Assembly: GCF_046119375.1 (NCBI RefSeq)
Contig: NW_027362764.1
Coordinates: 501,952,001 to 502,016,000, forward strand
Direction: 5' to 3'
Length of the DNA stretch: 64,000 nucleotides
Source: Phyllobates terribilis
Taxonomy: Eukaryota
Positions 1 to 64,000 of the stretch are shown here, piece after piece. Position 1 is the first letter of the stretch, and each line of letters starts with the position of its first letter. A program made the translations under genes and the position numbers. The notes beneath the pieces were generated by a model that was given only the letters and a program-made list of their open reading frames with translations, was not told where the DNA came from and did no database searches.

Positions 1-236
1 AGCTGGGTTAAATACCAGGTGACAGACAGCAATAGGCTGAGGACGCACAAGGGGTGTGCCCACAGCAGGTACAAGAAACAGGAAGTGATCGGGCGCCGCC
101 CTTAAGCAGCAGAAACAGAGGCAAGCAGACAGCATGGAGGGAAGCCAGGCTAGCAGACTGGACTGGAGATCAAGTGCGCGCTCTTGCACAGTGGGAGATG
201 GACCACTATGCAAGGACGCCGCCAGGTATGTTGCAG
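1..236. repeat. Unidentified LTR-like sequence replacing/interrupting the distal part of the 3' LTR of the CSD element (cut by window edge)
   Basis: Similarity between the two LTR copies (offset 3604) stops abruptly at 237; 1-236 does not match 3480-3840. Confidence 0.4.
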
Positions 237-1157
237 TCACTTCTGTCAGCAATGACTGCCCAAGCCGTGCTGCGTCCACCAGGTGAGGGGCTCCGTCAAC
301 CACCAGGCAGTTCAGGAGTATGGCACAGGACCCCCTTCTATCCTTTCTCTGGCCTCTCGTGCCCCACCAGTGACCACGCTTCTGTCCGGCTGCCTCGGGC
401 CTTCTCTGGTAAAACTTGGCGCCAGTTTCCCTGACCCTATGTGGTACCTTCCTAGCGGGTGTAGCAAGGGGTCGCACCAATAAATGATCACGACCTCCGG
501 TTCTTGGCTGAGGGATGATTTACCTCCACCAACTTGGGAATCCGGTACCCTTCCACGGCCTGACCCTTCACCCGATATAACGCGGGTTTGCAACGGTTGC
601 TGTCCGTTCTGCTCTCTTAGGGTCCCTCCTACCTTCTTGTTTCTGGAGCCTTTCTACTCCTCAGTCTCTTCTCCTTCCTTCTTTCTCCTTCTCCCTTCTT
701 CTCTCTTGCCCCGGCCTTCTCTCTAGGCCTGCCTCGTGGAGCTGAGCTCAAGCTGAGCCACAGCTCCCTGCCAGTTCTCTCTGGCTGAACTACATCTCTC
801 TCTCCCACTCTCTGAACACTGACTAAAGATGGTTCCCACCTTTTATCTACTTCTCTGAGTCTGAGCTCAGGTGACCTGCACCCAATGAGCTCCTTCCTAT
901 GCTCTAGAAACCGTCCCCCACTGCTCCTTCATCACCGGGTTTTCTCCCCCCTCCCCACTCCAGCCAGGGACATGGTCAGTTGTGCCTGCAATTATATGGG
1001 AGCACCGTCGAGCTGTCCCCCGGAAATGGGGAGTGTGTATGTGTATGTGTAGCTAACTGAGCCCTGGTCCACACTCCATCCTTACCTGGGAGTGGAATAT
1101 CACACCTCTGGTTAAGGTGCAATACCCCTGTGGCAACTGAACCCTCGGGGCACCACA
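237..1157 (-). repeat. 3' LTR of CSD element (distal ~360 bp missing)
   Basis: Starts TGTGGTGCCCCGAGGG right after the PPT; colinear with 3841-4761. Confidence 0.9.
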
Positions 1158-1166
1158 TTCCCCCCC
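1158..1166 (-). promoter_or_regulatory. Polypurine tract
   Basis: GGGGGGGAA immediately 5' of LTR start TG; same form as the PPT at 29953-29960. Confidence 0.85.
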
Positions 1167-1826
1167 GGTAAACCACAGCACGTCCTCGGGCTGGAACAAA
1201 GCAAAAGACCATTCAGAAACATGCAAGTTTTAGAATGCATTCACATATAAGATTATAAACCATTATAACTCATCCCTTTATGGGAGGCAATTCTTCTCTT
1301 TCAGCAGTTATTTTAAGACTTTCTTCACATATATAAAACATTATAAAACTCTTTTCACTTTTACAATCACATCTATCACATATAAAACATTTTTCTTGTA
1401 AACATTTTTCATGTAAAACTTTTGTTAACTGGTTACAGTGCGCTTTGCGACCAGGTGTCCATCTTTCTACAAAATGCAAACTTATAAACACAAACATGAG
1501 GGACCCATTCATAAACCCTCAACGTAGGCCCTGGGGTGGCTGCAGGGCGCAGCCGATCCAGCTGCTGGACCTCGTCTTCTGCCACCTCTAACGGGTTTTT
1601 GTTCTGAGGTCAGTTGTTGTTGTGGTCTCTTATAAAACCAGTAGGGGGCACTTTAAGAAGTGCAATTATGTACAAGATTGACCGCTCCCAGTCCTCGGCT
1701 GGATAGTTCATTACTTTGGCTGCTCCCAGTCCTCAGCCGGTTTTAACTGACCCGATACCAGGTAACTCTCTGCAACAGTTCCTTCACCCTGACGGGCAAC
1801 TATGTACATTGGTACGCTGCCACTCC

Positions 1827-2639
1827 TTAGTAGCAGTGTCCTCCCTGCGCACCTTCTTCCTCCTCGCCATATTCTTCAGACCCGTCCGGGTCCTCTGGGC
1901 AACCATACTCCTGGTACCGTTCCTTCTCCACCCTCTGGACATTGAGGGCATACCACCCTTTCAGGCCTCGATGTCGGGTGTATATTACCCGATCTCCCGA
2001 GAACAACTCCCGCTTCGGGTGACCCGCTGGCAGGTGACCCTCCACATCCCTCCTGTCAACATGGATGTCTGTGGCGGTGGCAGAGTCCTGAATGAACCCC
2101 CACCCTTTCTCCTGGTGGAACTTCACCACGGTCCCAGCTGTTTTTGGACCGTGTGCTGCATGGAGGTTTCGGCGGGTGCGCGTCTTCTCCTCCGCGCTTC
2201 GGGCCTGCAGCTGCTCCCTCTTCCGGCGCCGTGCCTGCTCCTCCTTCGCAAGCTGCTCACAGATCTCCCGCCTGCAGACTGCGGCCATCCGTGTCTCCTG
2301 GGCAAACCCCATCACATCCTCCCCGGTTTGGTCCCATCCTACTTGGACCTCTTCCTCCGGGAGCTGAGAGATGGTGACTGGCTGCGGTAAGGGCAAGAGC
2401 GGAGCGAGCGGGGCCTCGGCCTTTGCGGGCAGGTTTTTCCGCAGACTGGGGTGAACCCATCCCTCTGGTACGGGGACCGGCTCTCCATCAGGTCCGGCAA
2501 GCTGGCTGTACAGGTCAGTCCCAAGGGGTGGTGGTTTCGGGACCGGGGCACACGCGGCTGGGAGGCGCCTGAGGTGGTCAGGCCTTGCGACCGGGCCTGG
2601 AGCGGGCCGCTTCCTACCGCACCCGGGGTCAGGGGGCAC
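1827..2639 (-). CDS. Pro-rich/coiled-coil protein with C-terminal cold-shock domain (nt ~1929-2141) and acidic tail
   Basis: GTVVKFHQEKGWGFIQ (RNP1-like KGWGFI)...DIHVDRRDVEG (RNP2-like)...RELFSGDRVIYT...KGWYALNV matches CSD/OB-fold spacing; preceded by a charged helix with RRRKR and followed by EEYGEEEE. Confidence 0.8.
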   Translation of the reverse strand: MPPDPGCGRKRPAPGPVARPDHLRRLPAACAPVPKPPPLGTDLYSQLAGPDGEPVPVPEGWVHPSLRKNLPAKAEAPLAPLLPLPQPVTISQLPEEEVQVGWDQTGEDVMGFAQETRMAAVCRREICEQLAKEEQARRRKREQLQARSAEEKTRTRRNLHAAHGPKTAGTVVKFHQEKGWGFIQDSATATDIHVDRRDVEGHLPAGHPKRELFSGDRVIYTRHRGLKGWYALNVQRVEKERYQEYGCPEDPDGSEEYGEEEEGAQGGHCY

Positions 2640-3361
2640 GACGGGGGGCGTGGTTCAGCGGCGATGCTTGCAGCTTGAGGCCCAGGTGTATGCGGCGGGA
2701 GCGTGGAAGCTGCAGCGGCTCCCGGGACTTCTGGCTCCACGGCGGGATCCAGGGGTAAGGCTACAGCGTCAGGGCCCGGGGCAGGGGTGTCCGCCTTACC
2801 TGCCTCTGCGGCAGCGCTGTTCTTGGCCTCCGGTCTCCTCTCTCTGTCTTTGGGGGCAGGCGCACTGCCAGGTGCTGGCAGCGTCTCTTGCTGCCGGGTC
2901 ACGACCCGCCGGGCCATCTCCTCCCTCCATCCGGCGATGACTTCCCTCTGCGCCCGGACCATCCTCCGGTCCAGCTCCTCCAGCGCTGTCCGCAGGAATT
3001 CAGGGTCTTCTGCGGGGAGCTGAGCCATCAGCTCCGTGAGGATGTACGGGGATGCCTCGGCCTGCAGCAGGCCGCTTGCCAGGGTGCTGGAGTTGACGCT
3101 CCTCTCCATCTCCGGGTGTGGTCTGGCGAGACTGATCCAAACCACACCCTGCCCCGCAGTTTTCTTCTCTTTCCGCCCCTGTTGGGGGTGGTCCCGGGGC
3201 AACCTGCTGACAATCACTCTCAGGGGCAGCCCCCCCCCCACGTTAATGGACATCTCTACAGCCGCACTCATGGCTGCTGGGGATGGGCTCCTTCTTTGGC
3301 GCCATTCTGGGACCTGGCCCACGATGGGAGGTGGCTTCTTGTTATCTTTTGGCGCGCACAT
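2339..3361 (-). CDS. Upstream ORF of CSD element at the gag position (helical N-region, Pro/Ala-rich linker); probably N-terminal half of the CSD protein
   Basis: First in-frame ATG at 3361, ~100 nt after the PBS; open for 340 codons; amphipathic segment ILTELMAQL...FLRTALEELDRRMVRAQREVIAGWREEMARRVV; overlaps the CSD ORF in the -1 frame. Confidence 0.5.
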   Translation of the reverse strand: MCAPKDNKKPPPIVGQVPEWRQRRSPSPAAMSAAVEMSINVGGGLPLRVIVSRLPRDHPQQGRKEKKTAGQGVVWISLARPHPEMERSVNSSTLASGLLQAEASPYILTELMAQLPAEDPEFLRTALEELDRRMVRAQREVIAGWREEMARRVVTRQQETLPAPGSAPAPKDRERRPEAKNSAAAEAGKADTPAPGPDAVALPLDPAVEPEVPGAAAASTLPPHTPGPQAASIAAEPRPPSCPLTPGAVGSGPLQARSQGLTTSGASQPRVPRSRNHHPLGLTCTASLPDLMESRSPYQRDGFTPVCGKTCPQRPRPRSLRSCPYRSQSPSLSSRRKRSK

Positions 3362-3457
3362 TATGGCGTCTGTTCTTCTGGTGCGGGCGCCATTTTCAAT
3401 ACAGTGAAACAGTCTCTTTTCAGGCACGCAATACCCGCTGGTGGTGGGTTGGTCACG

Positions 3458-3475
3458 ATCCTGCCGACTACGCCA
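3458..3475 (-). promoter_or_regulatory. Primer binding site, tRNA-Ser
   Basis: TGGCGTAGTCGGCAGGAT, complementary to the 3' 18 nt of vertebrate tRNA-Ser (ATCCTGCCGACTACGCCA), 4 nt after the LTR end. Confidence 0.9.
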
Positions 3476-3479
3476 AAGC

Positions 3480-4761
3480 TGACTCGCCCCCTGGGCCGTG
3501 GGGCACCTGGAACCGGGTTTCTGTGCGATGCTGGGGGTAGTAGTGGCAACCCGATCCTGTGGCTCAGGGTGGTCAGACCAAATGCTGTGCAGTCTATTTA
3601 TAGATTAGTGAATGTCCGACTACGCCACCCCTGGATTGCGGTCAGGGATGACTGCCGCTGCAAGGCAGACCGCTGAGGCTGGTGTTAGTGTGCAGCACAG
3701 GGATAGGATAACTCCCCACGGGAAGAGTGTAGCCTCAGGGCAATGTAGGTGGATGCTGGGGGTGATGGTGCAGGCGCAGCATAAATCACACAGAGTCCAA
3801 TGGTGCAGTTCAGGCCTTTTACTCACAGTTGATATCCAAATCACTTCTGTCAGCAATGACTGCCCAAGCCGTGCTGCGTCCACCAGGTGAGGGGCTCGGT
3901 CAACCCACAGGCAGTTCAGGAGTATGGCACAGGACCCCCTTCTATCCTTTCTCTGGCCTCTCGTGCCCCACCAGCGACCACGCTTCTGTCCGGCTGCCTC
4001 AGGCCTTCTCTGGTAAAACTTGGCGCCAGTTTCGCTGACCCTATGTGGTGCCTTCCTAGCAGGTGTAGCAAGGGGTCGCACCAATAAATGATCATGACCT
4101 CCGATTCTTGGCTGAGGGATGATTTACCTCCACCAACTTGGGAATCCGGTACCCTTCCACGGCCTGACCCTTCACCCGATATAACGAGGGTTTGCAACGG
4201 TTGCTGTCCGTTCTGCTCTCTTAGGGTCCCTCCTGCCTTCTTGTTTCTGGAGCCTTTCTACTCCTCTGTCTCTTCTCCTTCCTTCTTTCTCCTTCTCCCT
4301 TCTTCTCTCTTTCCCCGGCCTTCTCTCTAGGCCTGCCTCGTGGAGCTGAGCTCAAGCTGAGCCACAGCTCCCTGCCAGCTCTCTCTGGCTGAATTACTTC
4401 TCTCTCTCCCACTCTCTGAACACTGACTAAAGATGGCTCCCACCTTTTATCTACTTCTCTGCGTCTGAGCTCAGGTGACCTGCACCCAATGAGCTCCTTC
4501 CTATGCTCCAGAAACCATCCCCTACTGCTCCTACATCACTGGGTTCTCTCCCCCCTCCCCACTCCAGCCAGTGACATGGTCAGTTGTGCCTGCAATTATA
4601 TGGGAGCACCGTCGAGCTGTCCCCCGGAAATGGGGAGTGTGTATGTGTGTGTGCAGCTAAGTGAGCCCTGGTCCACACTCCATCCTTACCTGGGAGTGGA
4701 ATATCACACCTCTGGTTAAGGTGCAATACCCCTGTGGCAACCGAACCCTCGGGGCGCCACA
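3480..4761 (-). repeat. 5' LTR of CSD element (1282 bp)
   Basis: TG...CA termini, followed by the PBS, direct repeat of 237-1157. Confidence 0.9.
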
Positions 4762-4816
4762 CATACATGCATAAACACATTTGAAACACAAAAATAAATA
4801 TAAACAGACATCAAAC

Positions 4817-4972
4817 NNNNNNNNNNNNNNNNNNNNNNNNNNNNNNNNNNNNNNNNNNNNNNNNNNNNNNNNNNNNNNNNNNNNNNNNNNNNNNNNNNNN
4901 NNNNNNNNNNNNNNNNNNNNNNNNNNNNNNNNNNNNNNNNNNNNNNNNNNNNNNNNNNNNNNNNNNNNNNNN
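4817..4972. other. Assembly gap
   Basis: Run of N. Confidence 1.
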
Positions 4973-5002
4973 GCCCCAGTCGTCCAGCTTCTCTCCGGTG
5001 CA

Positions 5003-5348
5003 GCAGTGCAGGCCAGTCGCGCACTGCGTAACGTCACACTAGCAGACACGGCCGCGCACAGGGCCGTGTCTCCTAGATGTGACGTGGTCGTTGCGGGGGG
5101 AGCGGTCCGGGGGCCCCCCCGCCACTGTCTGCCGGTATGTGCCACGGCGCCGCACATATTATAATGAGGGCAATCTGGCCATGCATCCCCCGGAGCCCCG
5201 GGCCCCCCCGGAGCCCCGGGCGGTAGCCCAGATTTCCCTCATTATAATCCGCCTATGGCAGTGCCACCTCCTCTTGCTTGACTGACAGCTCCTTTGCTTG
5301 AAGTCAAACAGCATAGAAGCTGTCAGTCAAGCAAGAGGAGGTGGCACT
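5003..5348. repeat. Cluster of four adjacent inverted repeats, probably internal part of a non-autonomous DNA transposon
   Basis: IRs at 5003-5027, 5031-5085, 5158-5178/5228-5248 (1 mismatch) and 5260-5290/5318-5348 (perfect 31 bp). Confidence 0.8.
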
Positions 5349-8300
5349 AGGCAGGGAATAGAGCTGGAGTGGCAAGGGCTTGGGAAGAGCTTCCACATAC
5401 CAAAAGCACTTAAGCTTAATTTGCATATTGATTCAAACGCTGATTTCTCAATTAGGGAGGAATGGACTGGCCATGTAAAGGTATTGATAGACTTGTGTTT
5501 GAAAGAGCTACATGTGCATATAAATAGTTTGGTGATGACAGATTCACTTTAAAAGCAATTCTTTAATGGCCATGATTTCAGAAATATGTCTCATTTTGAC
5601 CGTAGCTGTGGTTTGTGTGCCATTTTGAGATAAAATGAAAACCTTTTAAACCGTTTTCATCCTGTACTATCAATAATTTTAAAAAATTGTAAAAGGCATG
5701 CAGAATATAAATTATCAGTGTAGATATATTGGAGTGAGTTGTAATTAGGTACAGCAATTGGAATTGAGGTGAACTTTATTATGCAAATGTTATATTTATC
5801 AGTGACCATAAGAAACTGTTCACTTCCTCACTTCCCAGCTCAATACTAGAGCTAATTAAAGTTATCTATATAAAATCTCTAAATCGAAAATATCAGGTCA
5901 ATCCAAATAATTTAGGTGGTAAAGATTGATGAGCATCATTAGAAGTCGGAGTGAATAATGTGCTAATGTCCTTAGCAGGTTTTGTGTGTGCTGACGTCTA
6001 CAGTAAGTAAATGTACTAATCAGGTTTGATCTACATCATTACAGTCCATGACTATATACCAGTAAAGTTCTCTAATGATGTAACATTGCACAATATGTCA
6101 ATTTATAGGCAGAATGTTGGCTGTGCTGTTGCACTGGGGCCATGGACTTTAGTTGTGTTCCCTTTTGTATTCTATCCTCATCATTTATTCCATAAGATTT
6201 CTATAAAGAAAGTCCTATGGTCTCGGAAAGAGGGAAACAAGACAGTATGCCCACTAGACTCAGGGACCGAAGTGAGAGAATTCATTCTTAATGCAATGTG
6301 GCATGCCAGTGCTATATAAATAATGGATAATAACAAAATAAATAAGTACAAGATACAGTCGTTGGTTCTAATGTGGGCATATGCAGAGCGCTAGAATGCA
6401 ACATTGACAGATTTAGACCATTCTTTGCTACCCACAATTATTTTTCTTGTTCATCATCCTGGAAACTGGATAAGGCAATCTGATAGCTGCATGAATAAAA
6501 CAGTACAAGAGGTTTTGACACATAAACTAAACAAAAGAAACACTACCCACAACCTTGTTAATTTATTGATTGGTTGCTAAGCCAAATTCTTCTGAAACTA
6601 TGGGACAATTCCGTACCTAGATTTGATATTCTAACCATAGTAAGAAAACCAAACTGCTTTTAATCAACTTTTTTTAATATCACTAGCAGCTACATTAACA
6701 ATTTTATAGCAAATAAGTTAACTTTTCAATAAAGGGGTATAACGTGGAAGAACAGTGGATAAGTGAAGGATTAGATGGTAACTACCCTACAAGAGCAATG
6801 GTGAAGCATGAACAGAAGGCAATACTGGTTTTAAACCGGAAAACTAGAATTTTATTGAAAACTGGGAAGCCAGCAAAACAGTCTATTGCTCCTAGGTTCT
6901 CATGAAGAGACACTCAGAGAGCTCAGTGCAGTTCAGGGGCCCACTCCATTTTCCTCTGCTCCTCAGAGTGTGCCGTCGCCTCAAGCCACCGATCACGCTG
7001 ATGAAGAAATGTTGGTCAGATGGATTACAGCGTGGGACACTGAATTATTTAATCTTTGGACGGGTGAGGTATATTGTTGTTTTTTATATTTGGTTTGTTT
7101 TCAGGGAACAATGGCTTCAGGGAATTAGGTGTAAAGGTGAGTATAATATGTTTTTTATTTTATTCTTCTTTTTATATTTGTTTGAGACAGCGGGGGCAGA
7201 ATACTACTTTCAACATTGTCCCTTGCTCGTGCTGATCGCAGAGCAAGCAGGGGATAATGATGAGACTTGCCTCCAGCACCCAGAGTCTGGGAACAGCGCT
7301 AACTGTATCACTCATTCGTGTGATTCTGATGCGGCACATGGGCGGCACGCGGTTGACACACGTATGTCACACAGGGACACACAGACATGGATAGCTCCGT
7401 TACGGTTTTCTCTGGTACCGGAAATATCAGTACATGTGAAAGAGGCCTAAGGGACGGTGGACGTAGCTATATATGACAAGACATAATACTATGTAATAAT
7501 GGGACAGCACTGTACATAACAACAGAGGATGCTACATAATAAGGGACCAACCCATACATAACTAGAGAGGATGGTACATAATAAGGGAGTTCCTTTCCAT
7601 AATGTATCCCATACTGGGCTCCTTCCTCGAATAATCTCTTCCGACTAGGTCCCCTTCTTGATATAATGTCGCCAATCCTGGTAGCCTTTCTGGTATAATG
7701 TCCCCCACTCTGGTCCCCTTCTTGGTATAATGTGCCCCATCCTGGTCCCCTTCCTGGTATAATATGCCATCCTGGTATAATGTGTCCCTTCCTGGTATAA
7801 TGTACCCTATCCTGGGCCCCTTACTGGGATAATGTTCCCCATCCTGGTCCCCTTACAGGTATAATGTGCCCCATCCTGGTATAATGTGCCCCATCTAGGT
7901 ATATGTCCCTCATCTAGGTATATATGTGCCCCATTCTGGTATAATGTCCCCCATCCTGGTATAACATTCCCCCATCCTGATATAATGTCCCTCATCCAGG
8001 TATAAATGTCCCCCATCAAGGTATACTGTATATGTGCCCCATCCATGTATACATGTGCCCCATCCTGCTATAATGTGCACCATCCTCATATATATGACCC
8101 CCATCCTGGTATAATGTGCCCCATCCAGATATATATGTTCCTTATTCTGGTATGTGTCCCATCCTTGTATATATATTCCTCATCCTGCTATAATGTGCTT
8201 CATCAGTGTATATATGTGCCCCATCATGCTATAATATGCCCCATCCTTGTAGAAATGTCCTCTCTCCTGGTATAATGTGCCCTATTCAGGTATATAGGTG

Positions 8301-8375
8301 CCCCATTCCTTTATAATGTGCCCCATTCTGTTTTAATGTGCCCCCTGTCCTGGTATAATATGCCCCATCTAGGTA

Positions 8376-9997
8376 CAGTACAGACCAAAAGTTTGGACAC
8401 ACCTTCTCATTTAAAGAATTTTCTGTATTTTCATAACTATGAAAATTGTACATTCACACTGAAGACATCAAAATTATGAATTAACACATGTGGAATTATA
8501 TACTTAACAAAAAAGTGTGAAACAACTGAAAATATGTCTTATAGTCTAGGTTCTTCAAAGTAGCAACCTTTTGCTTTGATGACTGCTTTGCACACTCTTG
8601 GCATTCTCTTGATGAGCTTCAAGAGGTAGTCACTGGAAATGGTTTTCACTTCACAGGTGTGCCCTGTCAGGTTTAATAAGTGGGATTTCTTGCCTTATAA
8701 ATGGGGTTGGGACCATCAGTTGTGTTGTGCAGAAGTCTGGTGGATACACAGCTGATAGTCCTACTGAATAAACTGTTAGAATTTGTATTATGGCAAGAAA
8801 AAAGCAGCTAAGTAAAGAAAAATGAGTGGCCATCATTACTTTAAGAAATGAAGGTCAGTCAGTGCGAAAAATTGGGAAAACTTTGAAAGTGTCCCCAAGT
8901 GCAGTTGCAAAAACCATCAAGCGCTACAAAGAAACTGCCTCACATGAGGACCGCCCCAGGAAAGGAAGACCAAGAGTCACCTCTGCTTCTGAAGATAAGT
9001 TTATCCGAGTCATCAGCCTCAGAAATCGCAGGTTAACAGCAGCTCAGATTAGAGACCAGGTCAATGCCACACAGAGTTCTAGCAGCAGACACATCTCTTC
9101 AACAACTGTTAAGAGGAGACTTTGTGCAGCTGGCCTTCATGGTAAAATAGCTGCTAGGAAACCACGGTTAAGGACAGGCAACAAGCAGAAGAGACTTGTT
9201 TTGGCTAAAGAACACAAGGAATGGACATTAGACCAGTGGAAATCTGTGCTTTGGTCTGATGAGTCCAATTTTGAGATCTTTGGTTCCAACCACCGTGTCT
9301 TTGTGCGACGCAGAAAAGGTGAACGGATGGACTCAACATGCCTGGTTCCCACCGTGAAGCATGGAGGAGAAGGTGTGCTGGTGTGGGGGTGCATTACTGG
9401 TGACACTGTTGGGGATTTATTCAAAATTGAAGGCATACTGAACCAGCATGGTTAGCACAGCATCTTGCAGAGGCATGCTATTCCATCCGGTTTGCGTTCA
9501 GTTGGACCATCATTTATTTTTCAACAGGACAATGACCCCAAACACACCTCCTGGCTGTGAAAGGGCTATTTAACCAAGAAGGAGAGTGATGGGGTGCTAC
9601 CCCAGATGACCTGGCCTCCACAGTCACCAGACCTGAACCCAGTCGAGATGGTTTGGGGAGAGCTGGACCGCAGAGTGAAGGTAAAAGGGCCAACAAGTGC
9701 TAAGCATCTCAGGGAACTCCTTCAAGATTGTTAGAAGACCATTTCCGGTGACTACCTCTTGAAGCTCATCAAGAGAATGCCAAGAGTGTGCAAAGCAGTC
9801 ATCAAAGCAAAAGGTGGCTACTTTGAAGAACCTAGAATATAAGACATATTTTCAGTTGTTTCACACTTTTTTGTTAAGTATATAATTCCACATTCATAGT
9901 TTTGATGCCTTCAGTGTGAATGTACAATTTTCAAAGTCATGAAAATACAGAAAAATCTTTAAATGAGAAGGTGTGTCCAAACTTTTGGTCTGTACTG
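8376..9997 (+). mobile_element. Tc1-like DNA transposon (long TIRs), inactivated
   Basis: TA|CAGTACAGACCAAAAGTTTGGACACACC ... GGTGTGTCCAAACTTTTGGTCTGTACTG|TA with ~200-bp TIRs. Confidence 0.95.
8790..9842 (+). pseudogene. Tc1 DD34E transposase with several premature stops
   Basis: MARKKQLSKEK*..., GRPR, VLWSDES, DNDPKH, WPPQSPDLNPVE; in-frame stops at 8823, 9453 and later. Confidence 0.9.
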
Positions 9998-11084
9998 TAT
10001 ATATGTCCTCCATCATGGTATAATGTGCGCCATCCAGGTTTGTATGTGCCCCATCCTGGTATAATGTGCCCCATCCTCAAATATATGTCCTCCATCCTGG
10101 TATAACGTGCCCCATCCAGGTATATATGTCCTCCATCCTATGTGCCCTGTTTTGTAATGGATTTAAAACAAACGACACTACTCACCTTCCCCCATGCTCC
10201 CACGCCTTGCAGGGTCCTCTTCTATAGCTGGCGCAAGAGCCAGTAGCTGACTTTGGCATCCCCGCCATGGCGCATAATGTCACTACCATGTACCCTCAGA
10301 CACGGGCATGCCAATGTCAGCTGCCAGCCTCTGATTGGCCAGCGGCATGTATTGCAGAACAGGGAGCAGGCGGGTTCTGTGTGCAGCAATACATTTCAGC
10401 TGAATGTACGTCCTCAGAGGCACTTCCAGCTGAAATAGTCGCTGGTGCCGGCGGGCCCTCCTTCACCTCTGGGCCCTGGTGCAGCTGCCCTGCTGCATCG
10501 GCGATATGTCCGCCACTGGTCTATTGTTTCTTTCACTGTCTCTCAATTCTTATGGGGACTCCTCCAACCTGCCAGATCTCACTCATGGAGAACATGGGAA
10601 GACTCCTTTCTTTAACCCTAAATGATCAGCAACCGTGGACTCCCACAACTTGCCTCAGGGATGACTCTTAACCCTCCAAGTTCAGAACACACATCTCATC
10701 CTGCACTTCAACTGCTACTCACCACTAAACAGTAGAAGTGCTAACCAGGGTTGCCAACTGTCCAGCAATTCCAAGACAATCGGAAAAAAATTGGTCCCTT
10801 TTTTGCCCTATCCGTAAAAAAAACTTAAGGTGTCAGCGATTTTTTTTTGAAGCTGAAAAAACTCATACTGATTATTTTGACTGTAATTGCACATGTCTGC
10901 AAGGGTAAAATTGTATGAAATGTAAGAGGTAATTTTCATATACAGTACTTTCGATCACTGAACTCAGTAAAAATATCAAAAAAATTCCATCACGTACAAT
11001 TTTTTCACAAACACTGACCCCATAGGCGAACGTTTTGCGTGACCTTTGGTCGATGATTTTGGTGTCATTAGATTACTTACAAGT

Positions 11085-12905
11085 GCTTTTTCATGGTACA
11101 GAAGCAGAGAAAAGGAATTCCTTCCATACACTAAAGCACCGTCTTGAGAAAAGTACACTGCTCAAAAAAATAAAGGGAACACTCAAATAACACATCCTAG
11201 ATCAGAATGAATGAAATATTCTCATTGAATACTTTGTTCTGTACAAAGTTGAATGTGCTGATAACAAAATCACACAAAAATCATCAATGGAAATCAAATT
11301 TATTAACCAATGGAGGCCTGGATTTGGAGTCACCCCCAAAATTAAAGTGGAAAAACACACTACAGGCTGATCCAACTTTGATGTAAAGTCCTTAAAACAA
11401 GTCAAAATGAGGCTCAGCATTGTGTGTAGCCTCCACGTGCCTGTATGACCTCCCTACAATGCCTGGGCATGCTCCTGATGAGTTTGCGGATGGTCTCCTG
11501 TCGGATCTCCTCCCAGACCTGGACTAAAGCATCCACCAACTCCTGGACAACCTGTGGTGCAACGTGACGTTGGTGGATGGAGCGAGACATGATGTCTCAG
11601 ATGTGCTCAATCGGATTCAGGTCTGGGGAACGGGCGGGCCAGTCCATAGCTTCAATGCTTTCATCTTGCAGGAACTGCTGACACACTCCAGCCACATGAG
11701 GTCTGGCATTGTCCTGCATTAGGAGGAACCTAGGGCCAACCACACCAGTATATGGTCTCACAATGGGTCTGAAGATCTCATCTCGGTACCTAATGGCAGT
11801 CAGGCTACCTCTAAAGAAATGTCACCCCACACCATTACTGACCCACTGCCAAACTGGTCATGCTGAAGGATGTTGCAGGCAGCAGATCGCTCTCCACGGC
11901 GTCTCCAGACTCTGTCACGTCTGTCACATATGCTCAGTGTGAACCTGCTTTCATCTGTGAAGAGCACAGGGAGCCAGTGGCAATTTTGCCAATCCTGGTG
12001 TTATGTCGCAAATGCCAAGCGTCCTGCACAGTGTTGGGCTGTGAGCACAACCCCCATCTGTGGATGTCGGGCCCTCATACCACCCTCATGGAGTCAGTTT
12101 CTAGCCATTTGTGCAGACACATGCACATTTGTGGCCTGCTGGAGGTCATTTTACAGGGCTCTAGCAGTGTTCCTCCTGTTCCTCCTTGCACAAATGCGGA
12201 GGTAGCAGTCCTGCTGCTGGGTTGTTGCCTTCCTACGGCCCCCTCCACGTCTCCTGGTGTACTCGCCTGTCTCCTGGTAGCGCCTCCAGCCTTTGGACAC
12301 TACGCTGACAGACACAGCAAACCTTCTTGCCACAGCTCGCATTGATGTGCCATCCTGGATGAGCTGCACTACCTGAGCAACTTCTGTGGGTTGTAGAGTC
12401 CGTCTCATGCTACCACGAGTGTGAAAGCACAACCAACCTTCAAAAGTGACCAAAACATCCGCCAGAAAGCATTGGTACTGAGATGTAGTCTGTGGTCCCC
12501 ACCTGCAGAACCACTCCTTTATTGAAGGTGTCTTGATAAGGGCCAATAATTTCCATCTATTGTCTATTCCATTTGCACAACAGCATGTGAAATTGATTGT
12601 CAAGCAGTGTTGCTTCCTAAGTGGACAGTTTGATTTCACAGAAGTTTGATTTCCTTGGAGTTATAGTCTGTTGTTTAAGTGTTCCCTTTATTTTTTTGAG
12701 CAGTGTATTTCAATAATGTTCCTGGGCTGATGAAAAATTTTACATTGAGTACAATGTGAGCAAGTGGAGGCTCTATTGATTCATTCAAAAAAGGTCTGAA
12801 AGCTGTGCTACTGCACAATGGCAGCAAGTATGCTTCAGTGCCTGTAGGGCATTCTGTGAACTTGAAGGAAAGCTATGAGAATTTAAACTTTATTCTCAAA
12901 AAACT
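11085..12905 (+). pseudogene. Remnant of a probable Chapaev3 (CMC) transposase, split by the Tc1 at 11156-12705
   Basis: Rejoined flanks read SWYRSREKEFLPY...NNVPGLM...SKWRL.IDSFKKGLKAVLLHNGSKYASVPVGHSVNLKESYENL; family assignment is from recalled motifs, not a search. Confidence 0.5.
11156..12705 (-). mobile_element. Tc1-like transposon (second family), degraded transposase ~11413-12408
   Basis: TA|CACTGCTCAAAAAAATAAAGGGAACAC ... GTGTTCCCTTTATTTTTTTGAGCAGTG|TA; [20 protein letters not shown]...; DNARPH followed after 34 aa by E (WPARSPDLNPIE). Confidence 0.92.
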
Positions 12906-13144
12906 TAATCCATATGTAATGGTTAAAAATAGAAGTATTTTTTAAATCAGGGGATAGGAAAACATAAAAATCAGTCATTGGATTTTAAACTATTTTCAGA
13001 AACCCAAATTTTGCATACCTGTGTTATCATCATTTTACAGTTTACAGTGAATGCAGCTGATGTCTACATATCAGAATTATGACCTATAGACATGTATCAC
13101 TTGTAATCATAATGATGTATTATGGTTTTCCAATATATATATAT

Positions 13145-13588
13145 ACAGGAGCTGTTTTTCAACACATTGCGAGGCCTCATATTTATTTTGCTACTGTTAG
13201 GAGCCTGCATGACCTAAATGTGTTACCATCCCTGCAGCTTCTTCAGATTTGTCTTCCAGCAAGCACATCTGTGACGTCATTGGTCGGCAATTGCAAAGGG
13301 AGCTGCCAGCAGTGGATCTTGATGACCTCCGTGCCCAAATGCAATTAGCATTGCAGAATTTTCCTCAGTTAATCATTGATAACCTCATTAATAGCATGCC
13401 AAGATATGTAAAGCCGTGTATTTCTGCGCACTGTGCTCATAGTAGATGCTGAATAAATCGACATGTTTTGAAAATTTTGTTTCCAATTATCCTTTGAATG
13501 TCACTAACATGTCTATCAACCCTGTGATTTTCAAAATTCCACAACTTTACTTTCTTTTTGTTGCAATTTTAATGTTGAGAAGTGTATA
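13145..13588 (+). mobile_element. Old Tc1/Tc3-like 3' remnant
   Basis: FQHIARPH, SSDLSSSKHICDVIGRQLQ, LINSMPRYVKPCISAHCAHSRC resemble a DDE C-terminus; ends AGTG|TA. Confidence 0.65.
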
Positions 13589-15123
13589 TAGAGATGTATG
13601 TGCTACATGTATCAGAGGTTCCTGGTCCTCTCCATCGTCACACCTACGATCGGATTCTCTTTCCCTTAGGTGGGCTCAAAAGGCAGCTACTTCCATGCTG
13701 AGCTCTGAGGCAGTTACTTTAAAAAACAATCCCCTCACTCTCATTTTCTGCTCTGAGAATGAAAGAAAATTGTGAAGAAAATTCAGTGCTGAAGCAATGT
13801 TAAGTCACATAAATTTTAAAGATTGGTGGATGTCTCAGTGGTCGGCCTTCAGCTATCAATACATGATGACATTTCCTAATGAGATATCATCAAAATAACT
13901 TGGCACTCAAATGCCTAATTATGTAGAATTTATTTGTGGGCAATCCCAAAAAATATAACACTTCGGTCATGAACTCTGACCTTCTTCAGATACTCTACAT
14001 GAAAAACTAAATACAATACAATTAATAGAAAAGTAAAAAATAGTAAAGACAATAACTGTTCAAGACAGGTTCCAAATTACAGCATCTATGTGAGTATACT
14101 GGCAACTATCAATATAGTGAAAAGCACATGTACATAGAGGTATGTTACAAATGGCAACAAATGATTAATGTCATGAAATATTGCACAATGGACTGTGCTG
14201 ACAAAAGTTATACAATAGTACATACAAATGTGAAACAGTAACCCATTGATGGTCATAGGATGTCACCCTAAAATCAATGGCATCCTCATACAGGTCAGAA
14301 GAATAATGATTGTACTTTACTTTATTGTTACAAATTATGGTTCTGTGCTCCTACCTGGTAATGGAGTTAGTCCGGTCGCAGGTGCCGCCAATGTCCTGAC
14401 AAGGGAGGCGGAGTTACCACGCGTTTAGGGAAATTGTCCCAATATTGTGGAGAGTCAAGTTCTGGTGTTGTGGGATGTGTGAGGACACGGGACGCCGTGT
14501 CCCTCACTGATTTCTCTGCCCAGGGAAGATTGGACGCTGTCTTCCCTGGTTACCAAGCAACGCAGGACCCTGTTTTGTTTGGCAATAAGCAATAGTGGGA
14601 TTTTGTCCAGCCTACTGTTGAATAGTGTTGAGCCACCCCCGTAGTGTTCGAGTTCGGTTCGGTTCGTCGAACACCCGTGTGTTCGCCGAACTGTTCGTCG
14701 AACTGTTCGTCGAACACCTTCGAACACCGTTAAAACCAATGGCAGGCAAACAAAAACACATAGAAACACATAGAAAACACCTTCAAAGGTGTCCAAAAGC
14801 TGACAAACTGCTCAGAAGACACAACTAACACATGGAAAAGTGACAAGTACATATAGTCATGCGAAAAGAAAAGAGGTGGAGGAGTAAAAGGAGGGGGAGA
14901 CACAGATATAGGCATGTCATGCCCTTCTAAAATCCAAAAAGTGAGAAGCCGAGACGGCCAGTCCGCTCCTGCCCGTGCCACCTCCGTGTCGCCGGGTTTG
15001 TGCCAGAGCCGCGGTGAACCCTGACGGCCAGCCCCCCTCTCCCAATACTGGTGCCTGTCCGCTGGTGGGTCGAGAGAGCCCCCCTGTGGTGGAGGCAGCT
15101 CTAAGCTTTTAAATTTAAATTGT

Positions 15124-15393
15124 CCCTCTAATTTGAATGAATACACTTTAAATCCATTTACAAGGATCTATTGGAGGGCAAGTCTCATGCCAGCAGCCGC
15201 GTAATTCCAGCTCCAGTAGCGTCCACTAAAGCTGCTGCAGTTAAAAAGCTTTTATAAGGATCGAGCTCGGCTGTCCACCGCAAGGCATCCTACTGCCAGT
15301 CCCAGCCCCTATGCCTTGGGGTGCCTCCTGATGCTCTTCACTAAGTATCCCGTGGTCCCGAAGCATTTCCTTTGAAAAAATTAAGTGTCCAAA
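15124..15393 (+). pseudogene. Diverged 18S rRNA fragment (region around V4) inside the hAT
   Basis: ATTGGAGGGCAAGTCTCATGCCAGCAGCCGCGTAATTCCAGCTCCAGTAGC...GCTGCAGTTAAAAAGCT and CCGAAGCATTTCCTTTGAAAAAATTAAGTGTCCAAA match universal 18S motifs with substitutions. Confidence 0.88.
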
Positions 15394-15499
15394 CTACAGG
15401 TGGTGTAGCTTGCTTAACAGCCGGGATAATCCGCTGACTAGCAGACACTGCTACTAGGCACAAAGTATTTCCTGGGCTAGATGCAGTTAAAAATTTGTA

Positions 15500-17325
15500 A
15501 GTAGATACTCTCGTTGGATGCTGAGAAAGCATTCCATAGAGTCTCCTGGCACGCCATATATGATTCTCTTAAAAAGCTTGGGGTAGGGGTCTAGGGGACC
15601 CTTTTATAGCCAAAATCACGGCCCTGTATCACAATACGTCACCTAGGCTGAAGATAAATGGAACTGTAGCACCGAGGGCTCGGTTGCTACAGACGTATTG
15701 CACCTCACCCAGAGGTGTGATATCTCACTCTCAGATAAGGATGGAGTGTGGATCAGGACCCGATACCTGCATGCATTACACCACATTGCTGTGGGGCAGG
15801 GCGACCAATATGCCCCTGAGATGGGCACGACAGTCCCTGTCCCTGGCTGGAGTGGGGGGAGGGAACACTGAGGAAGGGGAACCCTGCAGTGCAGGAGCAG
15901 GGAGGAAGCAGTTCCTGGGTGCATTGAGAAGGGAGTATAAAAGGTGGGCACCATCTTAGTTCAGTGCAGAGAAGTCTGAGCAGAAGTGGCAGGGAGCAGG
16001 GGCTCTGCATGAGCTCTGCTCCGGAGGCGGGCCTAGTAACAGAGGCCCAGGCCTGCAAGAGGGAGAAGGAAGGAAGAGGAGCGGAGAAGGCTCCAGGAAC
16101 GAGGAATGAAGGGATCCCAGGGGTGCGGACGGGCGAGTCGCCACCGCACGCCCGAATCCACCTGCGTGGAGGGGTCAGGCCAAAGGGGGAGACCGGTCCC
16201 CGAACTAGTGGAGGCAGGAAACGACCCTCAGCTAGAAACCGGAGGCTCTGACATTTTATGTGGCGCAGCCCCTTGCTCCACCCGCTAGGAAGGCACCACA
16301 TAGGGTCAGGGAAACTGGCGCCAAGTTTACCAAGAGGAGGCCCGAGGCAGCCGGACAGAAGTGTTGGTAAGAAAGGCCAGACAAAGGACACACAAAGGGG
16401 GTCCTGTGAAGCGCTCCAAAGTTATCTGGGAGTTGTCTGAGCCCCTCACCTGGTGAGCACAGTACGACGTGGGCAGCCGTTACCTGCAGACGTGGTCTGG
16501 ATAATAAGAACTGTGAGTAAAGGCCCTGAACTGCATCACTGACTCCGTGTCGTTACTGCTGCTGCCCTGCACCATCACCCCCATCCTCCGCATACACTGC
16601 CCTGAGGCTATACTCCTCCCGTGGGGAGTTATGCTACGCTCTGCTGCACCCACAACACCAGCCTCAGCGGTCTGCCCTGGAGCGGCGGTTCACTCTGACC
16701 GCAATCCACGGGTGGCGTAGTCGGACATTTAAACATCAAAACCACATAAATAGTTCCGCCACTGGTTTGACCGCCCTGAGCCACGGAACCGGATCGCCGC
16801 CACGAAGACTACAACCACCAGCATCCACCAAAAAGGGTCCGGCTCCGGGTGTCCCAAGGCCCAGGGGGTGCGTCAGAACATTTTCATCACCTTTCACAAT
16901 CACCAATGGGACAAGGCAGGGATGTCCTCTGTCCCCTCTCTTATACATCCTAGTGACGGAGCACCTGCTCTCATCAATTCGCCATAACCCCAATATTAGG
17001 TGGATTGAGGTGGGAGGCACCGAGTACAAGTGCTCTCTATTTGCTGATGATGTCCTAGTATATATCACTCAATCACATATATCCATCCCTGCTGTTATGG
17101 CTGAAATAGATCACTTTGTTACATGGTAAAATTTTAAAATCAATGCAGCGAAGTCTGAGGCCCTCGATGTCTCCCTCCCTAAATCCATATAGGATTCCAT
17201 CCAGTCCAACTTTCCCTTTGCCTGGCCCTCACAGGGTATCAAATACTTAGGAATTCCTATTCATAGAGACCTCTCCCATCTATGTTATCTTAATTTTGGG
17301 CCCTTTATTGAACAATTCCATACAG
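15500..17325 (+). mobile_element. L1-clade LINE ORF2 RT fragment (split by solo LTR)
   Basis: LDAEKAFHRVSW, GTRQGCPLSPLL, LFADDVL, INAAKSE, IKYLGI; stops present; no 3' end or polyA. Confidence 0.9.
15665..16875 (+). mobile_element. Solo LTR related to the CSD-element LTR
   Basis: TGTAGCACCGAGGG...GGGGGTGCGTCA with 4-bp TSD GAAC (15661-15664, 16876-16879); 5' end resembles the reverse complement of 4640-4761. Confidence 0.92.
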
Positions 17326-20300
17326 ACCACGGTTGGCAAGTTGGAACTGTGAGATTCACTACGTGCACCACTGGTATTTTGTGGAAAAGCACATGTAAGA
17401 TTCTGCAACAGTCTCTGCTGATACTCCTGCATGCGTGCATCCCTTTCTATGGCAGGAATAATTTCTGCAAATTTACTTTTGTACCGGGGATCTAACAGTG
17501 TGGCAACCCAGTAGTCAGGATTATTTCTAATTCTCACAATTCGAGGGTCATGTTGCAGGTAGTGCAGCAAGAAGGCACTCATGTGTGTTGCGCATCCAGG
17601 AGCACCAAGTCCCTGTTGTGTTGGTGGCGAGGTAACAATCATGCTTCCTTCCTCTGTCCTCTCCCCCCAACCTCGCACAACAGAAATGTGATCAAGGTCT
17701 CCCTCATCTGATGAGTCTTCCATCAGTTCGTCCTCCACTTCTTCCTGGGCTCCTGCACCTTCCTCACTAGTTTGGCTGCTACCATGCGCCCTGGTAAAAT
17801 CATCTCCCCCACCCTCACATGCCTGCCGCCCTGGTGCTGCCGACCGTCTGGACCTTGCAGATGTTAGCCCTTCCGCATACAACTCCTCCTCCTCTACTTC
17901 CTCCACCTCCTCTTGTGCCACCACCTGACTCCGAATTCTGTTTAACATGTGCTCCAGCATGTAAATCACCGGAATAGTCATGCTGATAATGGCATCGTCA
18001 GCACTAAACATCTTCGTCGCCATTTCAAAACTGTGCAGGAGGGTGCATAGGTCCCGGGTAGGCACATCGCATTTTAGCCGGTGAAGTGGCAGGCCCAACG
18101 ACTTCTGTAGAGATGTAAGTCGCTGAGCTGCGGGATGCGAACGGCGGAAGTGAGCACACAGCGACCGTGCCCTCTGCAGAAGGCCATCTAGTCTGGGATA
18201 GTGGGCTAAAAATTGCTGGACAACCAGGTTCAACACGTGAGCCATACAAGGCACGTGTGTGACATTGCCCCGGCGAAGGGCCGCACCCAGGTTTGCAGCA
18301 TTGTCGCACACGGCCTTCCCTGGTTTCAGGTCCAGTGGAGACAACCATTCATGAAATTGGTTCTCCAGAGCTGACCACAACTCCTCAGCTGTGTGACTCA
18401 CATTTCCCAGACATTTCAATGTAAAAACCGCCTGATGACGTTGAGCCCTACTGCCAGCATAGTAAGGAGGTGTGCAGGATCCCTTCTGCGCAGTTAGAAA
18501 GATTGTGGCATGACCAGACAGGCTTTGGGTGCAGGTGGAAGACCGAGAGGAGGTTGAGGAGGCAGAAGCAGTGGAGGAAAAATGACATAAAGAGGATTGA
18601 CGCACAACTCGTGGGGACGGCAAGACTTGGACAGCAGCCCCTTGTCCTGCTGTCACCATAGTTACCCAGTGCCCAGTCAGCGACATGTAACGCCCCTGTC
18701 CATGCCTACTCGTCCAAGTGTCTGTGGTGAAATGCACCCTGTCACACAGAGAGTTTCTCAAAGAAGCGGTGATGTTGTGTGCGACATGCTGGTGGAGCGC
18801 AGGCACACCTTTCTTTGAGAAGTAGTGCCGACTGGGCATCTGGTACTGGGGCACTGCGACGGACATAAGGTCTCGAAAATCCTCTGTGTCCACCAGGCGG
18901 AAAGGCAGCATTTCTGTAGCCAAGAGCTTGCAGATGGTGAAATTCAACCTCTTAGCTTTCTCATGGCTAGGAGGAAATGGTCTTTTACTTGTCCACATCT
19001 GAGGGACCGAGGGCTGGCTATTGTGCTTAGACGGGGTTGATAAGGGTGTCCCCGGCAAACTGCCGGTCTGTGAGGAAGATGCAGGCGGACATGTTAGGTT
19101 GCCTTGATCCAAAGGTGGTGCTATCGATGTCGGACAGTGCTCAAGACCAGCTGGTGTTACCACCTCCAAAGAAAATGATGACCTGCCAATCACGCTGGCT
19201 GTTGCGGGTAAAGAGGTGGCAGGTCTGCGCCCCAAAACAGGTGTGACTGCTGTCCCCCCAGTCACAGAGGATGAAGAGGCCGCGGATGCACAAGATATGG
19301 CAGACGGTGGTTGGCCCGGCCGGCTAGACCGCATTGTATCACACTGAGCTTCCCACTGCAACTTATGCTTCATGTCCATGTGCCGGTTCATGCATGACGT
19401 ACTCAAACTATGTATTTTTTGGCCTCTACTTAGCTTTTGCTGACAAATGTTACAGATAACACGAGTTGGGTCATCTTTATCGATCTGAAAAAATGCCCAG
19501 GCTATGCAAGGCTTAGCACCCATGCGACCTGAAGAGCCACCACGACTTGTGGTGAGAGGCAGAGTTGTGTTTGAGGATGCAGTTGTTGACGTGCTTCCAG
19601 TACTACGTCTCTGTCCAGGAAGGCGCAACCTGACCTCGTCGTCACTAGCATCTTCCTCCACCTCCTCTGCTGACCTCATCTCTTGGCTGACTGTGGGTTG
19701 ACAGTAAGTGGGATCTCCGACCTCATCATCATCACCCTGTGCGTTATCACACCCGTCGTCCTCAGAGCCAACCTGTTCCTGCCCTGACAAAAAACTAAAG
19801 TTGTCGCTCCAATCAGGTATTTGAGTCTTATCATCGTCTTCCTCATTGTCTCCACCAACAGGAGTTACAGTTTGGGAATGAGGGTCTACATTATGGTCAG
19901 AACCTTCTGCGTCTGGTCCTGGATCCGACTCATAAAGATTCTGGGCATCAGTGCAGATCATTTCCTCGTCTGGATTCACAGAAGCGCTGGAGTCGACCTC
20001 TGATTCCCAGGCTATAGTATGAGTAAACAGCTCTGCAGACTCAACCATCTGTTCTACCTCATACTCAGACGGGCAGCTGGAGATTTGGGAGCTGTGAGGA
20101 AGCAAGTGCGATTTGGGTGACACCTTTGAGGACTGGAGTATTTGTGATGTTGAAGTTGATGTGGAGGAGAGCCCACTTAAAGGAGCACTTGATATCCGTT
20201 GAAGCACCTGCTGTTTTTGTGCCTCATCTGGAATTTGTAGCGATTGGCGTGGCCGTAAGAAAGGGATCTTATCACATTGTCCGCTAAAAGAAGTAGACAT

Positions 20301-20417
20301 TTTAGTTTGGCTGGAAGATGGTCTTTCTTCTGCACCTACCCCACGGACACAACCTTTTTTCCCCTTCCCAACACGCCTATTCCCCTTTCCACTAGCAGCA
20401 GGCCGTTTTCCACTCAT
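17280..20417 (-). CDS. hAT transposase (BED zinc finger + DDE core), internally deleted and C-terminally truncated
   Basis: WAFF..CNIC..SRG..STSCMNRHMDMKH BED finger; FTTDTWTS, CDNAANL, CMAHVLNLVV, LKCDVPTR, ATLLDPRYK; the WNST motif and the dimerization domain are absent; last residues derive from L1 sequence. Confidence 0.92.
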   Translation of the reverse strand: MSGKRPAASGKGNRRVGKGKKGCVRGVGAEERPSSSQTKMSTSFSGQCDKIPFLRPRQSLQIPDEAQKQQVLQRISSAPLSGLSSTSTSTSQILQSSKVSPKSHLLPHSSQISSCPSEYEVEQMVESAELFTHTIAWESEVDSSASVNPDEEMICTDAQNLYESDPGPDAEGSDHNVDPHSQTVTPVGGDNEEDDDKTQIPDWSDNFSFLSGQEQVGSEDDGCDNAQGDDDEVGDPTYCQPTVSQEMRSAEEVEEDASDDEVRLRLPGQRRSTGSTSTTASSNTTLPLTTSRGGSSGRMGAKPCIAWAFFQIDKDDPTRVICNICQQKLSRGQKIHSLSTSCMNRHMDMKHKLQWEAQCDTMRSSRPGQPPSAISCASAASSSSVTGGTAVTPVLGRRPATSLPATASVIGRSSFSLEVVTPAGLEHCPTSIAPPLDQGNLTCPPASSSQTGSLPGTPLSTPSKHNSQPSVPQMWTSKRPFPPSHEKAKRLNFTICKLLATEMLPFRLVDTEDFRDLMSVAVPQYQMPSRHYFSKKGVPALHQHVAHNITASLRNSLCDRVHFTTDTWTSRHGQGRYMSLTGHWVTMVTAGQGAAVQVLPSPRVVRQSSLCHFSSTASASSTSSRSSTCTQSLSGHATIFLTAQKGSCTPPYYAGSRAQRHQAVFTLKCLGNVSHTAEELWSALENQFHEWLSPLDLKPGKAVCDNAANLGAALRRGNVTHVPCMAHVLNLVVQQFLAHYPRLDGLLQRARSLCAHFRRSHPAAQRLTSLQKSLGLPLHRLKCDVPTRDLCTLLHSFEMATKMFSADDAIISMTIPVIYMLEHMLNRIRSQVVAQEEVEEVEEEELYAEGLTSARSRRSAAPGRQACEGGGDDFTRAHGSSQTSEEGAGAQEEVEDELMEDSSDEGDLDHISVVRGWGERTEEGSMIVTSPPTQQGLGAPGCATHMSAFLLHYLQHDPRIVRIRNNPDYWVATLLDPRYKSKFAEIIPAIERDARMQEYQQRLLQNLTCAFPQNTSGARSESHSSNLPTVVCMELFNKGPKIKIT

Positions 20418-20530
20418 TTTGGTGGTTAACTAATTCACAACTCTGGAGTTGTTTGCACAAAAAAACAATGGATGGTAACCGAGCAGAGCTGAGTGGCCAA
20501 ACTGTGGTATTAGGCCAAAACTATTGGCTG

Positions 20531-22140
20531 GGTTAGATGCAGAAAAAAATTATTTTTAATTTGCAACCTGATGGAGGTCAGTATAGATGGACTAATAGAC
20601 CAAGTCCCACACACCGCTAGAAGCCCAAATATTTTTTCAGAGCTAGATGCAGAAAATTTTTTTATTCAATTTGCAACCTGATGGAGGTCAGTATAGATGG
20701 ACTAATAGACCAAGTCCCACACACTGCTAGAAGCCCAAATATTTTTTCAGAGCTAGATGCAGAAAAAAATTATTTTTAATTTGCAACCTGATGGAGGTCA
20801 GTATAGATGGACTAATAGACCAAGTCCCACACACTGCTAGAAGCCCAAATATTTTTTCAGAGCTAGATGCAGAAAAAAATTATTTTTAATTTGCAACCTG
20901 ATGGAGGTCAGTATAGATGGACTAATAGACCAAGTCCCACACACCGCTAGAAGCCCAAATATTTTTTCAGAGCTAGATGCAGAAAAAAATTATATTCAAT
21001 TTGCAACCTGCTGGACGTCAGTATAGAAGGACTAATAGAACAAGTCCCACACACTGCTAGAAGCCCAAATATTTTTTCAGAGCTAAATGAAGAAAAAAAT
21101 TATTTTTAATTTGCAACCTGATGGAGGTCAGTATAGATGGACTAATAGACCAAGTCCCACACACTGCTAGAAGCCCAAATATTTTTTCAGAGCTAGATGC
21201 AGAAAAAAATTATTTTTAATTTGCAACCTGATGGAGGTCAGTATAGATGGACTAATAGACCAAGTCCCACACACCGCTAGAAGCCCAAATATTTGTTCAG
21301 AGCTAGATGCAGAAAATTTTTTTATTCAATTTGCAACCTGATGGAGGTCAGTATAGATGGACTAATAGACCAAGTCCCACACACTGCTAGAAGCCCAAAT
21401 ATTTTTTCAGAGCTAGATGCAGAAAAAAATTATTTTTAATTTGCAACCTGATGGAGGTCAGTATAGATGGACTAATAGACCAAGTCCCACACACTGCTAG
21501 AAGCCCAAATATTTTTTCAGAGCTAGATGCAGAAAAAAATTATTTTTAATTTGCAACCTGATGGAGGTCAGTATAGATGGACTAATAGAACAAGTCCCAC
21601 ACGCTGCTAGAAGCCCAAATATTTTTTCAGAGATAAATGAAGAAAAAAATTATTTTTAATTTGCAACCTGATGGAGGTCAGTATAGATGGACTAATAGAC
21701 CAAGTCCCACACACTGCTAGAAGCCCAAATATTTTTTCAGAGCTAGATGCAGAAAAAAATTATTTTTAATTTGCAACCTGATGGAGGTCAGTATAGATGG
21801 ACTAATAGACCAAGTCCCACACACCGCTAGAAGCCCAAATATTTTTTCAGAGCTAGATGCAGAAAAAAATTATATTCAATTTGCAACCTGCTGGAGGTCA
21901 GTATAGAAGGACTAATAGAACAAGTCCCACACACTGCTAGAAGCCCAAATATTTTTTCAGAGCTAAATGAAGAAAAAAATTATTTTTAATTTGCAACCTG
22001 ATGGAGGTCAGTATAGATGGACCAATAGACCAAGTCCCACACACTGCTAGAAGCCCAAATATTTTTTCAGAGCTAGATGCAGAAAAAAATTATATTCAGT
22101 TTGCAACCTGATGGAGGTCAGTATAGATGGACTAATAGAA
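20531..22140. repeat. 110-bp tandem array (~14.6 units) in the 5' region of the hAT
   Basis: AGCTAGATGC (or variant) recurs at 20641, 20751, 20861 ... 22071, exactly every 110 nt. Confidence 0.97.
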
Positions 22141-24239
22141 TGATGCTATGCCCAAAAGATTTTACTTCACTAGGTGCAGTAAAAAAATTGGTATTCTATA
22201 CACAGGTGGTATATCTTGCAACACAGATAGGCTACTCCACTGACTAACACACTCTGCAATAGGCCAAAAAGGATTAGCTTTGCTAGATTCAGCCAAATGC
22301 TGTGAAAAAAACTTGCACAGCACTGGCACAGACCTGCCTGGCAAAAACTGATAGGAACTGATGTAACCTAGTCCTGAAAAGGACTCCAATTACAATTAGT
22401 CTTTACTCCCACAATCTATCTATTTAAGAGCACAGACCTGCCTGATAAAAGTCGTAGGAAATGCTGTAACCTAGTCCTTAAAAGGACTGCAATCACAACT
22501 ATTCCCTACTCCCAAGCTATCTGTATATTTGTGCGAAAATTGGCTTGAAATTAACAAGGTATAGCGCACACAGCAACAGCGGTGCCGTCTAACACGCAGC
22601 TGCAGCAGTGAGAAAATGGTGGCGACGGGGAAAATGGCTTGGTCTTATAGGGCAAGGACATGTGACATACACTGCCAATCACACATGCCCTTGCTTGTGT
22701 GAAAAAAAGCACTTCGCTCCGTGTGTGCGCTGCTGATAGGCTGACAGATTGCACCTCCCCACTGCAAATGCGGGAAAGAGAAAAAAAAATGGAGATCTTC
22801 ATTGTTCCTGCAGAGATCCATCCCCTGCCCCTCCCCCCGCCCCGCTGTACACTCAAACTGCGTATTAACATTAATTTTCATCATTACTGAGAAAAAATCC
22901 AGTTATGATTTTGGTGCACGAACAGTTATCGAACATAACCTCGAACAGCCGAATTTTTCTCAAATTGTTCGTGTTCGCCGACCGGCTCGAACACCGCCCA
23001 AAACAGCTCGAATTTGAGATTGGCGAACAGTTCGAGTAGAACAACGCTCATCTCTACTGTTGAAGCCAGCAGGGAGTGGCTGTCTGTGGATGATTGGGAG
23101 GTAGTCAGCACCTGATCTTTAGGCGGGCTATATAATCATGCTCCCTGCTCAGTCCTTTGCTGTTTATTGCAGTTTCCCATGTGCTTTGTGGTTTGTGGCG
23201 TTAGCATTAGGTTTTGCTATTTGCTATTAGGGTTTTCTCATTTTTCCTTTTGGTTAAGCTTTCTGGGGTTCCTGCAGAGGTACTCACCTGGTCCTAGACT
23301 GGGCTACAGCAGTGTCACCAGTCGCCAGCTGTCCGGCAACAGTGGGCCTGGGAAGGGCTCTGCCAAATTCCCCCTTCCATTTAATGGGAGCTGGGTGAAA
23401 AGTATTTACGGCCCTCAAGAGCTTGCCTAGCAGGGCAGCTTGTGCCAAGTGCGTCTGTGGCTGCGTCTTTGCTGGTTTGATACCAGTCTTTTTGGGTCCC
23501 TCTTTGAAGCGCATAACTTTAATAAATATCATGTAGATAATGGTATAAGGTATCTCTACAAAACCCATGTGTGTAGACAATATCTTAAGAAGCCCTGGGT
23601 TATGAGATGAGAAGTAGCAGAGTATAGTCAGAACAACACTAAATCATATGAAAAAGATGCAAGTGTTGGGTGTATCCAGCATCACATCCATGTGATATGA
23701 AAAAAAAAACTCTACTATGGTATGGAGAAATGATGATAGAAAATCTTGTAAGGTATTAATGTTACAGATTTACAATAGTGATCTCTATAACAGGAAATAA
23801 CAGAAATATCATGTGGGTGATATTTATATTATATTATATTATACATATGTGGTGATATAAACAGTATTGAAAAACTAACAGGTTGGCAACAAAATTTATG
23901 GTAAACCCCAAATACCTAAATAAACATGACAGGAAACACATCTCATACCGCTTACAGCCATGCCCTATAAACAAAGCGATAATGGAGAATACAGAAAAAT
24001 AGAAGATAACCTTAATAGATTGCACTTGAAAATCATGTATGGAGGAATAGATGGATACAGCGTCAGATGAAAGGTGGCATAACTGCTGTGGAAGTACTGC
24101 TAGAATAAAGAGTTCAAAGACAGGAATATGAAGTAGTGAACAGGAAATGAAAGGCGGGGATATCTGGTCAGGTAATGAGTCATGTGTGGAGCTAGACTAG
24201 AAGTGCTGTAATGTAACATTGCGGGGGAGCAGAGGAAGT

Positions 24240-24745
24240 GCAACATACAAATATATTATTTCCCCTCTATAAATCACTTGTGAGGCCACATCTAGAATAT
24301 GTAATCCAGTTTTGGGCTCCACATCTTAAAAAGGATATTTGGAAGTTAGAGTCAGTTCAAAGGCAACTGGATTATTACAAGGGATGGAAGGCCTCTCATA
24401 CTCATATGGTAAGAGGTGGGAAAAGTTGGGCTTGTTTAGCTTAGCAAAAAGATGCCTCAGAAGAGATCTAATTTACATATATAAATATATGTGTGGTCAA
24501 TACAAGGGACTGTGACATGACTTTTTCCTTCCTTAGACCTTAAAAAAGCACCAGGGGCCATTCATTACATGTGGAGGAAAGGCTATTCTGGCACCTAGTT
24601 AGGAAAGGGTCCCTTACAGTTAGAGCAGTCAGACTGTGGAAAATTGACCAGAAAAGGTAATAATTGGATATGCTATAACAGCTTTTAAAAAAGGGCTGGA
24701 TGCTTTTCTCAAAACAAATGACATTGTGGGTTATAAATAATCTAG
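24240..24745 (+). mobile_element. CR1 LINE 3' fragment
   Basis: LYKSLVRPHLEYVIQFWAPHLKKDIWKLESVQR; downstream VRAVRLW and FKKGLDAFL-like segments. Confidence 0.85.
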
Positions 24746-26218
24746 AGCAGGGATCTGCAACATATGGCTCTGGGGCCCTTGCTGTGTCGCTTGCAGTTGT
24801 CTGCTTCATCGGCAAGGCAAACAGACAGGAGCAGGATAAAGTGCAGGAGGAGGAGGACGAGCCATGAAACGGTTAAGGCTGCCTCTTCCTTCTTGCTGGT
24901 GACATCATCCCCCTCAGCTCATGGCTGGTTTTGCCTCCTGATCTCTGTGTGTGCTCAGCATTGCAGGACAGTGAGAGTAGCTTCATATCAGTGAGTGGAG
25001 AGCACAGCAATTTGTCTCCACTGCTTATCTAGTGAATGCTAGTAGTAACCTGTGCAAATACTGAGACTGCTCTCAGCAGTAATAGGCTGGTTTCTAGAGC
25101 CCCCGTCTCACATAGTGAGATCGCTAGCGAGATCGCTGCTGTGTCACGGTTTTGGTGACGCAACAGCGACCTCACCAGCGATGTCGCTATGTGTGACACT
25201 TTGCAGTGATCAGGCCCCTGCTGTGAGGTCGCTGATCGCTGCAAAGTGTCCTGGACCATTTTTTGGTCGTTGCCCTCCCGCTGGTCAGCACACATCGCTG
25301 TGTGTGACCAGCAGGAGCAGCGATCAGGCTGGTAACCATGGTAAACATCGGGTTACTAGGGGCACACGCGCACCTAGTAACCCGTTGTTTACCATGGCTA
25401 CCACTCTGCTACAGTGAGCGGGAGGTTACCGCTCACTTTAGCAGGCTGGTAACCATGATAAATATCAGGTTACTAGGGGCACACACGCACCTAGTAACCC
25501 GCTCACTGTAGCAGAGTGGTAACCATGGTAAACATCGGGTTACTAGGTGCGCGTGTGCCCCTAGTAACCCGATGTTTACCATGGTTACCAGCCTGCTCCT
25601 GCTTCAGCAGCAGGCTGGTAACCAGGAGCAGGACATTGTGGAAAGATTCTTTCCACGATGTCGCTGCTCCCCTGATCGTTGGTGAGCCTGCCTGTTTGAC
25701 AGCTCACCAGCGACCACATAGCGACGCAGCAACGATCCCTGACAGGTCGTATCGTTGTCGGGATCGTTGCAGCGTCGCTAACTGTGACGGTGTTATGAAC
25801 TGCTACAAACACTAAGGAAAGATAGGAAAACTGTCCCTACAATAGGACTAAGCTGATTCCCTACGATGCAGCGGGGGACCTGTTCCTTGTGAACAGACCT
25901 GCCTAAGTCCTCGGCTAGTCTGAACGCAGACCTATAGATATAAGGGAGGGGTCCCTACAAGAACCAAGGACTGGGATATAGATGGACACCTCCTAGCAGA
26001 AATTGTAGCAGAGCAAAGACAAACAAACAGAAGTACTAGTGGTCAAAACACCAAGCAAACTACAGAGTAAGGTACAAAGCACCTAGCTAGTTTAAGAGTA
26101 AAAGTAACACTGAAGTCCAGCAAGGCCAGGAGGGCGGAGCTGGATTAAATAGGCAAAAAGTCATGTGACCAGCAAAATAGAAAAAACTAACAGGAGGGTT
26201 CAAACAGTACCCCCTCTT

Positions 26219-28810
26219 CTATGAGGATCCTCCGGATCCTTCAGGCCCAGGTTTATCAGGAAACCTCCTGTGAAACGCTACGACAAGTCTAGGAGCAGAG
26301 ACATCATCCGCCCTTACCCAGGAGTTATCCTCGGGACCGAAACCTTTCCAAGCGACGAGATACTGCAATCTCCCTCTATGCCATCTAGAATTAAGAATGA
26401 GAGAAATTTCATATTCACCGTCTTCCTCCACCGGAGGAACAGAGACAGTGGCGTCCCTATCAGAAATATCAGCTTTTTTCAATAAGGAAACATGAAACAC
26501 CGGATTAATCTTCCAGGAGGTAGGAACCTCCAACCTAACAGCAGATTGGTTAACTACCTGAAGCACCTTAAACGGACCCACAAACTTCGGGCCCAATTTC
26601 TTAGAAGGAATCCTCAACCGCAGATTTCTAGAGGACAACCAAACCATGTCACCAACAGTAAACAAAACCTCTTGACGTTTCCTGTCAAAGTACCTCTTGG
26701 ATTTTTTGTTAGCCTCTTGAAGGTTACGATGTACATCAGTCCAAACTCTCTCTAAATCACCGGAAAAATTCTCCTCCTCCGGCACAGCCGATACCAATTT
26801 GGAGAATGACCCAAACGACGGATGTCTCCCAGTACAACAAAAAAAGGGAGAACACCCAGCAGAAGAGGATGTATGGTTGTTAAGAGCAAATTCAGCCAGT
26901 GGCAGAAACTCAGACCACCCCTCTTGATTGTCAGCCACAAAACAACGCAAAAACTGTTCAACATCCTGGTTCTTTCTTTCTGTCTGTCCATTAGACTCAG
27001 GATGATAACCAGACGAAAATGACAAATGGACTCCCAACCTGTCGCAAAAGGCATGCCAAAAACGAGCCACGAACTGAGGTCCCCTATCGGAAACAATGTC
27101 GGTAGGAACGCCATGGAGCCTGACAATTTCTTTAACAAAAGCCTTAGCGAGTGTCTTGGCGCAGGGCAGTTTGATGAAGGGAACCAAATGACACATCTTG
27201 CTGAAACGGTCCACGACCACCCAGATAACAGTGCAACCCTTAGAGGCAGGAAGGTCAGTAATAAAATCCATAGCAAGATGCGTCCAAGGAGCACTAGGAA
27301 CCTCCAGAAGGCAAAGCAACCCCGCAGCAGGAGCATGTGAAGACTTAGATCTAGCACACACAGTACATTGACGCACCCACTTAATGACTTCCTTCTGCCA
27401 CCCAGGCCACCAAAAACTGCGACCTACAAGTCTCTTAGTCTCTGAAATTCCTGGATGACCTGCCAACCGAGACTCATGACATTCCACAAACAAATCTCTC
27501 TTAAAGTTCCTAGGCACAAACAACCTCCCATGGGGAGTGTTAGATGGGGCATCCTCCTGGGCTTTCAGAATCCCATCTTCCAAAACGGAGTCCAATGCTG
27601 CTATCACAACACCTTCCTGTAAAATGCTCTCCTCCTCCTCGGTACCAACCATGGGAGAAAAACTGCGAGATAAAGCATCAGCTTTTACATTCTTGGTACC
27701 CGGAATGTAAGTAACAGAAAAATTAAACCGCGGAAAAAAAAGTGCCCACCTAGCTTGACGGGCATTCAAGCGCTTGGCAGCATCAAGATAGATCAGATTC
27801 TTAAGATCAGTAAAAACCTGAATGGGAAATTTAGCACCTTCCAAGAGATGACGCCAATGTTCAAATGCGAGTTTAATCGCCAGCAATTCCCGATTACCGA
27901 CATCGTAATTAAGTTCGGTCTCAGAAAATTTTTTTGAAAAAAAAGCACAGGGATGTACTCCATCCTTGTTTTCCTGAGACAAAACATCACCGACCCCCAC
28001 CGAAGAAGCATCAACCTCGACCAAAAAAGGCTTGGTCTCATCAGGCTCCATAAGGATGGGGGCAGAACTGAACCTCTCCTTGAGATACACAAAAGCTTCA
28101 ATGGCCTCAGTAGTCCACTGAACCGTATTCTCACCTTTCCTGGTGAGATCGGTCAGCGGCTTAACAATTATAGAAAAATTCTTAATGAATTTTCTGTAAT
28201 AATTGGCGAAACCCAAAAATCTCTGTATTGGTTTCAAACCAATAGGCCTAGACCATTCCTGCACTGCCTGAACCTTCACCGGGTCCATCTCAAAGCCCTC
28301 GCTGGAGATAATGTAGCCCAAAAAACTGATTCTCTGCACAGCGAACTCACATTTCTCCAGCTTAGCAAAAAGTGAATTGTCGCTTAACAACTGCAATACC
28401 TCACGTACGCTCTGCCAATGAGAATCCAGTTTCGGCGCAAAAATCAAAATGTCATCCAAATACACCACCACATTCTTACCGATCAACGGTCTTAGGATGT
28501 CATTAATAAGGTTCTGAAAAAACGCTGGTGCGTTGGTAAGACCAAAGGGCATAATCAGATTCTCAAAATGACCCACTGGAGTGTTAAAAGCAGTTTTCCA
28601 CTCATCACCTTCCTTCATACGTAATAAATTGTATGCCCCCCGGAGATCAATCTTAGAGAACCACTTGGCCCCCACTAACTGGTTGAACAAGTCAGGAATT
28701 AATGGCAGTGGGTAGGAATTGCGTACTGTAATTTTATTAATTTCGCGAAAGTCCAGACATGGACGTAAACCGCCGTCCTTTTTTTTTACAAAAAAAAATC
28801 CAACAGCCAC
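26219..28810 (-). CDS. pol: Pol RT-RNaseH-integrase-chromodomain
   Basis: [98 protein letters not shown]. Confidence 0.97.
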
Positions 28811-30411
28811 AGGTGACTTAGAAGGTCTAATGTGACCAAGCTTGTCTGTATGTATTCCTCCAAGGTCTTTCTCTCAGGGACAGTAAGATTAAATAAGCGA
28901 CTCTTGGGAAGAGTTGCTCCAGGGACAAACTCAATAGTGCAATTGACGCGCCCCCTGGGCCTGTGCTGTGCAGGGGGATACCCGGAGCCGGATCGCTGGG
29001 GGTTGTAGTTCTTCGTGGCGGTGACCCGGTCCGTGCCCAGGGTGGTCAAACCAGTGGCAGTCTATTGGTGTTATAAGTGTCCGACTACGCCACCCGTGGA
29101 TTGCGGTCAGTGGGGACCACCGCTGCGCTGCCGACCGCTGAGGCTGATGTTGGTTGCGCAGCCGAGTATGGGATAACTCCCCACGGGAGGAGTATTGCCT
29201 CAGGGCAGCTAATGTGAGAGATGATGGGAGTGATGGTGTGAGGGTCCCAGTGCTAATGGTGCTGGAGCGGCAAGGAATCACAGAGACGTGAGGTGCAGTT
29301 CAGGGTCTTTACTGATGGTACAAGGCAGACCCTCCCGGGAGTACTGGCTAGTATAAGGGGCCTGGTCAGTCTGCGAGCAAGCAGGAGTTCCCCTGGCCAG
29401 GTGGAGTTGTAGGCCTCCCCGTTAATCTGCACTCTTCCTGGCTACCTTGCTGTCAGCGGTTACAAGTAGCCCACGTCCCTGAGTATACCGTGTGGTGCTC
29501 ACCCGTATGGCTGGTGACCTGGGGCCTTCTGTTAGCCTCCGCTCCTCGATGGCGGCGCTGGTCCCTTCTTTGTGACTGAGCCTCCGGGCTTCTATGGCCA
29601 GAGGACCTGGAATCCCCTGCCGGCTGGTTTCTGCTGCTGGGTGTAGATCAGTCCCCACAGCCTCGGACTCCTGTGTCCGGTTTTAGTGTCCTTGTCCAGG
29701 GCGAGCTCTGCTCAGCTCCAGCCCCTGGACTTCTGCTACTGCTCCTACAGAGCTCCTAGTTCTTCCTTTCCCTCTCCAGGCTCTGACTGCTCTAATCCCG
29801 CCCCAGACCCAGTTTAAAAGGGCAGATTCCTCCCCTCCCAGGTCTGGGCGGACCGTGTTGCATGTTTAGGGATCCTGACCAGAGAAACCTCCCACTTGCT
29901 CTCAGACATAATATCTCTATTACTGCGGCAACCAGACCCCTGGGGTGTCGCATTCCCCCCTAGTAAATTTTAGTACTCCGGGACTAAACACATTTTTTAA
30001 AGAAACATAAATACAAGGTATAACAATAACAAGACAACATATTTACAAGAAGCTTTAGTCTGTAGAGGTCACGGCGTTTCCGTGACCGGGTGTCCATATC
30101 ACCCAAGGTGAAGTTTTGGCACAGAATAGGGGACCTGTCCAAAGCAAACCCCTTGACTTGTCCTTGGGCGTGGCTGCAAGGGTAGACTAACTACTTTGGG
30201 CCGCAAGGAGGCCACGCCAGACAGGTTTTCTCTTCCGCGGCCGTCTTCACAAGAGGCACCAAGGTGCAACTATCTACAATACTGTTCCGGTTATCCAGTG
30301 TCCATAACCTGTTAGTCCAAATAAATCTGCAGGGTAACTGAGAAACATAATTAGTAACAGGCAACAAACATAAACCATAAACAGTCAACTTCACAGTGCA
30401 CTGGTTTAGAT

Positions 30412-33400
30412 TCTCCAGCGAGCGGGCATCTGACCTCTAGTGACTCTAGTGGACCTACGGAGCTCACTAACTGGTTCTGCACTACAGGGTGTAGGAGGTG
30501 TTATGGGCAAGCTGGGCAGCTTTCTGCGCACTCTTTGGCTCAGTAGGGGCACAGCAGGCTCACTACTAGCAGAGGGTTGATCCTCCTGTACTGCTGGTGT
30601 GGACTCTTCTGCCTCTTGGGCCGGCTACTCTTCCAGCTCTACCGGTTCCTCTGTAGGCACTTGCGGGGCTGGCTGGAGAAAGGTGAGGACGGGTACCACG
30701 ACAGCGCCGTTTACTTGTGTCCAAGACCGGGGGAAGTCTCCGAGTACGGTACTGATCATTTCTTCCCTTTCCTCTGCGGGTTGAGGGTTTTCTTGATCTT
30801 CTTCAGGGCTTTGCAGCTGCTCGGGACACTTCTTCAGGTGGTCTCTGGAGACAATGGCTGTGGTTTCTCCTCCATCCTTACTGATTACGCAGATTTTTGG
30901 GTTCTCATGGCTTGATGGCAGTACGGTGTACGGGTCCTTCTCCCACTGGTCGTCCAACTTGTGGAGCCGCCTTTTCCTCTTCAAGACCTGCTCTCCAGGT
31001 ACCAGGGGAACAGCGGGAGCATACTGGTTATAAGCCTTCTCTTGCCTTTCTCTAGCTTGAGACAGACTTCGCTCGACGCTCTCCTGTACTTTCCGATACT
31101 GCTGCTGCCGTTCTGTATCCCAGTCTGCCTCTGGCGAGGTGTCCTCAGGCGTCAGGACTCCCATATCCAGGTCAATAGGCAGCTTACCAGGTCTTGCTCT
31201 CATTAGGTAAGCAGTTGGTGGAACCTACAGGGATGTGGTTATACAGGTCCACCAGATCGGGCAGTTTATCAGACCACAGACTGCGTTCTTCCAGGGGCAA
31301 TGTTTTTAGCAGATCTATCACCACCTGGTTCATCTTCTCGCAGAGTCCATTGGTTTGAGGGTGATAGGGCGTTGTTCTTATCTTCTTGCAGCCATACAGG
31401 TTGCAGAACTCCTGGAAGACCTCCGCTTCAAAGGCTGGTCCTTGGTCTGTCAGCACTTGGTCCGGGTACCCGTGTGGATGGCAGAAGTGCTGCTGGAAGG
31501 CTCTAGCTGCTGTTTGAGCCATTAAGTCCTTGACCGGGACCACCACCAGGAACCGGGAGTAATGATCTACGATTGTGAGGGCGTAGACATACCCAGATCT
31601 GCTTGGAGCCAGTTTCACATGGTCCAGGGCTACCAGTTCCAGTGGCTGTCTGGTGATGATGGGCTGCAGGGGAGTCTTCTGGCTGGCACGGTCTTTTCTT
31701 CTCAGGTGGCACGGGCCACAGTCTCTGCACCACCTCTCGATGGCTCCTCTCATGCCTACCCAGTAGAACCGTTCACGCAACAAGAACTCCAGCTTCTTCC
31801 ATCCGAAGTGTCCTGCTCCGTTGTGGTATGCCTCCAGAACCATAGCCGCGTCTCGTCTTGGGACCACTACCTGCCAGGTCAACTCATGTGTTCGAGAGTT
31901 AACCATTCTCCGGCACAGCTTCTCCCTGTAGAGGAACAGCTTACTTTTCTCCTTCCACAGTTGCTTGGTCTCCTCCGGAGCATCTGGGTCAAGACGGGCA
32001 TCGGCCTGGGTCAGCATTTCCTTCACCAAATGGACTGCGGGATCACTGTCTTGCGTCTCCGCCCAGTTGTAGTGGGGCAAGGGATTGAACGTCACGGAGC
32101 GCCTGTCCTTCACACGGTGGGAATACAGGGTAATCCCATGACGGTGGAACGCAGGGAGCTCAACTTCTTCCAGATCTTCTGGATCTTCCCCTACGTCCGG
32201 TAAGTTCGGCATTCTAGACAGGGCATCCGCGTTGGCATTTGAACGTCCTGCCCGGTATTTGATGGTGAATTCAAAGTTGGACAGGCGGGCCATCCATCTC
32301 TGTTCCAGGGCACCGAGCCTTGCAGTGTCCAGGTGTGTCAACGGGTTGTTATCCGTGTACACGGTGAATTTGGAGGAGGCAAGGTAATGCTTGAAACGTT
32401 CAGTCACTGCCCACACTACTGCCAGGAACTCCAGCTTGAATGAGCTATAATTCTCAGGGTTCCTCTCCGTGGGCCGTAGCTTTCGGCTGGCGTAAGCGAT
32501 TACCCGTTCTTTCCCTTGCTGGATCTGGGACAGTACGGCTCCTAGCCCGATGTTGCTTGCGTCCGTGTGGAGGATAAAGGGCTGGCTGTAGTCTGGATAT
32601 GCCAGGATTTCATCCCCCGTGAGGGCCATCTTCAGCTGGCAAAAGGACTCTCTTCCAGCTTTTCCCACCTGAAGGGCGGCTTCTGGTTTTTGGCTTTCCG
32701 AGATTGACCTATCAGGAGTTCCTGCATAGGGGCTGCCATTTTGGTGAAACCGGGAATGAATCTTCGGTAGTAGCCTACCAACCCGAGGAACTGCCGCACT
32801 TCCTTTATGCTGGAGGGTCTTGGCCAGTCCTTAATTACGGTGATCTTATCAGGGTCGGGAGCCACTCCGTCAGCACTCACCACGTGTCCCAGGTATTGCA
32901 CCTTTGGTTTCAGGAGGTGACACTTGGAGGGTTTCACCTTTAGGCCGTAGTTTGCCAGAGCTTCGAACACTTCTGCCAGGTGTTTCAGGTGGTCCTCGTA
33001 GGTCTTGGAATAGACGATGACATCGTCCAGGTATAACAGGACCGTCTCGAAGTTCCGGTGTCCCAGACAGCATTCCATCAACCGTTGGAAGGTTCCTGGT
33101 GCGTTGCAGAGCCCGAACGGCATACAATTGAATTCGCTGAGACCCATCGGGGTGGTGAATGCGGTCTTCTCCCGGTCCGCCTCTGCTACAGGAACCTGCC
33201 AGTACCCGCTAGTGAGATCCAAAGTAGAGAAGAAGTTAGCAGATTTTAATGCAGCTAAGGACTCTTCTATCCTTGGTAACGGGTACGCATCTTTGTGTGT
33301 GATACGGTTGACCTTCCTGTAGTCTACACACATTCTCATGGTGTTGTCTTTCTTTTTCACTAAGACTAGTGGAGCTGCCCAGGGGCTACAGCTGTCCCTG

Positions 33401-34533
33401 ATTACCCCAGCCTCCTTCATGTCTCTAAGCATCCCCTTGGCATGTTGGTAGTGTGCCGGGGGTACGGGTCGGTATCTCTCCTTTATGGGAGGATGGTCTC
33501 CTGTGGGGATGTGGTGTTCTACCCCCTTTACTCGCCCGAAGTCTAGCGGGTGTTTACTAAACACTCTCTCGTACTCTCGAACCACCCGATAGACTCCCTG
33601 TTTCTGGTGTGAGGGAGTGGAGTCAGTACCCAAATGCAGTTGCTGACACCAGTCCTCCATTGGTTTCTTAGAGCCGTTACCTTCCTCTGGTTGAGATGGA
33701 GGCAAGGTTTCCACGGCCTGTACAGAATTCTGGTTTATGGTGAACAATTTGGCTAGCGTGGCATACCGGGGCAGGTGTACGTCTCTCTCCCCGATATTTA
33801 TGATGCGAACGGGCACCCTCCCATGGCGTACATCGACCACCCCCCGTGCTGTCAAAATGGTGGGCCTACTGTCTGAGTAGACGGGTTCTACCATTGCTTG
33901 GTAGTCTCTACCTCTTAGACCAATAGCTGCCCGGCACCAAATCATCATCTCACTTTTTGGGGGCATGGCAATAGGGAACGGGTCACACATTCTCACGCTA
34001 CCTATCTCACCACCAGATAGTTCCACCTGTTGCCGCTTCATCAGTGCCCGGATCTCTTTTTGGAGCACACGCTGCTGGCCGGAACTGGCGTTCTTGGCAA
34101 CCTGCTGTAAAATGAGAATCACCTCTGCAAGACAATTTTCAATCACATTAGTTCCCAAGGTTATTCTAGGGTGACTCTCATGACGGTCTATGTCCACTAT
34201 AATCAGTCCTTGTGCCGCCAGTTCGACTTTACCGATCTTAATGGTCACCTCTTTGAATCCCACCTGCGGCACGGGCTGACCATTGCTTGTGATGATACTC
34301 AGGTCGTCATCTGGGTAGCGGGTTATGTCCGAGTCATTCCAGTACTGCTTAAAGAGCACGTACGGGATGGTGGTCACCTGTGACCCAGTGTCTAGTAGGG
34401 CACTCATAGGAATGCCATCCAGTACCACAGGCAAGATTGGACGTCCCCCTACGTATTTATCACGCCAGTTCGATGGGCCTGATGATCTTATGCCTGGGGG
34501 TTGGCCCTCTACCCCAGGTTGTGCCCGTTTAAA
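30412..34533 (-). pseudogene. pol: Pol (PR-RT-RH-IN) broken by frameshifts near 32640 and 31200 and a late stop
   Basis: LLDTGSQVT, CVDYRK, YLDDVIVYS, DASNIGLG, HNGAGH..C..C, LDHV/DHYSRF, LRRSTR tail; spread over ORFs 32632-34653, 31184-32668 and 30625-31203. Confidence 0.93.
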
Positions 34534-35480
34534 TGACAGTACCTTGCCACATGTCCGGGTTGATTGCAGCGGCGGCAGATGGGTCGTCCATCCTCGTTGT
34601 ATCTGTCGCTGGGTCTTCCTCTGGCCGGTGGGGTCCTCCTCAGTCGGCGCCACGGGACGTCCTCCGGTCCGGATGCCAGCTGGATCTTTCCTGGAGAAGA
34701 GACCTGTAAAGACTGCACAGTTCTGGTTAGCGCGGCAACGCTCTTAGTCAGCTCTTGGACCTGATGGTGCAGGTCTGTAGCCGGGTCACGGTTTAAAGCC
34801 TGCGCATCAGCTCCCACAGGCTCTGCAGACAAGGGCGCCGTCCCCTGGTGGTAAGTGATAGCAGGGCGCCTGTGGGTCACAGCGCCACCTGGTGCCGGTT
34901 CTCGGAGCACCCGGATGGCTCTGTCCTTGAACTGTGCAAAGTCCAGGTCAGGGTCCTGTAAGGCCATTGCCCGCAACTGGGTTCGGTGGGCATTGCACAG
35001 TAGACCCTCAATAAATTGTTCAGTCAACAGCTTATCTTCATTTCCCACGCTGTCAGGGTCTGCCTGCTTAATGGCTCTCAGGGCCTCTTGTAGGTTTAGA
35101 GCATAGTCTCTTATACTCTCATGTGCCCGTTGTTTGCACCCATAAAATCTTAGTTTTATTTCGGCTGAGGTGCGGGTGTCAAATGTGTCTTTCAGCCGGG
35201 CTAGTATCTCTCTGACAGTACTCTTCCTCCCAGGTGGCCAGGACTTTACCTCCCTTTGGGCTGCCCCGATTAATTGGGCCACCAGGATGCTCACTTTTTG
35301 CTCTTCTGTGAGGGGGTACACCTGGAAGAGGCTATCCAGTCTTTCTCTAAAGTCATTTAGGGTATGTGACTCCCCTGAGTACTGGGGTAGCCAGGCTGCC
35401 CCCGGGATTTAGGGCATGGTGAATGGCATGACTGTTGCAGCGGTGGCTGTGGCAATGGAGCTCCCCTCGGTGTCCGGCAT
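34509..35480 (-). pseudogene. gag: Gag with CCHC knuckle, premature TAA at 35409-35411
   Basis: ATG 35480 MPDTEGSS...; FYGCKQRAHESIRDYALNLQ; CRRCNQPGHVARYC; the homolog at 61520 has TAT at the stop position. Confidence 0.92.
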
Positions 35481-36901
35481 CCTCCTCCCCCCTAGTGGAC
35501 CGTGGCCTACCTTGCGATGCTCTTCTTCCGTAGGCCGCGGCTCCGCAGTCGATCGTCGGGGTTGAGGACCTGGCGTCGCGCTCTGATGACGTCAGCGTCG
35601 CTCTTCCTCCCTTCCAGGACCTTGCGCAGCGTCACTGTGTGGGGCGGAGCTTCGGATCCCGCGCGCTTTCGGCGTCCACGCCCCCCCTTCTTCCTGCTTG
35701 GCGTCCCGAAGATGGCGTCCGATGGCGGGAAGCAGCTGCGGATGGCGGGAAGAAGGCAGAAGACAGCGGGAAACGGTCCAAGATGGCGTCTAATGGCGGT
35801 AAACGGCTCCGGACGGCGGGAAACTTCACCACAGGTAAGTATAAAAGTCTCTTTTTCAGGCACGCAGTACCCGGTGGTTGCGGGCACGAAATCCTGCCGC
35901 CCCCTGGGCCTGTGCTGTGCAGGGGGATACCCGGAGCCGGATCGCTGGGGGTTGTAGTTCTCCGTGGCGGTGACCCGGTCCGTGCCCAGGGTGGTCAAAC
36001 CAGTGGCAGTCTATTGGTGTTATAAGTGTCCGACTACGCCACCCGTGGATTGCGGTCAGTGGGGACCGCCGCTGCGCTGCCGACCGCTGAGGCTGATGTT
36101 GGTTGCGCAGCCGAGTATGGGATAACTCCCCACGGGAGGAGTATTGCCTCAGGGCAGCTAATGTGAGAGATGATGGGAGTGATGGTGTGAGGGTCCCAGT
36201 GCTAATGGTGCTGGAGCGGCAAGGAATCACAGAGATGTGAGGTGCAGTTCAGGGTCTTTACTGGTGGTACAAGGCAGACCCTCCCGGGAGTACTGGCTAG
36301 TATAAGGGGCCTGGTCAGTCTGTGAGCAAGCAGGAGTTCCCCTGGCCAGGTGGAGTTGTAGGCCTCCCCGTTAATCTGCACTCTTCCTGGCTACCTTGCT
36401 GTCAGCGGTTACAAGTAGCCCACGTCCCTGAGTATACCGTGTGGTGCTCACCCGTATGGCTGGTGACCTGGGGCCTTCTGTTAGCCTCCGCTCCTCGATG
36501 GCGGCGCTGGTCCCTTCTTTGTGACTGAGCCTCCGGGCTTCTATGGCCAGAGGACCTGGAATCCCCTGCCGGCTGGTTTCTGCTGCTGGGTGTAGATCAG
36601 TCCCCACAGCCTCGGACTCCTGTGTCCGGTTTTAGTGTCCTTGTCCAGGGCGAGCTCTGCTCAGCTCCAGCCCCTGGACTTCTGCTACTGCTCCTACAGA
36701 GCTCCTAGTTCTTCCTTTCCCTCTCCAGGCTCTGACTGCTCTAATCCCGCCCCAGACCCAGTTTAAAAGGGCAGATTCCTCCCCTCCCAGGTCTGGGCGG
36801 ACCGTGTTGCATGTTTAGGGATCCTGACCAGAGAAACCTCCCACTTGCTCTCAGACATAATATCTCTATTACTGCGGCAACCAGACCCCTGGGGTGTCGC
36901 A

Positions 36902-37412
36902 CAATCATAGTCCCTATGAGGAGGCAAAACTTGCGACTCCTCCTCAGAAAAAAACTTCCAAAAATCCTGAATAGGTATAGGTAATTCCCCTCTTTCCACA
37001 GCAGCACTGCGACCGTTACAACATCTATCATAACACTTAGGACTCCAAGACTTAATTTCATTGGTAGACCAGTCCAGTACAGGATTGTGCAATTTTAAGC
37101 AAGGTAACCCCAAAACCACTGGAGCAGGCAAATTATTTAATACCGCCAAATCCAAATTCTCTTGGTGAATACCATTAATGGTGAGGGGAAATTCAAAAAC
37201 CTTGTGAGTAATACATTTCAAGGGAGAGCCATCAACAGCAACCACAGAAATAGGAGATGACAAAAGTTTGGATTCTAATTTAAATTTTTCCAAAAAACCC
37301 TCATCAATCACATTGAGTGTAGAACCACAATCCATAAATACCCGAAATTCAATCAACTCCTCCTGGAATGAGGTGCTTCCAGAAAAAAATACTCCTTTTG
37401 AGTTTAAACACG
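36902..37412 (-). CDS. pol: Chromovirus protease region of pol (upstream of the nested insertion)
   Basis: [41 protein letters not shown]. Confidence 0.88.
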
Positions 37413-38252
37413 CTATGTTGGCGTAACTGACCTCTTTTTTTTTTCTTTGTTCAAACGAAGCACACAGTTCTTAATAAAGTGGTCAGATTTACCGCAATAA
37501 AAACACAATCCTTTAGCAAACCTGCGGTCCTTTTCCTGAGAGTGGGGTGACATCGCCCCAATCTCCATCGGTTCTCCACCCTCCGAACAGACCCTCTGAA
37601 AACTAGGAGCTGCCATAGCAGTCGATTTCTCTTCATTACTCCTAGCACGCAGTCTCCTGTCCACACGTATGGCTAATTGCATTGCCTCCTGCAAGGTTCC
37701 AGGTTTTGGGAAGGCAATCAGCAGTTCCTTAACCCTTTCACCTAGACCATCAAGAAACAAACATTTCAATGCTGAGTCATTCCATTCCACTTCAGCTGAC
37801 CATCTTCTGAAGTATGTACAATAATTTTCCACATCACCTGATCCCTGCTTCAAACATCTTAATTCAGTTTCAGCAGATGAGACTCGATCAGGATCATCAT
37901 ACAACAACCCCATAGCAGAAAAAAAATCTTCCACAGATCTAAAACACGGATCATTAGGTCATTAGGTTGTAGAGAAAAGGCCCATCCCTGTGGTTCTTTG
38001 CGCAAAAGTGACATTAAAAACCCAATGCGCTGTGATTCATTCCCCGAGGATCTGGGTCTTAAACGAAAATATAATAAACAAGCGTTTTTAAAGGAAAAAA
38101 ATCTTGCCGTTTACCATAAAAAAAATCTGGAAGTCCTACCTTTGGTTCGACAAAATGCGCTCCAGGACAGCTACTCACGTGTTGCTGGAGCTCAGCCACC
38201 TCCAAAGACAGTCCCTGCAGGCGTTGAGCCAACTCCTGAACCGACACCATGC
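37413..38252 (-). pseudogene. gag: Chromovirus gag (DUF4939/retrotransposon gag + CCHC), frameshifted
   Basis: ORFs 38059-38325 and 37413-37934; LKQGSGDVENYCTYFR, FLDGL, CFYCGKSDHFIKNC; short duplication TCATTAGG near 37950. Confidence 0.88.
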
Positions 38253-39099
38253 TGAAATCAGGATTTCTTTCCTTAGAGTGTTTTATTTTTGGGCTGGACT
38301 TACTGTTATGAACTGCTACAAACACTAAGGAAAGATAGGAAAACTGTCCCTACAATAGGACTAAGCTGATTCCCTACGATGCAGCGGGGGACCTGTTCCT
38401 TGTGAACAGATCCGCCTAAGTCCTCGGCTAGTCTGAACGCAGACCTATAGATATAAGGGAGGGGTCCCTACAAGAACTAAGGACTGGGATATAGATGGAC
38501 ACCTCCTAGCCGAAATTGTAGCAGAGCAAAGACAAACAAACAAACAGAAGTACTAGTGGTCAAAAGACCAAGCAAACTACAGAGTAAGGTACAAAGCACC
38601 TGGCTAGCTTAAGAGTAAAAGTAACACTGAAGTCCAGCAAGGCCAGGAGGGCGGAGCTGGATTAAATAGGCAAAAAGTCATGTGACCAGCAAAATAGAAA
38701 AAACTATCAGGAGGGTTCTAACAGACGGGGCCTTAGAGCTGCTGAGCAGCAGACTCAGTGTTTGCACAGGCTGCTACCAGCATTTACTAGACAAGCAATG
38801 GAAAGGGCACAGATTTCCTCCAAGTCCTGCATCACTTCTGATAGAGAACTGTGTATGTCCCTCCTATGTCTGCATATGGTATGAGAATGCTGAGAAGATG
38901 GATTTATGGCTCCCTCCCACTCACTCAGATAAGCAGCATATGTAGCCATAATGAATAGAGAATGTCCACTTTCAGTAAAGCAGTCCCTAAAGTGTGAAAA
39001 GTACATAAAATAAACTCATCAGGTACTCCCCCACACCACAGGGTCCAGCACCAGCTTCCCACCATCTCTGCAATCCCAATGTTGTGAGTAGATCAGTAA

Positions 39100-39330
39100 C
39101 GTCACGTCAAAGTGTGACTGCTCTAGTCAGCCAGTCACTGAGCCCAGTGCTCGTGTAGTGGTTGATGGCACACAACACTAAGCTCAGTGACTGGCTGACT
39201 ACAGTGGTGACACGCACTGTTGATGTGACATCACCCCTCTAGTCACAACACTGGGTTCACAGTATTGGCAGAAGCTGGAGCTGGACCTTGGGGGGAATGA
39301 GTATCTGCTGAATCTGTTATTTTTTGTACT
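39100..39330. repeat. Palindromic MITE fragment
   Basis: Perfect IR TAGTCAGCCAGTCACTGAGC / GCTCAGTGACTGGCTGACTA around 39124-39201. Confidence 0.6.
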
Positions 39331-39699
39331 TTACACACTTTAAGGATCATTTGAAAGTTGACAAGCCCTGTAGGAATGGCAAAAGTAATAATTAGTGATC
39401 TTACAGGAGATACTATTAATTGTATGTCCCTTTTGTGTGAAAAATTGTGTAATTTAATTATATGTGCAGGGGTGTAATTGATGCAGTGCAGTATCAGTCT
39501 TAGGGATCGTGCATACGACCGATTTTCTTGTACGAGTGCTATCCGTCGTTTTGATGAATAGAACTTGTACCTATGATATTCTATGGGGCTGTGAACATGC
39601 TCAGTTTTTTCCACGGACCACTTGTCAGATTTTGATCTGAGTGTTGGATCAAAATAGACATTGAAAGTCTATGAGTCTATTTGATTTTCCCAAACTAAT

Positions 39700-41710
39700 T
39701 GAAAGGAGAATAAAGGAGCCTTTCCTTTCGCCTTTCTAAAACATTTCCCTGCCCCGTGTGAGGAGCCATTACAGAATGAACAGACATGTTTAAATTTACA
39801 ACTGGTACCAAATTTTCACTGGCTTTAATTAAATTGCCAGCATAAACCTGGTTTCTGCCCTCCTGACTGTCCAGACTGACTATTGTTCCCTGTACTTCCT
39901 CCTTGGCCAAAAAATCCGGCCCCGTCCTGAAAGGAATACCCAATCCAGCGGGAGCCATCACTCTCAACCACAGACCTAAATCTTTCTGATCTCATCTTCT
40001 TTGATGAAGCTGTTCGTCATACCTCAACCAGGTTTGACCCCCATAAACTCTATATGCCTCCCCTATAGAGTCAAAATAACGAAAAAGGGGAGAACAATTC
40101 TCAGGTGCCTTTTCGCCTATAACACTTGCCAAAACGGCAAATGTTTCATCCAACTCGTAAATGTTTGTGGGATTAAACGCCATCTCTGTTTTTTCTCATC
40201 CTTTTTTTTACTATCATCACTTTTTTTTTGTCTAGATTAAACTTCTCCAAAGGCAGGAGGGAAAAGAGTTCGACATATTCGTCTTTCCAAATCTGTTCCC
40301 TCACCTCCTTTTTAAATGGGCCCCCAAAGGGCCCTTGAAGCAAACGTATACTTCGCCTCATGCTTTATCATCAAGATATATCTTATCGCCCTTATCCATC
40401 GCAATCTGAACCGAGACGGACAAGGGCGCACACCTGAGAATTCTCGTCCCCTGACCTAATCACCTCACTATTTCTGCGGTCCCCCTCCCAGCAGGACCCA
40501 GGCTGACACTTGCGATGGGGAGCGACTACCTCCTTCAATTCTTGCCAAGCAGTCTTTTAAAACTGCCAGCATATCTTGAACCCCAGCCGCCCCTTTGGAC
40601 GGAGAAAAATTTGTGGGGGGTCCTGCTAAATTACCTATACCTGATCCTGCACCCAGATCCCCTGAAAGCTGACTACTCACTACACCTTGAGACATCAAAA
40701 TAAGGGGAAATGGACAAGACATGGAGTAATACTCACCGGGCCGAGTGAGCGCTGTGACCCCTCCGGCCGGAAATCCCGCATCCAGACGTCCGTCCAGGAC
40801 TCCGAAAGCCGCCATTCCTGATGTTGAGACTCCCGCGGGTGACGACAGGGGGATGAAGGGGTCCCCCCGCAGATTATGATGGGGGAAAGGAGGGAGAGCT
40901 CTGCACCCCTGGACCACTGGATTGGCCCTTATAGAAAGGCCCAGGTGCAGGAGGGAGACCAGCGGGATGGGCAGACAAAGTGAGCCCTCAATAACCCTGC
41001 CCGCCGCCCGCTATATAAGAGATGAGACTGCGGTGCAGGTCCTCACCCGACATGGGAGAGACTCCATGCCACAGGTCCTGATGCCCCTCCAGGGGAGCCG
41101 CATGTCCTCTGCAGATGCTGATGCTGCCGCACGCAGCCGCAAGTCCTCCCCATCAGCCATCGCAGATGTACAGTGCCGCAGATCGTCCCTGGGTGGAGAG
41201 GCAGGCCACCCGGCAGGTACATCACTGCAATGGCTTGCCGCAGATGACGCACATTATGTCGCTGCAGCGGCAGCAGGCCTCGCCCCCCTCTCGGGCAGAG
41301 GCCCACTCACCGCCGCAGAGCTAGGGAGTGCCCGTGGATTCCTCCCGGTCCGGGCCCTGGCGTGGGGCATGGGTGTTGGCGCCGGCACCAGAGGGTTCCT
41401 AGAGGGGCTCCTGCGCCGAAACCTAGCTCGTGGTTCATATTCTGGGGACAGCCGTACCGGAGGCGGAGCCCGCTGAGGACGCCGCTCCTGCAGCACTGGT
41501 GTCGCTGCCACCCATGCTCCACAGCTGACTATCTGGGCCACTTGAGTGTCGAGCCAGCCAGTTGATTGACCCCTGGCCACCATCCTGAGGTCTCGAGAAG
41601 CTCCTCTACAGAAGACATTCTGCAGGTATGGACAGGGGACTTGCACTGTGCCCTGGGAGCGGGAAAGTGACCAAAACCCCTTCCAGGGCGACCTTATAAA
41701 TGACCCCATC
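39700..41710 (-). pseudogene. DIRS-like retrotransposon gag (ORF1) remnant
   Basis: KEVREQIWKDEYVELFSLLPLEKFNLD, FAVLASVIGEKAPENCSPLFRYFDSIGEAYRVYGGQTWLRYDEQ, CKFKHVCSFCNGSSHG; no RT or tyrosine recombinase seen. Confidence 0.75.
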
Positions 41711-41907
41711 TCTCAGACCCAACCTTACTAACCCATGACGCCACCTACTCCAAACCTCCGTCATGCCATCTTCGGCCCACTGTCCTAGTCCAGTGCTGCA
41801 GCCTCTCCTCTAAATGAATATTCACATGTAAAAAAGCCACAAATAGGGTAAACCTGGGAGTAATATATTTTATCACCTTTGAAGACATTGCTGCACTAGT
41901 AGCATGG

Positions 41908-43400
41908 TGTCATGCTGATGGTTGTGGAACCACTGTGCCACGGACCAGGGAGAGCCTGGAGGGGCGTAACTAAGCAACAACCTGGTTGTTCACTAGAGCC
42001 CATGATGGTGTGGTTAGACGTGAGCTGCAGTTGGACGCAAGCTTCCACTCCAGGACAGACCCCGGAGCCGCAGCAGCTGACACCAAAGCGGCAGGGAAGC
42101 AGAGATGAACTCGGAGAGTCAGACCAGCCAGGAACTGATTCACAGAATTAATTGATGTGCTATAGCTGGTTGACAGGACGGATACCTGTACTGGTAAAGG
42201 CAGGGCAGGTTCAGGAACACACGACGGGGAGCGCGCATGCCCTAAGTGCAATCCCGGGGAGACTTGCGTGCTGTGCGCAGGTCCTGGCAAGCTGCGGCAG
42301 GGACTGGAACAGTGCGGCAGGTGAGGTGAGAATGTCGACATCCCTGCCTGGAGGAGAAAGGGGGATTGTGCAGGGACGTCGGTGCTGATATTACAGTACC
42401 CTTCCTCCTTACACCCCCTCCTGTTCAAGCCCACAAGGAACTTCTGCAGAAGAATTGAAGCATGAATATTCTCCTTGGGTTCCCATGATCTCTCTTCTAT
42501 CTCTTCGGGACTAAATCCTTTCCAATCCACTAGAAAAAAGGTTTTACCTTTCACCTTCTTCATGGTCAAGATACTTCTCACCTCAAAGACATCCTCAGAG
42601 CAGATTAGAGCTGGCATGGCACTAGGATCCTTGAAGAAGGGACTCAAGATGACAGGTTTGATGAGAGATACGTGGAAGGAATTAGGTGTAATGAAGCTGG
42701 CAGCTTCAATTTATAGAACAGGGCATTAATTTGCCTGATGACTTCGAAGTCACCAATTAAGCGAGGACCTAACTTTGTAGGATGGGATCTTGAGACGAAT
42801 GTAATTTGAGGATAGCCATAGCTTATCCCCTAGACAATAAGGCTGATCCAAGCGTCTTTTGTCAGCATGCCTCTTTATACGTTTGAATGATTTATCTAGA
42901 GTGGCTTTGGTGTCCTCCCAGATCTTGGAACAATCCTTTGTGAGAGCATCAGCTGCAGGGATGCCAGAAGCAGCGGATGCAGGAAGAGGCATTCCTGGAT
43001 GTTGACCAAAGACAATGAAGAATGGTTACCTTGCTGCAGACTCACTTGCATGATTCTTATAGGAGAACTCTGCCAAGGTCAAGAGCTTGACCCAGTCTTC
43101 ATAGTGCACGTTGGTGAAATGCCAGAGGATATTAGACAGAACCTGGTTGACTCTCGCCACTTGTCCGATATATTGAGGGTGGTATGCAGAAGACAAGTCC
43201 AGAACCACGTTCAGCACATAGCTCTCCAAAATCTGGATGTGAGTTGGACTCCTCTGTCAGATACAATGTGAAGAGGAAATCCATGAAGGCGGAAGATGTG
43301 CTGAATAAATCTCTATGTGAGCTCAGGAGCAGACGAAATACCCGGCAATGGAGTAAAGTAAGCCATCTTCGAGAAGAAGTCCACCACTATCCAGATGATG
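41908..43400 (-). mobile_element. 3' fragment of a different chromodomain Gypsy (IN C-term, chromodomain, PPT, 3' LTR 41908-42395)
   Basis: LSSAYHPQ, WLSSNYIRLKIPSYK, FEVRSIL..KKVKGKTFFLVDWKGF..EERSWEPKENIH; PPT GGAGGAAGGGTAC before TGTAATATC. Confidence 0.85.
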
Positions 43401-43429
43401 GAACAATCAGAGGATACCGGAGAATACAA

Positions 43430-46090
43430 CTAAGTAGGATTCCCCTCGCTCAATGTTTATCCAAATATTGAACTTTTTGTGAAACTAGTGACTAATCAAT
43501 TGGAGAAAATCCCGAATGGGATTTCCAATGATAATCTTTCCCCTGAACTTAGGAAAGCCCTTATTGAGCTTAAACAGAATAAGACTTTAGTCATCAAAAA
43601 GGCAGACAAAGGGGAGAACGTGGTCATATGGCCAGTCTCTAAGTATGAAAAAGAGGCCTTTAGGCAGCTAAGAAATGCAATATGTTATAAACTACTTACT
43701 TTTAACCCCACTTCGGCCTTTAGGGACGAATTTTATAACATCATCAAAGTGCCTATGATAATGGAATCATCTCTAAGGAACTGAAAACCAACCTGATACC
43801 AGAGTACCCTATGACAGCGTGTATATATTTTCTACCTAAAATACACAAGGACCAGACTACACCACCTGGTAGACCAATCTTATCAGGTAACAGGGATCTC
43901 TGTGAAGGGATCAGTTAATATCTTGATTTTTATCTTAAACCCTTGGTATATGACCTACCGTCTCATGTGAAAGACACGGGAGATGTCCTTAAGAAAGTTG
44001 ATGGGATTCCTATGGATTTGTGGCTAGTCACTATGGACTAGAATCCTTGTATATGTCCATTGTGCACAATGATGGAATTAGGGCAGTTGAGATGTTCTTG
44101 GCCATGACAGACGATGACGATCAATTTATTCAGTTCCTATTATGTTTCCTTGATTTTGATCTGAAGCACAATTTTTTTTATTTTTAAAGAGACATTTTAC
44201 TTGCTGAAACAAGGAACTGCAATGGGGGCCGCTTTTGCGCCCTCCTACCTAAACCTTTTTTTAGGAGCGTGGGAGAGGAAAATCTTCTTTAACAACCCTA
44301 TTGCATTTATCAAAAAAGCTCTGTCTTGGTCAAGATATATCAACGACATCCTGATGATCTGGCAGGGGACTCTATCGGAGCTCTCGACTTTTGTGGAGAA
44401 CCTTAATGACAACAACTTAAATATTAAACTGACATACCTCTACAGAAAGAGCTCAATAGACTTCCTAGATATCATGATATATAAAGAACAGAACGGATGT
44501 TTTCAGACTAACATGTTCAAGAAAGAAACGGCAGTGATTTCTATTTTAAATGCCTCATCCCCTCACCCAAAACCATTAATTAATGGTACACCAACAGGAC
44601 AATTTCTGAGAGCTCGGAGAATTTGTTCCACTGATCAAGACTTCCATTCTCAAGCTAAGTGTGAGGACCTGGCCACTTACTAAATACTTTTCCAGCACTG
44701 AGCACCCATTTTACTAAATCTTAATTTTGTGTTTTTTAGAAATTAGCATGCTGTGTTTTGTTAGTGATTTGTTTGCTCATCAGTTCAACCTCAGGTATCT
44801 ATTTCATTCAGTGACCATATACCTTGATACCTTGGGCCATTGTTCTTTCCGTCACCACAGGTAGTCTCACATGCAAACCCAGGGGATGGGTTCTACCTGA
44901 GAAAATATCTCCACTAAGGCACAATTAGCTGGGGGAGGGAGGGGTGAGCTCTTCTGCCGATTCAGGGCACTGAACCCTGTGCAGGAAAAAGAGAAGTTTC
45001 ATTGCTAGTCGGACTGAGAGCTGGATGGTATTACGAGCTGCGGTCGTGATATCCATCATCCGAAGGAGCATATGCTGTGACTGCCATTATACCGGTGGGA
45101 GATACAAAAAGCTGTGGGCCAACCAAAAATTGGGGAACAGTGGGTATCACCTGGTACGGGGCAGTGGAACTACTGATCCCAGGTTGGAAACTCGAGGACT
45201 AAGAGAATTGTCTGTTGGACATTTACCTGGAATTGCTGTTCACCGTGGTCGGAAGGAATAAAACTAATTGCATAGTTAACCTGCCTAGGTGATTATTAAA
45301 ATCCACAACCGCACATCTTTACACTAAGGATATCTTGATGAGGTTCTATGAGAGAGGATACTCTAAACGTAGCATAAAGAGAGGCTATAAAAGAGCTCTG
45401 TTGAGTAAAAGGACGGACCTTTTGAGTTCAAGAACCAAACCACCACAAGAGTTTAAGGTGAGATTCATCTCCACTTTTCACGAAAAGTGGTGGGATGTCA
45501 AAAATGCCTTGCAAAAGTACTGGCAAATTTTAAGAGTTGATGATACCCTTGCGAAATATACTTTTGACTACCCCTCTATAACGTACAGAAGAGCTAACAA
45601 CCTGAAGGAACAATTGACACATAGTTACCATGCCGGATCTAGGCCTGAAAAATCTTTCTGCTCAAAAGGCCCATCATGGGGATTCTATCCATGCAAAAAG
45701 TGTATTGCGTGTCCCAATATGGTAAAGGCTGTGGATTTCCAATTGAGTGACGGGAAATGTAACTTCAAAATCACTCAACATATTACCTCGCTCAGTGTCC
45801 TTGCCGAAAAGTATATGTGGTTCTGATTCCTAGACCCCTGAGGATTAGAGTGCGGGAACATGTCAGGGATATTCTGAATGCCAGTGATGTTGAAGATATC
45901 CATTCATTAAAAGCAATACCAAGGCACTTTAAACAAGCCCACGGATGTGATGCTGGACTCCTGAAAGTCCATGGTATCGATAGAGTTCTTATATCCAGCA
46001 GAGGAGGTAATTGGAGGAGAAACCTGGCCCAGCTAGAGGCTAGATGGATCTTTAAGATTAATTTGGTTCAGCCTTTTGGCTTAAATTAAG
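43430..46090 (+). mobile_element. Penelope-like element (RT + GIY-YIG endonuclease), degraded
   Basis: KADKGENVV, QGTAMGAAFAPSYLNLF, WSRYINDIL, IDFLDI, CKKCIAC, RIRVREH, LEARWIF..L..VQPFGLN. Confidence 0.9.
44660..45323. mobile_element. Solo LTR (664 bp) inserted in Penelope RT
   Basis: TGTGAGG...TTTACA with 5-bp TSD CTAAG (44655-44659, 45324-45328); removal restores QAKDILMRFYERGY. Confidence 0.8.
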
Positions 46091-47602
46091 TTTTGAGCTT
46101 TGCCCCCTTCTTGTAAATAATTGGTTATTTGTATTTTATGTTTTTTATTTGTTTTTAATTCCCGTTTTTTTGTCAGTTTTGTTGTAGAGGTATAGAGATC
46201 ATTCGCTTGTATACTTACCTGATATGATATCCCTGGGCTTCTGGATGGTGGCAAGACGGCTGATGGAGATGCTTTTTACCATGCACTTGGATTCTCAAAT
46301 GAAGCGTCATCAAAAAGGAAGTGAATAAAAAAAGCAGTTATAGTGTAGTTAGGGAAGGATAGGTATTTTTTAATTCAGATATATTAGAAAATAGTTTTGA
46401 TTTTGAAATCAAATAGATAGGGATATAGGATGAAAATTACTTTGGACTTCGAACCACCCCTTTAAGTTTATATGTAAATGCTTTGGATAAAATTAGATAC
46501 AAATTATTTTAATGGCTTGCCTATTTACACATTCATTTTATGGAAGTTAAACATAGGAAAGTATAAAACAATCACCTTGATACTCTCACACCAACTCATT
46601 AATGCATAGCTATTAGTATATAAAATCGTTTACCTTCTATTGCAATATGTCTCTAATGTATTGGCTTGTCTCACAAATATTGCTACTTTTCCAGTATTTT
46701 GGTTGCCATGTAATGTGGACATACATTGTCACAGTTTACCATTACCCTGCTAGTTCAGGTATCAAAGCACAGTTAAATCTGCCAGACACACACTGCTTGT
46801 GATGCCCCAGAGATCATCCTTGTCCTGAGAGGTAAAACACTGGCAGGAATGAATGGAGTGCAACATAATCACGTCTTTGTTGTTCTGAACAGTCTATTAA
46901 ATGACGACATTGCATTCACAAGACTCCAGAATGACAGGCATATGGCACATATAAATAAATGAAAAGGCTGCTGATACAATTACGCTTAAAAGTCTGAACT
47001 GTGTACCTGGTAACATTTGGTAAGCTGCAGGTTGTCTGTTCCCTGATCAGTCGCCAGATGAAGTCTTTATCAATTTTCTTATCAAGCATTCATTATGATT
47101 CATTATAAAAATATTTTAAAAAAGGTTGAAAATATTGTACATTCAAGATATTATAGGTCTGTATTATTATTGCAATGCTTTGCAAGTATTAAATGGAAAA
47201 AATAATTGTATGATAAAAGTAATATCCATTACTGAAAATTAAATCCAAAGAAAAAAAATGTAAACATTTATAGAATGCCAACATATTCTGCAGCGCTTTA
47301 CAATTATCATATATTTGTAAAATGACATATAATAAAAACACTGAAAAATGGGAACGTAGAGAGGTCTCTGGCCATAAGAGCTTACAGTCTAAAGACTCCC
47401 ACACACATAAACATTTGTCAATTCGGACCGTGTATAGCACTTCACAAAACCTGATAAATAATGCTGGGGAAAAAAAGACTGGCATTTTAATTTAAACACC
47501 CAATTCTGTGTTCTCCCAGAATAGAGAGGTGTCTGACAGTGGCTTACTCTCCTGTCTCTGTACATGCATGTGTATGGGGTAGACAACTTTCTAATGCATA
47601 TA

Positions 47603-49216
<1,614 letters not shown>

Positions 49217-49479
49217 TAGGTCCCCTAAAACACTGCACAATAAGGTGTTCTAAAGGCCCCCTTAAAGAGTATATTAACATCAGCTGAATACAAATATTGG
49301 GTCAATTTTTTTCTACTACCTCTTGTGAGAATAAAAAATTTGAGGCCAAAGTAATATTTTACAGGAAAAAAAATAATCTTTGTATTTTATTGCCTAATCT
49401 TATAAAATTCTGTGAAGCACCTGTGAGTTCAAAATGTTCATCACACTCCTAGGTGAATTTTATGTGGAGATAAGATTGT

Positions 49480-50080
49480 AGTGTGACATTAAGTCACTTC
49501 TCACAGACTAGCCGTGAGACGGGGAAGTCAAGGAGTCCTAAGTTCAGAGCCAGAAACGTACATCATAAACAGAGGGGAGAGACAAAGGCATAGTCAGGAC
49601 ATAAAAAACAAAGACAAAAGCACAATACACAAATACCCAAAGGTAAATGGATAAATCGCAAAGTGCATAAAAATAATGATAAATAATAAAGGGTATTTAG
49701 TTAACATAAATTTTGATAAAGATAATGTAAAAACCATCCCGCCACGTCACGGCAACCCTTATGGGACAGTCCTAACTCTAATATTAAAACCTTACCATTT
49801 GTCAAGTGACATACATATAGATAAGGGATGAGAGACTGAACCCTTAGTAGAAGAATGGACCTGAGAGGCAGAATGAACCTTCCAGCTCAGAAAAAGGGCG
49901 GCCACACCCTTATATGCACTAATGCACATTAAACTACAAAGAAGTCAGGACATAGTCCGGGATCAGAATTCCAAAGTCCGAGTGCGTCAAGGCAAAAGGG
50001 GTAATCAAAAGGCAAATTCAAGCTCTGGCAACAAAGATCAGAATATCAGAGTACAGAGCACAGAGCAAACACACTTCTGA
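49480..50080. repeat. Possible LTR-derived remnant
   Basis: Composition and AG-rich U5-like stretches only; no termini or TSD verified. Confidence 0.25.
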
Positions 50081-50099
50081 TTCTATCCTATATACGGGG

Positions 50100-51660
50100 T
50101 ATTCCAATGGCATTATTAATGCCAAAATGTTGGAGGGTTTAACCACTGAATGCCTGGTGGCTCCCACCTTCTAACACCTAAGGTACATAAGGATATCAAT
50201 AATCCCCCAGGGAGTCCTATTGTGGCGGGCAATGGGGGGTAATATGAAGCTCCCTATCGCTTAATTGATGACTATCTGCAGCGGTGTGTTGAAACCCTTC
50301 CGTCCTTCATTAGGGACACTACAGACATCCTGAGACATCTGGATGGAGTACAATTAGAACCCGATATGATTCTTGTCACATGTGACATCGAATAGTTGTG
50401 CACACCTATAGGACCATGGGATCACGGTGTTCAGGCCCTTCTTAAATGCTACTGACCTGGACATGGATTTGATTGAATTTATCTTAGGACTTTTCCATTT
50501 TTCATTAACGCATAATTTCTTCGTGTTTAAGGACCTTTTTTCCTACAGCTCCAGGGAACGGCGATGGGGGCGACTTGTGCGTCCTCATACGCCAATCTTT
50601 CCCTGGGGCTGTGGGAGAAGGAGGTGGTTTATGAATTGGAGGACTTCGGCGCCGTGGACTCATGGTCCCTTTACATTGACAATATTTTGCTCATCTGGCA
50701 GGGGTCAGAGACATCTCTTATGACATTTCTAACCAGACTGAATGATAATGAAAGAAATATTCAGCTTACATGGAAATATAGTGCAATCCAGGTTGAATTT
50801 TTGGATGTCTTGACTCTTAATGGAAAGAGGCGAGAGGGCGGTTCATCACTACCTATATATTTCGGAAATCAACCGCCATGAATACACTCCTCCATGCGGC
50901 GTCGTTGCATCACCCCTCAACTACGAGAACCATTCCAATAGGTTCAGCGGATGCGTAGAATCTGCTGGGACTATATGAAATTTGAACAGCAATCTTGTAT
51001 ACTTACCCATAATCTACAACAGAGAGTCTATTATCATAGAACTATCAGAGCAGGGTATAGGAGGGCAAAATTTACATCTAGAAATCAATTGCTCGTGAAC
51101 AACAAAAGCAAGAGAACTGTTAATGACTCCCAAATTGGGTTTATCACCTCCTTCAACTCTAGGTGGCCAGATCTTTTGAGTATTCTAAGGAAGCAATGGT
51201 CTGTATTGATTATAGACGAATATTTGAAAAAACATTTCCCCAGCCATCCATTAGTGACATGGAGGAGATCCAAAAATATAAAGGATCTGGTCACCCATAG
51301 TCATTATGTGCCACCTCCCTCGAAATTTTTTCTGACCGATAGAGTGGGACCAAGGTGGGGGTCCTTTAAGTGCGGTGATTGCTCTATATTTAATCACATG
51401 GAAAGATCCAACACCTTTACAAACAGTGATAATTCTAAAACCTATACCATCACGCACCATATCACATGTTGTTCGGAGATGGTTGTGTACTATATGTACT
51501 GTTCTTATTCTTTGATATATATCGGCATGACGACCCGCCAACTGCAAGTGAGGATTTTAGAGCACATAAGAGACATCAAAAATGCATCTGACATCACAAA
51601 TCCATTAAAAACTATTCCTAGGCATTTTAGGGTCTGTCATCAGGGCTGCCACAAGGAATT
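50100..51660 (+). mobile_element. Second Penelope-like element (RT + GIY-YIG), degraded and truncated
   Basis: PKVHKD..PPG.PIV, MGATCASSYANL, WSLYIDNIL, EFLDV, VVYYMYC..SLIYIGMTTRQLQVRILEH. Confidence 0.88.
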
Positions 51661-53172
51661 TCAGGGTCCCATACTGGCAAAATTTTTGAGCCCCACTGAG
51701 ACTCCGCCCCAGGCTCCACCCCAGCTCCACCTCCATCCTTCAAACCTTCCACAGTCCCACCGCCTAGTCTTGGAAATACTCCACTTCTGCACCACGTCCT
51801 CACCAATCACACATTAACAGTTTCCATAGAACACCAGATCACACACATAGCCAGCAGCTTCTGTTTTGGCCAAAAGATTTCTTAAGCCGCTACCAGGACA
51901 AGGTAGACTCTTCTGGCTGGATCCTACTCTACTTTAACCAATTAAACATTTCTTATAATACCCAATACTCTTTTTAAGTATATTTTTCTGGAAGGGAATG
52001 TGTCACATATTTTTTTTTAAAATGACCAATAATAACACATACAAGGGACAAATACCGCCACACCATTACCAGACCACATATTACCACCACATAGTGACTG
52101 AATAATACTACATACAAGGAATACCGCCACACCATGACTGGACCATATATTACTACCACATAGAACCTGAATAATGTCACATACAAGGAAAAAATACCAC
52201 CACACCATGGTTGGACCACATATTACCATGACATAGTGACTGACTGCTACAATACTGATCATTAATAAAAAAAAAACACAATACTAATATTACCATAAGT
52301 GCCATTATACACAGGAGCTCTGCACATAATATACAGCAGTAATAATATCCCTTAAATGGCCCCTACAGTAATAATGTCCCACAACCTGCCCACATATGAC
52401 TTCATCCTGTCCTCATGTCATGTCTTCGCTCTCCCCCCCATGTCTCTGCTCTGCACCCCATGTCTCCACTCTGCACCCTATGTCTCTGCTTTGCCCTCCA
52501 TGTCTCAGCTCTGCCCTCCCTTTCTCAGCTCTGCACCCCATGTCTCCGCTCTGCACCCCATTTCTCATCTCACCCCCCATGTCTCCGCTCTGCACCCCAT
52601 GACTCCGCTCTGCACCCCATGTCTCAGCTCTGCCCTCCATGTCTCATCTCATCCCCCCATGTCTCAGCTCACCCCCTCATGTCTCAGCTGTTAGAACCCT
52701 CCTGTTTGTTTTTTCCATCTTGTGTTTTGCGGTCACGTGACCATTTGCCTTTATATTCCAGCTCCACCCTTATGGCTGTGCTGGACTTCAGTGTTTGACT
52801 GTTTCTCTAGCCTGGTGCTTCGGTGCCTTTCTCTGTCAAGTTTGCTTGGTCCTTCTGGGACCTTTAGTACATTTTTGTCAGTTTGTCTTTTTGCGTTCTG
52901 CAACAACTTCTCTGTTTAGGAGGTGTCCCATTTTTGTCTCAGTCCTTAGTTCATTAAGGGACCCCTCCCTTAATGCTATAGGTCTTCGTTCAGACTAGCC
53001 GAGGACTAAGGCGGGTCTGTTCGCTAGGAACAGGCAGCCTGTTACATCGTAGGGATTCAGCATAGTCTTACTGTAGGGACAGCTTTTTTCCTATCTTTCC
53101 TTAGTACTTGTTGCAGATCATAACAGTAAGTCCATCCCAAAAAACTAAAAGGAAAGAAATTCGGGGATCAGT

Positions 53173-54000
53173 ATGGTTTCAGTCCAGGATTTGGCTCAAC
53201 GTCTGCAGGGATTGTCTCTGGAGGTGGCCGAGCTTCAGCAACACGTGAGTAGCTGTTCTGGAGCGCATTTTGTCGAACCCAAGGTAGGACTGCCTGATGT
53301 TTTTTATGGTAAACAGCAAGATTTTTTTTCCTTTAAAAATTCTTGTTTGTTATATTTTCATTTGAGACCAAGGTCCTCTGGGAATGAATCACAGCGCATT
53401 GGTTTTATTATGTCACTTTTGCGCAATGAACCACAGGGGTGGGCCTTTTCTTTCCATCCTAATGATCCGAGTTTAAGGTCTGTTGAAGAATTTTTTTCTG
53501 CTATGGGGCTTTTATATGACGATCCTGATCGAATCTCATCTGCTGAATCAGAACTCAGACGTTTGAATCAGGGGTCAGATGATGTTGAAAATTATTGCAC
53601 ACACTTCAGGGGATGGGCTTCAGAAATTAAGTGGAATGATCCTGCGCTGAGATGTTTATTTCTTGCTGGTCTGAGTGAAAGGGTTAAGGATTTGCTAATT
53701 GCATTCCCTGCACCTGAGACTCTGCAGGATGCTATGCAGTTAGCTTTTCGTATAGACTGGAGACTGAGGTGCAGGCTCAATGAGGTAAAGACTCCTGTAA
53801 TGCCAGGTCCTAGTCCCCAGAAAATCTGCTCTGACGGCGGAGAACCGATGGAGGTTGGGACGATGTCACTCCACTCTCAGGAAAGAGACCGGAGGTTCGC
53901 CGAGGGATTGTGTCTTTATTGTGGTAAAGCTGACCATTTGATTAAGTATTGTGAGCGTCGTTTAAGTAAAGAAAAAAAAAGGTCAGTTACGCCTGTATAG
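53173..54000 (+). CDS. gag: Chromovirus gag, intact ORF with CCHC knuckle
   Basis: 275 aa; CLYCGKADHLIKYC; homologous to 37413-38252. Confidence 0.92.
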   Translation: MVSVQDLAQRLQGLSLEVAELQQHVSSCSGAHFVEPKVGLPDVFYGKQQDFFSFKNSCLLYFHLRPRSSGNESQRIGFIMSLLRNEPQGWAFSFHPNDPSLRSVEEFFSAMGLLYDDPDRISSAESELRRLNQGSDDVENYCTHFRGWASEIKWNDPALRCLFLAGLSERVKDLLIAFPAPETLQDAMQLAFRIDWRLRCRLNEVKTPVMPGPSPQKICSDGGEPMEVGTMSLHSQERDRRFAEGLCLYCGKADHLIKYCERRLSKEKKRSVTPV

Positions 54001-54056
54001 CTTGTTTACGCTCTGCAGGAGTATTTCTTTCTGGGAGTACTACTCTGTAGGGAGAT

Positions 54057-57000
54057 TTGATTGAATTTCAGGTATTTGTGGATTGTGGTTCAACACTTAA
54101 CGTGATTGATAAAGGGTTTTTGGAAAACCTTACATTGAAATCCAAACCTTTGTCATATTTCTGTGATTGCAATTGATAACACTCCTTTGAAATGTATTAC
54201 TCACAAGACTGCTGCATTTCCCCTCACTATCAATGGAGTTCACCAAGAAATTTTGGACTTGGTTGTTTTAGATAATTTACCCTCTCCAGTTGTACTAGGA
54301 TTGCCTTGGTTAAAACTGCACAATCCTTTATTGGACTGGTCTACTAATGTGATTAAGTCTTGGAGTCCGAAGTGCTATGATAAATGTTGTAATGGTCGCA
54401 TTGCGGCTGTGGAAAAAGGGGAATTACCGGTACCTATTCAAGATTTTTGGAGGGTTTTTTCGGAGGAGGAATCGCAAGTTTTACCTCCTCATAGGGATTA
54501 TGATTGCGCCATTGAGTTTGCTCCGGCAGCTACTCTACCCAAGAGTCGCTTGTTTAATCTGACTATCCCTGAAAGAAAGGCCTTGGAGGAGTACATACAG
54601 ACTAGCCTGGCTGCTGGTCACATTAGACCTTCTAAGTTGCCTGTGGCAGTTGGATGTTTCTTTGTTAAAAAAAAGGACGGCGGTTTACGTCCATGTCTGG
54701 ATTTTTGTGAAATTAATAAGATTACCGTACGCAATTCCTACCCATTGCCGTTAATTCCTGACTTGTTTAACCAGTTAGTGGGGGCCAAAATTGATCTCTG
54801 GGGGGCATACAATTTGTTACGAGTGAAGGAGGGTGATGAATGGAAAACTGCTTTTAACAGTCCGGTAGGTCATTTTGAGAATCTGGTGATGCCTTTTGGT
54901 CTTACCAATGCACCTGCATTTTTTCAGAACCTTATTAATGACATCCTGAGACCTTTGATTGGTAAGAATGTGGTTGTGTATTTGGATGACATTTTGATTT
55001 ACTCACCAGATCTAGAGTCCCATTGGCAGAGTGTACGTGAAGTTTTGCAGTTATTGAGTGATAATTCACTCTTTGCTAAGCTGAAGAAATGTGAGTTCGC
55101 TGTGCATAAAATTAGTTTTTTGGGCTACATTGTTTCCAGCGAGGGCTTTGAGATGGACCCTGTGAGGGTTCAGGCTGTGCAGGAATGGCCTAGGCCTATT
55201 CGTTTGAAATCTATACAGAGAATTTTGGGGTTTGCCAATTATTACAGGAAATTCATTAAGAATTTTTCTGTAATTGTTAAACCTTTAACCGATCTCACCA
55301 GGAAAGGTGCGAATACGGCCCAGTGGACTACTGAGGCCATTGAAGCGTTTGAGTATCTCAAAGAGAGGTTCAGTTCTGCCCCTATCCTTATGCAGCCTGA
55401 TGAGACCAAGCCTTTTTTGGTCGAGGTCGATGCTTCATCTGTGGGGGTCGGAGCAGTTTTGTCTCAGGAGAACAAGGGTGGAGTACATCCTTGTGCCTTC
55501 TTTTCGAAAAAAATTTCGGTAACCGAACTGAATTATGATGTTGGAAATCGGGCATTGCTGGCTATTAAACTTGTGTTTGAACATTGGCGTCATTTTTTGG
55601 AAGGTGCTAGATTTCCTATTCAGGTTTTCACAGATCATAAGAATTTGATCTATCTGGATGCTGCCAAGCGCTTGAATGCCCGTCAAGCTAGGTGGGCACT
55701 TTTTTTTTCTCGGTTTCATTTTTCTGTTACCAATATCCCTGGTACTAAGAATGTTAAAGCCGATGCTTTATCTCGCAGCTTCTCTCCTACGGTCGGTGCC
55801 GAGGAGGAGGAGAGCATTTTACAGAAAAGAGTTGTGGTGGCGGCATTGGACTCCGTTTTGGAGAATGGGATTCTGAAAGCTCAAGATGATGCTCCATCTA
55901 ACACTCCCCATGGGAGTTTGTTCGTGCCTAGAGCCTTTAGGAGAGATTTGTTTGTGGAGTGTCATGAGTCTCGGTTGGCAGGTCATCCAGGAATTTCGGA
56001 GACTAAGAGACTTATCAGTCGCAGTTTTTGGTGGCCTGGAAGGCAGAAGGAAGTCGTCAAGTGGATGCGTCAGTGTACTGTGTGTGCTAGGTCAAAGGCT
56101 TCACATACTCCTGCTGAAAGGTTGCTTTGCCCTCTGAAGGTTCCTAGTGCGCCTTGGACTCATCTCACAATGGATTTTATTACTGATCTTCCTGTGTCCG
56201 AGGGTTTTATTGTCATCTGGGTGGTCATGGACCGTTTTAGTAAGATGTGTCATTTGGTTCCATTCATTAAGTTGCCCTGCGCCAAGACACTCGCTAAGGC
56301 GTTTGTTAAGGAAATTGTCAAACTCCATGGCGTTCCCACGGATATTGTTTCTGATAGAGGACCTCAGTTTGTGGCTCGCTTTTGGCGTGCTTTTTGTGAC
56401 AGGTTGGGAGTCCATTTGTCATTTTCGTCTGGCTATCATCCTGAGTCTAATGGACAGACTGAAAGAAAGAACCAGGATGTTGAACAGTTTTTGTGTTGTT
56501 TTGTGGCGGACAATCAAGAGGTGTGGTCTGAGTTTCTGCCTCTCACAGAATTTGCTCTTAATAATCATACATCCTCCTCTGCTGGGTGTTCTCCTTTTTT
56601 TTGTTGTACTGGGAGACATCCGTCTTTTGGTTCGTTCTCCAAATTGGGGTCGGCGGTGCAGGAGGAGGAGAATTTTTCCGGTGATTTGGAGAGAGTTTGG
56701 ACTAATGTACGTTGCAAGCTTCAAGAGGCTAACAAGAAGTCCAAGAAGTATTTTGACAGGAAACGTAAGGAGGTTTTGTTTACTGTGGTTGACATGGTTT
56801 GGTTGTCCTCGATGAACCTGCGGTTGAGGATTCCCTCTAAAAAACTGGGTCCTAAGTTTGTGGGTCCATTTAAAGTGCTACAGGTTGTTAACCAGTCTGC
56901 TGTTAGGTTGGATGTCCCTACTTCCTGGAAGATTAATCCTGTGTTTCATGTTTCCTTGTTGAAAAAGGCTGATGTATCTGATAGGGACGCCACTGTCACA

Positions 57001-57126
57001 GTTCCTCCCGTTGCGGAAGACAGCGAATATGAAATTTCTCGTATCTTGAATTCTAGATGGCATAGAGGGAGATTGCAGTATTTTGTCTCCTGGAAGGGTT
57101 TCAGTCCCGAAGACAACTCCTGGTAA
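54057..57126 (+). pseudogene. pol: Chromovirus pol (PR-RT-RH-IN-chromo), lightly damaged
   Basis: 987-aa ORF 54163-57126; 5-nt deletion in PR near 54156; WFSK lost from RT; frameshift/stop inside the chromodomain at ~57124 relative to the 26219-28810 copy. Confidence 0.93.
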
Positions 57127-58550
57127 GGACGGATGATGTCTCTGCTCCTAGGCTTGTTAAAGCTTTCCACAGGAGGTTTCCGGATAGGCCTGGGCCTGGA
57201 GGATCCTCATAAAAGAGGGGGTACTGTTAGAACCCTCCTGTTTGTTTGTTTTTGTTTATATTCCAGCTCCGCCCTTATGGCTGTGCTGGACTTCAGTGTT
57301 TGACTGTTTCTCTAGCCTGGGGCTTCAGTGCCTTTCTCTGTCAAGTTTGCTTGGTCCTTCTGGGACCTTTAGTACATGTCAGTTTGCCTTTTTGTGTTCT
57401 GCAACAACTTTGTTTAGGAGGTGTCCCATTTTTGTCCAGTCCTTAGTTCTTTTAGGGACCCCTCCCTTAATGCTATAGGTCTTCGTTCAGACTAGCCGAG
57501 GACTAAGGCGGGTCTGTTCGCTAGGAACAGGCAGCCCGCTACATCGTAGGGATTCAGCTTAGTCTTACTGTAGGGACAGCTCTCCCCTATCTTTCCTTAG
57601 TACTTGTTGCAGATCATAACATCAGCTCACTCCCCATGTCTCAGCTCACACACCCCCATGTCTCAGCTCACACACCTCCATGTCTCAGCTCACCCCCCAT
57701 GTCTCAGCTCAACCCCCATGTCTCATCTCACCCCCCCATGTCTCAGCTCTGCACCCCATGTCTCAGCTCTGCACCCCATTTCTCAGCTCTGCACCCCATG
57801 TCTCAGATCTGCACCCCATGTCTCAGCTCACCCCCATGTCTCAGCTCACACCCTCCATGTCTTATCTCACCCACCCATGTCTCAGCTCACCCCCCATGTC
57901 TCAGCTCAAACCCCCATGTCTTAGCTCACACACCCCCATGTCTCAGCTCACACACCCCCATTTCTCAGTTCACATCGCCCCATGTCTCAGCTCACACCCC
58001 CCCATGTCTCAGCTCACCCCCCCCATGTCTCAGCTCACCCCCCCATGTCTCATCTCTCCCCCCATGTCTCAGCTCACCCCCCCATGTCTCATCTCACCCC
58101 CCCATGTCTCAGCTCACGCCCCCATGTCTGAGCTCACACCCCCATGTCTCAGCTCACTCCTCATGTCTCAGCTCACCCCCCATGTCTCAGCTCACACCCC
58201 CCATGCCTCAGCTCACCCCCCATGTCTCATATCACCCCCCATGTCTCATCTCATCCCCCATGTCTCAGCTCACCCCCCATGTCTCATCTCACCCCCCATG
58301 TCTCATCTCACCCCCCATGTCTCAGCTCACCCCCCATGTCTCAGCTCAACCCCCATGTCTCACCTCACCCCCCATGTCTCAGCTCACCCCTACCATGTCT
58401 CAGCTCACCCCCCCATGTCTCAACTCACACCCCCAAGTCATAGCTCTGCACTCCATGTCTCCAAAAATAAAAAAAAACATTCCTCCTTACCTTGCTGCTG
58501 CTCCAAAAAACACCTGCAAGGGCTTCCTAAGCCTTTAAAAAGGTCCCTTA

Positions 58551-59480
58551 GGCTGTGTGCCCACTATGCGTTTTTTAAGCGTTTCCGCAGCGGCAATTCC
58601 GCTGCAGAAACCCTTAAAAAACGATTGGTAGAAGGTCTGCTATGCTCCCCAATGATAATCCGCATGTGCTGTGCACATGCTGCAGAAATTTCCGCTTCAG
58701 ATTATCATTGCGGAAAAATCCGCAGTACTACCAATTATTTTGCATAAGCGCAGCGTTTTTGCCGCCATTGACTTGCATTGAATCGCTTAATATCCGCATG
58801 ACTACATGTGCACATGTGGATATTAAGCTATTCAGTGTGCGGATGGTACCTAGGTCTGGAGAAGAGGAGACTCTCATCCAGACCCGGGTACCATAGTACC
58901 TGTAAAAAAAGAATTTAAAATAAAAAAACATTATACTCACCTTTTGATGGCCCCCAGTCTACTTAGTGATGCGTCCTGGCTCGTCAGCGGCTCGCGATGG
59001 TCAAAAAGGACCTTCCATGACGTCATTTAGTCATGTGACGGGTCACGCGACCGCTGACGTTGGCTGTCGCGTGACCTGTCACATGACTAAATGATGTCAT
59101 GGAAGGTGCTTTTACACCACCGCGAGCTACCGGGGAGACCGGAGAAGGAGACCTGGGGCCATCGGAAGGTGAGTATAATTTTTTTTTAAACATTTTTATT
59201 CTTTTATTTAACTAACTTGGTCACACTCTATAAAATCCATGCCGGTTGCATGAATTTATATAGTGTGACCAAGTTGTCAAGCACTTTTCAAAGAGATGCT
59301 AAAATCGCTTGGAAAGCGCTTGACAACCCGCATGCGAAATTGCATATACAAAATGCGTGACAAACGCTTGTCCCTGGCTGGAAAAAGGCATGTAAAATCC
59401 GCATGTGTTTTTTTCTGCCAGGGAGATGTAGTAATGCTCCGGAAAAATCCGGAGCATTTCTGCATCATAGGCACATAGCC
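58551..59480. mobile_element. PIF/Harbinger-type MITE
   Basis: TTA|GGCTGTGTGCC ... GGCACATAGCC|TTA: 3-bp TTA TSD and TIRs; internal palindromes. Confidence 0.8.
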
Positions 59481-59489
59481 TTAGTCTGT

Positions 59490-59915
59490 TTCAGTAGGCT
59501 CAACAATCATGGGGAAGACTGCTGACTTGACAGATGTCCAGAAGGCAATCATTGACACACTCCACAAGGTCCCTCCATGCCGCGCCGCATTGATGCAGTA
59601 ATTGATGCAAAAGGAGCCCCGGCCAAGTATTGAGTGCATTTACTGAACATACATTTCAGTACGCCAACATTTTGGATTTTAAAAACATTTTTCAAGCTGT
59701 TGTTATAAAGTATTCTAATTTAGTGAGATATTGACTTTTGTGTTTTCATTGGCTGTAAGCCATAATCATCAACATTAACAGAAATAAACACTTGAAATAG
59801 ATCACTCTGTTTGTAATGACTCTACTGTATATAATATATGAGTTTCACTTTTTGCATTGAAGAACTGAAATAAATTAACATTTTCAGGATATTCTAATTT
59901 AGTGAGATGCACCTG
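59490..59915 (+). mobile_element. Internally deleted Tc1 derivative
   Basis: MGKTADLTDVQKAIIDTLHK joined directly to SMPRRIDAVIDAKGAPAKY*; right TIR ending GATGCACCTG|TA. Confidence 0.7.
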
Positions 59916-61083
59916 TACATCATACATAGATTTGCAGTGCAGTATTTTTGATATCTCAAGCTATATAGCACTTACTATTAGCTTGACTTCCATAGATGGG
60001 GATTAGATTATGGCAACAAGCTATTTTGTGATAGCCTGACTTGTACCCAGTATGCAGACCATTAGCACACTCAGTGCATGTGTGGCACCCCAGGGGTCTG
60101 GTTTCCACAGTAACAGCAATGTTATGTCTGAGAGCAGGTGGGAGGTCTCTTGGTCAGGAATCCTATACATGCCACACCTCCTGCCCAGTCCTGGGAGGGG
60201 AAGGACTTCCCCTATATAAACCTAGGGCTGAGGCAGGGTTAGTGAGTAGAGAAGAAGTAGAGACAGAGAAGAGAAGCAGATATAGGAAAAGAACATCAGG
60301 AGCTCTGTGGGAGCAGTGCTATAAGGAGTCAGGGGCTGGCAGCTGCAGAGCTCGCCCTGACTGAGAAGCTATCACCGAACCCGGAGTCCGAGGCTGTGGG
60401 GACTAATCTTTACCCAGCAGCAGAAACCGCCCGGCAGGGGATTTCAGGTCCTCTGGCCAAGAAACCCGAAGGCACGGTCACACGCGTGGGACCAGCACCG
60501 CCGTCGTGGAGCGGACGCCACTAGAAGGCCCCGAGTCACCGGCCATACGGGTGAGCACCACACGGTACACTCAGGGACGTGGGCTACTTATACCCGCCTC
60601 TAGCAAGGTAGCCAGAAGAGTACAGTCAGTTTGGGAGGCCTACAACTCCGCCTGGCCAGGGGAGATCCCATCTGCTCAAGGACTGACCGGGCCCCGATCG
60701 CTAGCCAGTACTCCGGGAGGGTCTATCTTTATCACCAGTAAAGACCCTGAATTACACCGCATCGTCTCTGAGTGATTCCTGCTACCCCATCATCCACGTC
60801 GGCTGCCCTGAGGCCATACCCCTCCCGTTGGGGGTGATACTATCACGCTGCACAATCCTACCACCGGCCTCAGCGGTCTGCTCTGCAGCGGCAGCTCCTT
60901 CGCTGCATTCAACGGGTGGCGTAGTCGTCCAACATCTACCGCTAATACAGCACCACTTAGTCTGACTCCCTGGGCACGGACCGGGTCACCGCCACGAGAC
61001 TACAACCCTCAACAGATCCGGCTCCGGGTAAGCTCCCGCGTGCGCAACGCTGCGCGACACAGGCCCAGGGGTGCGTCAACTTT

Positions 61084-61101
61084 TGGCGTAGTCGGCAGGA
61101 T
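61084..61101 (+). promoter_or_regulatory. Primer binding site, tRNA-Ser
   Basis: TGGCGTAGTCGGCAGGAT, identical to 3458-3475. Confidence 0.92.
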
Positions 61102-61519
61102 CTTGTGCCCGCAACCACCGGGTACTGCGTGCCTGAAAAAGACTGTTCAAACTTACCAGTGGTGAAGATTCCCGCCATCCGGCGCCATCTTCTGTCTTCT
61201 TCCCGCCATCCGCGAAGTTTTCCCGCCATCCGGCGCCATCTTCTGCCTTCTTCCCGCCATCCGTGGAGTTTTCCCGCCGTTGGACGCCATCTTGAAGACG
61301 CCGCGCGGGAAGAAGAGGGGCGTAGACTCCGAAAGCGCTCTAGAACTGAAGCCCCGCCTCACGTCCGGACGTTGCGTAAGGTCCTGGAAGGAGCCCAGCA
61401 GACGCCGACGTCACAGGAGCGCGACGGAAGGTCCTCAACCCTGACGATCCACTGCGGAGCCGCGGCCTACGGAAGAGGATCATCGCAAGGTAGGCCACGG
61501 TCCACTAGGGGGGAGAAGG

Positions 61520-62500
61520 ATGTCGGATACGGAGGAGAGCTTCACCGCTTCAACCCCCGCCAGCGCCACCGCTGTTGCGGTCATGCCTTTCACCATGCCC
61601 TATATCCCGGGGGCAGCCTGGCTACCCCAGTACTCAGGGGAGTCACATACCCTGCATGACTTTAGAGAAAAGCTGGATAGCCTCTTCCAGGTGTATCCCC
61701 TCACCGAGGAGCAAAAAGTGAGCATCCTGGTGGCCCAATTAACCGGGGCAGCCCAAAGGGAGGTAAAGTCCTGGCCACCTGGGAGGAGGACTGTCGCAGA
61801 GATACTAACCCGGCTGAGGGACACCTTTGATACCCGCACCTCAGCCGAGATCAAGCTTAGATTCTACGGGTGCAAACAGCAGGCACATGAGAGTATAAGG
61901 GACTATGCCCTGAACCTACAAGAGGCCCTGAGAGCCATTAAGCAGACCGACCCTGACGACGTGGGAGACGAGGACAGGCTGTTGACTGAACAATTTATAG
62001 AGGGTTTATATTGCAATGCCCACCGAACCCAGTTGCGGGCAATGGCCTTACAGGACCCTCATCTGGGATTTGCACAGTTCAAGGACAGAGCCATCCGGGT
62101 GCTCCGAGAACCGGCACCAGGTGGCGTTGTGACCCACAGACGCCCCACTACCACTTACCACCAGGAGGCGGCACCCTTGTCGGCAGGGCCTGTGGGAGCT
62201 GATGCGCAGGCTTTGAACAATGACCCGGCTCCAGACCTGCACCATCAGGTCCAAGAGCTAGCTAAAAGCGTTGCCGCGCTAACCCGAACTGTGAAGTCTT
62301 TACAGGTTTCCACTCCAGGGAAGATCCAGCTGGCATCCGGACCGGAGGACATCCCGTGGCGTCGACCAAGGAGGACCCCACCGGCCAGAGGAAGACCCAG
62401 CGACCGATACAACGAGGACGGACAACCCATCTGCCGCCGCTGCAATCAACCCGGACATATGGCAAGGTACTGTCCTTTAAACTGGCACAACCTGGGGTAG
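61520..62500 (+). CDS. gag: Gag with CCHC knuckle, intact
   Basis: 326 aa; CRRCNQPGHMARYC. Confidence 0.93.
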   Translation: MSDTEESFTASTPASATAVAVMPFTMPYIPGAAWLPQYSGESHTLHDFREKLDSLFQVYPLTEEQKVSILVAQLTGAAQREVKSWPPGRRTVAEILTRLRDTFDTRTSAEIKLRFYGCKQQAHESIRDYALNLQEALRAIKQTDPDDVGDEDRLLTEQFIEGLYCNAHRTQLRAMALQDPHLGFAQFKDRAIRVLREPAPGGVVTHRRPTTTYHQEAAPLSAGPVGADAQALNNDPAPDLHHQVQELAKSVAALTRTVKSLQVSTPGKIQLASGPEDIPWRRPRRTPPARGRPSDRYNEDGQPICRRCNQPGHMARYCPLNWHNLG

Positions 62501-62534
62501 AGGGCCAAACCCCAGGAAAAAGATCATCAGGCCC
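62476..62534 (+). promoter_or_regulatory. -1 ribosomal frameshift signal (slippery heptamer + predicted H-type pseudoknot)
   Basis: T TTA AAC in gag phase, 8-nt spacer, CCTGGGG/CCCCAGG stem, loop GGGCC complementary to GGCCC at 62530-62534; same elements at 34475-34533. Confidence 0.75.
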
Positions 62535-64000
62535 ATCGAACTGGCGCGACAAATATGTGGGAGGGCGTCCAGTCTTGCCCGTGGTACTGGATGGCATCCC
62601 CATGAGTGCCCTACTGGACACCGGGTCACAGGTTACCACTATCCCGTACGTGCTCTTCAAGCAGTACTGGAATGACTCGGATATCACCCGCTACCCTGAC
62701 GACGACTTGAGTATCATCGCCAGCAATGGTCAGCCCGTGCCACAGATTGGATTTAAAGAGGTGACCATTAAAATTGGTAGAGTCGAACTGGCAGCACAGG
62801 GACTGATCATTGTAGACATTGACAAACACGAGAGTCACCCAAAGATAACTCTAGGAACTAATGTAATTGAAAATTGTCTTGCAGAGGTGATTTTCCTTTT
62901 ACAACAGGTTGCCAAGAACGCCAGCTCCGGCCAGCAGCGAGTGCTCCAGAAAGAGATCCGGGCACTGATGCGACGGCAACAGATAGAACTCTCCGGTGGT
63001 GAGATTGGTAGCGTAAGAATGTGTGACCCTTTCCCTATTGCCATGCCCCCAAAAAGTGAAATGATGATTTGGTGCCGGGCAGCTATTGGTCTGAGAGGTA
63101 GAGATTACCAGGCAATGGTAGAACCAGTTTACTCAGACAGTAGGCCCACCATTTTGACAGCACGGGGGGTGGTCAATGTACGCCATGGGAGGGTGCCCGT
63201 TCGCATAATAAATATCGGGAAGAGGGAAGTGTACCTGCCCCGGTATGCCACGCTAGCCAAATTGTATACCATCAATCAAAATTCCATACAGTCCGTAGAA
63301 CCCTTGCCTCCATCTTCCCCGGAGGAAGGTAACGGCTCTAAGGAAACAATGGAGGACTGGTGTCAGCAACTACATTTGGGTACTGACTCCACTCCCTCAC
63401 ACCAGAAACAGGGAGTCTATCGGGTGGTTCAAGAGTACGAGAGAGTGTTTAGTAAACACCCGTTAGACTTCGGGCGAGTCAAGGGGGTAGAACACCACAT
63501 CCCCACGGGAGACCATCTTCCTATAAAAGAGAGGTATCGACCCGTACCCCCTGCACACTACCAACACGCCAAGGGGATGCTTAGGGACATGAAGGAGGCT
63601 GGGGTGATCAGGGATAGCTGTAGCCCCTGGGCAGCTCCACTAGTCTTAGTCAAAAAGAAAGACAACACCATGAGGATGTGTGTAGATTACCGGAAAATTA
63701 ACCGTATCACACACAAGGATGCGTACCCCTTACCAAGGATAGAGGAGTCTTTGGCTGCTTTAAGATCTGCTAACTTCTTCTCTACCTTGGATCTCACTAG
63801 CGGGTACTGGCAGGTTCCTGTAGCAGAGGCGGACCGGGAGAAGACCGCATTCACCACCCCGATGGGACTTAGCGAGTTTACCTGTATGCCGTTCGGACTC
63901 TGCAACGCACCGGGAACCTTCCAACGATTAATGGAGTGCTGTCTGGGCCACAGAAACTTCGAGACGGTCCTGTTGTACCTGGACGATGTGATCGTATATT
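62479..64000 (+). CDS. pol: Pol (PR, insert, RT), -1 frame to gag, incomplete at window end
   Basis: LLDTGSQVTT, SPWAAPLVLVKKKDNTMRMCVDYRK, PFGLCNAPGTFQR, YLDDVIVY at the end. Confidence 0.92.

Follow-up and report, generated by a model that had tools for sequence, protein, structure and literature searches.

The locus studied here raises the question of whether an LTR retroelement without gag and pol can carry a protein gene kept by selection, and what that protein would do for it. Non-autonomous LTR elements, to which TRIMs belong, are thought to exploit their helpers via RNA signals alone, and MaLR is a gag-only type of element. The locus lies in a stretch of 64,000 nucleotides from Phyllobates terribilis (contig NW_027362764.1, positions 501,952,001 to 502,016,000), hereafter the window. 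The original prediction, made from the letters alone, assigned it to a non-autonomous and possibly amplified LTR family that encodes a cold-shock-domain (CSD) protein.

Structure of the element copy in the window

The window element is an old, decayed copy, with LTRs about 96% alike and a broken frame (Table 1). The direct repeats at 237-1157 and 3841-4761 share 96.6% identity, which upheld the predicted pairing of TG...CA LTRs; position 237, however, was not an LTR end, as the full LTR measures 1,282 bp and the 3' LTR is split. The target duplication reads CATA/CATA. The 18-nt tRNA-Ser primer-binding site (PBS) and the polypurine tract of the original prediction were both present. ARAGORN gave no name for the primer tRNA; at genomic loci L164 and L167, a tRNA-like 3' half with a long variable arm and CCA adjoins the PBS complement, and we take this arm to be of the Ser type.

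The interior had been described as free of PR, RT, and IN, and it was: Pfam gave no match to gag, PR, RT, RNase H, or IN for either window-interior frame, and the window's own Gypsy proteins matched neither frame. Long frames on the opposite strand of the element copy were rejected as not conserved, since in 7/8 relatives (one unscored) the longest reaches at most 299 codons and its frame varies.

Table 1. Features of the element copy and of neighboring elements in the window.
Feature	Position	Strand	Remarks
LTR element copy, interior	1158-3479	-	2,322 bp between LTRs
5' LTR, TG...CA	3480..4761	-	1,282 bp; ends from alignment with 19 relatives and target duplications
3' LTR, first 921 bp	237..1157	-	remaining 366 bp at L031:7854-8219, upstream of the window
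Target-site duplication CATA, 4 bp	4762..4765	+	partner upstream of the window, adjoining L031:7854
PBS, 18-nt, tRNA-Ser type	3458..3475	-	4 nt past LTR end
Second PBS-like motif within U5	3614..3627	-	found in helper LTRs too
Polypurine tract	1158..1166	-	form identical to the helper's
ORF, 5' part	2545..3361	-	first ATG 3361; second ATG, strong context, 3109
N-terminal helix	about 2870-3058	-	followed by Pro/Ala-rich linker
Frame break, approximate	2544	-	window copy; frame continuous in relatives
Long charged (E/R/K) helix	2169..2291	-	immediately before CSD; model residues 274-314
CSD, Y-box type	1932..2138	-	Pfam, fold, PDB profile ranking, tree, loop length
Acidic tail and stop codon	1827..1931	-	
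End of about 2.0-kb TG...CA insertion splitting the 3' LTR	1..235		5-bp duplication GTCAC
Solo LTR, related subfamily	15669..16876	+	69%
Autonomous Gypsy "A"	28949..36901	-	member of the likely helper family, separate from the element; encodes PR, RT, RNase H, IN and a PNMA-type Gag with CCHC; LTR identity 99.5%

The encoded protein and its cold-shock domain

In intact relatives, a single frame of 430-610 codons encodes an N-terminal helix, a Pro-rich linker, a charged helix, the CSD, and an acidic tail. The predicted ORF was right in its CSD but not in its extent, the CSD being the C-terminal part of a longer frame; the charged helix before it and the acidic tail after it were found as described. 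The structure model gave the charged helix a pLDDT of 77-94 by block. Pfam recognized only the CSD in the proteins of the three families (F1, F2, and F3), and a search of a viral fold library likewise matched no other part.

The CSD assignment held in both Pfam and fold prediction. The domain scored 35-39.6 bits against PF00313 (cut-off 27), while that of F3 scored 21.8 bits, below the cut-off. The CSD model (pLDDT 83.5) is a five-strand OB fold with an rmsd of 1.7 A to CspA and matches the CspA, YBX1, and YBX2 folds. In the ESM Atlas, the C-terminal part retrieved bacterial Csp clusters only (0.84-0.87), and the N-terminal part gave no result. The PDB profile ranking placed YBX1/2 first (56-57 bits), followed by Csp (at most 43), CARHSP1 (22), and LIN28 (19-20). 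The domain aligns with YBX1/YBX2 over 72 columns without a gap, at about 30% identity to YBX1, and its loop has 18-19 residues, as in Y-box proteins, compared with 14-15 in most others. In a tree without LIN28 and CARHSP1 rows, the element CSDs formed their own clade, Y-box was not resolved as its sister group, and the CSDE1- and YBX-type retrocopies of the genome fell outside. From these comparisons, the source of the CSD is likely a host Y-box gene; the search for a host YBX gene recovered only a decayed copy.

The element protein resembles YBX1/YBX2 in its fold, gapless alignment, and long loop, but lacks the basic/acidic C-terminal repeats and, in most members, the W65 and H87 equivalents, and has gained a beta-5 aromatic and a putative dimer helix. 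No other host domain was found in it. By sequence it is thus likely derived from Y-box rather than a Y-box protein proper (YBX1-3), whose CSD hardly varies among animals.

The putative nucleic acid-binding face has been remodeled, with three stacking aromatics kept, two lost, and one gained, if residue roles are taken, as we assume, from the YB-1/CspB structures. The RNP1 aromatics, correctly predicted as kept, are retained in 25/28 and 27/28 clade members. The altered RNP2 (IHVD) is real but confined to the subfamily, since 27/28 members keep F/Y there. A new beta-5 aromatic occurs in 26/28 members and an Arg after RNP2 in 22/28 and 21/28, whereas clade-wide loss has left the W65-equivalent aromatic in 3/28 and the H87-equivalent His in 2/28. 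Given how few members retain these two residues, any binding of RNA may be weakened or changed; single-strand nucleic-acid binding via the remodeled aromatic and basic face is predicted.

A Gag origin of the N-terminal helix was rejected, as comparison with helper Gag gave no similarity (hhalign probability 0.2). A very remote Gag ancestry of the helix is possible. Since the protein is not Gag-derived, the "nucleocapsid substitute" suggested earlier could mean only an add-on to a helper particle. The helix was predicted to form an antiparallel homodimer, with a score of 0.54 against 0.00 for the best control, at least 18% of contacts agreeing between runs, and a pLDDT of at least 59, although one of the three runs scored 0.02. 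The dimer mark was reached by 21/30 solved pairs and 0/23 single chains in calibration, and by 17/29 and 0/30, respectively, in eukaryotes.

Copies, families, and the likely helper

The expectation of a multi-copy family was borne out, as the sister family F2 alone has at least 15,400 copies, from an 18-mer count. In a sample of 40 position-picked F2 copies, paired LTRs were found in 37 (median identity 99.9%), the PBS in 37, and an intact frame in 34; no gag/pol lay inside these copies, and two matches fell in flanking DNA. Exact 4-bp duplications flanked 10/14 F1 copies, 8/8 and 26/40 F2 copies, and 4/6 F3 copies. Despite the 99.9% LTR identity, the ORFs of the 40 F2 copies differ by a median of 14%, which indicates that many lineages were active at once. 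Tandem LTR-interior arrays also occur among the copies. No autonomous element with the CSD as an extra ORF was seen among the matches listed, in regions of 8-10 kb. At one locus (L131), a chromoviral pol lies 2.4 kb upstream; the other pol matches in those regions were assigned to neighboring elements.

The window also holds an autonomous Gypsy element (A in Table 1), whose family is likely the mobilizing helper. This role is inferred because the LTR, PBS, and leader signals are shared: the two are near-identical at the LTR end, in the 4-nt spacer and PBS, and over the first bases of the leader, and they are about 70-77% alike over U5 and about 175 nt of leader; the 5' LTR of the element copy scores 72-77% against the helper U5/leader. 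Family A is abundant and young. All 131 scored matches to the helper gag were 97-100% identical, and one 18-mer of the helper subfamily had 4,633 exact matches. The CSD is retained across families with unrelated LTRs and flanks; the F3 LTR is unrelated to that of helper A, and F3 may use a different helper.

Related CSDs occur in gene models of Ranitomeya, Anomaloglossus, and Bufo. Word-based protein searches gave 1, 1, and 2 matches, and the full profile search alone found other frog proteins, for which we infer an LTR-element setting. The frog gene models named "Y-box-binding protein 2-A-like" and "CSD domain-containing" are likely transposon ORFs. In four sequencing runs of guessed type (contigs), coverage of the LTR greatly exceeded that of the ORF, which is neutral on expression.

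Selection on the frame and CSD-deleted copies

For the selection analysis, we compared variants shared among copies with singletons; pairwise dN/dS over 26 copies was set aside as biased toward intact frames. In the old family (60 de-duplicated copies), singletons gave a CSD omega of 1.02 and 37 stops against 31 expected, whereas shared variants gave 0.29 (0.20-0.39) and 11 stops against 44.5 expected. In the young family (40 copies), shared variants resulted in a CSD omega of 0.13 (0.06-0.23) and 5 stops against 57.9 expected. The linker omega was 0.65 in the young family and 0.65-0.84 over both tests, compared with 0.13-0.29 for the CSD. Along the replicating lineages, the CSD and the two helices are under purifying selection, contrary to the neutral pattern that would have spoken against the original prediction; change after insertion is neutral. 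With 34/40 frames intact among many simultaneously active lineages, the pattern fits a benefit in cis.

Some copies lack the helix and CSD: at least nine loci, or 12 if tandem units are counted separately, among the first 80 matches to the leader. In eight of the nine, the LTR pair could be scored and was 99.8-100% identical; such young copies imply that a CSD in cis is no strict requirement, and it may be supplied to them in trans. The deletion junctions show 4-13 nt of microhomology in 7/9 copies, and two loci share one junction. On the tree, the nine copies lie dispersed between intact copies (8 changes; 176 of 500 shuffles as low), in a sample too thin to demonstrate extinction of deleted lineages.

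Discussion

With slightly more confidence than doubt, we interpret the element as a gag- and pol-less satellite that likely depends on a tRNA-Ser-primed Gypsy helper, and whose likely Y-box-derived protein is predicted to bind the element's own RNA and win it a bigger share of packaging and reverse transcription. The protein is best read as a cis-preferring RNA-binding adaptor or chaperone. It would load preferentially onto the RNA that encoded it; the dimer helix would make a multivalent RNP on this RNA, which the bound protein would stabilize and remodel, and the resulting RNP would compete for Gag-Pol particles of the helper. Such a cis preference would be leaky, because CSD-deleted copies integrate too. 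Hepatitis delta antigen and LINE-1 ORF1p also join a coiled-coil or dimer helix to an RNA-binding part that serves their own RNA, and hepatitis delta is a one-gene satellite of a helper; this is an analogy to a different replication system, and neither Pfam nor the viral fold library gave a sequence or fold match to these proteins. Host YB-1 is described as aiding the production of HIV, MLV, and MMTV particles in a way that depends on RNA (PMC6040738).

Another reading, which we consider unlikely but worth weighing, has the protein shield or unmask the element RNA in the germline before packaging, against Y-box masking, small-RNA silencing, and decay, with no particle role. Y-box proteins mask oocyte mRNA, the CSD is likely of Y-box origin, and the same selection pattern would be expected as under satellite packaging. 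Stabilization of retroviral RNA by YB-1, as described in PMC6040738, agrees with it as well. However, neither Y-box C-terminal repeats nor another host regulatory part was found, and the putative dimer helix, which is under selection, and the length of the helical spacer point to an adaptor with a structural role.

It is rather improbable that the protein works mainly in trans, as a chaperone for the helper and all satellites or as a repressor diverting helper RNA. The young CSD-deleted copies, which account for about 11-15% of the initial 80 leader matches, would suit such a role, as would a satellite 18-mer count (15,400) above that of the helper subfamily (4,633). Yet a shared product should favor frame-less cheaters, whereas 34/40 CSD-bearing copies are intact, many lineages hold an omega of 0.13-0.29, and the deleted copies do not cluster.

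We give very little credence to the idea that the ORF is carried along neutrally, as a processed pseudogene or a piece of host sequence picked up by transduction, or that translation itself matters and not the protein. Old-copy singletons are neutral, the window copy is frameshifted, and bird ERVs are described as capturing CSDs occasionally (PMC12287698); but selection is domain-specific (CSD 0.13-0.29, linker 0.65-0.84), the CSD persists across families with unrelated LTRs, and the genome's CSDE1- and YBX-type retrocopies lie outside the element clade. The processed-pseudogene alternative named in the original prediction fails on about 30% identity to YBX1, no other host domain, and a clade of its own. 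Selection on a domesticated host locus as the source of copies is scarcely credible: gene models with this CSD do occur in four named frog genera, but the copies lie scattered, have target duplications of their own and 99-100% LTR identity, and belong to many divergent active lineages, and change after insertion is neutral.

Among known systems, LARDs and retrozymes are non-autonomous LTR elements moved in trans, as outlined in PMC6431247. They and TRIMs share with the frog element two LTRs, a PBS, a polypurine tract, the lack of replication genes, and mobilization in trans; however, the interiors of all three are described as non-coding or unselected, whereas the frog element holds one gene under domain-specific purifying selection. 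The Xenopus elements 1a11 and lambda-olt 2-1 as well as xretpos(L) are pol-less LTR elements with an ORF; as PMC4585706 describes them, the protein of 1a11 is Gag-like, there are tens of ORF copies, and the elements are judged immobile by the authors. Compared with that description, the element studied here encodes a CSD and nothing resembling Gag, and its sister family counts at least 15,400 copies, young in the sample. In birds, 46 ERVs bear captured host CSDs, and the authors suggest a benefit from repeated capture (PMC12287698). By that account these retroviruses have RT, and their captures are sporadic, independent, and variable in position; its section 11 gives no selection test and no CSD-centered family. 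CSD capture by LTR retroelements has therefore been reported before; for a satellite family centered on it, our search, which covered published papers, found no description, in line with the original prediction.

A family that retains a selected gene of likely host origin, whose product is predicted to bind RNA, and that exceeds a helper subfamily more than threefold in 18-mer count suggests that packaging can be won by means of a protein. Host YB-1 aiding retroviruses and the sporadic CSD captures described for bird ERVs had given a prior basis for a Y-box benefit, and the frog families add population-level support for Y-box function benefiting retroelements. The natural CSD-deleted copies are controls that make cis preference and helper-satellite conflict testable. 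At about 5 kb each, 15,400 copies amount to about 77 Mb of the 10.6-Gb genome. More broadly, and with slightly more doubt than confidence, these elements may be a hyloid-frog satellite clade, old and still exploding, whose self-dimerizing Y-box-derived protein would load its own RNA into the particles of a Gypsy helper and outcompete that helper in the manner of delta antigen, thereby enlarging giant genomes.

Structure of the element and its protein

The paired TG...CA LTRs, PBS, and PPT of the original prediction were recovered on the minus strand, but position 237 is not the end of the element, as the last 366 bp of the 3' LTR lie upstream of the window. The PPT directly adjoins the 3' LTR, and a CATA target duplication is present at both flanks. 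The insertion that splits the 3' LTR carries internal tandem repeats and is likely a solo LTR from another family. At two other loci of the genome (L164:1500 and L167:1500 regions, G000 C1), the PBS complement lies next to what looks like the 3' half of a tRNA, including CCA and a long variable arm; the 21-mer pattern has 37 matches genome-wide. We take this half to be of tRNA-Ser type; ARAGORN gave no name to the primer tRNA. Both sites likely reflect read-through copying of the tRNA-Ser primer in reverse transcription.

Features of the element and of other mobile elements in the window
Feature	Position	Strand	Description
Direct repeats	237-1157 and 3841-4761	-	96.6% identity
Full LTR	3480-4761	-	1,282 bp, TG...CA; alignment with 19 relatives
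Remainder of 3' LTR	L031:7854-8219 (upstream of window)		366 bp; 94.8%
Insertion splitting 3' LTR	1-235 and L031:8220-10000		~2.0 kb, TG...CA; 5-bp duplication
PBS	3458-3475	-	4 nt after LTR
Two overlapping frames	2342-3604 and 1830-2654
Autonomous Gypsy A	28949-36901		PNMA-type Gag, CCHC, PR, RT, RNase H, IN; LTRs 99.5% identical
Other mobile elements	8826-9452, 17283-20429, 26222-28873, 36766-37470, 50942-51814, 53149-57123, 60079-64000

From their motifs, we take the other mobile elements to include hAT-like and Tc1-like transposases, a GIY-YIG/Penelope-like fragment, two chromodomain-type Gypsy copies, one of them interrupted by Gypsy A, and a second, inverted copy of A.

The window copy's frame is broken near 2544. 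In relatives, the two form a single frame of ~510 codons from the first ATG; a second ATG with a stronger context gives 427 codons. Weak constraint on the opening 80-83 codons (omega, a dN/dS-type ratio, of 0.53-0.74) leaves the true start codon uncertain. In the AlphaFold2 model, a Pro/Ala linker without order connects a long N-terminal helix (residues 36-75) to a charged helix of 41 residues, which is followed by a five-strand barrel; the acidic tail is likewise disordered. The barrel passed the Pfam threshold for the cold-shock domain (CSD) and, modelled alone (pLDDT 83.5), matched the folds of CspA (with an rmsd of 1.7 A), YBX1, YBX2, and CRHSP-24, which bears out the proposed CSD. Two copies of residues 18-80 were predicted to form an antiparallel dimer with a score of 0.54 (best of three controls, 0.00), contact agreement of at least 18%, and pLDDT of at least 59, although one run scored only 0.02. 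The mark for this score was reached by 21/30 solved pairs and 0/23 single chains (17/29 and 0/30 in eukaryotes). The prediction supports, but does not show, self-association of the N-terminal helix.

Families, copy number, and the likely helper

All 150 scored matches to the C-terminal query showed 78-100% identity, and the Pfam search uncovered further families beyond F1, the family of the window element. LTR pairs of 13 F1 copies are 93.7-97.4% identical. In the young sister family F2, LTRs of 1.2 kb enclose an interior of 2.5 kb. F3 shares the PBS, but its 1.03-kb LTR (pairs 96-99.9% identical) is unrelated, and its CSD has ~25% identity to that of the window. The CSD was the sole Pfam family among F1, F2, and F3 proteins. 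Other kinds are shorter and more divergent. In one short kind (L121, with a 1.4-kb interior, L120, L092, L060, L073, and L075), the frame opens at the CSD itself and the PBS differs, presumably matching another tRNA-Ser isoacceptor.

Exact 18-mers within the CSD, which give lower bounds on copies, numbered at least 275 (F1), 15,400 (F2), and 279 (F3), and reversed controls gave 0. Among the first 40 F2 matches on contig C1, picked by position, 37 had two LTRs (median identity 99.9%, six at 100%), 37 had the PBS, 34 had a frame of more than 500 codons, and 26 had a matching 4-bp duplication. None of the 40 contained gag or pol, in agreement with the predicted amplified, non-autonomous family. 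Tandem LTR-interior-LTR-interior arrays with 3.1-3.8 kb spacing occur in several families (L040, L096, L118-L119, L234, L235). Separately, an F1 copy recurs every ~180-200 kb in a large segmental tandem array (L143-L163; G000 C337, C12:198.8-201.3 Mb).

Gypsy A belongs to a young and abundant family. Its U5 region, LTR end, spacer, PBS, PPT form, and ~175 nt of its leader recur in F1 and F2, but its interior does not, and the element protein did not match its Gag. We infer that A mobilizes the satellite. Two loci (L228, L238), one internally deleted, combine an F2-type leader with a helper-type interior and are possible satellite-helper recombinants.

Origin and predicted binding face of the CSD

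Against PDB sequences, the element profile scored 56-57 bits with YBX1/YBX2, gapless over 72 columns, compared with at most 43 for bacterial Csp, 22 for CARHSP1, and 19-20 for LIN28; YBX2 also ranked first for the Bufo member. The loop after RNP2 has 18-19 residues in 27/28 element CSDs, 18 in 9/11 Y-box-like CSDs, and 14-15 in 24/40 other CSDs. In a tree of 84 CSDs, including as host outgroups a decayed YBX-type copy (L071) and an intronless CSDE1-type copy that is interrupted and duplicated in part (L097-L098, G000 C1:734.44 Mb), all 28 element-type rows formed one clade (99/81), separate from Y-box-like and CSDE1 rows. The phylogeny recovered a distinct element clade but did not resolve its sister group, and bootstrap convergence was incomplete. 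The deepest-branching element-type CSD (L093:3727-4623, L122:4704-5291), with few copies in one 40-kb region, retains the RNP2 histidine.

In a search of 1.84 billion representatives, single-CSD proteins scored 76-117 bits per domain and all other CSDs at most 50.5. Seven of the nine looked up belong to the genera Phyllobates, Ranitomeya, Anomaloglossus, and Bufo (annotation 'Y-box-binding protein 2-A-like'). Since these proteins interleave with the lineages of this genome, the sequences suggest that the element-type CSD arose before these frog families split. Two gene models (P0001, P0038) fuse the element CSD to unrelated transposase-like or astacin-like downstream sequence and are likely annotation chimeras.

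The aromatics of RNP1 persist throughout the clade, as first proposed for the window copy; RNP2, first read as altered, also retains its aromatic clade-wide. Equivalents of W65 and H87 are mostly absent, an aromatic is gained at the E121/Q59-equivalent site in 26/28 element CSDs, and arginines follow RNP2. With the roles that we assume for these residues, the predicted single-strand binding surface reads as remodelled, not destroyed.

Selection and proposed mode of action

Variant classes were set against the commonest codon per column, counting variants rather than events; 60 of 88 F1-type rows were kept after removal of near-duplicates. F1-type singletons were neutral (CSD omega 1.02, CI 0.64-1.64; 37 stops against 31 expected). 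Shared variants were purified, with a CSD omega of 0.29 (0.20-0.39), 0.45 in the N-helix, 0.42 in the helix region, 0.84 in the linker, and 11 stops against 44.5 expected. Among the 40 F2 copies, shared variants gave an omega of 0.13 (0.06-0.23) for the CSD and of 0.30, 0.34, and 0.65 for the N-helix, helix region, and linker, respectively, and stops numbered 5 against 57.9 expected. The overall F2 singleton omega of 0.58 probably reflects rare active lineages sampled once. Neutral singletons together with purified shared variants indicate that the protein is selected during element replication and decays in dead copies.

We can say much more firmly that the gene has a function in the element than at which step it acts. 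We modestly favor, as the most likely reading, the combination of own-RNA binding, dimerization, RNA remodelling, and helper-particle entry. The element RNA would be translated, and the protein would preferentially bind its own RNA, dimerize, and stabilize and remodel that RNA. The complex would win a place in the particles of the helper, whose enzymes would serve for tRNA-Ser priming, reverse transcription, and integration. Alternatively, the protein may protect the RNA in the germline, a reading that we regard as possible though unlikely.

We consider action mainly in trans doubtful. The F2 leader 18-mer has 14,614 matches; of the first 80, we examined 20 that apparently lacked the CSD 18-mer. 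The CSD region was variant or broken in nine, the interior was helper-type in two, and in nine a deletion of 470-650 bp extended across the charged helix and the CSD (L222, L223, L225, L231, L233-L236, L240); three further leader matches were tandem units from two of the deleted loci. These young derivatives keep the upstream N-terminal helix frame open, have LTR pairs 99.8-100% identical in the eight scored, and are possibly defective-interfering forms. Placed in a tree together with 37 CSD-bearing copies, the nine deleted loci require eight changes, with clustering no stronger than in shuffles (176/500); junctions show 4-13 nt of microhomology in seven, and two copies have one junction in common. 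The pattern fits recurrent template-switch deletion with little radiation. The deleted share of 11-15% suggests, in this sparse sample, some rescue in trans, and the young deleted loci count against strict cis action. A neutral cargo ORF is very improbable, and so is host domestication.

No such family was found in the open full-text literature; subscription papers, Repbase, and Dfam lay outside this scope, and the elements may be catalogued already without note of the gene. Passages of related papers describe 46 bird ERVs carrying captured CSDs (PMC12287698), pol-less Xenopus elements (PMC4585706), and YB-1 and retroviruses (PMC6040738), and the passages from PMC6431247, PMC12822217, and PMC6278860 contain no cold-shock mention; those from PMC7540406 and PMC13583293 deal with other matters. 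The element is real, amplified, and under selection, its sister families are active, and it belongs with the non-autonomous LTR elements.
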